From: a virus
Virus record (IMG/VR): IMGVR_UViG_3300045988_016398
Location: 1-38,798 of that record
Direction: 5' to 3' (one strand)
Length of the DNA stretch: 38,798 bases
Position numbers and translations under genes: made by a program
In this document: positions 1 through 38,798 of the stretch, piece by piece
How positions within the stretch are numbered: position 1 is the first letter of the stretch
Layout of the letters: every line of letters starts with the position of its first letter
The notes under the pieces: generated by a model
What the model saw: only the letters and a program-made list of their open reading frames with translations
Database searches by the model: none
Told to the model about the DNA's origin: nothing

Positions 1-141
1 ATGTAAGGAATTACAAACCGCTACAAAGCAGTCCTTCGACTGCTCCGAGTGTGATTTTAACCCACCACGCCTATTATTCGGCTCAAAACAGGCTTTGCGT
101 TTGTATAACCTATCACGCAGTCAAAGAAATTACCACTCTGG
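1..141. repeat. Terminal direct repeat, copy 1 (identical to 38658..38798)
   Basis: Base-by-base comparison shows that the first 141 nt equal the last 141 nt. The repeat is bounded by the window ends. Confidence 0.95.
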
Positions 142-280
142 CGGACTAGCCGGGTTTGATTATCCGGCTATACGTACAGTGGCTGAGATTAATAACATTA
201 ATCTAAATCCGATGTTATTTAGTCTTATGTGGATATTGGAGGGATTAGAAATGGAGGCGATGAATAAGGATGTCGAATAA
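2..280 (+). CDS. 3' part of the tail assembly chaperone T-frame ORF (5' part lies at 38626..38798; wraps across the contig junction)
   Basis: The frame is continuous through the terminal repeat. The ORF track shows only M at 95, but the frame is open from nt 2. The stop at 278-280 overlaps the tape measure start at 270. Confidence 0.7.
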   Translation, partial: CKELQTATKQSFDCSECDFNPPRLLFGSKQALRLYNLSRSQRNYHSGGLAGFDYPAIRTVAEINNINLNPMLFSLMWILEGLEMEAMNKDVE

Positions 281-3200
281 CGTAGTAGATATCGTAGTGC
301 AACTGACCGATAAGAATGCAAAAGCCGGTTTAGAGAAAATCGCCGCTACCTCTAAGGGAACAGTTGCAGAGCTTTCAAAATTAAAGAATGAAATGTTTGC
401 CATTGGTGCGAGTGCCGGTCTTGCCGGTCTAGGTTCAAAACTCGCTAAAGAGGCACTAGCTTGGAACTTATCAGTAAAGAAGATGCAATCCTTAACAGGT
501 GCTACTGCTGAACAAGCTAGTACATTCCTCTCCGTTGCGAACTATATGGGTGTAGCTACTGACGTTAGTACTGTAGCGTTCGCAAAATTTGCAAAGGCTG
601 TATCTAACGCACAAGATAAAATGCAAGTTGCATCCGCAGAAGGTAAACTAGCTACTGACATGTTCAGCCGGCTAGGCGTTAGCATTGATCAGATTGAGGG
701 TAAGAATACCCTTGAAGTGTTCAAAATCATTCAAGACCGATTAAGGAACATGAAGGACGGTGCTGAAAAGACACGAGTTGAGATGGAGTTATTCGGTAAA
801 ACCGGATACCAACTTCACGGAATGCTGAATATGTCAGCAGATGCCATGAAGCAAGTCGAGGACCGTGCAAGAGCTATGGGGCTCATCATTGATGATGAAG
901 CTGCTAAAAAGTCCGCTGCCTTTAATCGTCAGTTGAAAGATATGGAACAGACAGGCAAGCGATTGGCTATTATGATTGGCCAAGAACTTTTACCGGTGGT
1001 TATGGAATATGCACAAGGTGCAATCGATTTAACGAAGTCTTATAGTAATTTAGCTACAGAGCAAAAGGAAGCTATCTCAGGCCTTATCAAATTCGGCTTA
1101 GAAGCTAGTATAGCAATCACGGGAATTCAATCCATTACAAGTGCATTGAAGTTTATGAGATTGGCTACAATAGCGGCCGCAGGTCCTTGGCTTGCATTAG
1201 CAACCGCTATCGGCTTAGCCGGTAAGGCACTATTAGATTATCGCTATAAGGAACAAACCAAAGGCACAGACCTCGGCGTTGATGTTAACGGTCTTAGAGC
1301 TCATAAGAACTTAAATACGCCTGGTACTAACTCCGCTTACATGGCTAACCATGATGGGCGGTACTGGGTTGAGGATAGTTCACTCTTTGGACTCATCAAG
1401 AACGATCGCTTGGCAACGAAAGAAGAAGGGGCTCAAATCGACGCTGCTATTAAGGCTAAGGAAGCGGCAGATGCTGCGAAGAAGAAAGCCGAAGAGGAGC
1501 AAGAGAAACTTCAAAAAGAAATCGACGATGCTAAGAACGGTCTTACTAATAATGAGGCTATCAATAAGGCGAATGAAGAAGCTAGTAAAGCCGCTAAAGC
1601 GCAAGAGGCAGCGGCCAAGAAAGCAGAGCAAGCAGCTGAAAAACTAGCAAGTTCTGTAGAACGACTTAATGAACTTATTCGTAGCCTTACACTTCAATCT
1701 TTAGAGATTGATGGCAGTCAATATGAAATCGACAAGCTCAACGCTAAGAACCAATACGAAACGAATAATAAGAACATCCGTGAGATTATTCGTTCTGCAG
1801 CCGGCTTAAATGGTGGCGGTGGTACTGGCCAAGCATCAAGTGTACTAGATGCCGCTAATGCTCAATTGGGCAAGAAGTACGTATTAGGTGCAGAAGGTGA
1901 TTGGGCTACAGATTGTGGCAAACTATTTGCCGATAGCATTAGAGAATCGTTTGGTATTAGCACTCCTAGATATGTGCCTGATATTATGCGTGATGCTAGA
2001 GCTGTAGGTGCATGGCATGATGTAGGCGACGGATACGTGCCTAAAGCAGGTGATGGTGTAGTTGTACTTGGCGATAACCATGTAGTTATTGCTGATGGTA
2101 ATGGTGGCTATACTGGCGCAAACTCTCATGGACCTGGTGGCGTGGGACCTGGACAAGTACTTCAATCTAGCTCTATTGAAGGTGACTTTGGAACTGCAAC
2201 AGGCTATGTAGATACAGCACTATATGCAAAAGCGTATGGAGGTAATGTTGGCGGCGGATGGGGTAGCTCAGTCGATGCCTTAAAAAATGCTAATGCTAAA
2301 GCGTTGGCTAATTCCAACCTAGTAGCAGAAGCTAAGGCTAAGAATGAGGAAGTATATCAAAAGAAACTCGAAGAAGCTGACCGTAATCAAAAAATACGTG
2401 TACGCAAGATGAACGAGGAAATCTCAAAACTTGACCTTGAACGCACAGGCGATCGCTTGCAATTACTCAAGACGGAAGCCGAAGCTCAAAAGGCTCAAAT
2501 TGACGATAACGTTCGTGAGTACACAAAAGCAGTAGGCGATAAGACATTAGCTGAAAAGAGAGCTAATGCCGAGAAGCTAAAGATTACTGCTGAGACTAAC
2601 CAGAAGATTCGTGAGTTAGCATATACGCAACTCAACGAGGATTCTGAACGTCAATCTAACTTAGTAAGGCTTGGACGGATATCTCAATCGGATGCAGACC
2701 AAGTACTTAATGAACAGTTGCGAGCATACATCGAATTCGCTCAACGAGAACTTAATGAAGCTCAGTTAAGCGCTACTCAACGCTTACAAGTAGAAAAGAA
2801 CCTCGTTGAAGCGCAGCAAAAGCTATGGGAAATAGCCGGACGTAACTTGCGTACTAGCCTAGCAGAAGGTGCTAGACAGTATAGTTTAGAGGTAGTGAAC
2901 TATGGCGACCTAGCTAAGTCTACCTTTGATAGTACGATGAGCAGTATTAACTCCTCATTTACTAGTCACTTGGAAGCAATGGCTACAGGTACTGAGTCTT
3001 TCGGTAAGGGACTAAAGAATATCTTTAAGGATATTACAAATAGCATTATTAAAATGCTTGTTAACCTTTCATTCCAACAGTATGTACAACCTAAGCTACA
3101 AAGCCTATTCGGTGGAGTGGTAAGCGGTATCGGTGCTATTGGCGCCGGTCGTGGCGGTGTATCTTCGTTTGCAAGTGGCGGTTCTTTCAGTTCAGCATTT

Positions 3201-3521
3201 ACAGGCAACAGCTTTGGTAAGTTTGCAAGCGGTGGTATTGCTCCTGCAGGCATGACATTAGTTGGTGAGAATGGTCCAGAGCTCTTACAGTTCAACTCTT
3301 CTCATCGCATTTACAATGCAAGCCAAACACGTAAGATGATTGGCGGTGAAGGAGCTAATAAAGTAACGGTTAACATCATCAATCAATCTGGCCAACAACT
3401 GGATAGCCAACAGCAAGAAACTAAGTTCGATGGCGAACAAATGATAGTTGATGTAGTAGTATCTAGTCTTATGACAAACAAAGGAGGTATGCGTGATGCC
3501 ATTAAGGCAGCCGCAGTATAG
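270..3521 (+). CDS. Tail tape measure protein with an embedded NlpC/P60-like peptidoglycan hydrolase domain
   Basis: A 1083-aa ORF lies directly after the G/T chaperone pair. It has long Ala/Lys/Glu-rich coiled-coil stretches and a Gly-rich C-terminus. An internal block reads GKKYVLGAEGDWATDCGKLF...GDGVVVLGDNHVVIADGNG (Cys/His pattern). Confidence 0.9.
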   Translation: MSNNVVDIVVQLTDKNAKAGLEKIAATSKGTVAELSKLKNEMFAIGASAGLAGLGSKLAKEALAWNLSVKKMQSLTGATAEQASTFLSVANYMGVATDVSTVAFAKFAKAVSNAQDKMQVASAEGKLATDMFSRLGVSIDQIEGKNTLEVFKIIQDRLRNMKDGAEKTRVEMELFGKTGYQLHGMLNMSADAMKQVEDRARAMGLIIDDEAAKKSAAFNRQLKDMEQTGKRLAIMIGQELLPVVMEYAQGAIDLTKSYSNLATEQKEAISGLIKFGLEASIAITGIQSITSALKFMRLATIAAAGPWLALATAIGLAGKALLDYRYKEQTKGTDLGVDVNGLRAHKNLNTPGTNSAYMANHDGRYWVEDSSLFGLIKNDRLATKEEGAQIDAAIKAKEAADAAKKKAEEEQEKLQKEIDDAKNGLTNNEAINKANEEASKAAKAQEAAAKKAEQAAEKLASSVERLNELIRSLTLQSLEIDGSQYEIDKLNAKNQYETNNKNIREIIRSAAGLNGGGGTGQASSVLDAANAQLGKKYVLGAEGDWATDCGKLFADSIRESFGISTPRYVPDIMRDARAVGAWHDVGDGYVPKAGDGVVVLGDNHVVIADGNGGYTGANSHGPGGVGPGQVLQSSSIEGDFGTATGYVDTALYAKAYGGNVGGGWGSSVDALKNANAKALANSNLVAEAKAKNEEVYQKKLEEADRNQKIRVRKMNEEISKLDLERTGDRLQLLKTEAEAQKAQIDDNVREYTKAVGDKTLAEKRANAEKLKITAETNQKIRELAYTQLNEDSERQSNLVRLGRISQSDADQVLNEQLRAYIEFAQRELNEAQLSATQRLQVEKNLVEAQQKLWEIAGRNLRTSLAEGARQYSLEVVNYGDLAKSTFDSTMSSINSSFTSHLEAMATGTESFGKGLKNIFKDITNSIIKMLVNLSFQQYVQPKLQSLFGGVVSGIGAIGAGRGGVSSFASGGSFSSAFTGNSFGKFASGGIAPAGMTLVGENGPELLQFNSSHRIYNASQTRKMIGGEGANKVTVNIINQSGQQLDSQQQETKFDGEQMIVDVVVSSLMTNKGGMRDAIKAAAV

Positions 3522-3524
3522 CGT

Positions 3525-3857
3525 ATGTTAGAATTCCCAAACATAAGATATCCGATATACCCTATCGATGAAACAACGCCTGATGTAAGTCGTAAGGCTC
3601 AGGTAGAAAACATGACGATGTTAACGCATCGTAAGACTACGAAAGCGTTACGATCGTATTCAGTAAATTACAAGATACCGACTTCGGAATATATCAAGCT
3701 AAGGAATTTCTTTGACCAGGTTAATACTGCAGAGATATTCCTTTGGACACATCCGGAGACACGAGCGAAGGTAAGAGTAAGGTTTGCGGACCAACTGCAC
3801 TTCTCCGCTAGTGATTATGGTATATGGAATGGTTCTATTCAATTACAGGAGGCTTAG
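3525..3857 (+). CDS. Minor tail protein (lambda gpM-like by position and size)
   Basis: A 110-aa ORF immediately follows the tape measure, matching the lambda H-M-L-K-I-J order. No motif was recognised. Confidence 0.5.
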   Translation: MLEFPNIRYPIYPIDETTPDVSRKAQVENMTMLTHRKTTKALRSYSVNYKIPTSEYIKLRNFFDQVNTAEIFLWTHPETRAKVRVRFADQLHFSASDYGIWNGSIQLQEA

Positions 3858-4466
3858 ATGTTAACGTTATCGACTGCATCAATCATCGAAAAGAATAAGA
3901 TATCCTCCACTGGAGCATGGGTAATGGCTATTGAACTTCACCATCCGGAAGGGAATATCCTCCTTGTGAATAACACCGAGGACTTAACCTTAGCGGGTAA
4001 GCAGTATACGGCGTTCCCATTCAAGCTAGAGGATATTAACGAGGACACTAAGCAGATGCCTAACGTTAAACTCTCCGTAGCGAACGTGACCGGTACGATC
4101 CAACGGTTAGTAGAAAAGAATAAAGGCCTCACAGATTGTGAGGTCAATATTCGTATCTTCAATACTAACCTACCGGACGTTATTGAACTTGAAGAAACGT
4201 TTATCATTAATGCGTCCCAATCTAAAGCAGACTGGGTAGTGTTCACGTTAGGCACAGACTTTTCATTCTCTCGTAGGTTCCCACCTGTTAGGGTAATGAA
4301 AGACTACTGTCCTTTCAAATTTAAGTCTGTAGAGTGCGGTTACAAAGGTTACGCACAATCATGCAACAAAACTCTAAAACGCTGTCGTGAGTTAAATAAC
4401 AGCGTTAGATTTGGCGGTGAGCCAACGATACCACAAGGGGGCTTATATGCGTCTAACTCTAAATAA
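3858..4466 (+). CDS. Minor tail protein (lambda gpL-like) with a C-terminal Cys cluster
   Basis: Synteny supports the call. A CAGGAGG RBS precedes the ATG. The C-terminal motif is C-x8-C-x8-C-x6-C (YCPFKFKSVECGYKGYAQSCNKTLKRC), reminiscent of the Fe-S cluster ligands of gpL. Confidence 0.6.
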   Translation: MLTLSTASIIEKNKISSTGAWVMAIELHHPEGNILLVNNTEDLTLAGKQYTAFPFKLEDINEDTKQMPNVKLSVANVTGTIQRLVEKNKGLTDCEVNIRIFNTNLPDVIELEETFIINASQSKADWVVFTLGTDFSFSRRFPPVRVMKDYCPFKFKSVECGYKGYAQSCNKTLKRCRELNNSVRFGGEPTIPQGGLYASNSK

Positions 4467-4788
4467 CCTAGTAGGTACTCCGTGGAAAGAGTTGCCTTGT
4501 TGGGAGCTTGTGGTAGAGGTGTACAAGAGAGCGGATATTCAACTAGGCCCATATATGACATATTGGCCAGATATGAACTCTCCCTGGCACGAAGTCAAGG
4601 AGCCGGAAGTAGGGGACATAATTGTCATGAACCTCTACGGTAATAATGCTGATCATATCGCAGTGTATGTAGGCGAAGGTAAGATGATACATTCTACCGA
4701 ATATGCGGGTGTGTGTATCGTACCAATGGACAGATTAAGAAAACGTATATTAGGAGTGTACAGGCACAAGGAGGCTCAAAATGATTAG
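4447..4788 (+). CDS. Tail tip NlpC/P60-domain protein (lambda gpK-like, lacking the MPN half)
   Basis: The sequence contains WKELPCWELVVEVY...GDIIVMNLYGNNADHIAVYVGEGKMIHS (Cys/His NlpC/P60 pattern). The preferred start is ATG 4447 with a GGGGG RBS. The track ORF begins at 4411. Confidence 0.6.
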   Translation: MRLTLNNLVGTPWKELPCWELVVEVYKRADIQLGPYMTYWPDMNSPWHEVKEPEVGDIIVMNLYGNNADHIAVYVGEGKMIHSTEYAGVCIVPMDRLRKRILGVYRHKEAQND

Positions 4789-7700
4789 ATTAGTAATTGC
4801 TCGAAACCCATTCGACCTTACCACTAGACAAGAGACTCTTGTCCCTTTTGTTAAAGGTAAGACACTCAACCAATATTTCACTGAACCAGGTGAATGGGTG
4901 TACTCCATAAATGGTGAGTTAGTAGATGATACCGCATCACCTACAGACGAAGCCTATGTAGTGGTATTACCTAAACTTGAAAAACAAGCATTCGCTATCT
5001 TGTTATCTATTGGTCTATCGATAGCGACTGCCGGTATCGCCTCAGGGGCGATATTCGGTATTACAAGCGTATTAGGTCGTACGTTAGCAGCAATGGCCAT
5101 AGGTATGATTGGTAATGCGATCATATCTAAAATAGCTACACCTAAGACAGATAGCTCTAATACAGAGCAGTCAGCTACCTATGGGTGGCAAGGTGCACAG
5201 ACTGTTATTGGCCAAGGTCATCCTTTAGCTATTACCTACGGTAAGTGTAAAAGTGCGGGTATGCTTATATCTCGCCATGTGACAAGTGACGGTGAAAAAC
5301 AATATCTTAACCTATTATACTGTGCGGGTGAGGGGCCTATTGACGCTATAACGGACGTTAAATTAAATGGTAACCCTATCGGTAACTATAAGGAAGTTCA
5401 ACTCGATGTAAGACTAGGTACGAACGACCAAGAGATTATCCCTAATTTCAATGATAACTATGCTGACCAACCTTTGACGTATGAGCTTACCAACGACTGG
5501 TCAATTCATCAAACGCAAGGTAACTTATCTACTGCACTAGAGGTTACTATATCACTTCCTAACGGCTTGTATTACTCAAATGACCAGGGCGGATTAAGTG
5601 AAACCTCGGTCACTATTGAAGGTGGCTATCGTAAAGTTGGCTCTGCAGAGTGGATACCATTACCGATTAGTAACAATGGTGGCCAAAGTGCCATGCTTGA
5701 AAAGACAGATAATCGCTGGTTTAAACGCAATAGTCATTCAAGAACGTCTATCGATAATAGTCAATATACTGGCGTTATCAAGGATAGTTCAAATAAAGCC
5801 ATCTATCGTGTGTTCCGGTTCGATGTAAAGGAACCAGGGCAATATGAAGTCCGTATGCGATGTGCACATAAGGACGGTAATTCTAACCGCCATGTGAACA
5901 AAGTATATTGGTCGCAGTTAACTCAGATTGTCTATGATGATTTCATTCATCCTGGTAAGGTTCTTATCGGTATTAAAGCATTAGCTACTGACCAATTAAA
6001 TGGTAATGATCCAAACGTAACATGGATACAAGAGCGTAAAACAGTATGGGTATTTAATACCTACACTGGGGCGTATGAGTCTAAACCGGCTAATAACCCG
6101 GCGTGGGCTTGCTACGATATTCTTCATCATTGCCGTAAGATTGGCGATGAGTATGTAGTCAAAGGCGCTCCTCGTGAACGCTTCGTATATGACGCATTTA
6201 AGGCGTGGGCCGATAAGTGCGATGAAAAGCATATTACATTTAACTACATTTACGATAATGCTAGCCAAGTATGGGATGCACTTAAATACGCTGAGAATGT
6301 AGGTAGAGGTAAAGTAATACCTTTAGGTACTCGATTCAGTTGTATTTACGACTATGCGGCTACACCTACTCAGCTATTTACTGTAGGTAATATCAAGATG
6401 GACTCATTCATGGAAGAGTTCCAGGCTACATCATCTAGGGCAAACGCTATCGAGGTATCATTCCTCAATAAAGCTAAAGACTATGAGCGTGACGTGCTTC
6501 CTGTATTTAGTGAAGAGTATGACGTGACTACATCGCTCACCAGTCCTGCGCAAGTCGAACTCATGGGATGTGTGGATGTAGATCAAGCCTACAATTATGC
6601 TAAACACTACCTAAGAGCGAATAAGTACGAGGTGCGTACTTGTACCTTTGAAGCTTTTACAGACGCCATAGCGTGCACGATAGGGGATGTAATCCTGTTA
6701 CAGCATGATGTGACAGACTGGGGACAAGGTGGCCGTGTAGAGTCTGCTGTAGGTAATAAAGTAACTCTTGATAGAGAGGTTACTTTTGAGCAAGGCAAGA
6801 CCTATCGCCTTATGGTGCGTAACGCTAAAACGGATGCATTAGAGTCTTACAACGTAACTGGCGTGACCGGTAAGACCTTAACGCTTGCTAGTAATGCAGT
6901 TATTCAGACAGACGATTTATATACCTATGGTGAGGCAACCAAGGAAGCTAAACCGTTTAGGGTATTATCCATTAGCAAGTCCAACTCTGAAATGACTCGT
7001 AAGATATCCTGTATCGAATACTACCCTGAGTTGTATGCCGGTGATGATGGATCAGTGCCAATCATCGACTACACAACAAAGTCCGATGTAATTAAGGTTA
7101 TTAACTTAGTGCTCTTAGCTGACGTCAAGACATTAAAAGACGGTACTGTACTTTGTGATATCAATGGTACTTGGCAACTGCCACGGGGTAAGGTGGCCAA
7201 AAATATTATCGTGTATTACAAGCCTGTTACCGCTAAAGAGTGGCAACAGTTCAAAGTACTAGATGGCAGTGCTACTAGCGTAACTATTCCAAGTGTAGCT
7301 ACTGACGTTAACTACGACGTTAAGATTGTATGCACCAATAATACTGGTGCTGCGTATGAAGGAGTAGAGCGTGCAGTGTATGTAAGTGGTAAGGAAATAC
7401 CCCCGGCTACACCTAAAGGCTTTAAGGTAACTCAGGACGCAGTAAATAGTAGTGTACTTCATTTATCATGGGAACCTAATACAGAGGCTGACCTACATGG
7501 ATACACACTATATGATGGCAACGATGTAGTGTTAATTAAGCATATAGGCGGTACATCCTACTCATACTTCATTCCTAATACAGGTAATTACCAATTCAAG
7601 CTATCTGCTATTGATACATCTGGTAATGAAAGTGGTAAGGCTGAAGCTCGTATTACTGCGAGTGTATCCGCTGAGAGTGTTGCTACACCTAAAGCACCGG

Positions 7701-9691
7701 CTCGAGGTGAGGTGAAAATCGGTAAGACAATCACAACTGCATGGGACCCAGTAGAGAATACCTACATCGATTACTACGAAGTTCGACTTGATAGTAATGT
7801 TGGACAGTCCAATAATCTATTAGCCAAGACTACAGACATTCGCTCTGAAATTAAGTTATCGGCTCGTAGAGGTGCGGTATTCGTTTACGCACACAATCCT
7901 GTTAAGGGTTATGGTCCTGCTCTTAGACTTGACTATAACGCAGTAGTACCTAAGGCTCCGGCGAATGTCAAAGTAAAAGGCAATATTACAGGCGTGAGCG
8001 TGGTCTTTGATAGTATCCCAGATACTTGTATAGGCGCTAACATTTACATCGGTACAGAGAAGTATTTCGTCACTACAAACGTAAATATGATACCGCATGA
8101 CCCAGGTGTATTTGATGTAAAAGTTGCCTATGTAGATGTATTTGGTGAGGGTACATACTCCAATATTATTGGTAGCTCTGTACCGGCTAGTATCGACCCT
8201 TCGTTAATTAATGCAGAAGCGTTAGGTTTGGCCGATATCGATAGACGTATTAATGAGCTGGATAAGTCTAGCAACCAGTACGCTAAGGCAGTACAAGCTA
8301 TGAGTCATGCACCACAACTTATGCGTGATCCAATTTTTAAATCTGAGTTAGAGATTGCTCCATATACAAAAGATGGGCAACAAATCACAATCAAAAAGCA
8401 AAGACCTTATCCAGAATACCATGACCCAATTACTGGCGGACAATGTGTATTCGTGGCATCAGGGGATACAAAGTATACATCAATCGGATTTGGCGGTATC
8501 AAAATCTTACCTAAAAATAAGCCTTTAGAGGGTCAGTTAAATAACACTTATATTGTCCGCATGCTGGCAAAAGTTAAGCCAGATATGACGATACATTTAA
8601 ATAACAATCATCTCGGTAAAGGCAGTACTTCAGCAGGATTTTTAACCTCTAACCAAGGTACTGACAAACCTGAGGAGTACATATTTTATTGGAAATATGG
8701 AAACGAATGGGATGTAAAAAATAAAGATGGTCGTGATTGTGGATATGTGTATTTCAAAAACAATAGCAATACATTTAATAATCCAAATTTTATAGCCGTT
8801 ATTTATAAAATTGAAGTATTCGCAGTCGATGAATACGATAACAGCCTAGATGATGTTAGGAGCTCAATCACTCAACTAGCCGGTAGTATTGACTCTAAGG
8901 TAACCAACGCTACAAGTGGTATGGCTACACGCATTACTCAGCTAGATAATGCGATTAAATCACAGGTTATTACCGGTGATAAGGTCATGAGTGCCATTAC
9001 TCAATACACAGGCGGGACTAGGATTGACGGTCGGTTATTACACGTAACCGGTGACGCTCTGTTTGACAATAACATCATTACCAATAAGATGTTAGCTGCT
9101 AAGGCAGTGTCTGCAGATAAGTTAAATGTTACTTCTTTAAGCGCTATCTCAGCTAACCTAGGTGAAGTAACAGGCGGTAAGATTATCGGCGGTACGATCC
9201 AAAATAAAACCGGTACATTTAAAGTTGACGCTAACGGTAACATCGTAGGCGCTAATATTACAGGCTCACGTATTGACGCTCAGTCAATCATGCAAGCCGG
9301 TTTCAAGATTCGAAACATTGACGTACAAATCTATAAGGTACGTCATGGTGACTGGTGTCCACTACCAGAAGGGTTTAGCGAAGGTCAATGTACGTTTATT
9401 CCTGTTGGTTATAAAATGACAGAAGATTATAGTGATGTAACAGGAGGTACTAGAGATGGTCGAGAAAAATGGGATATCGCTAATGGGCGAAGGATTGATT
9501 ATTGCACAATGTATTTCCAGTCTAATATATCGAGCGGATATCACGATACTAAGCCAACCATTGGACTAATTGGTCGCAGGGCTGTTTGCCAATCGATATG
9601 GTATAGTTATTTCAGCAATCGAGACGATAACGGCTATCATAAACATATCTCCTTTGGGGAACTATACGTTCTCGTCATTGGTAAAAAGTAG
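4781..9691 (+). CDS. Host specificity / central tail fibre protein (gpJ-like) with an N-terminal gpI-like segment, three FN3-like repeats and a C-terminal receptor-binding region
   Basis: A 1636-aa ORF. Several blocks are colinear with lambda J as I recall it, for example NNPAWACYDILHH and GCVDVDQAYNYAKHYLRANKYEVRTCTFE...GDVILLQHDVTDWGQGGRV. FN3-like repeats start at PPATPKGFKV, PKAPARGEVK and PKAPANVKVK. Confidence 0.85.
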   Translation: MIRLVIARNPFDLTTRQETLVPFVKGKTLNQYFTEPGEWVYSINGELVDDTASPTDEAYVVVLPKLEKQAFAILLSIGLSIATAGIASGAIFGITSVLGRTLAAMAIGMIGNAIISKIATPKTDSSNTEQSATYGWQGAQTVIGQGHPLAITYGKCKSAGMLISRHVTSDGEKQYLNLLYCAGEGPIDAITDVKLNGNPIGNYKEVQLDVRLGTNDQEIIPNFNDNYADQPLTYELTNDWSIHQTQGNLSTALEVTISLPNGLYYSNDQGGLSETSVTIEGGYRKVGSAEWIPLPISNNGGQSAMLEKTDNRWFKRNSHSRTSIDNSQYTGVIKDSSNKAIYRVFRFDVKEPGQYEVRMRCAHKDGNSNRHVNKVYWSQLTQIVYDDFIHPGKVLIGIKALATDQLNGNDPNVTWIQERKTVWVFNTYTGAYESKPANNPAWACYDILHHCRKIGDEYVVKGAPRERFVYDAFKAWADKCDEKHITFNYIYDNASQVWDALKYAENVGRGKVIPLGTRFSCIYDYAATPTQLFTVGNIKMDSFMEEFQATSSRANAIEVSFLNKAKDYERDVLPVFSEEYDVTTSLTSPAQVELMGCVDVDQAYNYAKHYLRANKYEVRTCTFEAFTDAIACTIGDVILLQHDVTDWGQGGRVESAVGNKVTLDREVTFEQGKTYRLMVRNAKTDALESYNVTGVTGKTLTLASNAVIQTDDLYTYGEATKEAKPFRVLSISKSNSEMTRKISCIEYYPELYAGDDGSVPIIDYTTKSDVIKVINLVLLADVKTLKDGTVLCDINGTWQLPRGKVAKNIIVYYKPVTAKEWQQFKVLDGSATSVTIPSVATDVNYDVKIVCTNNTGAAYEGVERAVYVSGKEIPPATPKGFKVTQDAVNSSVLHLSWEPNTEADLHGYTLYDGNDVVLIKHIGGTSYSYFIPNTGNYQFKLSAIDTSGNESGKAEARITASVSAESVATPKAPARGEVKIGKTITTAWDPVENTYIDYYEVRLDSNVGQSNNLLAKTTDIRSEIKLSARRGAVFVYAHNPVKGYGPALRLDYNAVVPKAPANVKVKGNITGVSVVFDSIPDTCIGANIYIGTEKYFVTTNVNMIPHDPGVFDVKVAYVDVFGEGTYSNIIGSSVPASIDPSLINAEALGLADIDRRINELDKSSNQYAKAVQAMSHAPQLMRDPIFKSELEIAPYTKDGQQITIKKQRPYPEYHDPITGGQCVFVASGDTKYTSIGFGGIKILPKNKPLEGQLNNTYIVRMLAKVKPDMTIHLNNNHLGKGSTSAGFLTSNQGTDKPEEYIFYWKYGNEWDVKNKDGRDCGYVYFKNNSNTFNNPNFIAVIYKIEVFAVDEYDNSLDDVRSSITQLAGSIDSKVTNATSGMATRITQLDNAIKSQVITGDKVMSAITQYTGGTRIDGRLLHVTGDALFDNNIITNKMLAAKAVSADKLNVTSLSAISANLGEVTGGKIIGGTIQNKTGTFKVDANGNIVGANITGSRIDAQSIMQAGFKIRNIDVQIYKVRHGDWCPLPEGFSEGQCTFIPVGYKMTEDYSDVTGGTRDGREKWDIANGRRIDYCTMYFQSNISSGYHDTKPTIGLIGRRAVCQSIWYSYFSNRDDNGYHKHISFGELYVLVIGKK

Positions 9692-9730
9692 TGTTACAAA
9701 CCATAGATTAGACGATAAAAAGGAGGACAT

Positions 9731-10054
9731 ATGGTCGAACAAGATTTAACACTCCACGCTGGACAAGACTTTTCTATCAGTTATGTTGTACCGCCAGATA
9801 GCGATATGACGTTAAGTCAATACAAAGGCGCTTGTAAAATTCGCAAGCGTCCATATGACAATATGATATTAGAGTTACATTCTGTGGTAGAGTCAAAACA
9901 GGTAAGGTTTTATATTTCTGGACAAGAGTCAGCGGATAAGAAAATAAAGGGTGGCGATTACATCTACGACGCATTCCTTTATAACGATGACCACTGGCTC
10001 AAAATTGGTCAAGGTACGATTACGATCGTGCCGGATATTTCAATGCATGAGTAA
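9731..10054 (+). CDS. Hypothetical protein (tail-fibre-region accessory)
   Basis: A 107-aa ORF with an AAGGAGG RBS, lying between the J-like and fibre-like genes. Confidence 0.6.
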   Translation: MVEQDLTLHAGQDFSISYVVPPDSDMTLSQYKGACKIRKRPYDNMILELHSVVESKQVRFYISGQESADKKIKGGDYIYDAFLYNDDHWLKIGQGTITIVPDISMHE

Positions 10055-10070
10055 GAGGAGGTAACTTATC

Positions 10071-11030
10071 ATGGCTGAAACAACTAACACTTTAACACTT
10101 AAATTTGACAAAGAAACAACATTACCATTGTTAGAAGGTTTAGGCAAATCTGCTTATGCTATCGCAGTAGCTCACGGCTTTAAAGGTGATGAGCAAGCAT
10201 GGTTAGATAGCTTACGTGGTCCTAAAGGTGATAAAGGTAGCGCGGAAGAGACGGCTCAAATATTAAAGAAAGATGGCGAATTTCTCAAAAGCGTAAAAGG
10301 TCCTAAAGGTGATGCGGGCAGTGCTGAAAAAGCAGCAGAACTTTTGAAAAATAAAAACGTGTACTTGCCTGACGCAAGCGTAGATACAGTGTTGGCTAAG
10401 CTAGTAGAGATTTTAGGCGATACTATCCACGTGGAATTCAAACAACTCGAATACTTCCAACCAGTAGCCGGTCAAGAATTCTTAGACCTTAAAGGGGAAC
10501 CACACTTTAAGGTTTCCATAAATGGTGGTGAAAAACGTGTATTTGAAAGTGATAACATGCGAGTTCCTATCAAAGCATTTGGCGAAGATGATATCAAAGT
10601 ATCTTACTTTGACCTTGCAGACCGTGAAGTAGGCGTTATCTCTATTAAAGGTCTGGAAACTACTGTGGCTGATGACACTTACACAGACGCAACAGGTGCA
10701 AAATTCACTAAGTATGGTAAGAAATTAGTGCTACGTTTAGCTGACTATCACGAAGGACTCTCTTTCAACTGGCTTGGTAAATGGACTAAATCCGATATCG
10801 ATGTATTGGAAATCATTTCTGATACGGAAAAACAAATGGTTGATACCGATAGTAACACCAATAAATATGACGGTTTAACATTTATTGTTAAACAGCCACA
10901 AAACATTACATTTAGAACCGCAGTAAATCAAGGCACTGTATCAATTACAACAAACACACGCAGTTTTAAAGTTGTCTTAAACGATACATTAACTTGGAAC
11001 GGTGGCACATACGGAAGCGACCATTTATAA
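10071..11030 (+). CDS. Tail-fibre-like protein with a short duplicated collagen-like motif
   Basis: A GAGGAGG RBS precedes the start. The N-terminal motif GKSAYAIAVAHGFKGDEQAWLDSLRGPKGDKG is of a type common in phage fibre proteins. There is a second copy, VKGPKGDAGSAEK. Confidence 0.6.
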   Translation: MAETTNTLTLKFDKETTLPLLEGLGKSAYAIAVAHGFKGDEQAWLDSLRGPKGDKGSAEETAQILKKDGEFLKSVKGPKGDAGSAEKAAELLKNKNVYLPDASVDTVLAKLVEILGDTIHVEFKQLEYFQPVAGQEFLDLKGEPHFKVSINGGEKRVFESDNMRVPIKAFGEDDIKVSYFDLADREVGVISIKGLETTVADDTYTDATGAKFTKYGKKLVLRLADYHEGLSFNWLGKWTKSDIDVLEIISDTEKQMVDTDSNTNKYDGLTFIVKQPQNITFRTAVNQGTVSITTNTRSFKVVLNDTLTWNGGTYGSDHL

Positions 11031-11098
11031 TCCATATCTGGTCCTTAGTTAGCACAGAGTAAGGGGGTGCATATCTCATCTGGACTTGGCAGTTTGAG

Positions 11099-11416
11099 TT
11101 GAACGACTTGCTTACGACATTAACTATCGTAGGCATCGTAGCAGGTGCAGGATATCGGCTTTTAATAGTACCGCTATTAGACCGTTTGGAAGCACAACGA
11201 ATACAGGATAATATATCCTTCACGAGTAAGTGGGATACACTCTTTGATACTCTTAATGAGTTAAAAGAGGATATGAAACTCTCACGTGCTGAACGTGTAA
11301 AATCGGAGGCTACCTTCATGATGTTAACCACGAAGCTAGAATCCATGGAAAAGCGAATTAATGAGTTAAGGGAGGAGTTACATGATCATACCACCTCGGC
11401 TCATGGACAGCGCTAA
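11099..11416 (+). CDS. Membrane-anchored coiled-coil protein at the head of the lysis cassette (start uncertain: TTG 11099 or 11108)
   Basis: An N-terminal TM segment (LLTTLTIVGIVAGAGYRLLIVPLL) is followed by a heptad-rich helix. There is no in-frame ATG near the 5' end and the RBS is weak. Confidence 0.45.
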   Translation: MNDLLTTLTIVGIVAGAGYRLLIVPLLDRLEAQRIQDNISFTSKWDTLFDTLNELKEDMKLSRAERVKSEATFMMLTTKLESMEKRINELREELHDHTTSAHGQR

Positions 11417-11747
11417 GAAAGTATTTAAATCTGTTAGGGTGGCCAACATCCACCCTACAGGCGTATTAGCGACGAGGGCATTAGTCCTCGTCATGCTAGT
11501 ACCTATTATGTTAGTAGTCATCGAATATGTAATGGCGTTCGCCACAGGGTATGTATCCGATGAAACAGGGAAATTAATTAGCACAGGTATTAACATTATT
11601 GACCATATCTTTATACCAAGCGTACTAACTGCCCTTGTAGGGTTCTTAGCACTTTGGATAGATAAGGACGGTAACGGTGTACCTGATAAGCTAGAAGGGA
11701 GTAACAATGAAAGTATGTATCAATCCGGGTCACGACGTGAACCTTGA
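11382..11747 (+). CDS. Holin (two predicted TM segments)
   Basis: A GGGAGGAG RBS precedes the start. Hydrophobic segments are ALVLVMLVPIMLVVIEYVMAFA and IFIPSVLTALVGFLALWI, with a charged C-terminus. The gene lies immediately upstream of, and overlaps, the amidase gene. Confidence 0.65.
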   Translation: MIIPPRLMDSAKKVFKSVRVANIHPTGVLATRALVLVMLVPIMLVVIEYVMAFATGYVSDETGKLISTGINIIDHIFIPSVLTALVGFLALWIDKDGNGVPDKLEGSNNESMYQSGSRREP

Positions 11748-12225
11748 TAGTGGTGCAGTTAACCCTCGCACTGGACGTCGTGAATGTGACGTCGCACTCG
11801 AAGCCGGTGAACTTCTCCAAACATACCTAAATCAAGCCGGATGTCAAACGGTGCTTGTACAAGACGATGACCTTGGTTACGTCTGCCATGTATCTGATGA
11901 TTTTGATGCGGATATCTTTGTATCCTTACACTGTAACGCATTCAATACTCAGGCACGTGGTACTGAAACACTATATAAGTCTTTTAATGGTCAACGATTG
12001 GCTAATGATATTCAAAGCCAAATCATCCGCAGCATTAACACCGTAGACCGTGGCGTTAAGAAACGTGATGACCTTTGGGTACTCAACGGAACTAACGCAG
12101 TAGCAGTTCTCGTAGAAATGGCATTCATCGATAATGACGATGATTTAGAAATGCTTAACAATGACCTTGATACGATTGTCCGTGCTATCGCTAGGGGGAT
12201 AACAGACTACACAGGAGGCGTATAA
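11707..12225 (+). CDS. Endolysin, N-acetylmuramoyl-L-alanine amidase (Amidase_3 type)
   Basis: The pattern MKVCINPGHD...DIFVSLHCNAF...GTETLY...AVLVEMAFIDN is typical of zinc amidases of the CwlD/Amidase_3 type. There is no signal peptide. Confidence 0.85.
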   Translation: MKVCINPGHDVNLDSGAVNPRTGRRECDVALEAGELLQTYLNQAGCQTVLVQDDDLGYVCHVSDDFDADIFVSLHCNAFNTQARGTETLYKSFNGQRLANDIQSQIIRSINTVDRGVKKRDDLWVLNGTNAVAVLVEMAFIDNDDDLEMLNNDLDTIVRAIARGITDYTGGV

Positions 12226-12707
12226 TGTATGAGAAAATCAAGACTACACTTACTAGCTATCCTAAGCTTTATTATGTTATCGGTGCTATTGTGCTCCTAT
12301 CCGTCTTTTGCCTCTGGTACATCTTCTATCAGCCAAGTGGAGCAGACTATCAGCGTACCCTTAACACAGTGGAACGAATTGAAAGCCAACAACGAGAAAG
12401 CATTAAGATTAATCGAGACATCCAGTCTGCCATTGGCCGAAGCTCAAAGCTTGGTCATGAAGCAAAGGGAAGAATTGAACGAAGCACACAATACAATCAC
12501 AAAATTGGAGAACGAATTACAAACAGCCAAGGTAGACTTAATGAAGCAAGAAGTTACCTTGAACGAAATGCAGAACTCTTTAGACGTATTGAAGAACAAG
12601 GTCGAGAACGACAAGAAAACTATCAAACGTCTACGGATGCAACGCAACCTATCCCAGGTGATAGGGGCGGGAGCGATAATCGGAATATCGATTCGACGAT
12701 GAAATAG
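12225..12707 (+). CDS. Spanin-like protein, frame A: N-terminal TM anchor and a charged helical periplasmic domain (i-spanin-like); may be real or a shadow of frame B
   Basis: The ATG overlaps the amidase stop (TAATG), and the same RBS lies 6 nt upstream. The TM segment is LYYVIGAIVLLSVFCLWYIFY. Nine of 17 Arg codons are CGA, which looks like an off-frame echo of AAC-GAA in frame B. Confidence 0.35.
   Translation: MYEKIKTTLTSYPKLYYVIGAIVLLSVFCLWYIFYQPSGADYQRTLNTVERIESQQRESIKINRDIQSAIGRSSKLGHEAKGRIERSTQYNHKIGERITNSQGRLNEARSYLERNAELFRRIEEQGRERQENYQTSTDATQPIPGDRGGSDNRNIDSTMK
12229..12702 (+). CDS. Spanin-like protein, frame B: signal peptide (possible lipobox Cys22), Leu-heptad coiled coil and C-terminal TM segment
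   Basis: An AGGAGG RBS lies 10 nt upstream. The N-terminus is MRKSRLHLLAILSFIMLSVLLCSYPSFA|SG. A long heptad coiled coil follows (ELNEAHNTITKLENELQTAKVDLMKQEVTLNEMQNSLDVLKNKVEN). The C-terminus is VIGAGAIIGISIRR. Codon usage looks more natural than in frame A. Confidence 0.5.
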   Translation: MRKSRLHLLAILSFIMLSVLLCSYPSFASGTSSISQVEQTISVPLTQWNELKANNEKALRLIETSSLPLAEAQSLVMKQREELNEAHNTITKLENELQTAKVDLMKQEVTLNEMQNSLDVLKNKVENDKKTIKRLRMQRNLSQVIGAGAIIGISIRR

Positions 12708-12884
12708 AGGTGATCCAATTATCTCCTGAGCATGAGCAGGTGGACTCACGTGAACATGTTCCAAAATGGAACACGTTGCCATAAATTTTTATGTAAGATA
12801 GTAGGATGTTTGACCAGATTTATATAATAGTATATATTATATAAATCGTTAAAACTTGTTATAGGTTTAATGGGTTACTCAACT

Positions 12885-12898
12885 GTTGCTCAACCTTT
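12885..12898 (+). repeat. GTTGCTCAACCTTT motif, copy 1 (candidate integrase binding site)
   Basis: The same 11-mer recurs at 13059-13069, and with one change at 13070-13080. The internal dyad is GTTG..CAAC. Confidence 0.5.
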
Positions 12899-12992
12899 TA
12901 AAAGTTTTAATGATATAAACTCAATAATAATAAGGATTTTGAGTGGTAATAGAATTGTACTCTAAATAATAGATACAGTTCTACGAATGCAC

Positions 12993-13035
12993 AAAGCACA
13001 GTACTTATGCGTATAGGTACTGTGCTTTTTCTTTT
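12993..13035 (+). terminator. Rho-independent terminator at the end of the late/lysis operon
   Basis: A perfect 12-bp stem (AAAGCACAGTAC / GTACTGTGCTTT) with a 12-nt loop is followed by TTTTCTTTT. Confidence 0.8.
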
Positions 13036-13058
13036 AAAAATAGTTAAAATTTGTGTGC

Positions 13059-13083
13059 GTTGCTCAACCGTTGCACAACCTTT
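13059..13083 (+). repeat. Tandem GTTGCTCAACC / GTTGCACAACCTTT motifs, copies 2 and 3, abutting the int stop codon
   Basis: Direct reading of the sequence. Copy 3 overlaps the integrase stop at 13082-13084. Confidence 0.5.
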
Positions 13084-14131
13084 AACTAAATGATGACGGT
13101 ATTTTATTTACTTCTTCGATGTACTGCTCAATCGTTTTATGGGTATACACATCTGCAGTAATGTCTTTACTTTGTGTGTGGCCAACAATAGCTTTTAGCA
13201 CGTAACGATCCATTCCATAATTACTGGCCAAGGTTACAAACGTATGTCTAGTATCGTGTGGTAAGTGGTCAGATATACCGACCTCTTTACAAAATCGTTT
13301 TATTGGCTTTCCTAGGTACTTTGACGTGTACCCTTGAGGGATAAGTGTATCGGATTTAGAAACGCTCGTCTTGGCGTAAATTTCGCGATAAAAAGGCATA
13401 ACGCAGTCGGCAATAGGTATTAATCTATCCTTGCCGGCTTTTGTTTTTACACCACCAATGATATATCGTTCCTCCAGGTGCACGTTTTCAAGTTTGATGG
13501 ATAGCAGCTCTATCGGGCGCATACCGGAGTAGATATACATTAATAGGAGCTTGGCTATATCCATGTGAGCATGTTCCCATATGGTTTGAATTTCAGCCTC
13601 TGTAAATGGCTTATGTATGTCTGACTTCTCGGCCGGTTTTAACTCTAGGAGTGCTGCATAGTTCTTAACGATGATATCGTTCTTAATAGCGGACTCAAAG
13701 GCGCCATTCAATCCTTTTAATATGATAGCTATAGATGAGCGACTTAAATGGCTATTTTCATCAATTATAGCTTGTAGGTGCACGAGTTTAATTTCTTGTA
13801 TAGGTTTATTCCAAATCGATGTTAACTTCGCTTGTGCGGTCGAATATCCGCCTTTTTTGACATCTATTCCTTTTCGTTCTTTGTCAGCTATCATCCAACG
13901 CCAACATTCACTAAACAATACCTTCTTCGTCTCGAACTTCTCTGGGTAGATACCATACTCTGATAAGGCGTCCCATGCTTCTTTTGATTTAGCATAATAG
14001 CCAATCGTCTTACGTTTACACTTGCCGGTCTCATCGTAGCCAATCGTTACGACTGCACGGTAAGGCTTGCGTAAAGGTTTATGTTTCATTTTGTAAACGG
14101 ATCCAGAACCGTTCGCTCGTTTCATTGCCAT
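13082..14131 (-). CDS. int: Tyrosine recombinase, phage integrase
   Basis: A 349-aa ORF with an N-terminal SAM-like domain and catalytic-type motifs: GMRPIELLSI, HDTRHTFVTLA and GHTQSKDITADVYTH. It lies adjacent to the non-coding att-like region. Confidence 0.9.
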   Translation of the reverse strand: MAMKRANGSGSVYKMKHKPLRKPYRAVVTIGYDETGKCKRKTIGYYAKSKEAWDALSEYGIYPEKFETKKVLFSECWRWMIADKERKGIDVKKGGYSTAQAKLTSIWNKPIQEIKLVHLQAIIDENSHLSRSSIAIILKGLNGAFESAIKNDIIVKNYAALLELKPAEKSDIHKPFTEAEIQTIWEHAHMDIAKLLLMYIYSGMRPIELLSIKLENVHLEERYIIGGVKTKAGKDRLIPIADCVMPFYREIYAKTSVSKSDTLIPQGYTSKYLGKPIKRFCKEVGISDHLPHDTRHTFVTLASNYGMDRYVLKAIVGHTQSKDITADVYTHKTIEQYIEEVNKIPSSFS

Positions 14132-14231
14132 TAATTTTTATACCTTCCTATGGTAATTCTTGCACGGAAGTAGTATAATATGTGTATAGGAAAAACTAAA
14201 TACACCACCCCGTGCTATTTGGTTTTAAGAG

Positions 14232-14299
14232 GCGGCATCGTTTATTCGGTGTCGCTTAATTTTTTACCCCTATCTAGGTATTAGGTAGGGGTATTTTTT
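14232..14299 (+). terminator. Two tandem plus-strand intrinsic-terminator-like hairpins
   Basis: Hairpin 1 is GCGGCATCG-TTTATT-CGGTGTCGC followed by TTAATTTTT. Hairpin 2 is an 11-bp stem, ACCCCTATCTA / TAGGTAGGGGT, followed by ATTTTTT. The G-U pairs work only in the plus-strand RNA. Confidence 0.6.
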
Positions 14300-14300
14300 A

Positions 14301-14696
14301 TTATTTAAACTTAATCTGTTTTTCTTGACCTCCAAGATAGTAGGTAACTGTTGGCTTCACTTCACTTAGTACTTTGGCCACACCTGGCTGTACTGGTGCT
14401 ACATAAATGTGGTGATGATAGAAGGAATGAGGGAACATATCTAAACGATATGCAGGCGGTACATCTTTTACGATTAACCACTTAGCATCTACAGACTTAC
14501 CATTGTCTAAGGTAATCTTAGACTCATAGCCACCTGTAGCAGACAATATAGTCCAATCCTCTAACACTACCTGGGTAGTAGTTTGGCCAAGAACTGATTC
14601 ATCCTTTAACTCAATAGATGGGGAAGGCTTAAGTAAGAATACTAACCCCACGCACACAACAATAATGATAGGTATAATAGCTAGTTTTAGTTTCAT
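14301..14696 (-). CDS. Membrane-anchored exported protein in the lysogeny operon (candidate superinfection-exclusion factor)
   Basis: An N-terminal hydrophobic anchor (MKLKLAIIPIIIVVCVGLVFLL) is followed by a beta-rich soluble part. The gene is co-oriented with the repressor and ImmA-like genes. Confidence 0.55.
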   Translation of the reverse strand: MKLKLAIIPIIIVVCVGLVFLLKPSPSIELKDESVLGQTTTQVVLEDWTILSATGGYESKITLDNGKSVDAKWLIVKDVPPAYRLDMFPHSFYHHHIYVAPVQPGVAKVLSEVKPTVTYYLGGQEKQIKFK

Positions 14697-14708
14697 GATA
14701 TATCTCCC

Positions 14709-14981
14709 TTAGTTATCAATGAAATGGTGGTAAAACTGAATAAATTCTAGCTCACTTTCATTTAGTGATGATCGTCTTACCATCTGTTCAACGATGTTGA
14801 CATGATGGTCTATATAGAAGTCATCATTAAGAATATGAGTCAGTTCGTGCTTAATCTGTTCGCGTAGTTTCTCTTGTGACAAATTTTTATTGACATAGAT
14901 ATTATGTGTGTCACAATCTGCTGAACCCTCTACAACAGCATCTACGAAAGGCAATTCACAATGAATAATATTTACTACCAA
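14709..14981 (-). CDS. ImmA/IrrE-like zinc metallopeptidase (short, 90 aa)
   Basis: An HExxH motif (IKHELTHIL) is preceded by NIYVNKNLS. The gene lies directly downstream of the XRE repressor, as in ImmR/ImmA pairs. Confidence 0.6.
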   Translation of the reverse strand: MVVNIIHCELPFVDAVVEGSADCDTHNIYVNKNLSQEKLREQIKHELTHILNDDFYIDHHVNIVEQMVRRSSLNESELEFIQFYHHFIDN

Positions 14982-15000
14982 GCTAACACTCCCTTGTGTA

Positions 15001-15381
15001 TTATTTGTTTTTAAGTTTTAGTAGCTCAATGTATTCAACAGCCTTCTCCATATCCTCCTTACTAATATCCTTTGCAGCAGAAAATAGCATGTGTGCATCT
15101 GGACGTGTGCGTAGATACTCTGCAAACGCTGCAGTCTCAGCGTCAACGTAATACCCTTTGCGTTCATGAGGGAGTGTGATTGGCTCTCCAACATTGGCTA
15201 AATCTTCTGGACTGATATGTAAACCTCTACATATTTTAATAATATTATCTATTGATGCACCTCCCACATTACGCAATATGGAAAACAATGTTGAAGAAGG
15301 CATCCCTATGTTAGCGGCGAATTCTCGCTGAGTCATCCCATATTCTTTAATCTTAGCTTTTAAATAATCTTCTCTAGTCAT
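15001..15381 (-). CDS. XRE-family HTH repressor (CI/ImmR-like)
   Basis: An N-terminal HTH (MTQREFAANIGMPSSTLFSILRN) is present. The gene is divergent from the cro-like gene across a region containing operator repeats. Confidence 0.8.
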   Translation of the reverse strand: MTREDYLKAKIKEYGMTQREFAANIGMPSSTLFSILRNVGGASIDNIIKICRGLHISPEDLANVGEPITLPHERKGYYVDAETAAFAEYLRTRPDAHMLFSAAKDISKEDMEKAVEYIELLKLKNK

Positions 15382-15624
15382 GATAATAGCTCCCTATTAA
15401 TTAACTATATATGTAAATTATAATATGTACTGTCTGATATTCCAATAATGAGTTATGAATTTTTATATATAAATCCGATATTTTAATATTTAATTATATT
15501 TAAACTAAACTTCAACAACTGTTTATTGGACATGTCCGAAATATAAAGCTATACTAAAGCCATAGAGATATCCGAAATATCGGACATCAAATATACTTTT
15601 CATAACTAAGGAGGTGAAGAACTA
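15382..15624. promoter_or_regulatory. Divergent immunity-region promoters with repeated operator motif GTCCGA(A/T)AT(A/T)T
   Basis: Copies are at 15432-15443 (GTCTGATATTCC), 15473-15484 (ATCCGATATTTT) and 15534-15545 (GTCCGAAATATA). A dyad copy lies at 15571-15585 (TCCGA-AATA-TCGGA-C). Confidence 0.65.
15526..15555 (+). promoter_or_regulatory. Candidate early rightward promoter (-35 TTGGAC, 18-nt spacer, -10 TATACT)
   Basis: The hexamers were read directly. One operator copy lies in the spacer and the dyad copy lies just downstream. Confidence 0.5.
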
Positions 15625-15819
15625 ATGTATCCAAATCTTAACGCAGAACTAGCTCGTAAAGGCTGGACACGTAAAGACTTAGCGAGAGAGACTGGGCTTA
15701 AGTACCAGACGCTCAATGAAAAGATGAATGGCAAGCGTCCATTTACCTTCCCCGAAGCGGTACTGGTTAAGAAAGCATTGTCTACTGAGCTTGATCTCGA
15801 ACAAATTTTTTTAACTTAA
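15625..15819 (+). CDS. Cro-like XRE-family HTH protein
   Basis: A 64-aa ORF with an AAGGAGG RBS and the HTH KDLARETGLKYQTLNEKMNG. It is the first gene of the rightward operon. Confidence 0.8.
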   Translation: MYPNLNAELARKGWTRKDLARETGLKYQTLNEKMNGKRPFTFPEAVLVKKALSTELDLEQIFLT

Positions 15820-15821
15820 TT

Positions 15822-15834
15822 GTCCGATATTTCG
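15822..15834 (+). promoter_or_regulatory. Extra operator copy (GTCCGATATTTCG) downstream of cro
   Basis: This is a 13-nt exact match to the reverse complement of the dyad operator at 15573-15585. Confidence 0.5.
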
Positions 15835-15852
15835 TACACGGAGGTATTCACT

Positions 15853-16074
15853 ATGAAACAACAAGTACCGGACATTGCTCCAGTAGTCGCAGCATTAGAT
15901 AGGTTTATTATTACAACCTTAGATAATGGCTACTTGGAAGAAGTCCAATGTGTAAGTGATCTAATCAACGCAAGGGTCACTTTGGTATCAACTCATCAAC
16001 AAATGACTAGCAAAGAACGGGAGTTACCGATTAGAAAAGGTGGCCAACCAATCTACGCTAGACGTACAAAATAA
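15853..16074 (+). CDS. Hypothetical early protein
   Basis: ATG 15853 has a GGAGG RBS. The track ORF starts at TTG 15820, which sits on the operator copy and is less likely. Confidence 0.55.
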   Translation: MKQQVPDIAPVVAALDRFIITTLDNGYLEEVQCVSDLINARVTLVSTHQQMTSKERELPIRKGGQPIYARRTK

Positions 16075-16159
16075 CCCCATCGGTACCGGACATACCGACA
16101 GGGCCAATCAAATAATAATTCGATTAACTTAAGTATACAACAACGAAAGGTATTTATCC

Positions 16160-17671
16160 ATGAATAAAACAATTTTAATGACAGCAACAATCGCATCCTT
16201 AGCAGTAAACGTAATGGCTGCTAATAACAATACTTTGGCAGGCACGGACAATAACATCACCGCTACTTCCCATAGCTCAATGGTATCTGGCTATAAAAAT
16301 ACTATCGACGCTAACAACGCACTAGCATTTGGTACTAACAATACAGTAACTGGTGAAAATGGTTTTGCCGGCGGTAATAACGCTACTGCAGCAGGTCGTA
16401 ACTCCTTCGCCTTTGGCTCTCACGCTGAAAGCCTAGTGGAATACACTGTGGCAATCGGTAACCAAGCAAGAACCGCTTCCTATGATAGCGTGGCTATCGG
16501 CAATGGTGCCTTCGTATCTGGTGAATCCAGTGTGGCGCTAGGTAGAACCAATAACGTTACTGGCGAAAACTCCGTAGCGATCGGTGCCAACAATGGGACT
16601 GTAGCAGGTGGCCAATCCGCCGTAGTTGGCTATAACAACAAAATTGGTTCCCAAAAGGAACAGCTAGTGTTCGGATCTAATTCCGAATCTAGTGGCCAAG
16701 GCGCATTGGTATTTGGTACACATGCTAAATCAGTAGCAACCGATGCTATCGCATTTGGTAACAATACAATCTCTGATAAGCCTAACGCAGTGGCCATTGG
16801 TACTAATGCAGTCACTGACGATGCAGTCGGTGTTGATGGTGTAGACCTTAATGGTACACGCCATATCTTTGCAGGAGAACAACCTGCCAGTGTGGTTAGC
16901 TTCGGTGCTCGTGGTAGAGCAGGTGCAGGTAGTATTAAATATTATAACCGTCAGCTCCAAAATGTAAGCGCCGGCCGTGTAGAGGCTGACAGTTTGGACG
17001 CTGTTAACGGCAGCCAATTATACGCTGCGTACGATGAAATTAATACCATTGGAGGCACAGTAAATGGACATACTCAACAAATTAATCGAAATGCTAATAA
17101 TATTGGCGCTAACACTAACCGCATTAATAACCTTGAAGGCGCTGTTAACACTAACGCTACTGCTATTAACAATCTAGCAGGTGCGCTTACTACTACCCAA
17201 GGTCAAGTAAAAGTAAATACAAAAGACATTGCAGACCTTAAAGGCAAAACAGATGCTAATACTAATGCTATTAGCCAAGTAAATGATCGTGTGTCTGACA
17301 CTAATCAACGTATCGATAACTTAGGGAACAGCTTTAATAATGTATCTCAACGCATGAATAAATTAGGTGCAAGCTCCGCAGCATTAGCAGGTCTACATCC
17401 TCTTGAATACAACAAGAATGATAAAGGTAACTTCGCTATTAGCTATGGTCATTACCGCAACGCAAATGCCGTAGCACTTGGTGCGTTCTATAGCCCTAAT
17501 GAAAAAGTACGCTTAGGCTTCGGTATAACACTAGGTGGTGAAACTCAATTCAATATCAATGCTGCGTTCCGTACTGGTAAAGGTTCTGAATATGAACCAC
17601 AAGCTAAGAATGGTGAGCTCGAACAACTTCGTAAGGAAGTAGCTGAATTGAAAGCATTAGTTACTAAATAA
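16160..17671 (+). CDS. Trimeric autotransporter adhesin (YadA-like head repeats, neck, stalk, beta-barrel anchor) with a post-anchor coiled-coil extension
   Basis: The signal peptide is MNKTILMTATIASLAVNVMA|A. It has many head-type repeats (NSFAFG, YTVAIG, DSVAIG, SSVALG, NSVAIG, NAVAIG) and a neck (VEADSLDAVNGSQLYA). The stalk is Asn-rich. The anchor reads LAGLHPLEY...NFAISYGHYRNANAVALGAFYSP...LGFGITLGGETQFNINAAFRTG. A C-terminal tail follows: GELEQLRKEVAELKALVTK. Confidence 0.85.
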   Translation: MNKTILMTATIASLAVNVMAANNNTLAGTDNNITATSHSSMVSGYKNTIDANNALAFGTNNTVTGENGFAGGNNATAAGRNSFAFGSHAESLVEYTVAIGNQARTASYDSVAIGNGAFVSGESSVALGRTNNVTGENSVAIGANNGTVAGGQSAVVGYNNKIGSQKEQLVFGSNSESSGQGALVFGTHAKSVATDAIAFGNNTISDKPNAVAIGTNAVTDDAVGVDGVDLNGTRHIFAGEQPASVVSFGARGRAGAGSIKYYNRQLQNVSAGRVEADSLDAVNGSQLYAAYDEINTIGGTVNGHTQQINRNANNIGANTNRINNLEGAVNTNATAINNLAGALTTTQGQVKVNTKDIADLKGKTDANTNAISQVNDRVSDTNQRIDNLGNSFNNVSQRMNKLGASSAALAGLHPLEYNKNDKGNFAISYGHYRNANAVALGAFYSPNEKVRLGFGITLGGETQFNINAAFRTGKGSEYEPQAKNGELEQLRKEVAELKALVTK

Positions 17672-17681
17672 GGAGGTAGCC

Positions 17682-17921
17682 ATGATAAAGAAAACAATAG
17701 CAGTTAGCCAAATGGCTACTGTACTTGGATGGACACTAACGGCGGTACGTGAATGTATCGCCAGGGACAAGTTTCCATTCGCTCAATGTTGGAACTGCCA
17801 AGGTAAGAAAGGCAGAACATTTTCTATTGATAAAGAGGGCTTCCGGTTCTACCTAGCTAACACGCTAGGATGGACAGCTAGCCGTATTGATAAAGAGTTC
17901 AAAGAGGCTCATATTCATTAA
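17682..17921 (+). CDS. Small DNA-binding protein (excisionase/HTH-like); function uncertain
   Basis: A GGAGG RBS precedes the start. VSQMATVLGWTLTAVRECIARDKFPF resembles excisionase-type HTH proteins. Confidence 0.4.
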   Translation: MIKKTIAVSQMATVLGWTLTAVRECIARDKFPFAQCWNCQGKKGRTFSIDKEGFRFYLANTLGWTASRIDKEFKEAHIH

Positions 17922-17940
17922 TTAAACGAGGTGTATAGAA

Positions 17941-18126
17941 ATGCTTACAACAATAAAAATAGTTGGCTTCATCTTAATCATCGGAGCTATGGGTTCCCTA
18001 GAACTTGACCGAGTGACATTCGGTGGCTATTTAATGCAAATCATGTTAGGTGGCTTAATGATCATATCAGCTAACCAACATGAACGTATTACATATCTAA
18101 AGAGGCAGTTACATGGCACACACTGA
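17941..18126 (+). CDS. Small membrane protein (two TM segments)
   Basis: A 61-aa ORF with a GAGGTG RBS. Hydrophobic segments are IVGFILIIGAMGSL and YLMQIMLGGLMIISA. Confidence 0.5.
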   Translation: MLTTIKIVGFILIIGAMGSLELDRVTFGGYLMQIMLGGLMIISANQHERITYLKRQLHGTH

Positions 18127-18358
18127 AAGAAATTTTAGATTGCGCCAAGATGTGTTTTACAAGCTGTGGAACGATAAGTCAGATGAGTTCAAAACTCAAA
18201 AGGCTATCCAGGATGCATCTAAGTTATCAAAGTCTACCATTAGACGGTTACTACTTGGTAACCGGGTAGACTACAACACAGCTCATGCCATAGCTAAGGT
18301 ATTTAAGGTTGAAATACCTGTATTGTTTGGTGAGGTGATTAGCTATGAAAGACTATAG
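18113..18358 (+). CDS. XRE-like HTH protein
   Basis: The sequence KTQKAIQDASKLSKSTIRRLLLGNRVDYNTAHAIAKVFKVEIPVLF follows the same HTH pattern as Cro and the next gene. Confidence 0.6.
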   Translation: MAHTERNFRLRQDVFYKLWNDKSDEFKTQKAIQDASKLSKSTIRRLLLGNRVDYNTAHAIAKVFKVEIPVLFGEVISYERL

Positions 18359-18824
18359 TGGTCCACAGCCAGTTATCCATATGGCTGTACTAAGAAAGGG
18401 ATTCGACATAAAGCAGTTAGTATATGAACGTACACCATACGGCTTCGTTGCCTGGTGCCAAGAAATAGGTATCAGCCCTAACATTGTAAAGCTAAATCGC
18501 GGTGAGTGTTGCCGTATATCTACTGCTGAACTCATAGCTAAGAAATTACGAATGTCCTTTAATTGCTTATTTAAACGAACAACCATAAAACAAAACTCAT
18601 GGGGCAATAGATTCGGATATAAGTTAAAGCATGATGAATTCAAATCCTTACTAGCTAAAAGGAAGCTAAATGTACAAGGCACTGCTGAAATATGTGGTAT
18701 CCACTACGTCACGCTATACACCTATTTAAGGAATAAGAGTGTAGCCAGGTTTACGACCGCTGTGCAAATAGCCGATAGGCTTAAAGTTCCAATCGAAACA
18801 ATATTCCAAGTACAAGATTACTAA
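18345..18824 (+). CDS. Protein with two tandem XRE-like HTH modules
   Basis: There are two copies of the ...TA..IA..L.....(L/I)F pattern: ISTAELIAKKLRMSFNCLF and TTAVQIADRLKVPIETIF. Confidence 0.55.
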   Translation: MKDYSGPQPVIHMAVLRKGFDIKQLVYERTPYGFVAWCQEIGISPNIVKLNRGECCRISTAELIAKKLRMSFNCLFKRTTIKQNSWGNRFGYKLKHDEFKSLLAKRKLNVQGTAEICGIHYVTLYTYLRNKSVARFTTAVQIADRLKVPIETIFQVQDY

Positions 18825-18843
18825 TACAAGAAAGGTAAATATA

Positions 18844-20202
18844 ATGGACAAAATTAAAATCAATTCTTTTGAATTGGAAAACGTGAAACGCGTTAAAGCG
18901 GTATCTTATGAACCTACAGAAAATGGCCTAACCGTCATCGGTGGTAAGAATGGCCAAGGTAAAACGTCTATTTTAGATGCCATCGCATGGGCGCTTGGTG
19001 GAGCTAAATTTGAACCATCCAGTGCTGCACGTGAAGGCAGTTATAATCCACCTAAATTAGAAGTAAAGCTATCCAATGGCCTCGTGGTAACACGAACTGG
19101 TGCTAACAGCACACTTAAGGTATTGGATCCAGAAGGTAAGAAATCTGGCCAAAAGATTTTAGATACTTTCATTGGTCAATTAGCCTTAGACCTTCCGAAG
19201 TTCATGGAAATGAGCGACAAAGAAAAGGCTAATGAGTTACTTCAATTATTAGGCGTAGAAGACGAGTTAAAGAAACTCGAGGGTGAATACCAAGAGGTAT
19301 ACGCTAAACGTCATTCTATAGGCCAAATTGCAAGCCAAAAAGACAAATACGCTAAAGAGTTACCTGCGTATGATGAAGTTCCACAAGAACCTATCAGTGC
19401 ATCGGAACTTATTAAACAGCAACAAGATATCCTACTTCGCAACGCTGAGAACCAAAAGAAACGTAATAACGTATCCGCTATTAAGGCTCAGATGGTGACT
19501 GTGAATAACTTAGTCGATGAAGCTCAACGAAAGTTAGAGGAACTTCAAGCTAAGCAGACACAACTAGCTGAAGATTATGATATCGCAACGACTGCAGCTA
19601 AAGACTTAGAGGACGAATCTACAGCAGAACTTGAAGAACAAATCAAGAATGTAGATGAAATCAACTCTAAAGTACGTGCTAACCAAGAACGCCAACGTGC
19701 ATTACAAGAAGCTGCAGACTTTAAGCAAGAATACGATGAGTTGACGGATGACATTCAAGACATCCGTGATCGTAAAAATAAATTGCTTGAATCTGTGGAT
19801 ATGCCACTACCAGGGTTATCTATCCAGGAAGGGGTACTTATCTACAACGGTAAACAATGGGACTGCATGAGCGGTGCTGAACAGCTCAAAGTAGCGACTG
19901 CTATTGTACGAGCACTTAACCCTAAATGTGGATTTGTATTGATGGACAAGATGGAACAGATGGACATCGATACGATGAAAGAATTCGGTGGTTGGTTAGA
20001 ACAAGAAGGCTTGCAAGTTATTGCGACTCGTGTTACCAACAACCTGGATGAATGTTCCATCATCATTGAAGATGGCCACATTAAAGGTGAGGAATTCAGT
20101 ACTACAGGTAAGACTACTAAGACTAAATCTAAACCTAAGGCAGAACCTAAAAAAGATGTAACAGAAGAACCTAAAGTAACAGATGATTGGGGTGAATTTT
20201 AA
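18844..20202 (+). CDS. SMC/Rad50-like AAA ATPase (recombination module)
   Basis: The ORF has a Walker A (GGKNGQGKTSILDAI), a central coiled coil, a signature-like SGAEQ and a Walker B-like GFVLMD. The Lys/Pro/Thr-rich tail ends in DDWGEF. Confidence 0.75.
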   Translation: MDKIKINSFELENVKRVKAVSYEPTENGLTVIGGKNGQGKTSILDAIAWALGGAKFEPSSAAREGSYNPPKLEVKLSNGLVVTRTGANSTLKVLDPEGKKSGQKILDTFIGQLALDLPKFMEMSDKEKANELLQLLGVEDELKKLEGEYQEVYAKRHSIGQIASQKDKYAKELPAYDEVPQEPISASELIKQQQDILLRNAENQKKRNNVSAIKAQMVTVNNLVDEAQRKLEELQAKQTQLAEDYDIATTAAKDLEDESTAELEEQIKNVDEINSKVRANQERQRALQEAADFKQEYDELTDDIQDIRDRKNKLLESVDMPLPGLSIQEGVLIYNGKQWDCMSGAEQLKVATAIVRALNPKCGFVLMDKMEQMDIDTMKEFGGWLEQEGLQVIATRVTNNLDECSIIIEDGHIKGEEFSTTGKTTKTKSKPKAEPKKDVTEEPKVTDDWGEF

Positions 20203-21305
20203 TGAAGATTGTAACAGGTAAACGTAAACGTGCTCAAAAAGTGGTGCTGTATGGCACTGAAGGTATTGGTAAAACCACCTTCGCAAGCCACTTCCCATCT
20301 CCAGTATTCATTGATACAGAAAGCAGTACAGACCACCTAGATGTGGCACGTACTGAAAAGCCTACATCATGGACAATGCTTATCTCCTTTGTAAAGGAAT
20401 TTGCCATGATGCCAGGCGGCTATCAAACATTAGTCATTGATACTGTAGACTGGGCTGAACAGTTATGTGTAGAACACATCTGTGCTCAACATCAAAAGAA
20501 AGGTATTGAAGAGTTCCCATACGGTACAGGCTATGTATTTGTACGTGAAGAAATGGGGCGCTTCCTTAACCTACTAGATGAAGTCATTGACGCAGGTATG
20601 AACGTAGTACTGACTGCTCATGCTCAAATTCGTAAGTTTGAACAGCCAGATGAACTCGGAGCCTATGATCGCTTTGAATTGAAACTTGGCAAAAAGACGG
20701 GAAGTCAAACATCTCCACTTATTAAAGAATGGGCGGACATGGTACTCTTTGCCAATTATAAAAATGAAATCATCACAACTCAAACCAACAAAAAGAAAGC
20801 AACTAATGGTAAGCGTTTAATGTACGCTACACACTCCCCTGCATGGGATGCCAAAAACCGTCATGGGTTACCTGATGTGATGCCATTTGAATACAGTCAA
20901 ATCGCTCACGTTATTCCAGATGATGTACTTCCAAAGGTTGCTGCTGATGAGTTGGCCAATGCAAGTACAAATGACTATGCACCTGAAGTAGTAGAGGCGG
21001 CCAAACAACAAACTGGCGAAGTAGTAGCTAAGGAAGAGCCAAAGGCTGAACCTAAGCCAAAGGCTAAGGTAGAACCGAAGCCTGAACCTGTGACAAACGA
21101 TACTCCATTAGTTGAAACAGCTATACCTAAACCATTAAAAGACTTAATGGCTAAAGATGGTGTGACATTAGACCAAGTACAGTCTGTAGTTGTAGCTCGT
21201 GGTAAATATCCACAAGGTACTCCATTTGAAAATTATGATCCAGCATTTGTAACAGGTTGGATTATCCCTATGTGGGACAAAATTGTTGAATTCATTAATA
21301 AATAA
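20202..21305 (+). CDS. Sak4-like RecA-fold ATPase (AAA_24 type) with a C-terminal extension
   Basis: The sequence KVVLYGTEGIGKTTFASHFPSPVFIDTE...LVIDTVDW is followed by a PKAEPKPKAKVEPKPEP linker. It is followed by a DUF669-like gene, as in Sak4 modules. Confidence 0.7.
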   Translation: MKIVTGKRKRAQKVVLYGTEGIGKTTFASHFPSPVFIDTESSTDHLDVARTEKPTSWTMLISFVKEFAMMPGGYQTLVIDTVDWAEQLCVEHICAQHQKKGIEEFPYGTGYVFVREEMGRFLNLLDEVIDAGMNVVLTAHAQIRKFEQPDELGAYDRFELKLGKKTGSQTSPLIKEWADMVLFANYKNEIITTQTNKKKATNGKRLMYATHSPAWDAKNRHGLPDVMPFEYSQIAHVIPDDVLPKVAADELANASTNDYAPEVVEAAKQQTGEVVAKEEPKAEPKPKAKVEPKPEPVTNDTPLVETAIPKPLKDLMAKDGVTLDQVQSVVVARGKYPQGTPFENYDPAFVTGWIIPMWDKIVEFINK

Positions 21306-21323
21306 GAAACGAGGTAACAGATT

Positions 21324-21788
21324 ATGAGTAGCGCATTTGAACAATTAGGAACAGAAGCATTAGGTTTTAACTCCGAAGTAGTAGCTGAGGTAAAGGAATT
21401 TACATTACTTCCTGCAGGTGTATATCCATTCGTTATTACTAATGTAGAAAAAGGTTATACAGATGTAGCCACTGCTAAAATTCCGGCTAACACACCTAAA
21501 GCAGTTATCACATTAGAGGCCGATGGTGGCGAACAAGGTAAAAATAAAGTCACTGAAAGATTGTACTGGATTCCCTCCATGATGTGGAAAGTATCTAATG
21601 TATTCATTGCTACTGGTTTAGCTAAACCAGGTGAAAAGTTTATGGCAAATCCTGACTTATTAATTGGCAAAACTGGTCAATTTGAACTGAGCCACAGACT
21701 GTATGAAAAGAATGACGGTACACAAGGTACTGCCAACGAAATCAAGAAGTTTATTCAACCTAAAGACGATAGCTTCGGAGGCTTCTAA
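21324..21788 (+). CDS. DUF669-like protein (putative phage ssDNA-binding partner of Sak4)
   Basis: The call rests on position after the Sak4-like gene, the 154-aa size, and an acidic/aromatic C-terminal tail (KDDSFGGF) like an SSB tip. Confidence 0.55.
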   Translation: MSSAFEQLGTEALGFNSEVVAEVKEFTLLPAGVYPFVITNVEKGYTDVATAKIPANTPKAVITLEADGGEQGKNKVTERLYWIPSMMWKVSNVFIATGLAKPGEKFMANPDLLIGKTGQFELSHRLYEKNDGTQGTANEIKKFIQPKDDSFGGF

Positions 21789-23365
21789 TGGAATTAAGAC
21801 CCTATCAGACAGAGGCAGTTAATGCCGTATGGTCAGAGTGGGAGAAAGGTAATAGACGTACCCTGTTGGTCCTTCCAACGGGGTGCGGTTAAGGCAAGAC
21901 TATATGTTTTGCCAAAATTGCTGAGGAAGCAGTCAGAAGAGGTAAGCGTGTATTAATCCTGGCACACCGTGAAGAACTACTTCAACAGGCTTCAGATAAA
22001 ATCATGCAAGCCTCTGGACTGACCACAGCTATGGAGAAGGCTGAGCAGTCATGCATAGGGAAATGGGACCGCATCATAGTCGGTTCTGTACAAACCCTAT
22101 GCCGTGACAGCCGGCTAGCTCTATTTAGCAAATCCTACTTTGACACGATCATTATAGATGAAGCACATCATGCTTTATCAAGTAGCTATCAAGCTATATT
22201 AAACTACTTTGACACAGCCGATATACTCGGCGTTACTGCTACACCAGATAGGTCAGATATGCAGAACTTAGGGAAGGTATTTGATAGCCTAGCTTATGAA
22301 TATACCCTACGTGATGCTATCAGTAGTGGCTACCTGGTGAAGATACAAGTACAAACATTACCACTACACATTGACTTTACCAATGTAAAGATTACCGCTG
22401 GTGACTTCCAAGCCGGTGATATTGGCAGAGTATTAGACCCATATTTAGAACAAATTGCAGATACATTACTTGACTATAAAGATAGAAAAATAGTGGTATT
22501 CTTACCACTTATTGAAACGAGCCAAAAGTTTTGCAAGATGCTGATTGAACGTGGATTTAATGCTGCGGAAGTTAATGGTAATAGTAAAGACCGTAACGAA
22601 ATCACAGAAGACTTCGCCAATGGCAAATACAACGTACTCTGTAACTCAATGCTACTCACTGAAGGGTGGGACTGCCCTAGTGTAGATTGCGTAATAGTAC
22701 TTAGACCGACTAAATCAAGAGCCTTATATATGCAAATGATTGGCCGTGGTACTAGGTTATGTGAAGGAAAAGACCACTTATTAGTGCTCGACTTCCTATG
22801 GCACTATGAAAAGCACTCACTCTGCAGACCGGCTCACTTAATCGCTAAGTCTGATGATGTAGCCATTAAGATGACTGAAATACTTGAAACCTCAAGCATG
22901 GGATTAGAGGAGGCAGAAGAAGAAGCTGAACGTGATGTACTAGCTGAGCGTGAAGCAGCACTTGCTAAAGAGCTTGCAGCAATGCGTAAGAAAAAAGCTA
23001 AATTAGTAGACCCATTACAGTTTGAATTCTCTATTCAAGCTGAGGATCTAACCCATTATGTACCTACATTCGGGTGGCAAGTATCAAGCATTACTGACAA
23101 GCAAAAGAAAACTATCGAGGACTTTGGACTTAATCCGGATGCTATCGAAGATGCCGGTAAAGCATCCATGCTCATTGATAGATTACACAAACGTAAAGCG
23201 GAGGGGTTATCCACTCCGAAACAAATTAGATTCTTAGAAAATAAAGGCTTTAAAAATGTTGGTACTTGGACTAATACCCAAGCCTCTAACATGATAAGCC
23301 GTATTAGTGCTAGTGGTTGGAGAATACCGAAAGGAGTTAAACCTGCAATGTACCAACCATCATAA
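21788..23365 (+). pseudogene. SF2 DEAH-box helicase interrupted by an in-frame TAA (21890-21892) inside Walker A
   Basis: ATG 21788 overlaps the upstream stop (TAATG). The translation reads MELRPYQTEAVNAVW...LLVLPTGCG*GKTICFAKIA... in a single frame. Downstream motifs are intact: IIIDEAHH, VTATPDR and QMIGRGTR. Confidence 0.8.
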
Positions 23366-23375
23366 AGGAGTGCAA

Positions 23376-25487
23376 ATGGAAGAAAGAAAGTTAGATTTAA
23401 GAGAAGTATTGGAGTTTATTGACCCAGTCGATTGCTCCTACGAAGAATGGCTAAACGTAGGCCTTGCACTTCACCATGAAGGGTATCCAATGTTTGTATG
23501 GGAAGAGTGGTCATCTAATGACGGTGAACGGTTCCATCCTGGTGAATGTGAAGCTAAGTGGAATTCATTCGGTGCTTACACTGGTAAACAAATCACAGGA
23601 GCTACTATCACTCAGATGGCTAAAGAGAACGGGTGGACGTCTAGTCGTAGTAATCAATGGGATGCAACTGCTATTCCATTCGGGACTATGGTGATGGCTA
23701 ATCCGGATCCATACAAGATTATTGATAATACCTGGGTGGAAGCCTCTGACATTGATATTCCAAAGCACTATCCTCAAGAACAACGTGTGGAGGACTTAAC
23801 AAAGTACCTCCAAGCATTGTTTGAGCCAGATGATTATGTTGGCTATGTAAATACAGTATATGTACATCAAGATAAGGACGGTACCGAGCTAAAATCTCCA
23901 ACTAAAGGTAGTTATGGACGTACACAAAATCAAATTTTAGACGCTCTGAGAGCTAATAAAAAGGTTGATGAAGCAATAGGCACACTCGATGAAGAAGCAG
24001 GAGCCTGGATACGATTTAATGCATTAGATGGTAAAGGTGTAAAGAATGATAACGTAGCATCTTTCAAATTCGCATTGATTGAGTCTGACAATATGGAACT
24101 CGGAAAGCAAAAGGCTATCCTAGAGCAATTAGAGTTACCAATCGCAGCTATGGTATATAGCGGTGGTAAAAGTATCCATGCTATCGTACATATCGATGCC
24201 AATGATTATTCTGAGTACCGTAACCGAGTAGACTTCCTATATCAAATCGTACAGAAGAATGGTTTTAAGGTTGATAAGCAAAACAAAAACCCTAGCCGGT
24301 TATCACGTATGCCTGGTGTAATGCGTGCCGGCAAACCTCAATTCTTAATCGCTACGAATATTGGTAAAGAGTCATTCAAGGAATGGGAAGAATGGATAGC
24401 TACTGTCAATGATGACTTACCTGAGCCTGAAGATTTAGAGGCACTTTGGGATAATATGCCAGAGTTAGCACCTAGCTTAATCGATGGTATCCTTCGTGAA
24501 GGTCATAAGATGCTCATTGCAGGTCCATCTAAAGCCGGTAAGTCATTCGCACTTATCCAATTATGTATCTCTATTGCAGAAGGTAGACCGTGGTTCGGGT
24601 TTGACTGCGCGCAGGGTAAAGTCCTATATGTAAATTTAGAACTTGATCGTGCGTCATGTTTACATCGATTTAAGGATGTATATGAAGCACTACACCTGGC
24701 ACCGAATAACCTAGACAAGATATCCATTTGGAACTTGCGTGGTAAGTCATTACCTATGGACCAATTAGCACCTAAGCTAATCCGTAGAGCGGAAAAGAAA
24801 GGGTACAAGGCTATTATTATTGACCCTATCTATAAGGTCATTACAGGTGACGAAAATAGTGCCGACCAAATGGCGAACTTCTGCAACCAATTTGACAAGG
24901 TATGTACTGAACTAAAATGTGCAGTCATCTATTGTCACCACCATTCTAAGGGCAATCAAACTGGTAAGCGGTCTATGGACCGTGCATCTGGTTCCGGTGT
25001 ATTCGCTCGTGACCCAGATGCCTTGATTGACTTACTAGAAATCGAAGCAGAGAACCTAGACGAAAACAAACTAGAAGGTGCTCCAGTGGATACTAGCCAA
25101 TGTACTGCCTGGAGAATGGAAGGTACGTTACGTGAATTCCCTCGCTTCAAACCTGTTGATCTATGGTTTGAATATCCAATTCATAAAGTCGATGATAGTG
25201 GCTTCTTATCGATGGCTATGTTCAAAGATGCTCAAGAAAAGGGCCTTAATAAAATGAATAAGGCAAAGCAGTCAGCTAAAGAGAAAAAGAAACAGCAATT
25301 AGTCGATGCCTTTAATATCGCTGCTGCTAAGAATGGTTTTAGTGGCCGAGCTGACATAAAAGAGGTCATGGAAATTATGCAAATATCTGAAACTACACTT
25401 AGAAGATATTTGAAAGAAATGCCAATCTTCAAAGTCGAATTGGGTGAGATTGTTTCGAATGAAAATGTTAACCTAGATAAATTTTAA
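23376..25487 (+). CDS. Bifunctional replication protein: PriCT-2-like N-terminus, AEP-type primase-polymerase core and AAA_25 (RepA/DnaB-like) helicase domain
   Basis: An AAAGGAG RBS precedes ATG 23376. Recognisable blocks are EEWLNVGLALHHEG...CEAKWNSF, then ALIESDN / SGGKSIHAIV / NPSRLSRMPG, then MLIAGPSKAGKSFALIQL...VLYVNLE. Confidence 0.75.
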   Translation: MEERKLDLREVLEFIDPVDCSYEEWLNVGLALHHEGYPMFVWEEWSSNDGERFHPGECEAKWNSFGAYTGKQITGATITQMAKENGWTSSRSNQWDATAIPFGTMVMANPDPYKIIDNTWVEASDIDIPKHYPQEQRVEDLTKYLQALFEPDDYVGYVNTVYVHQDKDGTELKSPTKGSYGRTQNQILDALRANKKVDEAIGTLDEEAGAWIRFNALDGKGVKNDNVASFKFALIESDNMELGKQKAILEQLELPIAAMVYSGGKSIHAIVHIDANDYSEYRNRVDFLYQIVQKNGFKVDKQNKNPSRLSRMPGVMRAGKPQFLIATNIGKESFKEWEEWIATVNDDLPEPEDLEALWDNMPELAPSLIDGILREGHKMLIAGPSKAGKSFALIQLCISIAEGRPWFGFDCAQGKVLYVNLELDRASCLHRFKDVYEALHLAPNNLDKISIWNLRGKSLPMDQLAPKLIRRAEKKGYKAIIIDPIYKVITGDENSADQMANFCNQFDKVCTELKCAVIYCHHHSKGNQTGKRSMDRASGSGVFARDPDALIDLLEIEAENLDENKLEGAPVDTSQCTAWRMEGTLREFPRFKPVDLWFEYPIHKVDDSGFLSMAMFKDAQEKGLNKMNKAKQSAKEKKKQQLVDAFNIAAAKNGFSGRADIKEVMEIMQISETTLRRYLKEMPIFKVELGEIVSNENVNLDKF

Positions 25488-25508
25488 ATGGGTTAACAAT
25501 AGCTCCAC

Positions 25509-25605
25509 CACACCTTATATATATATATAGGTGTGAATGAAATTTTGAATCTGATTGATAGTTGGAGTACATATGGTGGGGGTCGTAGACTCCCCCACCC
25601 ATATG
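25509..25605. promoter_or_regulatory. Ori-like / terminator-like region with two strong hairpins and an (AT)n tract
   Basis: The first hairpin is CACACCT-(TA)6T-AGGTGTG at 25509-25535. The second is CATATGGTGGGGG...CCCCCACCCATATG at 25570-25605. TTTTGAAT-containing direct repeats flank them at about 25544, 25646 and 25670. Confidence 0.45.
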
Positions 25606-25675
25606 CCTCCTATAACTAATCAATTAAAAAGGTTTGGTTAGTAGTTTTTGAATGTGATGCTTGGAGTGATTTTGA

Positions 25676-26116
25676 ATGTTAGTCAAAGATGAAACTAAAT
25701 ATTGTTGGGTATTCGATGAACATGCAGGCGTACCACAAAATAGTATCAAAGATGCTATTCAAGATTTCATGGAAACGTATAGCGAAGCATACGAAACAGG
25801 TGATAGTGATCATAGTTATATGTGCGAATACTATATGCCATATGAAACAGTGGATATTGGACATCCTTACCATTATGTACCAAAGGTTGATGCAGAAAGA
25901 GTAATTTGGGATGTATCAGATATCAACATGGATGATGAAATTGCTGAATGGTCAGACAATTATATGACGCATGTTAAACATGAACATGTTGAAGAACTAA
26001 GTGAAGAATTAACGAAAGTATTTCAAGCCTGGGAAAAGCGTCATCGTTATGAAAATACAGCATGGGTAGTCTTTGAAAGTAAAACCTATCTTATTAAAGA
26101 TTACATAAAGGAGTGA
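25676..26116 (+). CDS. Hypothetical acidic early protein
   Basis: A 146-aa ORF with a GGAGTG RBS. No motif was recognised. Confidence 0.6.
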   Translation: MLVKDETKYCWVFDEHAGVPQNSIKDAIQDFMETYSEAYETGDSDHSYMCEYYMPYETVDIGHPYHYVPKVDAERVIWDVSDINMDDEIAEWSDNYMTHVKHEHVEELSEELTKVFQAWEKRHRYENTAWVVFESKTYLIKDYIKE

Positions 26117-26337
26117 TTAGTTTGAAAACTCCATGTAAGAATTGTGAGCTGCGTACAGTTGGCTGTCATGGTACATGTGTTAGCTACATAATGTACAAAG
26201 CTAGAATGGATAGACAACTTAAAGAACGTAACTTGCGATGTGATGTAGGCGCTTATATTGGTAACAACATCAAGCGTATTAGACATAGATTAAGGAAGTG
26301 TAATAAATATGGTTTGGGATCCAATTATATCGAGTGA
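26113..26337 (+). CDS. Small Cys-rich basic protein (start GTG 26113 or TTG 26122)
   Basis: The cysteine pattern is C-x2-C-x6-C-x3-C (PCKNCELRTVGCHGTC). An AAGGAG RBS is positioned better for TTG 26122. Confidence 0.5.
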   Translation: MISLKTPCKNCELRTVGCHGTCVSYIMYKARMDRQLKERNLRCDVGAYIGNNIKRIRHRLRKCNKYGLGSNYIE

Positions 26338-26689
26338 CTGGCACCATGAATTATGGGTACGGTTACGGGTAACTATGAAAGATGGAAGTAAGTATACTGG
26401 ATGGAGCTTTATTCCTGGTAATAATGACTGGGCGTATGAACGTGGTGAGAAGAAGCCATTTAAAAGTATCCTGCCATTGGTTAATAATCATATAGCACAT
26501 AGTGAGGTAATCCGATTGTATGATGGATACTTTGAGGAATTGCCTGTAGTTGAAGTATCCGCTAGCCAAATTAGAACGTTTACCATTACTGCTCGTATAT
26601 TTGGCATTCCTGTTGAAGAGGATGAAACTTATGCTGACGCTTGGTATAAAAGTGAACTAGCTATGAGAGGTGCTAAGAATGGTAATTGA
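26309..26689 (+). CDS. Hypothetical protein
   Basis: A 126-aa ORF co-oriented in the early operon. No motif was recognised. Confidence 0.55.
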   Translation: MVWDPIISSDWHHELWVRLRVTMKDGSKYTGWSFIPGNNDWAYERGEKKPFKSILPLVNNHIAHSEVIRLYDGYFEELPVVEVSASQIRTFTITARIFGIPVEEDETYADAWYKSELAMRGAKNGN

Positions 26690-27086
26690 ATTCTTTATCC
26701 CTCTTCGTAAAGTGCCCACTGGTACCCATCAACAAAAGAGGGTAACTGTTAAGAATGGTACGCCAAGGTTTTATGAGTCCGCAGACGTGAAAGCTATTAG
26801 AAAGTTATTCACTGAAGAATTGGCGCCACATACTCCTATGGATCCAATACAAGGACCTATTAGATTGGTTACCAAGTGGTGCTTTGGTAAGTCTAACTGT
26901 AAAAAGGCTCAATGGAAAACCACCAAGCCTGATACAGATAACCTTATTAAATTGTTTAAAGATTGTATGACTTCACTCAACTATTGGAATGATGACGCCC
27001 AGGTGTGTAGTGAAGTTACTGAAAAGTACTGGAACCCAGTCACAGGGATATGGGTTCATATTGAAACATTAGACGAACTACAGTGA
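26679..27086 (+). CDS. rusA: RusA-family Holliday junction resolvase
   Basis: The sequence KPDTDNLIKLFKDCMTSLNYWNDDAQV is a typical RusA acidic catalytic block. ATG 26679 has a GAGAGG RBS. The track start is GTG 26670. Confidence 0.7.
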   Translation: MVIEFFIPLRKVPTGTHQQKRVTVKNGTPRFYESADVKAIRKLFTEELAPHTPMDPIQGPIRLVTKWCFGKSNCKKAQWKTTKPDTDNLIKLFKDCMTSLNYWNDDAQVCSEVTEKYWNPVTGIWVHIETLDELQ

Positions 27087-27098
27087 AAGGTTGAGGCT

Positions 27099-27431
27099 AT
27101 GAGAAAGAAGCTTGTATATGTTGCTCATCCTTATGGTGGTAAGGAAAGCAATCGTAAAAAGATTGATGTAATCATGGGCGATTTAGTACTACATGATTTA
27201 GAGCATGACTATGTATCGCCTATCCATAATTATGGCTATGTATATCTGACTGGTGATGACTATCAAAAAGGATTAGATATCTGCTTAGGATTACTTAGCC
27301 ATTGTGACATTTTGGTATTATGTCCAGATTGGCAATCTAGTCGTGGATGTAAAGGTGAATATGAATTTGCTCAAAAACATGGCAAGGCTATCTTCCTATT
27401 AGAAGAATGGAAAGCCATGAACCATATTTAG
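27099..27431 (+). CDS. Nucleoside 2-deoxyribosyltransferase-like small protein (DUF4406-type)
   Basis: The pattern LVYVAHPYGG...CDILVLCPDWQSSRGCKGEYEFAQKHGKAIF resembles that family. This was not verified. Confidence 0.4.
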   Translation: MRKKLVYVAHPYGGKESNRKKIDVIMGDLVLHDLEHDYVSPIHNYGYVYLTGDDYQKGLDICLGLLSHCDILVLCPDWQSSRGCKGEYEFAQKHGKAIFLLEEWKAMNHI

Positions 27432-27446
27432 AAAGGAGACTGTAAG

Positions 27447-28103
27447 ATGCCACTTGCAAGAAAGTGTATCCGGTGTGGACGTACATTCCTAGCCAAGAAA
27501 GATGAACAGTACTGTGCACAATGTGCTAAAGCAGAACTGATGGCTATCATTAATAAGGATACAGCACATACACCTGCTAAAGATGAAACACCTAAAGAGG
27601 AAGTGAAGGAGAAAGTTATGACTAAGTGTAAGAACTGTGGCAAGATGTTCGAGCAGACAGGTAAAGGTAGACCTGCAGTGAATTGTCCTACATGTAGAGA
27701 CTTATTAAATAAGCCAAAGAATAAGGTACCACCTAAAGATAATAAATCTAGAAAGGTTGATGAAAGCGCTCCAGTTATTTCCAAAATGGAAACTACTGAG
27801 TCTTATATTAATTCTGAAAGTGTTAAAGGCTTATATGATTGTGTTAACGCTGATGACGTTAAAGTCTCATGTGTTACTGCTGATAAAAAGCATAACCCAA
27901 TCTTTAATGTGATTGACCATCCTTCACATTATAATCGTGGCAAGATTGAAGTTATCGATTTCATAGAGGACCAAGGCTTATCGTTCCACCTAGGGAATGT
28001 TATTAAGTATGTCGCACGTGCAGGGTCTAAAGGCGATAAGCTAGAGGACCTTAAAAAAGCACGGTGGTATTTGGATAGGTACATTAATGAGGTGATGAAA
28101 TGA
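27447..28103 (+). CDS. Zinc-ribbon protein with a C-terminal DUF3310-like domain
   Basis: There are two CxxC...CxxC pairs: CIRC-x12-CAQC and CKNC-x15-CPTC. The C-terminus reads HPSHYNRGKIEVIDFIEDQGLSFHLGNVIKYVARAG...ARWYLDRYI. Confidence 0.6.
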   Translation: MPLARKCIRCGRTFLAKKDEQYCAQCAKAELMAIINKDTAHTPAKDETPKEEVKEKVMTKCKNCGKMFEQTGKGRPAVNCPTCRDLLNKPKNKVPPKDNKSRKVDESAPVISKMETTESYINSESVKGLYDCVNADDVKVSCVTADKKHNPIFNVIDHPSHYNRGKIEVIDFIEDQGLSFHLGNVIKYVARAGSKGDKLEDLKKARWYLDRYINEVMK

Positions 28104-28516
28104 AACCACTATTTGGCGGATACGTCACATTAGATCGTCATGAATATATTATGGCGTGTGATACCTGGGATGAAGCATTAAAAGAGCTACATTGGATAGC
28201 TCAACAATGTAAACCATGTGAAGGTATGGTAATCGTCATTGGTCGTGCAGTACCATATCCTGGCTATATTAATGTAGATGAAGTGATTAAGAATGATATC
28301 GCTAGATGCACTAAGGAAGTAGACCAGGGCGAAGAGGTGTATTACCTACATAGCAATACGGTGACACCTAGCCAAAAGGCTGAACTACAAGACTACTTGA
28401 CTGATGTCTACCGTGCGTGGATTAATCGGTATAACCTAAACGATGCTGCGTATCAGTTAACTAATACTACGATGTATCGATATAGCGAAATCTTACAAGA
28501 ATGGCAAGAAGTATAG
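28100..28516 (+). CDS. Hypothetical protein
   Basis: A 138-aa ORF with an ATGA overlap with the upstream gene. Confidence 0.55.
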   Translation: MKPLFGGYVTLDRHEYIMACDTWDEALKELHWIAQQCKPCEGMVIVIGRAVPYPGYINVDEVIKNDIARCTKEVDQGEEVYYLHSNTVTPSQKAELQDYLTDVYRAWINRYNLNDAAYQLTNTTMYRYSEILQEWQEV

Positions 28517-28526
28517 GAGGACTATT

Positions 28527-28793
28527 ATGGAAGATAAAACAGCGCGCATTATTGTTGAGTCTAACAATGATGCAGAAACATGTAATATCACTATTGAAAA
28601 TGCAAACCCCACTACGGCAATCTATATGGCTACTAAGTTGGTGACTGCCGTTGCTAAACAGTTCTCTAAAGATGATGAGCATATCCCCTTATTAGTTAAT
28701 GCTATGATGCTTGCCGTTCATGATCAATGTAAGAGTGCGACTATTAAGTTTGATTCTGAGGAAGTATTGGCTCATCATCATAATTTATCTTAG
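28527..28793 (+). CDS. Hypothetical protein
   Basis: An 88-aa ORF with a TAGGAGG RBS. Confidence 0.55.
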   Translation: MEDKTARIIVESNNDAETCNITIENANPTTAIYMATKLVTAVAKQFSKDDEHIPLLVNAMMLAVHDQCKSATIKFDSEEVLAHHHNLS

Positions 28794-29210
28794 GTGATAC
28801 CTGTGAATACTAAGTCATGTACTGGGAGTAAGCATCCTGGGGTTAGGAAGCTACAACGGTTACTGAATAGTCGTAGGCGCATGAAAGACATTGAGTCACA
28901 TCTACAACGCCTGGAGGTGGAAGCACAAGACGAACGGTCGAATACACCAGAGCAACAGCTTAATCTGAATACCGCACAGCGTGACCTTAATAATGAATTC
29001 CGTACACTGTCTAAGGAACGATATGAGCTATGGACATTGATATGTAAGATACCTAATGACATTGAGCGTACATTCCTCGAGAACAGATACTACTTCGGAA
29101 TGAGCATGAAAGAGGTCATCGAGGATATGTGTTACAGTGAAGCACAGATATATAATATCCAACGGAACGCAGTGAAAAGCTTTTGTCAAGTATTTTCTAA
29201 AAATAAATAA
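28794..29210 (+). CDS. ArpU/RinA-like late gene transcriptional regulator (sigma region-4-like C-terminus), GTG start
   Basis: It is the last gene before the terminase genes. The sequence IERTFLENRYYFGMSMKEVIEDMCYSEAQIYNIQRNAVKSFCQVF resembles ArpU-family regulators. Confidence 0.5.
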   Translation: MIPVNTKSCTGSKHPGVRKLQRLLNSRRRMKDIESHLQRLEVEAQDERSNTPEQQLNLNTAQRDLNNEFRTLSKERYELWTLICKIPNDIERTFLENRYYFGMSMKEVIEDMCYSEAQIYNIQRNAVKSFCQVFSKNK

Positions 29211-29238
29211 ATACAATATGCAATTAGAGGTGGCACTT

Positions 29239-29376
29239 ATGATAGGCTACAAGTGTGGAATGATATGGATTAAGTCATTAGTCCTATTGTTACCACGCAC
29301 TGTAGGGTACGTTCATAGTGAATACCTTTCTTGTACAAACCTCCATGGGCTATTACAGCACAAGAAGTATCATTAG
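29239..29376 (+). CDS. Possible 45-aa small hydrophobic/basic peptide (not in the ORF track)
   Basis: An AGAGGTGG RBS lies 6 nt before the ATG. The peptide is MIGYKCGMIWIKSLVLLLPRTVGYVHSEYLSCTNLHGLLQHKKYH. Its TAG stop sits at the foot of the terminator hairpin. Confidence 0.25.
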   Translation: MIGYKCGMIWIKSLVLLLPRTVGYVHSEYLSCTNLHGLLQHKKYH

Positions 29377-29406
29377 GGACTACGCACAACCACGTAGTCC
29401 CTTTTG
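29375..29406 (+). terminator. Rho-independent terminator between the early operon and the packaging genes
   Basis: A perfect 10-bp stem (AGGGACTACG / CGTAGTCCCT) with an 8-nt loop is followed by TTTG. Confidence 0.7.
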
Positions 29407-29581
29407 CTTACTTCTCCAAAGATTCGACCATTGACCTTTTGATTTTTATTTTGAGAATGAATGATAAAAGGTACTCCCTAGCGATAAAACCAGCGGTGGT
29501 CGGCTCCGCGCGATATTTGTCTCTGTGTAGGGGAATTTTAACGGTTGAAAGTCGATTGTCAAAGGACAGAAAGGAGAAGTC

Positions 29582-30118
29582 ATGGCGACGAGTGAAAAAC
29601 CACGTGTGAAATTTAATAACGCAGGCGATTTGCTAGTATCTAGCGCGCAATTGTGTGACCTTCTTCGAGTAACTCCTGAGATTATTTCGAGACACCACAA
29701 ATCGGGTATGCCTAAAGCTGCAATGGGTTGGTGGAACCTCCGTGAAGTTCTTGTATATCTTGGCCAAGCCAAAGGGGATAAATCTAAAGACCAATCAGCG
29801 GCCACACGAAAGCTAATTGCTGAAGCTGACTATAAAGAGTCTCGAGCTGCTCGTGAGAAGAAATTACTCGACGTGTTAAACGGTGAGTACGTATCCCGTG
29901 CAGACGTAGCGAAAGAATGGTCTGCTCGTATCTTAGAGTTAAAGTCCTCACTCATAAAACTTGGTAAACGAGTAGGGAGTGAGTTCACTGATCCAGAAGA
30001 ACGAGCGACGGTGGAAAGGGTGGTGAGCGAAGTTGCCGAAGACTACCTCGAAAGTTACTCGCGCAAAGGCGAGTACACGCCGGAAGTCAAAACCGGTAAA
30101 AGCAGAGCCAAGAGTTAA
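29582..30118 (+). CDS. terS: Terminase small subunit (Nu1-like winged HTH)
   Basis: A GAAAGGAGAAG RBS precedes the start. The N-terminal HTH is LLVSSAQLCDLLRVTPEIISRHHKSGMP. The gene lies directly upstream of, and overlaps, the GpA-type large subunit. Confidence 0.7.
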   Translation: MATSEKPRVKFNNAGDLLVSSAQLCDLLRVTPEIISRHHKSGMPKAAMGWWNLREVLVYLGQAKGDKSKDQSAATRKLIAEADYKESRAAREKKLLDVLNGEYVSRADVAKEWSARILELKSSLIKLGKRVGSEFTDPEERATVERVVSEVAEDYLESYSRKGEYTPEVKTGKSRAKS

Positions 30119-31910
30119 TTGGTTCCAGGAAGAGCTCGATGCCTTTAAACCACCGGAACGATACACCGTATCAGAATGGGCTGACAATTTCAGGGTATTA
30201 ACAAATATATCCGCAGAACCAGGTAGGTGGAGAACGAATCGAACTCCATATCTAAAAGAGCCTATGGACAAATTTACAGACCCTCTGATTGAACAGATTG
30301 TATTGTGCTTTGGAGCGCAAATCGGTAAGACTGAAGCAGAGCTCAATATGATAGGGTATGCGTTAGACCAAACACAATCACCAGTTATGATGGTATACCC
30401 GACAGATACTATCGCTAAATTTGCTAGCGATAAGAGAGTGCAACCGATGCTTAAATCGGTTAAATCTATTAGTGATAATTTTGACGAGAATAGTAAACTG
30501 CTTGAATTGGATTTTAACAACGGTAATTATATGGTACTGGTCGGGGCGAACTCACCAAGTAGTTTATCAAGCCGGTCAATCAAGTATCTATTCTTTGACG
30601 AAATAGACAAATACCCCGCCTTTTCAGGTAAGGAAGCAGATCCAATAAAACTTGCAAAGGAACGTACTAAAACGTTCGTGGATAAGAAGATTGTAATGGT
30701 ATCCACTCCTACTGTTGAGTCGGGTAATATTTGGCAGGCGCTCATGAATGCAAATGAGCGCAGGCAGTATTACGTGCCATGTCCACATTGCGGAGTGTCG
30801 CAGACCCTCAAGTTCAAGCAGATAAAATGGCCAGACGAACACAACGATAATGCGGACATGATACGTGATACAGCGTATTACGAATGTGAACATTGCGGCG
30901 GACACATCCACGATAAGCACAAAATGGAAATGTTAAGACATGGAACATGGGAAGTGGTAAATGCATCGCAAAGCAAAGTCCGCTCAATTTCGTATCACTT
31001 ATCGTCGATATATTCGCCGTGGGTCACGTTCGGAGACGTTGCGTACGAGTTTAAGACTTCCAAAGGTACACCTGCCTCATTAATGAACTTCATTAATTCA
31101 TGGCTAGCGGAACCTTGGCGAAGTGCTAAAACTAAGAGTACACAAAATATGCAATTTACGGAATCTACATATCCGAGCGGAGTTGTGCCGGATAAAGCAG
31201 TATTGCTTATCGCTTCCGTAGACGTACAGCTTGACCACTTCTGGTGGGAAGTAAGGGCCTATGCTCCTGGTGTTAAGTCTTATCTGATTGATTACGGACA
31301 AGCAAGCACTTGGGACGATTTAGAGGAAATCATTATTCATCGAGAGTATCCATCGGAGTATGGAGAGCCTCGTCAAATAATGAAAGCAGGCATTGACTCC
31401 GGTTTTAGAACAGACGAAGTATATCAGTTCTGTTCAAGATTCCCGGAAGTATGCATCCCTCTTAAAGGCTCGTCCAACCATACTACGATGACAGCACCAT
31501 ACACAATGACATCATTGGAGAAGGGTGTCGTAGGTGGGTTAAAGCTATATGTGTTGAATACAGATTATTGGAAAGACTTCATATTCGCGAGAATGGTAAG
31601 ACCGATAAACGAGGACGGCACGATCCATTTATACAAAGATTGTCCACAGGAATACTCAGACCATCTAAGGTCAGAGGAAAAGCAGGAACACAGAAATGTA
31701 AAAACAGGGGCGGTAACAGTACAGTGGAAACCACTCACGAGCCATCCTGTTAACCATTTACTTGATACATGTACTTACAACGCAGCAGTAGCAGATATTG
31801 CCGGCGTTAAATATTTAATGGAGCCAGAACCTTATGAGGAATCCGAAGAGGTCCAAACATACGAGGACTACAACGGAGGCATAGGGAATACTGGCCATTG
31901 GTTTAGATAG
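30033..31910 (+). CDS. terL: Terminase large subunit, lambda GpA family
   Basis: N-terminal signatures are FKPPERYTVSEWADNFRVL...EPGRWRTNRTPYLKEPMD. A Walker A-like GAQIGKTE and a CPHC...CEHC zinc motif are present. ATG 30033 is the only in-frame start, giving an 86-nt overlap with terS. Confidence 0.85.
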   Translation: MPKTTSKVTRAKASTRRKSKPVKAEPRVNWFQEELDAFKPPERYTVSEWADNFRVLTNISAEPGRWRTNRTPYLKEPMDKFTDPLIEQIVLCFGAQIGKTEAELNMIGYALDQTQSPVMMVYPTDTIAKFASDKRVQPMLKSVKSISDNFDENSKLLELDFNNGNYMVLVGANSPSSLSSRSIKYLFFDEIDKYPAFSGKEADPIKLAKERTKTFVDKKIVMVSTPTVESGNIWQALMNANERRQYYVPCPHCGVSQTLKFKQIKWPDEHNDNADMIRDTAYYECEHCGGHIHDKHKMEMLRHGTWEVVNASQSKVRSISYHLSSIYSPWVTFGDVAYEFKTSKGTPASLMNFINSWLAEPWRSAKTKSTQNMQFTESTYPSGVVPDKAVLLIASVDVQLDHFWWEVRAYAPGVKSYLIDYGQASTWDDLEEIIIHREYPSEYGEPRQIMKAGIDSGFRTDEVYQFCSRFPEVCIPLKGSSNHTTMTAPYTMTSLEKGVVGGLKLYVLNTDYWKDFIFARMVRPINEDGTIHLYKDCPQEYSDHLRSEEKQEHRNVKTGAVTVQWKPLTSHPVNHLLDTCTYNAAVADIAGVKYLMEPEPYEESEEVQTYEDYNGGIGNTGHWFR

Positions 31911-31920
31911 GAGGTGAACC

Positions 31921-32133
31921 ATGAGCGATGTAAATGAACAACTTGAACGTGTGCGCCAAGTCATCGAGGATATCGAAACTAAAGGGTATTCCGAGTTACA
32001 GATTGGCGGTAAACGATTTAAGACGATTGACTTACCTGTACTTTACGCGCGCGAACAAACGCTAATGCAACGAGTACACGAAGAGTCCAACGGATATCAA
32101 GCTGATGCATTCGTGACATGGGGTGGACGATGA
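31921..32133 (+). CDS. Head-tail joining protein, gpW-like
   Basis: A 70-aa ORF lies between terL and the portal gene, as in lambda. A GGAGGTG RBS precedes the start. Confidence 0.55.
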   Translation: MSDVNEQLERVRQVIEDIETKGYSELQIGGKRFKTIDLPVLYAREQTLMQRVHEESNGYQADAFVTWGGR

Positions 32134-33608
32134 ACATTATTGATAAAGTAATCAGTTGGGTTAGTCCACAACGTGCGTACGAGCGCCAAGCTTACCGTGA
32201 TGCGTTACGTCAATATGATGCGGCATCTATGGACAGGCTAAACAGTGATTGGCAACCAGCGTATGGGACCGCGGAACAACTTGCAACGGGTTCACGTGAT
32301 ATCATACGTGGCCGAGCAAGAGCTGCCGAGATGAACAGTGACTTAGCAGAAGCCGCTGTGATTGCACTGTTACGAAATGTAATCGGCGCAGGGATTGTCC
32401 CACAAGCTAAAGTGCGAAACCGCAATGGCAAATTAAACAACGATCTTAATAAGAAAATCGAAAAAGCATGGGCCAAATGGGCGGAACCTGAAAATGCTGA
32501 CATTAGGGGCATTTCTAATTTCTATGAACTACAAGAAATGGCGCTAAGGCGTATGGTGTACGATGGTGAAATTCTGGTTAATAAAACTTCGCAAGGCTCG
32601 TACTTACCATTATCTATTCAGCTGATAGAGGCTGAAAACATTGGCGCAGTAAGTATCACAAACGGTAAGAATAATATCATCAATGGCGTAGAAGTTACCG
32701 AACATGGTAGACCAGTAGCGTACCATATAAGCCAAACAGACCCAATGGGGCTACGTTCTTTTGATACGGTTCGGTTAACAACAGACCAAGCATTTTTGTT
32801 GTTCAAGCCTAAGCGTCCATCTCAGATTAGGGGCATAAGCCTATTGGCGTTAGTATTGCGTAGGATTCACGATATCGACGAGTACATGGATGCTGATCTA
32901 ATTGCTGCACGAGTTGCGGCGTGCTTCAGTGTTTTTGTAACCTCTCAAAATTCTGCAAGACAAACGTCCATGCTACCAAGAGATAGCAAAGGCAGACCTA
33001 ATATCACAATGGCACCAGGCATGGTTAGACACCTAAGCCCTGGTGAGTCCATTGAGTTTGCAGACCCTAAGCGTAACGCTGGTACTGCAAGCGAATATTC
33101 AGCAACTCAGACTAGACGCGTAGCGTCCGGTCTTGGTATGAGCGCTGACATCGTAGCGCGTAATATATCTGGGAATTTCTCAGCTGCAAGGCAAAACTTA
33201 TTAGAGGACCAAAAGACATTCCGTCAAGTGCAGAAATTTGTAATCACACACTTCTGTATGCCGATTTGGAAAGCCTTTATTGACGCCCTTTACTTAGCAG
33301 GTGAATTACCTTCCGACTACTTAGCGAACAAGGACAAATACCAAGAGGTAGCTTGGCTTGCTCCAGGGTGGTCATGGATTGACCCTGTTAAGGAAGTTAA
33401 CGCTAATAAAGAGGCTATTAAATCCGGTCTTACAACTTTAGAGGATGTGTGCGCATCATCTGGACGTGATTGGGAAGAAGTTCTTGAACAACGGAAACTC
33501 GAACAGGATAGAGCCAAGGAGCTCGGGGTGTTACTAGATTATTCCAGTGAGTTGCAACCGCTAACGATGGGCGATGATGACACTACACAGGAAGGAGCTG
33601 ATGGCTAG
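32130..33608 (+). CDS. Portal protein, lambda family
   Basis: The sequence YDAASMDRLNSDWQPAYGTAEQ...IIRGRARAAEMNSDLAEAAVIALLRNVIGAGIVPQ is typical of lambda-type portals. ATG 32130 has an ATGA overlap with gpW. An alternative ATG lies at 32118. Confidence 0.85.
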   Translation: MNIIDKVISWVSPQRAYERQAYRDALRQYDAASMDRLNSDWQPAYGTAEQLATGSRDIIRGRARAAEMNSDLAEAAVIALLRNVIGAGIVPQAKVRNRNGKLNNDLNKKIEKAWAKWAEPENADIRGISNFYELQEMALRRMVYDGEILVNKTSQGSYLPLSIQLIEAENIGAVSITNGKNNIINGVEVTEHGRPVAYHISQTDPMGLRSFDTVRLTTDQAFLLFKPKRPSQIRGISLLALVLRRIHDIDEYMDADLIAARVAACFSVFVTSQNSARQTSMLPRDSKGRPNITMAPGMVRHLSPGESIEFADPKRNAGTASEYSATQTRRVASGLGMSADIVARNISGNFSAARQNLLEDQKTFRQVQKFVITHFCMPIWKAFIDALYLAGELPSDYLANKDKYQEVAWLAPGWSWIDPVKEVNANKEAIKSGLTTLEDVCASSGRDWEEVLEQRKLEQDRAKELGVLLDYSSELQPLTMGDDDTTQEGADG

Positions 33609-33610
33609 TA

Positions 33611-35503
33611 ATGAGTGAACATCAAAAGCGTAGTGTTCTTGGTAATTATTGCCGAGAAACTACTATTGACCACGTCGATACCGATAGTCGGACAGTAGAA
33701 TTATCATTCTCATCCGAAACGCCATATGGCCGTTGGTTCGGCGATGAAATCCTTTGCCACGATGAAGAGTGCATCAACCTTGAGCGCTTTAACAATGGCT
33801 TGGGTACGGTATTGTTTAACCATGATCGTGATGCGGTCGTAGGTCATATCGAGAAGGTATGGCTAGAAGATAACCGCGGTAAAGCGTTAGTACGCTTTGA
33901 CACAGATGAACAATCCGAAACAATATTCCAAAAGGTACAGTCCGGTACGCTACAAGGTGTAAGCGTAGGCTATGCAATCTACCGATATGAGGTATTGGAA
34001 GATGAAGATACCAAATCTACTAACGGTCGATTTAATGGTCCGGCTTATGTAGTAACGGATTGGGAACCTTTAGAAATCAGTATTGTATCTGTTCCGGCTG
34101 ACGCCACTGTTGGCGTGGGACGTAGTGCTGAAGAAATTCATACAAGTATTGACACACAGGAGGATAACACACGTATGGATCCAAAAGAAATTTTAAACAA
34201 TGAAGAAGTAAAATCTACAGAACCAGTAGAAACAGGTTTGACACAAGCAGACCTTCAAAAGGCTATGGAGCAAGAGCGTAAACGCACTTCCGAAATTACT
34301 GCTATGTTCCGCGACTTCGATGTTGAAGGCGCAGACGAAGCAATCGTATTGGGCAAATCCGTTGACGAAGCACGTGAAATGGTTATGGACCAATTACGTG
34401 CACGTAACAAAGGTGTATCTGTAACAATGGGCGAAGCTGAATCTGATAAGTTCCGTGCAGCAGCACAAGACGCAGTATTGATGGCAGCAGGTATCCCTGT
34501 AGCAGATGCTGCACCAGGTGCACAAGAATTACGTGGTCACTCTATGGTTGAGTTGGCACGTGAAGCACTTCAACGCGAAGGCTTGCAAGCTAACTTCGGC
34601 GATAACATGGAATTGGCTCGTCAAGCTATTAATTCTACATCCACATTCCCTGCTATCATGGCTAACCTCGCTAACAAATCTGTAATGGTAGGCTTCAATG
34701 AAGCTGAAACTACTTACCAAATTTGGGCGGGTAAAGGCTCTAACCGTGACTTCAAAGAAGCTGCACGCGTAGCATTGTCCGAAGCAGGTAACCTTGAATT
34801 AGTTCCAGAAGGTGGCCAATTCCAACAAGACTTCTTAGGCGAAGCATCTGCTCGTACTAAAGTGGCTACTTATGGTAAATTGTTCAGCTTAACTCGTCAA
34901 GCAATCATTAATGATGACTTGGGCTTGTTCTCCAAAATTGCTACTAAATACGGTTCCGCAGCTAAACGCTTGGTAAACAAAATGGTATACGCTCAATTAA
35001 CTGGTAACGTTAAAATGCAAGATAACGTAGCTTTGTTTGACACTAAACATGGTAACGTTGCAGGCACTGGTGAAGCATTATCTGTTAAAGCAATCGCCAA
35101 AGCAATTACTGCTATGCGTCGTCAAAAAGGTATTACTGGTGATGCTACTCTTAACATCACACCTAAATACTTGGTAGTTCCTCCAGAACTCGAAATGACT
35201 GCATACCAAATTGTTAACTCTACTGCAGCAGTAGACGGTGTAAACTCCGGTGTAGTTAACCCTTACAAAGGCCGCTTCGTAGTTGTAGCAGATGCTGAAT
35301 TAACTGATCCAGATGCATGGTACTTAGTAGCTGACGCATCTCAACATGACACTATTGAAGTAACTTACTTAAATGGCGTTGAAACTCCACGTCTTGAAAC
35401 TCGCCAAGGCTTCGATGTAGACGGTATCGAATACAAAGTAGCATTCGACTGTGGCGTAAGTGCTCTTGACTTCCGTGGTGTATTCAAAAACGCAGGTAAA
35501 TAA
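33611..35503 (+). CDS. Prohead protease / scaffold-like linker / major capsid protein fusion
   Basis: The N-terminus has HK97-type protease blocks (LFNHDRDAVVGHIEKVW, GVSVGY, SIVSVPAD). A charged helical linker follows. The C-terminal HK97-fold capsid-like part reads ATYGKLFSLTRQAIINDDLGLF...AWYLVAD...GIEYKVAFDCG. Confidence 0.8.
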   Translation: MSEHQKRSVLGNYCRETTIDHVDTDSRTVELSFSSETPYGRWFGDEILCHDEECINLERFNNGLGTVLFNHDRDAVVGHIEKVWLEDNRGKALVRFDTDEQSETIFQKVQSGTLQGVSVGYAIYRYEVLEDEDTKSTNGRFNGPAYVVTDWEPLEISIVSVPADATVGVGRSAEEIHTSIDTQEDNTRMDPKEILNNEEVKSTEPVETGLTQADLQKAMEQERKRTSEITAMFRDFDVEGADEAIVLGKSVDEAREMVMDQLRARNKGVSVTMGEAESDKFRAAAQDAVLMAAGIPVADAAPGAQELRGHSMVELAREALQREGLQANFGDNMELARQAINSTSTFPAIMANLANKSVMVGFNEAETTYQIWAGKGSNRDFKEAARVALSEAGNLELVPEGGQFQQDFLGEASARTKVATYGKLFSLTRQAIINDDLGLFSKIATKYGSAAKRLVNKMVYAQLTGNVKMQDNVALFDTKHGNVAGTGEALSVKAIAKAITAMRRQKGITGDATLNITPKYLVVPPELEMTAYQIVNSTAAVDGVNSGVVNPYKGRFVVVADAELTDPDAWYLVADASQHDTIEVTYLNGVETPRLETRQGFDVDGIEYKVAFDCGVSALDFRGVFKNAGK

Positions 35504-35520
35504 TTAGGGGGTAAATACAT

Positions 35521-35832
35521 ATGGCAAAATTCGTATACGAAACAGATAGAATAAGCTTCGTGGCAACAGCTGATGTAAAAGCTGGTGACATTGTAGAAGC
35601 AGGCGTACTTCACGGTGTAGCAGTAACAGATATTAAGAAAGATGAAATGGGTGCGTTAAAAGTAACTGGCGTATTCAAAGTTGACGCTAATAAATCTGAT
35701 ACATACGCTGTAGGTGACGCAGTAAACTTCGCTTCTGGTAAAGCTGCTAAAACTGGTGGTAAACCATTGGGTATTGCAGTAGAACCTAAGACTGCAACTC
35801 AAGATACTGTTACAGTAATGTTGAAAAACTAA
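35521..35832 (+). CDS. DUF2190-like head decoration/cement protein
   Basis: A 103-aa ORF directly follows the capsid gene. The pattern DIVEAGVLHGVAVTDIKKDEMGALKVTGVFKV...GDAVNF is typical of that family. Confidence 0.6.
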   Translation: MAKFVYETDRISFVATADVKAGDIVEAGVLHGVAVTDIKKDEMGALKVTGVFKVDANKSDTYAVGDAVNFASGKAAKTGGKPLGIAVEPKTATQDTVTVMLKN

Positions 35833-35850
35833 TTATTGTATTTTTAATGA

Positions 35851-35874
35851 AATGCGGTCCACACGGGCCGCATT
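35851..35874 (+). terminator. Stem-loop after the capsid/decoration genes (attenuator or stability element; no U tract)
   Basis: A 10-bp stem (AATGCGGTCC / GGGCCGCATT, one G-U pair) with an ACAC loop. Confidence 0.45.
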
Positions 35875-35893
35875 CACTCTACGAGGTAACCAT

Positions 35894-36193
35894 ATGCTGA
35901 CCTATGATGAAAGCGCCTTGCTTGATGTATTTGGCGAAAAAATAACATATGAAGGTAAGCAGATTAAGGCTAGTGTAGAAATCGGTGAGTATGATGGTAA
36001 AGGTTCTGGGTTCGTAACTGGCTTAGCTGATAAAGCTAAGGTATGGGTTAGAACTAAGGACGTGCCACTACCTAAGACTAAAGATGTAATCTACATCAAT
36101 GGTAAGAAGTGGTATGTGGATCATATCTCTGATAGCGACGCTAAAATGCACTGTCTTGAAATTGTGGCCAACGTTAGGACGGTAAGACCATGA
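35894..36193 (+). CDS. Head-tail connector protein (position of lambda FII-like adaptor)
   Basis: ATG 35894 has a GAGGT RBS. The track start at 35852 lies inside the hairpin. Confidence 0.5.
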   Translation: MLTYDESALLDVFGEKITYEGKQIKASVEIGEYDGKGSGFVTGLADKAKVWVRTKDVPLPKTKDVIYINGKKWYVDHISDSDAKMHCLEIVANVRTVRP

Positions 36194-36870
36194 GTAATTC
36201 ACCAATTACCATTACTGACACTGCTACACCGTATCTTGAGTTTATAGCTAAGACTAAACCGGACTGGACAAGGAAAGCTATGAAGTCAGTTGGTTGGATG
36301 ATGCAGAAGGAAATCAAGACCGGAATTAAATCCGGTTCACCTGGTGGCCACAAATATGCAAACTTCATGCCACCTACAATGAGGGCTCAATTTGAGGCTG
36401 CATTTGGCGCTAAAGTAAGGCGTGCTTATCAAGATGGCGGTAAGGCGTATAAGGAAGGATGGGGGCTTAAATCCCGAGCTCAACTTATAGCCGGTGGCGT
36501 AAAGGAAACCACTGTCGGATATACACCACTTGGTAAGATGTTCCGGGCAGTTGGGTACCAATACGATGCCAGGTCGCAATCAGTAAAAGTAGGGTGGTTA
36601 TCATCGTCTGCTAAACGATTAGGCGAACAGATTGAGCGTGGTTATACAAAACAAATCACAGAGCCAATGCGTAGGACATTATTTGCCGGTGGCTTTCAAC
36701 TTGCTAAAGGTAAAACATCATTTCGGATTAAACCTCGTAAAACGTTTGGTCCGATGAAAACAGCCTTACAGCCTAAGTTGGTACCTTACCTAGAGTCTAA
36801 AATCGGTGAATATGCACTAGGCAAAAGCACTCAGTTCGCATCTAGTAGACGAGCATATAAAGTGAGGTAG
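36190..36870 (+). CDS. Virion morphogenesis / neck protein (unassigned family)
   Basis: A 226-aa ORF with an ATGA overlap, lying in the connector block between the head and tail tube genes. Confidence 0.5.
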   Translation: MSNSPITITDTATPYLEFIAKTKPDWTRKAMKSVGWMMQKEIKTGIKSGSPGGHKYANFMPPTMRAQFEAAFGAKVRRAYQDGGKAYKEGWGLKSRAQLIAGGVKETTVGYTPLGKMFRAVGYQYDARSQSVKVGWLSSSAKRLGEQIERGYTKQITEPMRRTLFAGGFQLAKGKTSFRIKPRKTFGPMKTALQPKLVPYLESKIGEYALGKSTQFASSRRAYKVR

Positions 36871-36872
36871 CA

Positions 36873-37343
36873 ATGCAAACTATTCCACTAGCAGTCATTG
36901 CTAACAGATGGGCGGAAGCGGTTAAGGATAATCAGAAGATTACCGACTACTGCATGAAACACTTCGGAAAGGACTTAACTATTTACATCGGATACGATGA
37001 TGCCGGCGCACCTCTTGAAGAGGATTGTCCGTGCGTGATCATCATGATGGACAATAAGTCCGAGGGCTTGGCAAGTTCATACTCTTACACCTTACAACTC
37101 GTATGGGGAATAGTACGAGTTGAGGCGGAACGTGAAGGACGTGTAGTGAAATACACAGGAGCGTTCGAGTGTGACGAACTTGGCCAATTACTCATCGAAT
37201 GTATCATGGCAGTTAACCCTAACTATCCTGTCATTAACATTGACTATGAAACAGACAATATCTCGTGGCGTCCGGTATATCCAGGTAAAGCCACACTCAC
37301 TATAGAAATACCGCACGTAATTGGCGGTAATGTTGAATATTAG
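36873..37343 (+). CDS. Tail completion/terminator-like protein (by position)
   Basis: A 156-aa ORF immediately upstream of the tail tube gene. Confidence 0.45.
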   Translation: MQTIPLAVIANRWAEAVKDNQKITDYCMKHFGKDLTIYIGYDDAGAPLEEDCPCVIIMMDNKSEGLASSYSYTLQLVWGIVRVEAEREGRVVKYTGAFECDELGQLLIECIMAVNPNYPVINIDYETDNISWRPVYPGKATLTIEIPHVIGGNVEY

Positions 37344-37353
37344 GAGGATAAAC

Positions 37354-38304
37354 ATGGCAGTAGCTAAACGTGCACAAGGTGCACAATCTTCTCTTACAAT
37401 GGCCTTTGAAACTGACTTTGGTACTACACCATCTACTGGTGGTGTGGTAATGCCTATCATCAGTTCTTCCTTAAAGGCTAGCCAAAACTTGAATGACTCC
37501 TCTGTTATTCGAGGTACACGTAATCCTGCGGCACCTAGTCGCGGTAATATCGATACATCCGGTAGCATTGTTCCACCAGTTGATGTATTGGGCTTTGGCT
37601 ATTGGTTAAAGCTAGGCTTTGGTGCTCCAACTACAACAGCACAAGGCTCCGGTAAGAAACACGTATTTAAAATTGGCCCAGATATGCCATCTGCTACCTT
37701 TGAACAAGGTTACAAGGACATTAGTACTTACCAACAATTCAGTGGCGTACGCATGAATAAAATGTCCTTAAACTTCGGTGGTGACTCTGAATTAACTGCA
37801 TCTATCGATGTAATGGGTTGTAAAGAAACTATGGCGGCGGTGCCCTTCGATACTGCACCTAAGTCTATTGTCTTTACTCCATTCGAAAATCTCGAAGCCA
37901 CCATAAAAGAAGGTGGCGTTACGGTAGCGAATGTATTGTCCATGAGTCTTGATATCGACTTCGGCTTGGACGGTGACTCTTATGCTATCGGCGGTAAAGG
38001 CTTCCGTACTTATATTGATACAGGTATTATCGGTGTATCCGGTACTATTAAAGCTTTCTTCCAAAATATGGACTTATTGAACAAGGCAGTAAATGGTACT
38101 GAATCTAGCTTGGAATTAACTCTTACTAAAGGTACCAATTCCTTGGTCATTAAGTTACCGGAATTGATTTACGAACGTAACTCTCCTGGTATCGATGGTC
38201 CTAAAGGCGTTAATATCGAACTTCCATTCAAAGCATATTATGGCGATGATGCCGGTCAATCTGCAGTAGTATTTGAATTGGTTAACAGCCAAACATCTTA
38301 CTAA
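37354..38304 (+). CDS. Major tail (tube) protein
   Basis: ATG 37354 has a TAGGAGG RBS. It is a 316-aa beta-rich protein directly upstream of the G/T chaperone genes. Confidence 0.7.
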   Translation: MAVAKRAQGAQSSLTMAFETDFGTTPSTGGVVMPIISSSLKASQNLNDSSVIRGTRNPAAPSRGNIDTSGSIVPPVDVLGFGYWLKLGFGAPTTTAQGSGKKHVFKIGPDMPSATFEQGYKDISTYQQFSGVRMNKMSLNFGGDSELTASIDVMGCKETMAAVPFDTAPKSIVFTPFENLEATIKEGGVTVANVLSMSLDIDFGLDGDSYAIGGKGFRTYIDTGIIGVSGTIKAFFQNMDLLNKAVNGTESSLELTLTKGTNSLVIKLPELIYERNSPGIDGPKGVNIELPFKAYYGDDAGQSAVVFELVNSQTSY

Positions 38305-38326
38305 TCTAACTCATTAGGAGGTAACT

Positions 38327-38608
38327 ATGAATATTCAAGGTAATGAATTAAAACCAAGAGCCCTCACATGGACTGAACGTGATGCATTAATCAAAGCCGG
38401 TCTAGACTTCGTGTATTGTCCAGTAGATGTTGATGATCAAGTCGCATCTATTGTCCGTAGTCGTGATATTATGCGATTCATCTTAACAGATGTGTACGAA
38501 CTCACAGACGAACAACTCAATACTGTAAGTGATAAGGACGCTATGAACTTCGCCGGTGAAGTCATTACATTAACTTACCAACTACAAGAAGAAACAGAAA
38601 AAAACTAG
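38327..38608 (+). CDS. Tail assembly chaperone (gpG-like)
   Basis: A 93-aa acidic ORF lies between the tail tube and tape measure genes. It has a TAGGAGG RBS and ends on a slippery heptamer. Confidence 0.75.
   Translation: MNIQGNELKPRALTWTERDALIKAGLDFVYCPVDVDDQVASIVRSRDIMRFILTDVYELTDEQLNTVSDKDAMNFAGEVITLTYQLQEETEKN
38599..38605 (+). promoter_or_regulatory. Programmed -1 ribosomal frameshift slippery site A AAA AAC (G to GT fusion)
   Basis: The zero-frame codons are GAA AAA AAC TAG. The -1 frame reads on as CTA GAA GAG GCG TGG AGG TGG ATG..., with no stop, into the downstream ORF. Confidence 0.7.
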
Positions 38609-38625
38609 AAGAGGCGTGGAGGTGG

Positions 38626-38798
38626 ATGTCCTCGGATAGGCCGAAGTACTGCAAGGGATGTAAGGAATTACAAACCGCTACAAAGCAGTCCTTCGACTGC
38701 TCCGAGTGTGATTTTAACCCACCACGCCTATTATTCGGCTCAAAACAGGCTTTGCGTTTGTATAACCTATCACGCAGTCAAAGAAATTACCACTCTGG
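38626..38798 (+). CDS. 5' part of the T-frame ORF of the tail chaperone (continues at 142..280 after the junction)
   Basis: The translation MSSDRPKYCKGCKELQTATKQSFDCSECDF... lies in the -1 frame relative to the G gene. It is truncated only by the window end. Confidence 0.7.
   Translation, partial: MSSDRPKYCKGCKELQTATKQSFDCSECDFNPPRLLFGSKQALRLYNLSRSQRNYHS
38658..38798. repeat. Terminal direct repeat, copy 2 (identical to 1..141)
   Basis: Same comparison as copy 1. It implies a circular or concatemeric template with a unit length of 38,657 bp. Confidence 0.95.

Follow-up and report, generated by a model that had tools for sequence, protein, structure and literature searches.

The prototype of the type Vc autotransporters, the trimeric autotransporter adhesins (TAAs), is the plasmid-encoded YadA of Yersinia, a collagen-binding protein built of left-handed beta-roll repeats of 14 residues, a neck, a stalk and a four-strand anchor. 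Proteins of this type are exported by Sec, and three chains of four strands each form a 12-strand barrel in the outer membrane. In lambdoid prophages of Escherichia coli the eib genes are found at the late end, as neighbours of the tail-fibre genes, and the host (IbrAB) controls their expression in lysogens; their products stop at the anchor and have no periplasmic tail. The precedent for a prophage-encoded TAA is given by EibA, C, D, E, F and G (PMC8065619, ref 174), prophage P-EibA also being listed in PMC3368898. No other prophage TAAs are known to have been documented, and the Eib proteins are conversion factors.

Classical proteobacterial TAAs end at the anchor, and every TAA of Veillonella parvula (the Vta family) has a coiled coil beyond it (PMC7549365). 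The Vta genes lie in a chromosomal adhesin cluster or are scattered over the chromosome; neither PMC7549365 nor the preprint of Dorison et al. (2026) reports a phage-borne Vta or mentions phages. Among TAAs of solved structure, the best relative by sequence of the protein described below is CbpF of Fusobacterium nucleatum (9GH4/9GH5), a chromosomally encoded protein from another phylum that binds a human receptor (PMC12012533). CbpF, with 479 residues, is close in size to the phage protein; its beta-roll head and neck are followed by a barrel and by some 48 post-barrel residues, the last lying outside the resolved structure.

The DNA considered here (the window) is a stretch of 38,798 nucleotides, positions 1 to 38,798 of IMG/VR virus record IMGVR_UViG_3300045988_016398. 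At 16160..17671 (+) it contains an ORF of 503 amino acids plus a stop codon, with an ATG start and at the coordinates given in an earlier note on this DNA. The ORF is confirmed as encoding a complete TAA of the Veillonella type, its parts following in the order putative Sec-type signal, YadA-head repeats, neck, Asn-rich helical stalk, YadA anchor and 31-residue heptad tail. This is the order (signal, head, stalk, anchor, coiled coil) of the Vta proteins of the same genus; the likeness to Vta is one of domain order, the identity of the most conserved block having been measured against TAA representatives of at least 800 amino acids (51-58%). The Vta genes are chromosomal whereas this gene is phage-borne, and since the Eib proteins have already made the prophage TAA known, what is new is its version in the early operon of a Veillonella phage.

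A Pfam search gave matches above cutoff to YadA_head (PF05658; E 1.9e-18, 66.7 bits, cutoff 25) in six stretches and to YadA_anchor (PF03895; E 7.4e-08, 32.8 bits, cutoff 22.7) at residues 416-469. Two of the three profiles which the earlier note had named were therefore found; the third, YadA_stalk (PF05662), was unreported for the window protein in this search and is precomputed for relatives at 74-79% identity. Partial matches to EmaA, YadA, BimA, Vomp and Ata came from NCBIfam. In a sequence search of the PDB with phmmer the top match was CbpF [9gh4; 3.4e-18], followed by BpaC, the YadA head [1p9h; 7e-08], UspA1 and the YadA anchor [2lme; 1.1e-06]. Because the heads of CbpF and of the phage protein align weakly (domain E-values 0.3-0.6), binding of CEACAM1 cannot be carried over from the one to the other. 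The Eib proteins are proteobacterial TAAs, and EibD [2xqh] reached an E-value of 0.0064 without any significant stretch, which places the phage protein outside the Eib family by sequence.

The first 20 residues (16160..16219, +; MNKTILMTATIASLAVNVMA, cleaved before A) were judged by eye to be a Sec-type signal peptide, inspection and hydropathy giving MNK-TILMTATIASLAVNV-VMA followed by A, in which a hydrophobic core of 15 residues precedes the V-M-A cleavage motif. The head (aa 21-260; 16220..16939, +) consists of approximately sixteen YadA-type beta-roll repeats of fourteen residues; identity is 0.26 at a lag of 14 and 0.24 at a lag of 28, compared with a background of ca. 0.08. The neck (aa 261-300; 16940..17059, +) aligns with that of CbpF and includes the motif VEADSLDAVNGSQLYA, which begins at residue 274 (nt 16979-17026). 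It is followed by a coiled-coil stalk (aa 301-415; 17060..17404, +), in which 23 of the 115 residues are Asn, and by the four-strand YadA-type membrane anchor (aa 416-472; 17405..17575, +), with the sequence NINAAFRTG at residues 465-473. An AF2 model, which is that of a monomer and has trimer assembly outside its scope, presents the head as beta structure (pLDDT 70-89), the stalk as one long helix from 285 to 409 (pLDDT 74-86) and the anchor as four strands between 427 and 470, the low pLDDT of the last being expected of a monomer model. With this model Foldseek gave no match against the PDB at E ≤ 0.001, which says nothing either way, since a single chain modelled out of an interleaved trimer is unlike chains derived from trimers. 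The structural elements proposed in the earlier note were borne out by Pfam, PDB and AF2 evidence, the putative signal being judged by inspection.

Beyond the anchor are 31 residues (aa 473-503; 17576..17668, +) predicted to be periplasmic, a linker and then the heptad helix GELEQLRKEVAELKALVTK, exactly where some 31 additional residues had been noticed before. All five of the a/d heptad positions are L or V, the AF2 model ends in a helix from 486 to 502, and in the PDB sequence search this tail aligns with the post-barrel region of CbpF. Each of the 88 distinct phage TAAs that were extracted has kept a tail, and the tails are mainly of two sequence types. Being 31 residues in length, a coiled coil and from a Negativicutes host, the tail falls in the short class of periplasmic domains described for TAAs of the Terrabacteria/Negativicutes type, defined by more than 10 and fewer than 100 residues after the barrel, mainly coiled coil and without an SLH or OmpA domain (bioRxiv 10.64898/2026.01.22.700529). 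The earlier note had laid emphasis on the tail; its presence stands, but a periplasmic domain occurs in 99.8% of Negativicutes TAAs (bioRxiv 10.64898/2026.01.22.700529), and a coiled coil beyond the anchor is usual in the lineage of the host and no distinguishing mark of the phage protein.

One suggestion was that such a tail tethers the outer membrane to peptidoglycan, so that the envelope of the infected cell would be stabilised through it. The SLH domains of some Negativicutes TAAs and the OmpA domains of Streptobacillus TAAs are thought to bind peptidoglycan (PMC7549365; bioRxiv 10.64898/2026.01.22.700529), but the tail described here is of the short, coiled-coil-only class and no SLH or OmpA domain was found in the protein by Pfam search. 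Moreover, removal of the periplasmic domain from V. parvula TAAs resulted in significant degradation and did not block trimerization or secretion (bioRxiv 10.64898/2026.01.22.700529), and conservation in the phage protein is strongest in the surface head and neck, not in the tail. Given the effect of domain loss in V. parvula and the lack of SLH here, we regard a tethering role as very unlikely.

The gene is situated on the lytic side of a cI/cro-type switch. A cI-like HTH repressor of 126 aa (15001..15381, -; PHROG transcriptional repressor/regulator families, E 6e-11 to 2e-7) is, by its family matches, the lysogeny side, and we infer a P_RM-like function for the leftward promoter-like site TTGGAA-17-TATAAT (15417..15445, -; 10 of 12 matches by consensus scan). 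The rightward site TGGACA-17-TATACT (15527..15555, +; also 10 of 12 by consensus scan) occupies the P_R position and is most likely the source of the transcript which carries the TAA gene. A 14-bp operator-like palindrome, TCCGAAATATCGGA, at 15571..15584 has a second copy, TCCGATATTTCGTA, at 15823-15836, just 3' of the cro stop codon; the palindrome has four strand-matches where 0.65 are expected, and four were reached in none of 100 shuffles. The early rightward operon opens with the gene for a cro-like HTH protein (64 aa; 15625..15819, +; PHROG repressor families, E 1.7e-9), after which come o84 (84 aa; 15820..16074, +; no family match), the TAA gene and o79 (79 aa; 17682..17921, +; phrog_6058 at 1e-17, a weak excisionase-like match). 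PHROG annotation of the neighbourhood agrees with the earlier note in placing the gene between cro and the genes for replication; the structural module is a long way off. Its location in the early operon also differs from that of the eib genes, at the late end of their prophages.

No convincing promoter belonging to the TAA gene itself was found, the upstream region having just a weak promoter-like match (9 of 12), and the consensus scan, the comparison of leaders, the layout designated B and a motif recurrence test all led to the outcome that the earlier note had reached. In layout B no + strand promoter-like site lies within 600 nt upstream of the TAA gene and there is no + strand terminator; in the window the consensus scan found no + strand terminator-like site between 14900 and 19000. 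The promoter scans employed a simple sigma-70 consensus which may not describe Veillonella promoters, and sites inside upstream coding sequences could escape them. Among the hallmarks of a moron, the gene therefore shows presence/absence polymorphism at a single site, while a promoter and terminator of its own were not seen in the consensus scans.

This polymorphism is what identifies the TAA gene as true cargo, as had been proposed, because near-isogenic phages lack it. In these, o79 comes straight after o84, with hairpin and spacer as in the filled sites, and alignment of the empty site reveals that the insertion is almost exactly one ORF; o84 is conserved either beside the TAA gene or, at empty sites, directly beside o79. 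Informative loci anchored on o79 have the gene in 46 cases and lack it in 21. It is an optional accessory gene in a very large group of Veillonella phages. An imperfect hairpin, CCCCATCGGTA-CCGGACA-TACCGACAGGG (16076..16104, +), belongs to the phage backbone and lies outside the cassette, since filled and empty sites alike contain it (alignment A1). The leader and ribosome-binding site AACTTAAGTATACAACAACGAAAGGTATTTATCC (16126..16159, +), on the other hand, move with the gene, recurring in context A' where the upstream gene is a different one (alignment A2); this segment lacks a -35 box, and its only -10-like sequence, TATACA, is a poor one. The conserved leader that accompanies the gene is some 35 to 75 nt long, has a hairpin in some contexts and could serve in regulation. 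On the right the cassette is bounded by a 10-nt linker, GGAGGTAGCC (17672..17681, +), which provides the ribosome-binding site of the next gene, and the same 9-10 nt linker is found 3' of the TAA gene in contexts A, A' and D. Two candidate signals were rejected in this region. The hairpin at 16076-16104 was dismissed as a terminator: it lacks a U-tract on the + strand and scores as terminator-like on the - strand only, empty sites have it too, and its fold is unexceptional (z = -0.5). The motif TWAGTATACAWCA upstream of the gene was considered as a recurring phage promoter, but has 4 matches in the window against approximately 7 expected.

The trimeric beta-roll and coiled coil have the general shape of phage fibres, and tailspikes are included among the weak, non-significant Foldseek matches, so that the product could be pictured as a tail fibre or decoration of the virion which binds a receptor instead of acting on the cell surface. 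The structural module, however, has its own 1636-aa J-like fibre along with other tail proteins; the TAA gene is located outside it, as the earlier note had said, and BLASTP detected no similarity between the TAA and the tail proteins of the phage. The putative Sec signal (recognised by eye) and the YadA anchor also speak against a virion component, as do the strong purifying selection on anchor and tail and the existence of near-isogenic phages without the gene. We consider a role in the virion highly improbable.

The earlier note had proposed that the host is probably a Negativicute, and the closest genomic copies identify it as Veillonella: they lie inside prophages, in metagenome-assembled genomes (MAGs) of that genus and in V. 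atypica KON ATCC 17744. The first homology search yielded thousands of related sequences, the closest being on phage-sized contigs. In at least five unrelated phage backbones the gene is, without exception, tightly packed in an early or replication operon. The phages that carry it have integrases which are 22 to 100% identical and cI repressors which are 38 to 100% identical, the replication modules beside it are of four or more different kinds, and one copy is in a prophage with a serine recombinase. Relatives were also found in jumbo-phage-like contexts and on IMG/VR contigs of 130-267 kb, the jumbo-sized ones as partial sequence. The gap 3' of the gene is -4 to 26 nt in nearly all loci, while the 5' gap is 2-5 nt, -4 nt or ca. 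85 nt in most of them. One layout consists of a DUF2800/PD-(D/E)XK exonuclease gene, a 3-nt gap, the TAA gene, a Gp2.5-like SSB gene and that for DNA polymerase A. A DUF2827 glycosyltransferase has been reported adjoining Veillonellales TAAs; the ORF of about 380 aa which abuts the TAA gene in many of our loci was considered as such an enzyme and is in fact the DUF2800/PD-(D/E)XK exonuclease.

Against close relatives the TAA gene has a dN/dS of 0.04-0.07. The value for the head is approximately 0.06 even at dS >1, and in close pairs the anchor and tail have a dN of 0.00-0.01 compared with a dS of 0.09-0.60. Judged by these ratios the gene is functional and under strong purifying selection. Among the 88 distinct phage TAAs the head segment aa 108-260 has a mean pairwise identity of 0.79, the stalk, at 0.49, being the most variable segment. 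The most conserved block is formed by the head's C-terminal portion and the neck (aa 140-295; 16577..17044, +), a putative ligand-binding module. By local BLAST against the representatives of an exhaustive search, this block is 75-81% identical to the closest phage-context TAAs and 75% identical to P0125, a TAA from a jumbo context; its identity to TAA representatives of at least 800 aa, two of them with SLH-like ends, is 51-58%. Because the block is nearer to the former than to the latter, we regard the phage TAAs as an old phage-resident lineage. Database searches with the anchor plus tail and with the head-neck block returned short gene fragments only.

The same data bear on whether the gene is a neutral hitch-hiker, or a decaying capture from the host chromosome, without function for the phage. 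Its dispensability is compatible with this, as is the raised G+C content of positions 16001-17000 (0.454, against 0.36-0.40 in the flanking kilobases). Besides the low dN/dS and the proximity of the block to other phage-context TAAs, however, synonymous changes have reached saturation between lineages in which the head protein is still conserved, and of 134 loci with a TAA match a single one has a split match, the rest being intact or cut by the end of a contig. A functionless passenger is scarcely credible, and is effectively refuted by the selection analysis.

There remain two accounts of when the adhesin is made. In classical lysogenic conversion the resting prophage would express it, from an unrecognised promoter or by read-through, and the lysogen would gain adhesion, co-aggregation, biofilm formation or host binding; as with Eib in E. 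coli lysogens, the gain to the phage would be indirect only, through the fitness of its host. Several observations are in keeping with this. The gene is optional cargo, and its presence/absence polymorphism is a hallmark of conversion morons; the adhesin is of host type, in a genus whose ecology relies on TAAs for aggregation and co-aggregation (PMC7549365, PMC11633186); the prophage eib genes set a precedent (PMC8065619, PMC3368898); CbpF, its closest relative of known structure, recognises a human receptor (PMC12012533); and the conserved leader moves with the gene. Against it are the lack of promoter-like or terminator-like flanking signals in the consensus scans, the lytic-side position at the cI/cro switch, the several layouts in which the gene is 2-5 nt from, or overlaps, an upstream replication or recombination gene, the filling of the usual slot for lysogeny cargo, between int and cI, by other genes, and the relatives in jumbo-phage-like genomes (from partial sequence). 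We look upon classical lysogenic conversion as possible but rather doubtful.

The tight packing of the gene within operons over many backbones, apparently including those of jumbo phages, points more to early expression in the lytic cycle. Taking the evidence together, we think it probable that the product is a functional Veillonella-type TAA, encoded by an accessory gene of the early operon, which is made upon infection or induction and coats the cell surface. A more specific proposal, which we put forward tentatively as a fair way short of established though quite conceivable, is that quite dissimilar Veillonella phages, among them temperate siphoviruses with a tyrosine or a serine recombinase and, as it seems, jumbo phages, maintain a dedicated TAA lineage as an early lytic gene whose product glues or shields cells, and not for lysogenic conversion.

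Under early lytic expression the TAA gene would most likely share a transcript with cro and with the genes for replication and recombination, and the adhesin, made at infection or induction, would coat the infected cell. The protein would be exported by Sec and its trimer would build the 12-strand outer-membrane barrel, with beta-roll head, neck and coiled-coil stalk being threaded to the cell surface. The C-terminal heptad helix would remain in the periplasm, where in V. parvula TAAs such a domain guards against degradation. Since the head and neck block is nearly constant across unrelated backbones, it most likely binds one conserved ligand. The phage might benefit in either of two ways: adhesion or aggregation could hold the infected cell among susceptible neighbours in a biofilm, or the surface could be masked against competing phages. 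Leaky expression in the lysogen could add a conversion phenotype.

Llp of phage T5 and Cor of phages phi80 and N15 are phage-encoded envelope proteins that change the infected or lysogenic cell. With these, and with Lom and Bor of phage lambda, which are listed as prophage factors in PMC8065619, the TAA shares the concept of a phage product in the envelope that alters adhesion, serum resistance or adsorption. Lom, Bor, Llp and Cor have unrelated folds (small beta-barrels or lipoproteins) and none of them is a TAA; an exclusion role for the phage TAA is a hypothesis.

In the biofilms of the human mouth and gut Veillonella is abundant and acts as a bridging organism, with an ecology founded on TAAs. 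The recurrence of the gene in many of its phages suggests that they alter the surface of infected cells, a large and strongly conserved TAA lineage residing in phages rather than in the chromosome. If expressed as its position suggests, phages would govern the adhesion or surface accessibility of infected commensal cells, which would bear on biofilm structure, the spread of phages in dense communities and competition between them. An adhesin of the early lytic cycle would amount to a virus-directed change of adhesion, leading to more local transmission in biofilms or to shielding from other phages. The idea can be put to a direct test, as the cultured V. atypica KON ATCC 17744 has a prophage copy, and genetic systems have been set up in both V. 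atypica OK5 and V. parvula SKV38. Surveys of adhesin repertoires should allow for the presence of mobile phage genes among the TAAs of Veillonella.

A link to vtaB was also considered; it is induced together with a prophage cluster in V. parvula SKV38 (PMC11633186) but is located in the chromosomal adhesin cluster, and was set aside. A tblastn search with the TAA against 50,697 GenBank phage records found no phage relative, the sole match being a mis-filed Salmonella contig. Matches to GenBank phages by blastn were confined to replication genes of Streptococcus, Bacillus and Enterococcus phages. Lastly, another prophage copy of the TAA gene adjoins host-like metabolic genes of the AMP-binding, MR_MLE and 4HBT families.

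The ORF at 16160..17671 (+) begins with ATG and encodes a 503-amino acid protein that is a complete trimeric autotransporter adhesin (TAA) of the Negativicutes short-tail class, and almost certainly a functional surface protein. This confirms the earlier note, which had placed a complete TAA gene at 16160-17671; the ORF call, the YadA profiles and the PDB matches agree with it. The YadA head and anchor profiles which the note had named both scored above cutoff in Pfam: YadA_head (PF05658) with E 1.9e-18 and 66.7 bits (cutoff 25) over six stretches, and YadA_anchor (PF03895) at amino acids 416-469 with E 7.4e-08 and 32.8 bits (cutoff 22.7). The Pfam search did not list the stalk model, PF05662, for the window TAA, although this model is recorded for its relatives. 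Partial NCBIfam matches were to the EmaA, YadA, BimA, Vomp and Ata autotransporter models, and the significant matches in a sequence search of the PDB were trimeric autotransporters only, headed by 9gh4 (E 3.4e-18) and followed by BpaC, the YadA head (1p9h), UspA1 and the YadA anchor (2lme).

The N-terminus, MNK followed by the hydrophobic core TILMTATIASLAVNV and VMA|A, reads by eye as a putative signal peptide. The head has a 14-residue period (identity rises from ca. 0.08 at other lags to 0.26 at lag 14 and 0.24 at lag 28). In translation the neck motif VEADSLDAVNGSQLYA starts at amino acid 274 (nt 16979, +), the stalk (301-415) contains 23 Asn among 115 residues, NINAAFRTG occupies 465-473, and the last 31 residues (473-503; nt 17576-17668, +) make up the tail. 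An AlphaFold2 model, computed for the monomer (mean pLDDT 62), has a beta head (pLDDT 70-89), a single long helix at 285-409 (74-86), four strands at 427-470 and a terminal helix at 486-502; low confidence at the strands is expected, since the barrel exists only in the trimer. The heptad helix that had been described within the ca. 31 residues after the anchor (nt 17576-17668) is present, with L or V at all five a/d positions of GELEQLRKEVAELKALVTK.

This post-anchor coiled coil, stressed in the title of the earlier finding, is what a Veillonella TAA should have. A periplasmic extension is found in 99.8% of Negativicutes TAAs, and the short class (<100 residues) is chiefly coiled coil (bioRxiv 10.64898/2026.01.22.700529, a 2026 preprint). 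The best PDB match, 9gh4, is F. nucleatum CbpF, a protein of 479 residues with a predicted barrel at 378-431 and ca. 48 residues beyond it that align with the tail of the window TAA. All 88 distinct phage TAA copies extracted keep a tail, of two main sequence types which both carry the heptad pattern. For these reasons the tail is unremarkable. Its 31 residues, lacking an SLH domain, make it unlikely that the protein serves as a tether to peptidoglycan. When the periplasmic domains were removed in V. parvula the protein was degraded, while trimerization and secretion still occurred (bioRxiv 10.64898/2026.01.22.700529); the phage-encoded coiled coil may likewise guard its TAA from degradation.

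The prediction of a Negativicute host was borne out. The closest genomic copies lie on contigs of uncultured Veillonella (identity up to 91%), and V. atypica KON ATCC 17744 carries a copy of 62% identity in the same kind of prophage, adjoining apparent host genes. A further copy is carried by a prophage whose insertion site adjoins host-like metabolic genes (AMP-binding, MR_MLE and 4HBT families). Among the candidates scored in the protein database 6993 were related proteins; the best 120 of these are all full-length with 74-79% identity, many come from 36-45-kb contigs, and a few bear the name "YadA-like protein [Caudoviricetes sp.]". IMG/VR contributed 80 loci of 59-98% identity. By tblastn, no genuine phage record with a detectable relative was present among the 50,697 of a GenBank-derived collection. 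The sole match, AGRM01000004.1, was rejected: it is a 164-kb Salmonella enterica subsp. houtenae contig encoding a Hep_Hag protein, that is, a bacterial contig misplaced among phage records.

The window contains a temperate, siphovirus-type phage in its entirety. Its structural genes encode minor tail proteins, a tape measure protein (270-3521) and a J-like central fibre of 1636 amino acids (4781-9691), and its lysis function includes an endolysin (11707-12225). To the lysogeny switch belong a tyrosine integrase (13082-14131, -) and a cI-like repressor (15001-15381, -), together with an ImmA-like protein and the cro-like gene (15625-15819, +). On its lytic side the order is cro, o84 (an ORF at 15820..16074, +), the TAA gene, o79 (an ORF at 17682..17921, +) and onward, with the replication genes (SbcC-like ATPase, Sak4, helicase and primase) 3' of the TAA gene. 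Packaging and head genes specify the small and large terminase, the portal and a protease-capsid fusion, the last a single ORF of 630 amino acids (33611-35503) with a full-length match to a 'major head and protease protein' (phrog_4523, E 3e-229). Gene annotation thus upholds the location claimed previously, between cro and the replication genes and apart from the structural module. That the TAA is itself a virion fibre is very unlikely, given the putative signal peptide and constrained membrane anchor, the separate structural module with its own fibres and the absence of similarity to tail proteins.

Placement inside early operons is common to unrelated phages. Across 88 distinct TAA loci the gene has close neighbours: nearly all loci show a 3' gap of -4 to 26 nt, and at most of them the 5' gap measures 2-5 nt, -4 nt or 81-88 nt. 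At least five contexts occur: the window type (A); A', with another upstream gene and a PcfJ/RecT/DnaC-like replication module; B and C, in which the TAA gene is flanked on one side by a DUF2800/PD-(D/E)XK exonuclease and on the other by a Gp2.5-like single-strand-binding protein and then DNA polymerase A; D, the V. atypica KON type; and a serine-recombinase prophage in which cI, cro and an antirepressor precede the TAA gene and a Gp157-like gene adjoins it. Identity to the window's integrase ranges among the TAA loci from 22 to 100%, and to its repressor from 38 to 100%. Divergent promoter-like sites (10/12 matches each) lie between cI and cro at 15417-15445 (-) and 15527-15555 (+), and no +-strand terminator-like site was found in 14900-19000 of the window. 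Our crude promoter scans, like the earlier reading, gave no convincing private promoter, and the motif 5' of the window TAA does not recur in the genome. In layout B similarly crude scans detected no promoter-like site on the + strand over 600 nt of upstream sequence, and no terminator on that strand flanking the gene. Because of these scans and the tight packing, co-transcription with the early genes is the simplest reading, and we consider it probable.

The gene is also optional cargo, inserted with a precision down to the ORF. When IMG/VR was searched with the right neighbour o79 and the adhesin then sought, it was present in 46 of the informative loci and absent from 21; phages sharing the window's replication module divided into 14 with and seven without it. 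Empty sites have o84, then the same hairpin and A/T-rich spacer, then o79 directly, so that the 85-nt gap 5' of the TAA gene is mostly phage backbone. Besides the ORF, the cassette comprises a leader of ca. 35 nt that contains a ribosome-binding site and, on the other side, the linker GGAGGTAGCC (10 nt), which supplies the ribosome-binding site of o79. The backbone hairpin after o84 (16076-16104), conserved in filled and empty sites alike, has a terminator-like score on the minus strand only. A conserved 9-bp hairpin, GGTAGAGTG-loop-CACTCTACC, is found just 5' of the TAA ribosome-binding site, ca. 20-50 nt before the start, at loci L002, L030-L037, L053 and L182. It is common to two unrelated backbones (tyrosine integrase and serine recombinase), has two loop variants and only two stem changes, both of which keep pairing as G.U, and may be a leader RNA element.

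This accessory gene is intact and constrained. Its dN/dS is 0.04-0.07 against seven close relatives (dS 0.39-0.65), 0.21 against one more whose head is divergent, and 0.08-0.15 (head ca. 0.06) in comparisons with distant copies, for which synonymous sites have reached saturation. These values exclude a neutral passenger. A split match was seen at one of 134 loci with a TAA match (L102), the others being intact or cut by a contig end; in that copy (3454-4888), either a recombinant or a disrupted gene, amino acids 1-248 are 94% and 294-503 are 65% identical. Variation is not concentrated in the head: mean pairwise identity is 0.79 there (108-260), 0.73 in the anchor and 0.49 in the stalk.

The next-nearest small TAAs, according to context look-ups that followed an exhaustive search of representatives, are likewise phage-borne. 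The 785-aa P0129 is encoded on a scaffold of 227,672 bp, with same-strand neighbours specifying UvrD, an RNA ligase/kinase fusion (phrog_8238, E 8e-165), HU, an SNF2 helicase, Mu Gam, a primase and a Pol III alpha-like polymerase. P0125 (519 aa) has a similar context, is in tandem with a second TAA and has relatives on many IMG/VR viral contigs of 130-267 kb; P0126 is also a member of a tandem pair. The C-terminal head and neck of the window TAA (140-295) are 75% identical to P0125, whose stalk, anchor and tail differ, while representatives of ≥ 800 aa reach 51-58% at most in this block. Two of the latter end in SLH-like domains, which are also found on chromosomal Negativicutes TAAs. On this evidence the phage copies make up an old phage-resident lineage of host type with a conserved surface module, which argues for one conserved ligand and against immunity-driven diversification of the head. 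TAA loci in jumbo-phage-like replication regions include L178 (8001-10358), L183 (3799-6666) and L204, among others; these TAAs have the head-neck block in common with the window protein and a longer post-anchor coiled coil of ca. 40 aa (...FKTGGQKQVTRQELEEQIRQLENNNIRMQEELNEIRAMLEKK). Tandem TAA genes occur on phage-like contigs, in L183 (3799-5358 and 5377-6666; 519 and 429 aa) and L184 (754-2340 and 2556-4487; 528 and 643 aa).

In type Vc biology Sec export is followed by assembly of a three-chain barrel and display of the passenger on the surface. The window TAA would follow this route, three chains building the barrel and the passenger reaching the cell surface. If, as we infer, the P_R-like promoter drives transcription of cro, the TAA gene and the replication genes together, the adhesin would appear on infected or induced cells. 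A role in the lytic phase is suggested by the placement of the gene and by its conservation. Speculatively, an infected cell might be retained or aggregated among susceptible neighbours, or receptors might be sterically masked against other phages; any particular benefit to the phage is tentative. Leaky expression in lysogens could produce a conversion phenotype. Lysogenic conversion proper, as with the Eib proteins (immunoglobulin-binding TAAs of E. coli prophages), is the main rival. It requires an unseen promoter and leaves unexplained both the position inside replication operons and the copies on jumbo-sized contigs. It fits the cargo behaviour and Veillonella ecology, and we regard it as possible but doubtful. 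A lytic-phase role is testable in a cultured lysogen.

Prophage-encoded TAAs are known in the Eib proteins (PMC8065619; PMC3368898), KEGG matches to TAAs in temperate viral contigs have been noted by virome surveys (PMC10578192), and some phage TAA proteins are already labelled YadA-like in database records. The literature searched contained no description of phage-borne TAAs of Veillonella or any diderm Firmicute. New here are the host lineage, how large and how constrained the phage-resident family is, its consistent early-operon placement without a transcription unit of its own, and its extension to jumbo-sized viral contigs.

Several other features of the window were observed. A 14-bp palindrome, TCCGAAATATCGGA, lies at 15571-15584 between the rightward promoter-like site and cro, and a near-copy occupies 15823-15836, at the beginning of o84 and directly behind the stop codon of cro; 4 strand-matches compare with an expectation of 0.65. 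Both may be operators, and the near-copy could regulate whether transcription reads through into o84 and the TAA gene. The slot between integrase and ImmA-like/cI genes is the usual place of lysogeny-expressed exclusion proteins; here it holds a 131-aa protein (14301-14696, -) with an N-terminal transmembrane segment (MKLKLAIIPIIIVVCVGLVFLL), and in related prophages (L179-L181) a PemK-toxin-like 199-aa or an Abi_2 343-aa protein. Just past the endolysin, where spanin-type genes are expected in a phage of a diderm host, two + strand ORFs of nearly full length overlap in different frames (12225-12707, 160 aa; 12229-12702, 157 aa), one of them matching phrog_18860, a family of unassigned function.

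What the first reader, a model, noticed from the sequence alone, without database searches (positions are those of the whole stretch)
21878..21901. In-frame TAA stop, part of two extra codons, inside the Walker A motif of the DEAH helicase
Seen in sequence:
- Reading from ATG 21788 gives ...LLVLPTGCG-TAA-GKTICF...
- The same frame then continues for 490 more codons with intact DEAH, TATP and QxxGRGxR motifs.
- Relative to the canonical P-T-G-x-G-K-T there are two extra codons (GGT TAA or TAA GGC), equivalent to a 6-nt insertion such as TTAAGG.

Established knowledge: the GKT P-loop is essential for SF2 helicase ATPase activity.

Inference, four alternatives:
- The helicase is freshly inactivated. 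There is no further decay, which suggests a recent event or a tolerated loss because the AAA_25 primase-helicase suffices.
- The stop is read through or bypassed.
- It is a footprint of an excised element that targeted the conserved motif.
- It is an assembly or sequence artefact.

Restart at M22004 would give a P-loop-less protein.
Basis: partly seen in the sequence, partly recalled or inferred. Interest (0 to 1): 0.62.

Follow-up and report, generated by a model that had tools for sequence, protein, structure and literature searches.

The report
Conserved ribosome hop site in phage helicase
A stop codon sitting inside the ATP-binding loop of this phage's helicase gene is not damage: it is an old, conserved 6-base insert that ribosomes most likely hop over, helped by an RNA hairpin, which would be a rare natural case of a "stop-hop" so far shown only in synthetic constructs.

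Summary
In detail: GGT TAA GGC AAG (21887-21898) reads PTGCG*GKT. It is neither an artefact nor a fresh inactivation. All 29 distinct full-length relatives, from many independent assemblies, carry the same TAA. They diverge to 83% nt identity (dS up to ~1.5), yet dN/dS is ~0.03. Codons on both sides of the stop change almost only synonymously.

The triplet after the stop varies G/C/A at its first base (Gly/Arg/Ser), where >100 uninterrupted homologues keep an invariant Gly. It is therefore probably not decoded. Skipping TAA+NGC restores the canonical PTGCGKT.

A 12-bp hairpin ends exactly at the take-off GGT. It is frozen at synonymous sites only in the stop-bearing clade and absent from 84 uninterrupted homologues.

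The same hairpin–GGY–stop–(N)GY–AAR layout recurs in two unrelated helicase families (26-32% identity). There a NUMOD4-HNH homing endonuclease gene lies directly upstream, as with T4 mobA/gene 60. The window has no HNH.

Best reading: a programmed +6 in-frame translational hop. Earlier AI notes of this scan report similar short hop candidates in other phage ATPase genes.

The parts
21788..23365 (+). SF2 (ResIII/DEAD + Helicase_C) helicase gene, 525 codons including the internal TAA; 523 aa if 6 nt are skipped
   Evidence: Pfam on the hop-joined protein: ResIII 4e-37, Helicase_C 1e-17, DEAD 3e-14
21858..21886 (+). 5' hairpin: arm GTACCCTGTTGG (21858-69), loop TCCTT (21870-74), arm CCAACGGGGTGC (21875-86). 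12 bp, with the 3' end abutting the take-off codon
   Evidence: z = -7.4 for 21852-21916; 99.5% of cells paired and 4 one-sided pair-keeping changes; arms frozen at synonymous sites while loop codons vary
21887..21889 (+). Proposed take-off codon GGT (Gly34)
   Evidence: GGT in 29/29 clade members versus third-position diversity 0.52 in the uninterrupted sister clade; GGY in every stop-bearing lineage
21890..21892 (+). In-frame TAA stop, in the A site at take-off
   Evidence: TAA in 29/29; TGA in lineage L064
21893..21895 (+). GGC: proposed landing triplet, skipped as a codon. First base is free (G/C/A among relatives); bases 2-3 are invariant
21896..21898 (+). AAG: proposed resume codon (the Walker A lysine)
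   Evidence: AAG/AAA synonymous variation in relatives
21893..21913 (+). 3' hairpin GGCAAGAC-TATAT-GTTTTGCC (8 bp). Not specific to stop-bearing genes, so its role is uncertain
   Evidence: similar short stems arise from K-T-I-x-F coding in uninterrupted relatives; 92.9% of cells paired

Best explanation
This is a programmed in-frame translational bypass, a 6-nt 'stop-hop'. The proposed sequence of events is as follows. The ribosome reaches GGU (Gly34) in the P site with UAA in the A site. Peptidyl-tRNA-Gly lets go of GGU and the mRNA slips forward by 6 nt. The tRNA re-pairs with the next triplet (GGC here, NGC/GGU in relatives) and decoding resumes at AAG. Nine nucleotides thus give one glycine, and the product carries the canonical Walker A PTGCGKT.

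The 6-nt insert belongs to a class of inserts placed in conserved-motif DNA together with a homing endonuclease, as with T4 mobA/gene 60. In that system the insert protects the DNA from the nuclease. In this Veillonella-type phage clade the endonuclease is absent, and the insert persists as an orphan that still has to be bypassed.

Shown here: conservation of the stop, purifying selection on both sides of it, non-codon-like evolution of the post-stop triplet, the clade-specific hairpin constraint, convergence in other helicase families, and the HNH linkage in those families. Inferred: the hop itself, the hairpin's role, and the immunity function.
For: (1) Every close relative found by an unbiased protein search carries the insert (12/12 loci at >=92% aa). 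In all there are 29 distinct full-length genes, each 1578 nt with exactly one internal stop.
(2) Pairwise nt identity goes down to 0.83 and dS up to ~1.5, with dN/dS 0.01-0.04, including within the CGC-only subclade.
(3) Codons 1-34: 12 synonymous-only versus 3 amino-acid-variable. Codons 37-71: 25 versus 0. Both sides are therefore translated in frame 0.
(4) The post-stop triplet is GGC in 16, CGC in 12 and AGC in 1, and the variants are interspersed on the tree. The first base is free while bases 2-3 are fixed, which would put Gly/Arg/Ser at a position that is Gly in all the uninterrupted homologues examined.
(5) The hairpin abutting the take-off codon scores -16 to -22.6 kcal/mol in stop-bearing PTGCG-type genes, against a best of -11.0 (median about -4) in 84 uninterrupted homologues. 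Third-position diversity at the arm and site codons is 0.013 against a gene mean of 0.253 (P~1e-5), while the same codons vary freely in the sister clade. The fold z-score is -7.4.
(6) The same layout occurs in lineages L136, L064 (GGC TGA AGC), L127/L191 (GGT TAA GGC/GGT) and L307 (GGT TAA GGC, hairpin -17.7 versus -0.3 to -6.5 in its relatives). These three helicase families share only 26-32% identity.
(7) A NUMOD4+HNH_3 gene lies directly upstream of the helicase only in stop-bearing L127, L306 and L307.
(8) Literature. Synthetic stop-hops are documented, with no natural case known (PMC5009743). A 12-bp refolding hairpin next to the E site stimulates forward slippage at CUU-UGA on 70S ribosomes (PMC6321510). 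Pairing of exiting mRNA is proposed as the driver of gene 60 bypassing (bioRxiv 10.1101/2024.12.09.627546). The bypass insert protects against MobA, and some lineages keep the bypass after losing the endonuclease (bioRxiv 10.1101/2022.08.31.505936).
Against: In the CGC and AGC variants the landing triplet matches the tRNA-Gly anticodon at only 2 of 3 positions. The invariant 'GC' could instead be explained by the 3' hairpin.

The hairpin shows only one-sided, pair-keeping changes and no double compensatory changes.

In L127/L191 the hairpin is short (-8 to -11 kcal/mol), partly inherent to the C-A-P-T-G-A coding sequence, and overlaps the top of the uninterrupted range.

The PTGCG-type lineages (window clade, L136, L064) may share the cassette by descent or recombination, so there may be only about three truly independent origins.

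Efficiency is unknown, and termination may dominate.
Confidence: 0.6

Rival explanations
1. Programmed stop-codon readthrough. A near-cognate tRNA decodes UAA and the helicase carries a Walker A loop lengthened by two residues (PTGCG-X-G-KT).
For: Both sides of the stop are translated in frame 0. In the window's own GGC variant the readthrough product would still contain G-x-G-K-T.
Against: Relatives with CGC or AGC would place Arg or Ser at the invariant Gly before Lys, yet those genes stay under dN/dS ~0.02. The post-stop triplet evolves with a free first base and fixed 2nd and 3rd bases, unlike a decoded codon. The conserved stimulator lies 5' and abuts the P-site codon, whereas readthrough stimulators are typically 3'. 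The stop identity changes (TAA or TGA) between lineages. The phage encodes no suppressor tRNA.
Confidence: 0.12
2. Removal of the 6 nt before translation. Either a DNA-level deletion occurs in part of the population, or an unknown RNA-level processing step guided by the hairpin takes place.
For: Deleting GTTAAN after the first G of the Gly codon restores G|GC AAG in every variant (sequence logic). A hairpin lies next to the site.
Against: No uninterrupted allele was found among 12/12 close relatives from an unbiased search. A deletion allele would be expected to sweep. No 6-nt RNA excision mechanism is known in bacteria. Only 2 nt of microhomology are available.
Confidence: 0.08
3. The gene makes a functional product without passing the stop: either a restart downstream (M72 or a non-AUG codon) or two separate polypeptides.
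For: An in-frame ATG exists at 22004.
Against: Codons 37-71, between the stop and that ATG, show 25 synonymous-only variable codons and no amino-acid change. There is no conserved start codon after the stop: ATA/ATC at codon 39 varies. Lys and Thr of the P-loop are conserved with synonymous changes. A helicase split inside its P-loop is implausible.
Confidence: 0.04
4. A recently inactivated pseudogene, tolerated because the AAA_25 primase-helicase suffices.
For: A second replicative-type helicase/primase gene follows at 23307-25487.
Against: The stop is shared by sequences with dS up to ~1.5. dN/dS is 0.01-0.04. All 29 distinct sequences keep the same length with no further stop or frameshift.
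Confidence: 0.03
5. An assembly or sequencing artefact.
For: None beyond the oddity of the site.
Against: The same insert appears in dozens of contigs from different IMG, ENA and NCBI projects and in one MAG, with linked polymorphism around it.
Confidence: 0.01

Closest known systems
Synthetic 'stop-hops' in E. coli (Weiss, Dunn, Atkins & Gesteland 1987, as described in PMC5009743), and the in-frame two-codon hop in bovine placental lactogen expression (Kane et al. 1992, reference list of PMC10732093)
   Same: Matched codons flank a stop. Peptidyl-tRNA re-pairs 6 nt downstream, 9 nt specify one amino acid, and the frame is kept.
   Different: Those were low-level events in artificial constructs or under overexpression, without stimulators. 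Here the site is natural, conserved over dS>1, sits in an essential catalytic motif, and has a dedicated 5' hairpin. PMC5009743 states that no natural in-frame stop-hop is known.
Phage T4 gene 60 50-nt translational bypass with the MobA HNH homing endonuclease cassette (Huang 1988; Bonocora 2011; bioRxiv 10.1101/2022.08.31.505936 and 10.1101/2024.12.09.627546)
   Same: A Gly take-off codon followed directly by a stop. An mRNA stem-loop 5' of take-off is proposed to drive forward movement. The insert lies in conserved coding DNA next to an HNH homing endonuclease (here in lineages L127/L306 and L307). Some lineages keep the insert after losing the endonuclease (here the window clade).
   Different: The gap is 6 nt rather than 50 nt, and in frame. 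There is no room for an A-site stem-loop inside the gap. The hairpin abuts the take-off codon instead of lying 9 nt upstream. The host gene differs (SF2 helicase Walker A rather than topoisomerase) and so does the HNH family (NUMOD4+HNH_3). No nascent-peptide signal has been identified.
prfB (RF2) +1 frameshift site, and hairpin mimicry of its internal Shine-Dalgarno element (PMC6321510)
   Same: A duplex ends about one codon 5' of a P-site codon that is followed by a stop. A 12-bp refolding hairpin promotes forward slippage on 70S ribosomes. The 3' arm here also contains GGGGUG, which resembles an SD sequence at prfB-like spacing.
   Different: The net movement is +6 (frame kept), not +1. GGU cannot re-pair at +1. 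The hairpin, not the SD-like string, is the feature shared by all lineages.
Candidate bypassing in the Streptomyces phage phiHau3 terminase (PMC10732093)
   Same: A short coding gap in a phage ATPase gene, with a proposed 5' stem-loop plus SD stimulators.
   Different: That case has 10-nt frame-shifting gaps triggered by the rare UUA codon, and no in-frame stop-hop.

Membership tests
Translational bypassing / stop-hop | [quoted passage not shown] | tested here: met
   GGT TAA in the window; TAA 29/29 in the clade; TGA in L064
Translational bypassing / stop-hop | [quoted passage not shown] | tested here: inconclusive
   Met in the window (GGT/GGC), L127 (GGT/GGC), L191 (GGT/GGT) and L307 (GGT/GGC). 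Relatives with CGC or AGC match at only 2 of 3 positions.
Translational bypassing / stop-hop | Skipping the gap restores the conserved protein sequence, while retaining it does not | tested here: met
   Skipping 6 nt gives PTGxGKT in every variant. The retained triplet would give G/R/S at an invariant Gly.
Translational bypassing / stop-hop | cis-acting mRNA stimulator under selection | tested here: met
   The 5' hairpin is specific to stop-bearing genes and shows a synonymous-site freeze. This is in silico only, with no double compensatory pairs.
Translational bypassing / stop-hop | A single polypeptide lacking gap-encoded residues, demonstrated at the protein level | not testable with these tools
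mobA/gene 60-like homing-endonuclease + bypass cassette | A homing endonuclease gene adjacent to the interrupted gene | tested here: not met
   No HNH_3 anywhere in the window and none next to the helicase. It is met in L127, L306 and L307, so the window would be an orphan derivative, not a full member.
mobA/gene 60-like homing-endonuclease + bypass cassette | The insert blocks cleavage of the carrier's own DNA by the endonuclease | not testable with these tools
   Needs in-vitro cleavage assays
Programmed stop-codon readthrough | The codon(s) after the stop evolve as decoded sense codons compatible with protein function | tested here: not met
   First base free, 2nd and 3rd bases fixed; Gly/Arg/Ser at the invariant P-loop Gly
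Pseudogene | Relaxed selection and accumulation of further lesions | tested here: not met
   dN/dS 0.01-0.04; one stop only in 29 distinct sequences
SF2 helicase (ResIII/DEAD + Helicase_C) | Pfam domains above the curated cut-off, with motifs I, II and VI present | tested here: met
   on the hop-joined protein; DEAH and QxxGRGxR seen. Motif I is canonical only if the 6 nt are skipped.

The most novel reading that the evidence does not exclude
A family of NUMOD4-HNH homing endonucleases targets the Walker A-coding DNA of phage SF2 helicases and spreads together with a minimal 6-nt 'stop + Gly' insert. Ribosomes hop over this insert, driven mainly by a hairpin refolding behind them, so that even a landing triplet mismatched at its first base suffices. 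This would be the smallest natural bypass cassette and the first natural in-frame stop-hop. In the window's clade it survives long after the endonuclease was lost, possibly because it keeps the phage immune to such nucleases.
Probability: 0.4. Interest if true: 0.88.

Novelty: new variant of a known kind. Interest (0 to 1): 0.8.

Why it matters
Natural translational bypassing is known from very few systems: T4 gene 60 and its homologues, one yeast mitochondrion, and candidates in Streptomyces phages. A major review states that in-frame stop-hops are known only from synthetic constructs.

This site would offer a compact (~65 nt) and experimentally tractable natural example with a clear readout, namely whether a canonical P-loop is made. 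Natural variants already sample the take-off codon, the stop and the landing triplet. The hairpin stimulator has independent biochemical precedent.

There is also a practical point. Such genes are annotated as truncated or broken helicases, so annotation pipelines miss functional replication genes in common phages that appear to be human-associated and probably infect Veillonella.

The endonuclease linkage in sister cases supports a general idea: homing endonucleases and bypass inserts co-evolve at the most conserved motifs of phage ATPases.

Tried and rejected
- **Near-identical phage records.** None in the GenBank phage set.
- **Suppressor tRNA.** The window has no tRNA genes.
- **Code reassignment.** Rejected: TAA ends 17 of 35 long ORFs.
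- **Pattern hits L049, L050, L052, L068-L071 and most metagenome hits.** These were chance, non-coding matches.
- **First hairpin test.** It did not enforce the pairing constraint and measured only the general MFE. It was replaced.
- **3' hairpin as a specific signal.** Rejected as specific, because similar stems arise from K-T-I-x-F coding in uninterrupted genes.
- **SD-like GGGGUG as the common stimulator.** It is not shared by the L127 and L307 lineages, so the hairpin is preferred.
- **Covariation.** No double compensatory changes were found.
- **Rfam.** No family matches the site.
- **+1 or other frameshift routes.** Rejected because the downstream frame is frame 0 and GGU cannot re-pair at +1.
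- **Origin by tandem duplication of GGN-AAR followed by AAA>TAA.** This fits L191 (GGT TAA GGT AAA) but needs several steps in other lineages. Left open.

Full report
**Observation.** Reading from ATG 21788 gives MELRPYQ...TLLVLPTGCG*GKTICF.... The DNA is CCA ACG GGG TGC GGT TAA GGC AAG ACT, with the TAA at 21890-21892. The frame then stays open to 23365 and contains the DEAH, TATP and QMIGRGTR motifs. The window is a complete 38.8-kb IMG/VR virus record with terminal repeats. Homologues at about 65% identity in Streptococcus prophages and in a faecal phage contig read PTGCGKT without interruption. The window therefore has exactly 6 extra nucleotides containing a stop.

**Not an artefact and not recent.** A protein-based search of viral contigs returned 12 loci at 92% aa identity or more, and all of them carry the insert. 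It also returned 28 loci of an 81%-identical sister clade that all read PTGTGKT. Pattern scans of viral, metagenome and genome collections added many more carriers from unrelated projects, plus one contig binned in a Veillonella MAG. In total there are 29 distinct full-length genes. Each is exactly 1578 nt and has exactly one internal stop.

Pairwise nucleotide identity falls to 0.83. Synonymous divergence reaches about 1.2-1.6, while dN/dS is 0.01-0.04. Among the clade's codons:
- Codons 1-34: 12 vary only synonymously and 3 vary at the amino-acid level.
- Codons 37-71, between the stop and the first in-frame ATG at 22004: 25 vary only synonymously and none varies at the amino-acid level.

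Both flanks are therefore translated in frame 0 and are under strong purifying selection. This excludes a fresh knockout, a decaying pseudogene, and a restart at M72.

TAA is the commonest ordinary terminator in this phage (17 of 35 long ORFs), and the phage encodes no tRNA. A reassigned code or a phage-borne suppressor is therefore not the answer.

**The triplet after the stop does not behave like a codon.** In the clade it is GGC (16), CGC (12) or AGC (1), and these variants are interspersed on the gene tree. Its first base is free while its second and third bases never change, which is the reverse of normal codon evolution. If it were decoded, it would put Gly, Arg or Ser at the position just before the catalytic Lys. 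That position is Gly in every uninterrupted homologue examined. Genes with CGC remain under dN/dS of about 0.02 among themselves. Skipping the six nucleotides TAA-NGC restores PTGCGKT in every variant. The Lys and Thr codons that follow vary only synonymously (AAG/AAA; ACT/ACA/ACG).

**A hairpin tied to the stop.** A 12-bp stem forms between GUACCCUGUUGG (21858-69) and CCAACGGGGUGC (21875-86), with a UCCUU loop. Its 3' end is the base immediately before the GGU codon. The 65-nt stretch 21852-21916 folds at -35.9 kcal/mol, with z = -7.4 against shuffles.

Within the clade, third-position diversity at the stem and site codons is 0.013, against a gene mean of 0.253 (permutation P about 1e-5). The two loop codons are among the most variable (0.64-0.66). 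In the uninterrupted sister clade the pattern is reversed: the same stem and Gly codons vary freely (up to 0.52) and the loop codons do not vary.

I also forced the base at -1 to close a hairpin and compared energies. Stop-bearing PTGCG-type genes score -16 to -22.6 kcal/mol. Among 84 distinct uninterrupted homologues the best is -11.0 and the median is about -4.

On an alignment of 18 distinct sequences, the stem is paired in 99.5% of cells. Four pairs change on one side only, always keeping a standard pair, and there are no double compensatory changes. The evidence for the structure therefore rests on constraint and on its specificity to stop-bearing genes, not on classic covariation. A second hairpin just after the stop (21893-21913) is also predicted, but similar stems occur in uninterrupted genes because of the K-T-I-x-F coding. 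I do not count it as specific.

**Other lineages.** The same layout (hairpin, then GGY, a stop, (N)GY, then AAR) occurs in four more lineages:
- L136: GGT TAA CGC, hairpin -17.1.
- L064: GGC TGA AGC, a 13-bp hairpin of -21.9.
- L127 and its 91% relative L191/L306: PTGAG*GKT, written GGT TAA GGC and GGT TAA GGT, with weaker hairpins (-11.0 and -8.2).
- L307/L311: PTGGG*GKT, written GGT TAA GGC, with an 11-bp hairpin of -17.7. Its uninterrupted relatives at 45-78% identity score only -0.3 to -6.5.

The window, L127 and L307 helicases share only 26-32% identity, so at least these three are convergent. L064 is 94-100% identical to uninterrupted genes (L200-202) outside a patch of roughly 250 nt that contains the hairpin and stop. 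That is what a gene-conversion tract would look like.

**Homing-endonuclease link.** Earlier AI notes of this scan describe candidate bypass inserts in Walker A motifs of other phage ATPase genes, often next to homing endonucleases. I treated these as a lead only and tested the idea on my own loci.

In L306 and L307 a NUMOD4+HNH_3 gene lies immediately upstream of the stop-bearing helicase. L127 has the same gene with an internal stop. The two intact HNH proteins are 44% identical. One uninterrupted relative (L321) has such a gene about 800 nt away.

Alignment with uninterrupted relatives shows that the HNH gene is an insertion. In L306 it sits right after a duplicated copy of the first helicase codons, and homology resumes exactly at the new helicase start.

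The window has no HNH_3 anywhere, and its helicase neighbours are ordinary replication and recombination genes. The window clade therefore looks like an orphan: it has the insert but not the nuclease. [quoted passage not shown]

**Mechanism (inferred).**
- With GGU in the P site and UAA in the A site, termination competes with dissociation of peptidyl-tRNA-Gly.
- GGU and GGC are normally read by one tRNA-Gly with anticodon GCC. This is established knowledge and was not checked in the host. Every stop-bearing lineage uses GGY at take-off, whereas uninterrupted genes use all four Gly codons.
- The 3' arm of the hairpin occupies positions -1 to -12. By general knowledge of ribosome footprints, this puts it inside the mRNA exit path at take-off, with the loop just emerged. 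Each base of forward slip would then let one stem pair form.
- A 12-bp refolding hairpin placed next to the E site has been shown to stimulate forward slippage at CUU-UGA on 70S ribosomes, mimicking the prfB internal SD (PMC6321510). Pairing of exiting mRNA is proposed as the driver of gene 60 bypassing (bioRxiv 10.1101/2024.12.09.627546).
- Re-pairing at (N)GC/GGU, followed by decoding of AAG, would yield the canonical P-loop.

**Limits.**
- The CGC and AGC variants do not offer a fully cognate landing triplet.
- The invariant GC can also be explained by the 3' stem.
- The L127-type hairpin is short and would lie mostly inside the ribosome at take-off, so one geometric model may not fit all lineages.
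- Hop efficiency and the biological reason for keeping the insert (nuclease immunity, dosage control, or simply no easy way back) are unknown.
- The host is probably Veillonella. This rests on one MAG contig and on sister-clade prophages in 6 of 121 genomes of that family.

**Novelty.** The Atkins et al. 2016 review (PMC5009743) says that in-frame stop-hopping was demonstrated with synthetic constructs and that "no occurences are known" in nature. My literature searches found no report of this helicase site, and Rfam has no family there. I file it as a new variant of a known kind: translational bypassing, here reduced to 6 nt, in frame, and driven by a hairpin.

Noticed in passing
L306:3573-4154: A T5orf172/MUG113-domain ORF (GIY-YIG-like, another homing-endonuclease-type gene) occupies an ~750-nt stretch absent from the uninterrupted relative L192, just upstream of the HNH gene. 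Two selfish-nuclease genes are therefore stacked in front of the interrupted helicase.
   Followed up: partly
L127:633-1046: The HNH gene upstream of this stop-bearing helicase has an internal stop (…KKGY*KVYL…), so the endonuclease looks degraded while the 6-nt insert and hairpin persist. Both L127 and L306 carry a remnant 'IMIELRNYQ' that resembles a duplicated helicase 5' end before the HNH gene.
   Followed up: partly
L321:344-688: An HNH-like ORF (50% identical to the L306 HNH) lies ~800 nt upstream of an uninterrupted PTGGGKT helicase. It may be the same nuclease family at another insertion point, or a donor lacking the insert.
   Followed up: no
window 21788-21850 (helicase codons 1-20): Synonymous diversity is very low in codons 1-20 in both the stop-bearing clade and the uninterrupted sister clade. 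This constraint is therefore not tied to the stop and remains unexplained; it could reflect the translation-initiation region, coupling with the upstream gene (TAATG overlap at 21786-21790), or a recombination boundary.
   Followed up: partly
window 21886-21896 in relatives with CGC: The CGC variant creates GTTAAC (a perfect 6-bp palindrome) and allows a 4-bp mini-stem UGCG/CGCA around GUUAA. It is unknown whether this matters for DNA cleavage or for the hop.
   Followed up: no
window 12225-12707 and 12229-12702: Two ORFs of 160 and 157 aa overlap almost completely in different frames on the + strand, downstream of 11707-12225. This might be a tail-chaperone-type frameshift region or a chance overlap.
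   Followed up: no
window 23307-25487: The PriCT_2 + AAA_25 primase-helicase ORF as listed starts at a GTG that overlaps the end of the SF2 helicase gene by 59 nt. The true start may be further downstream.
   Followed up: no
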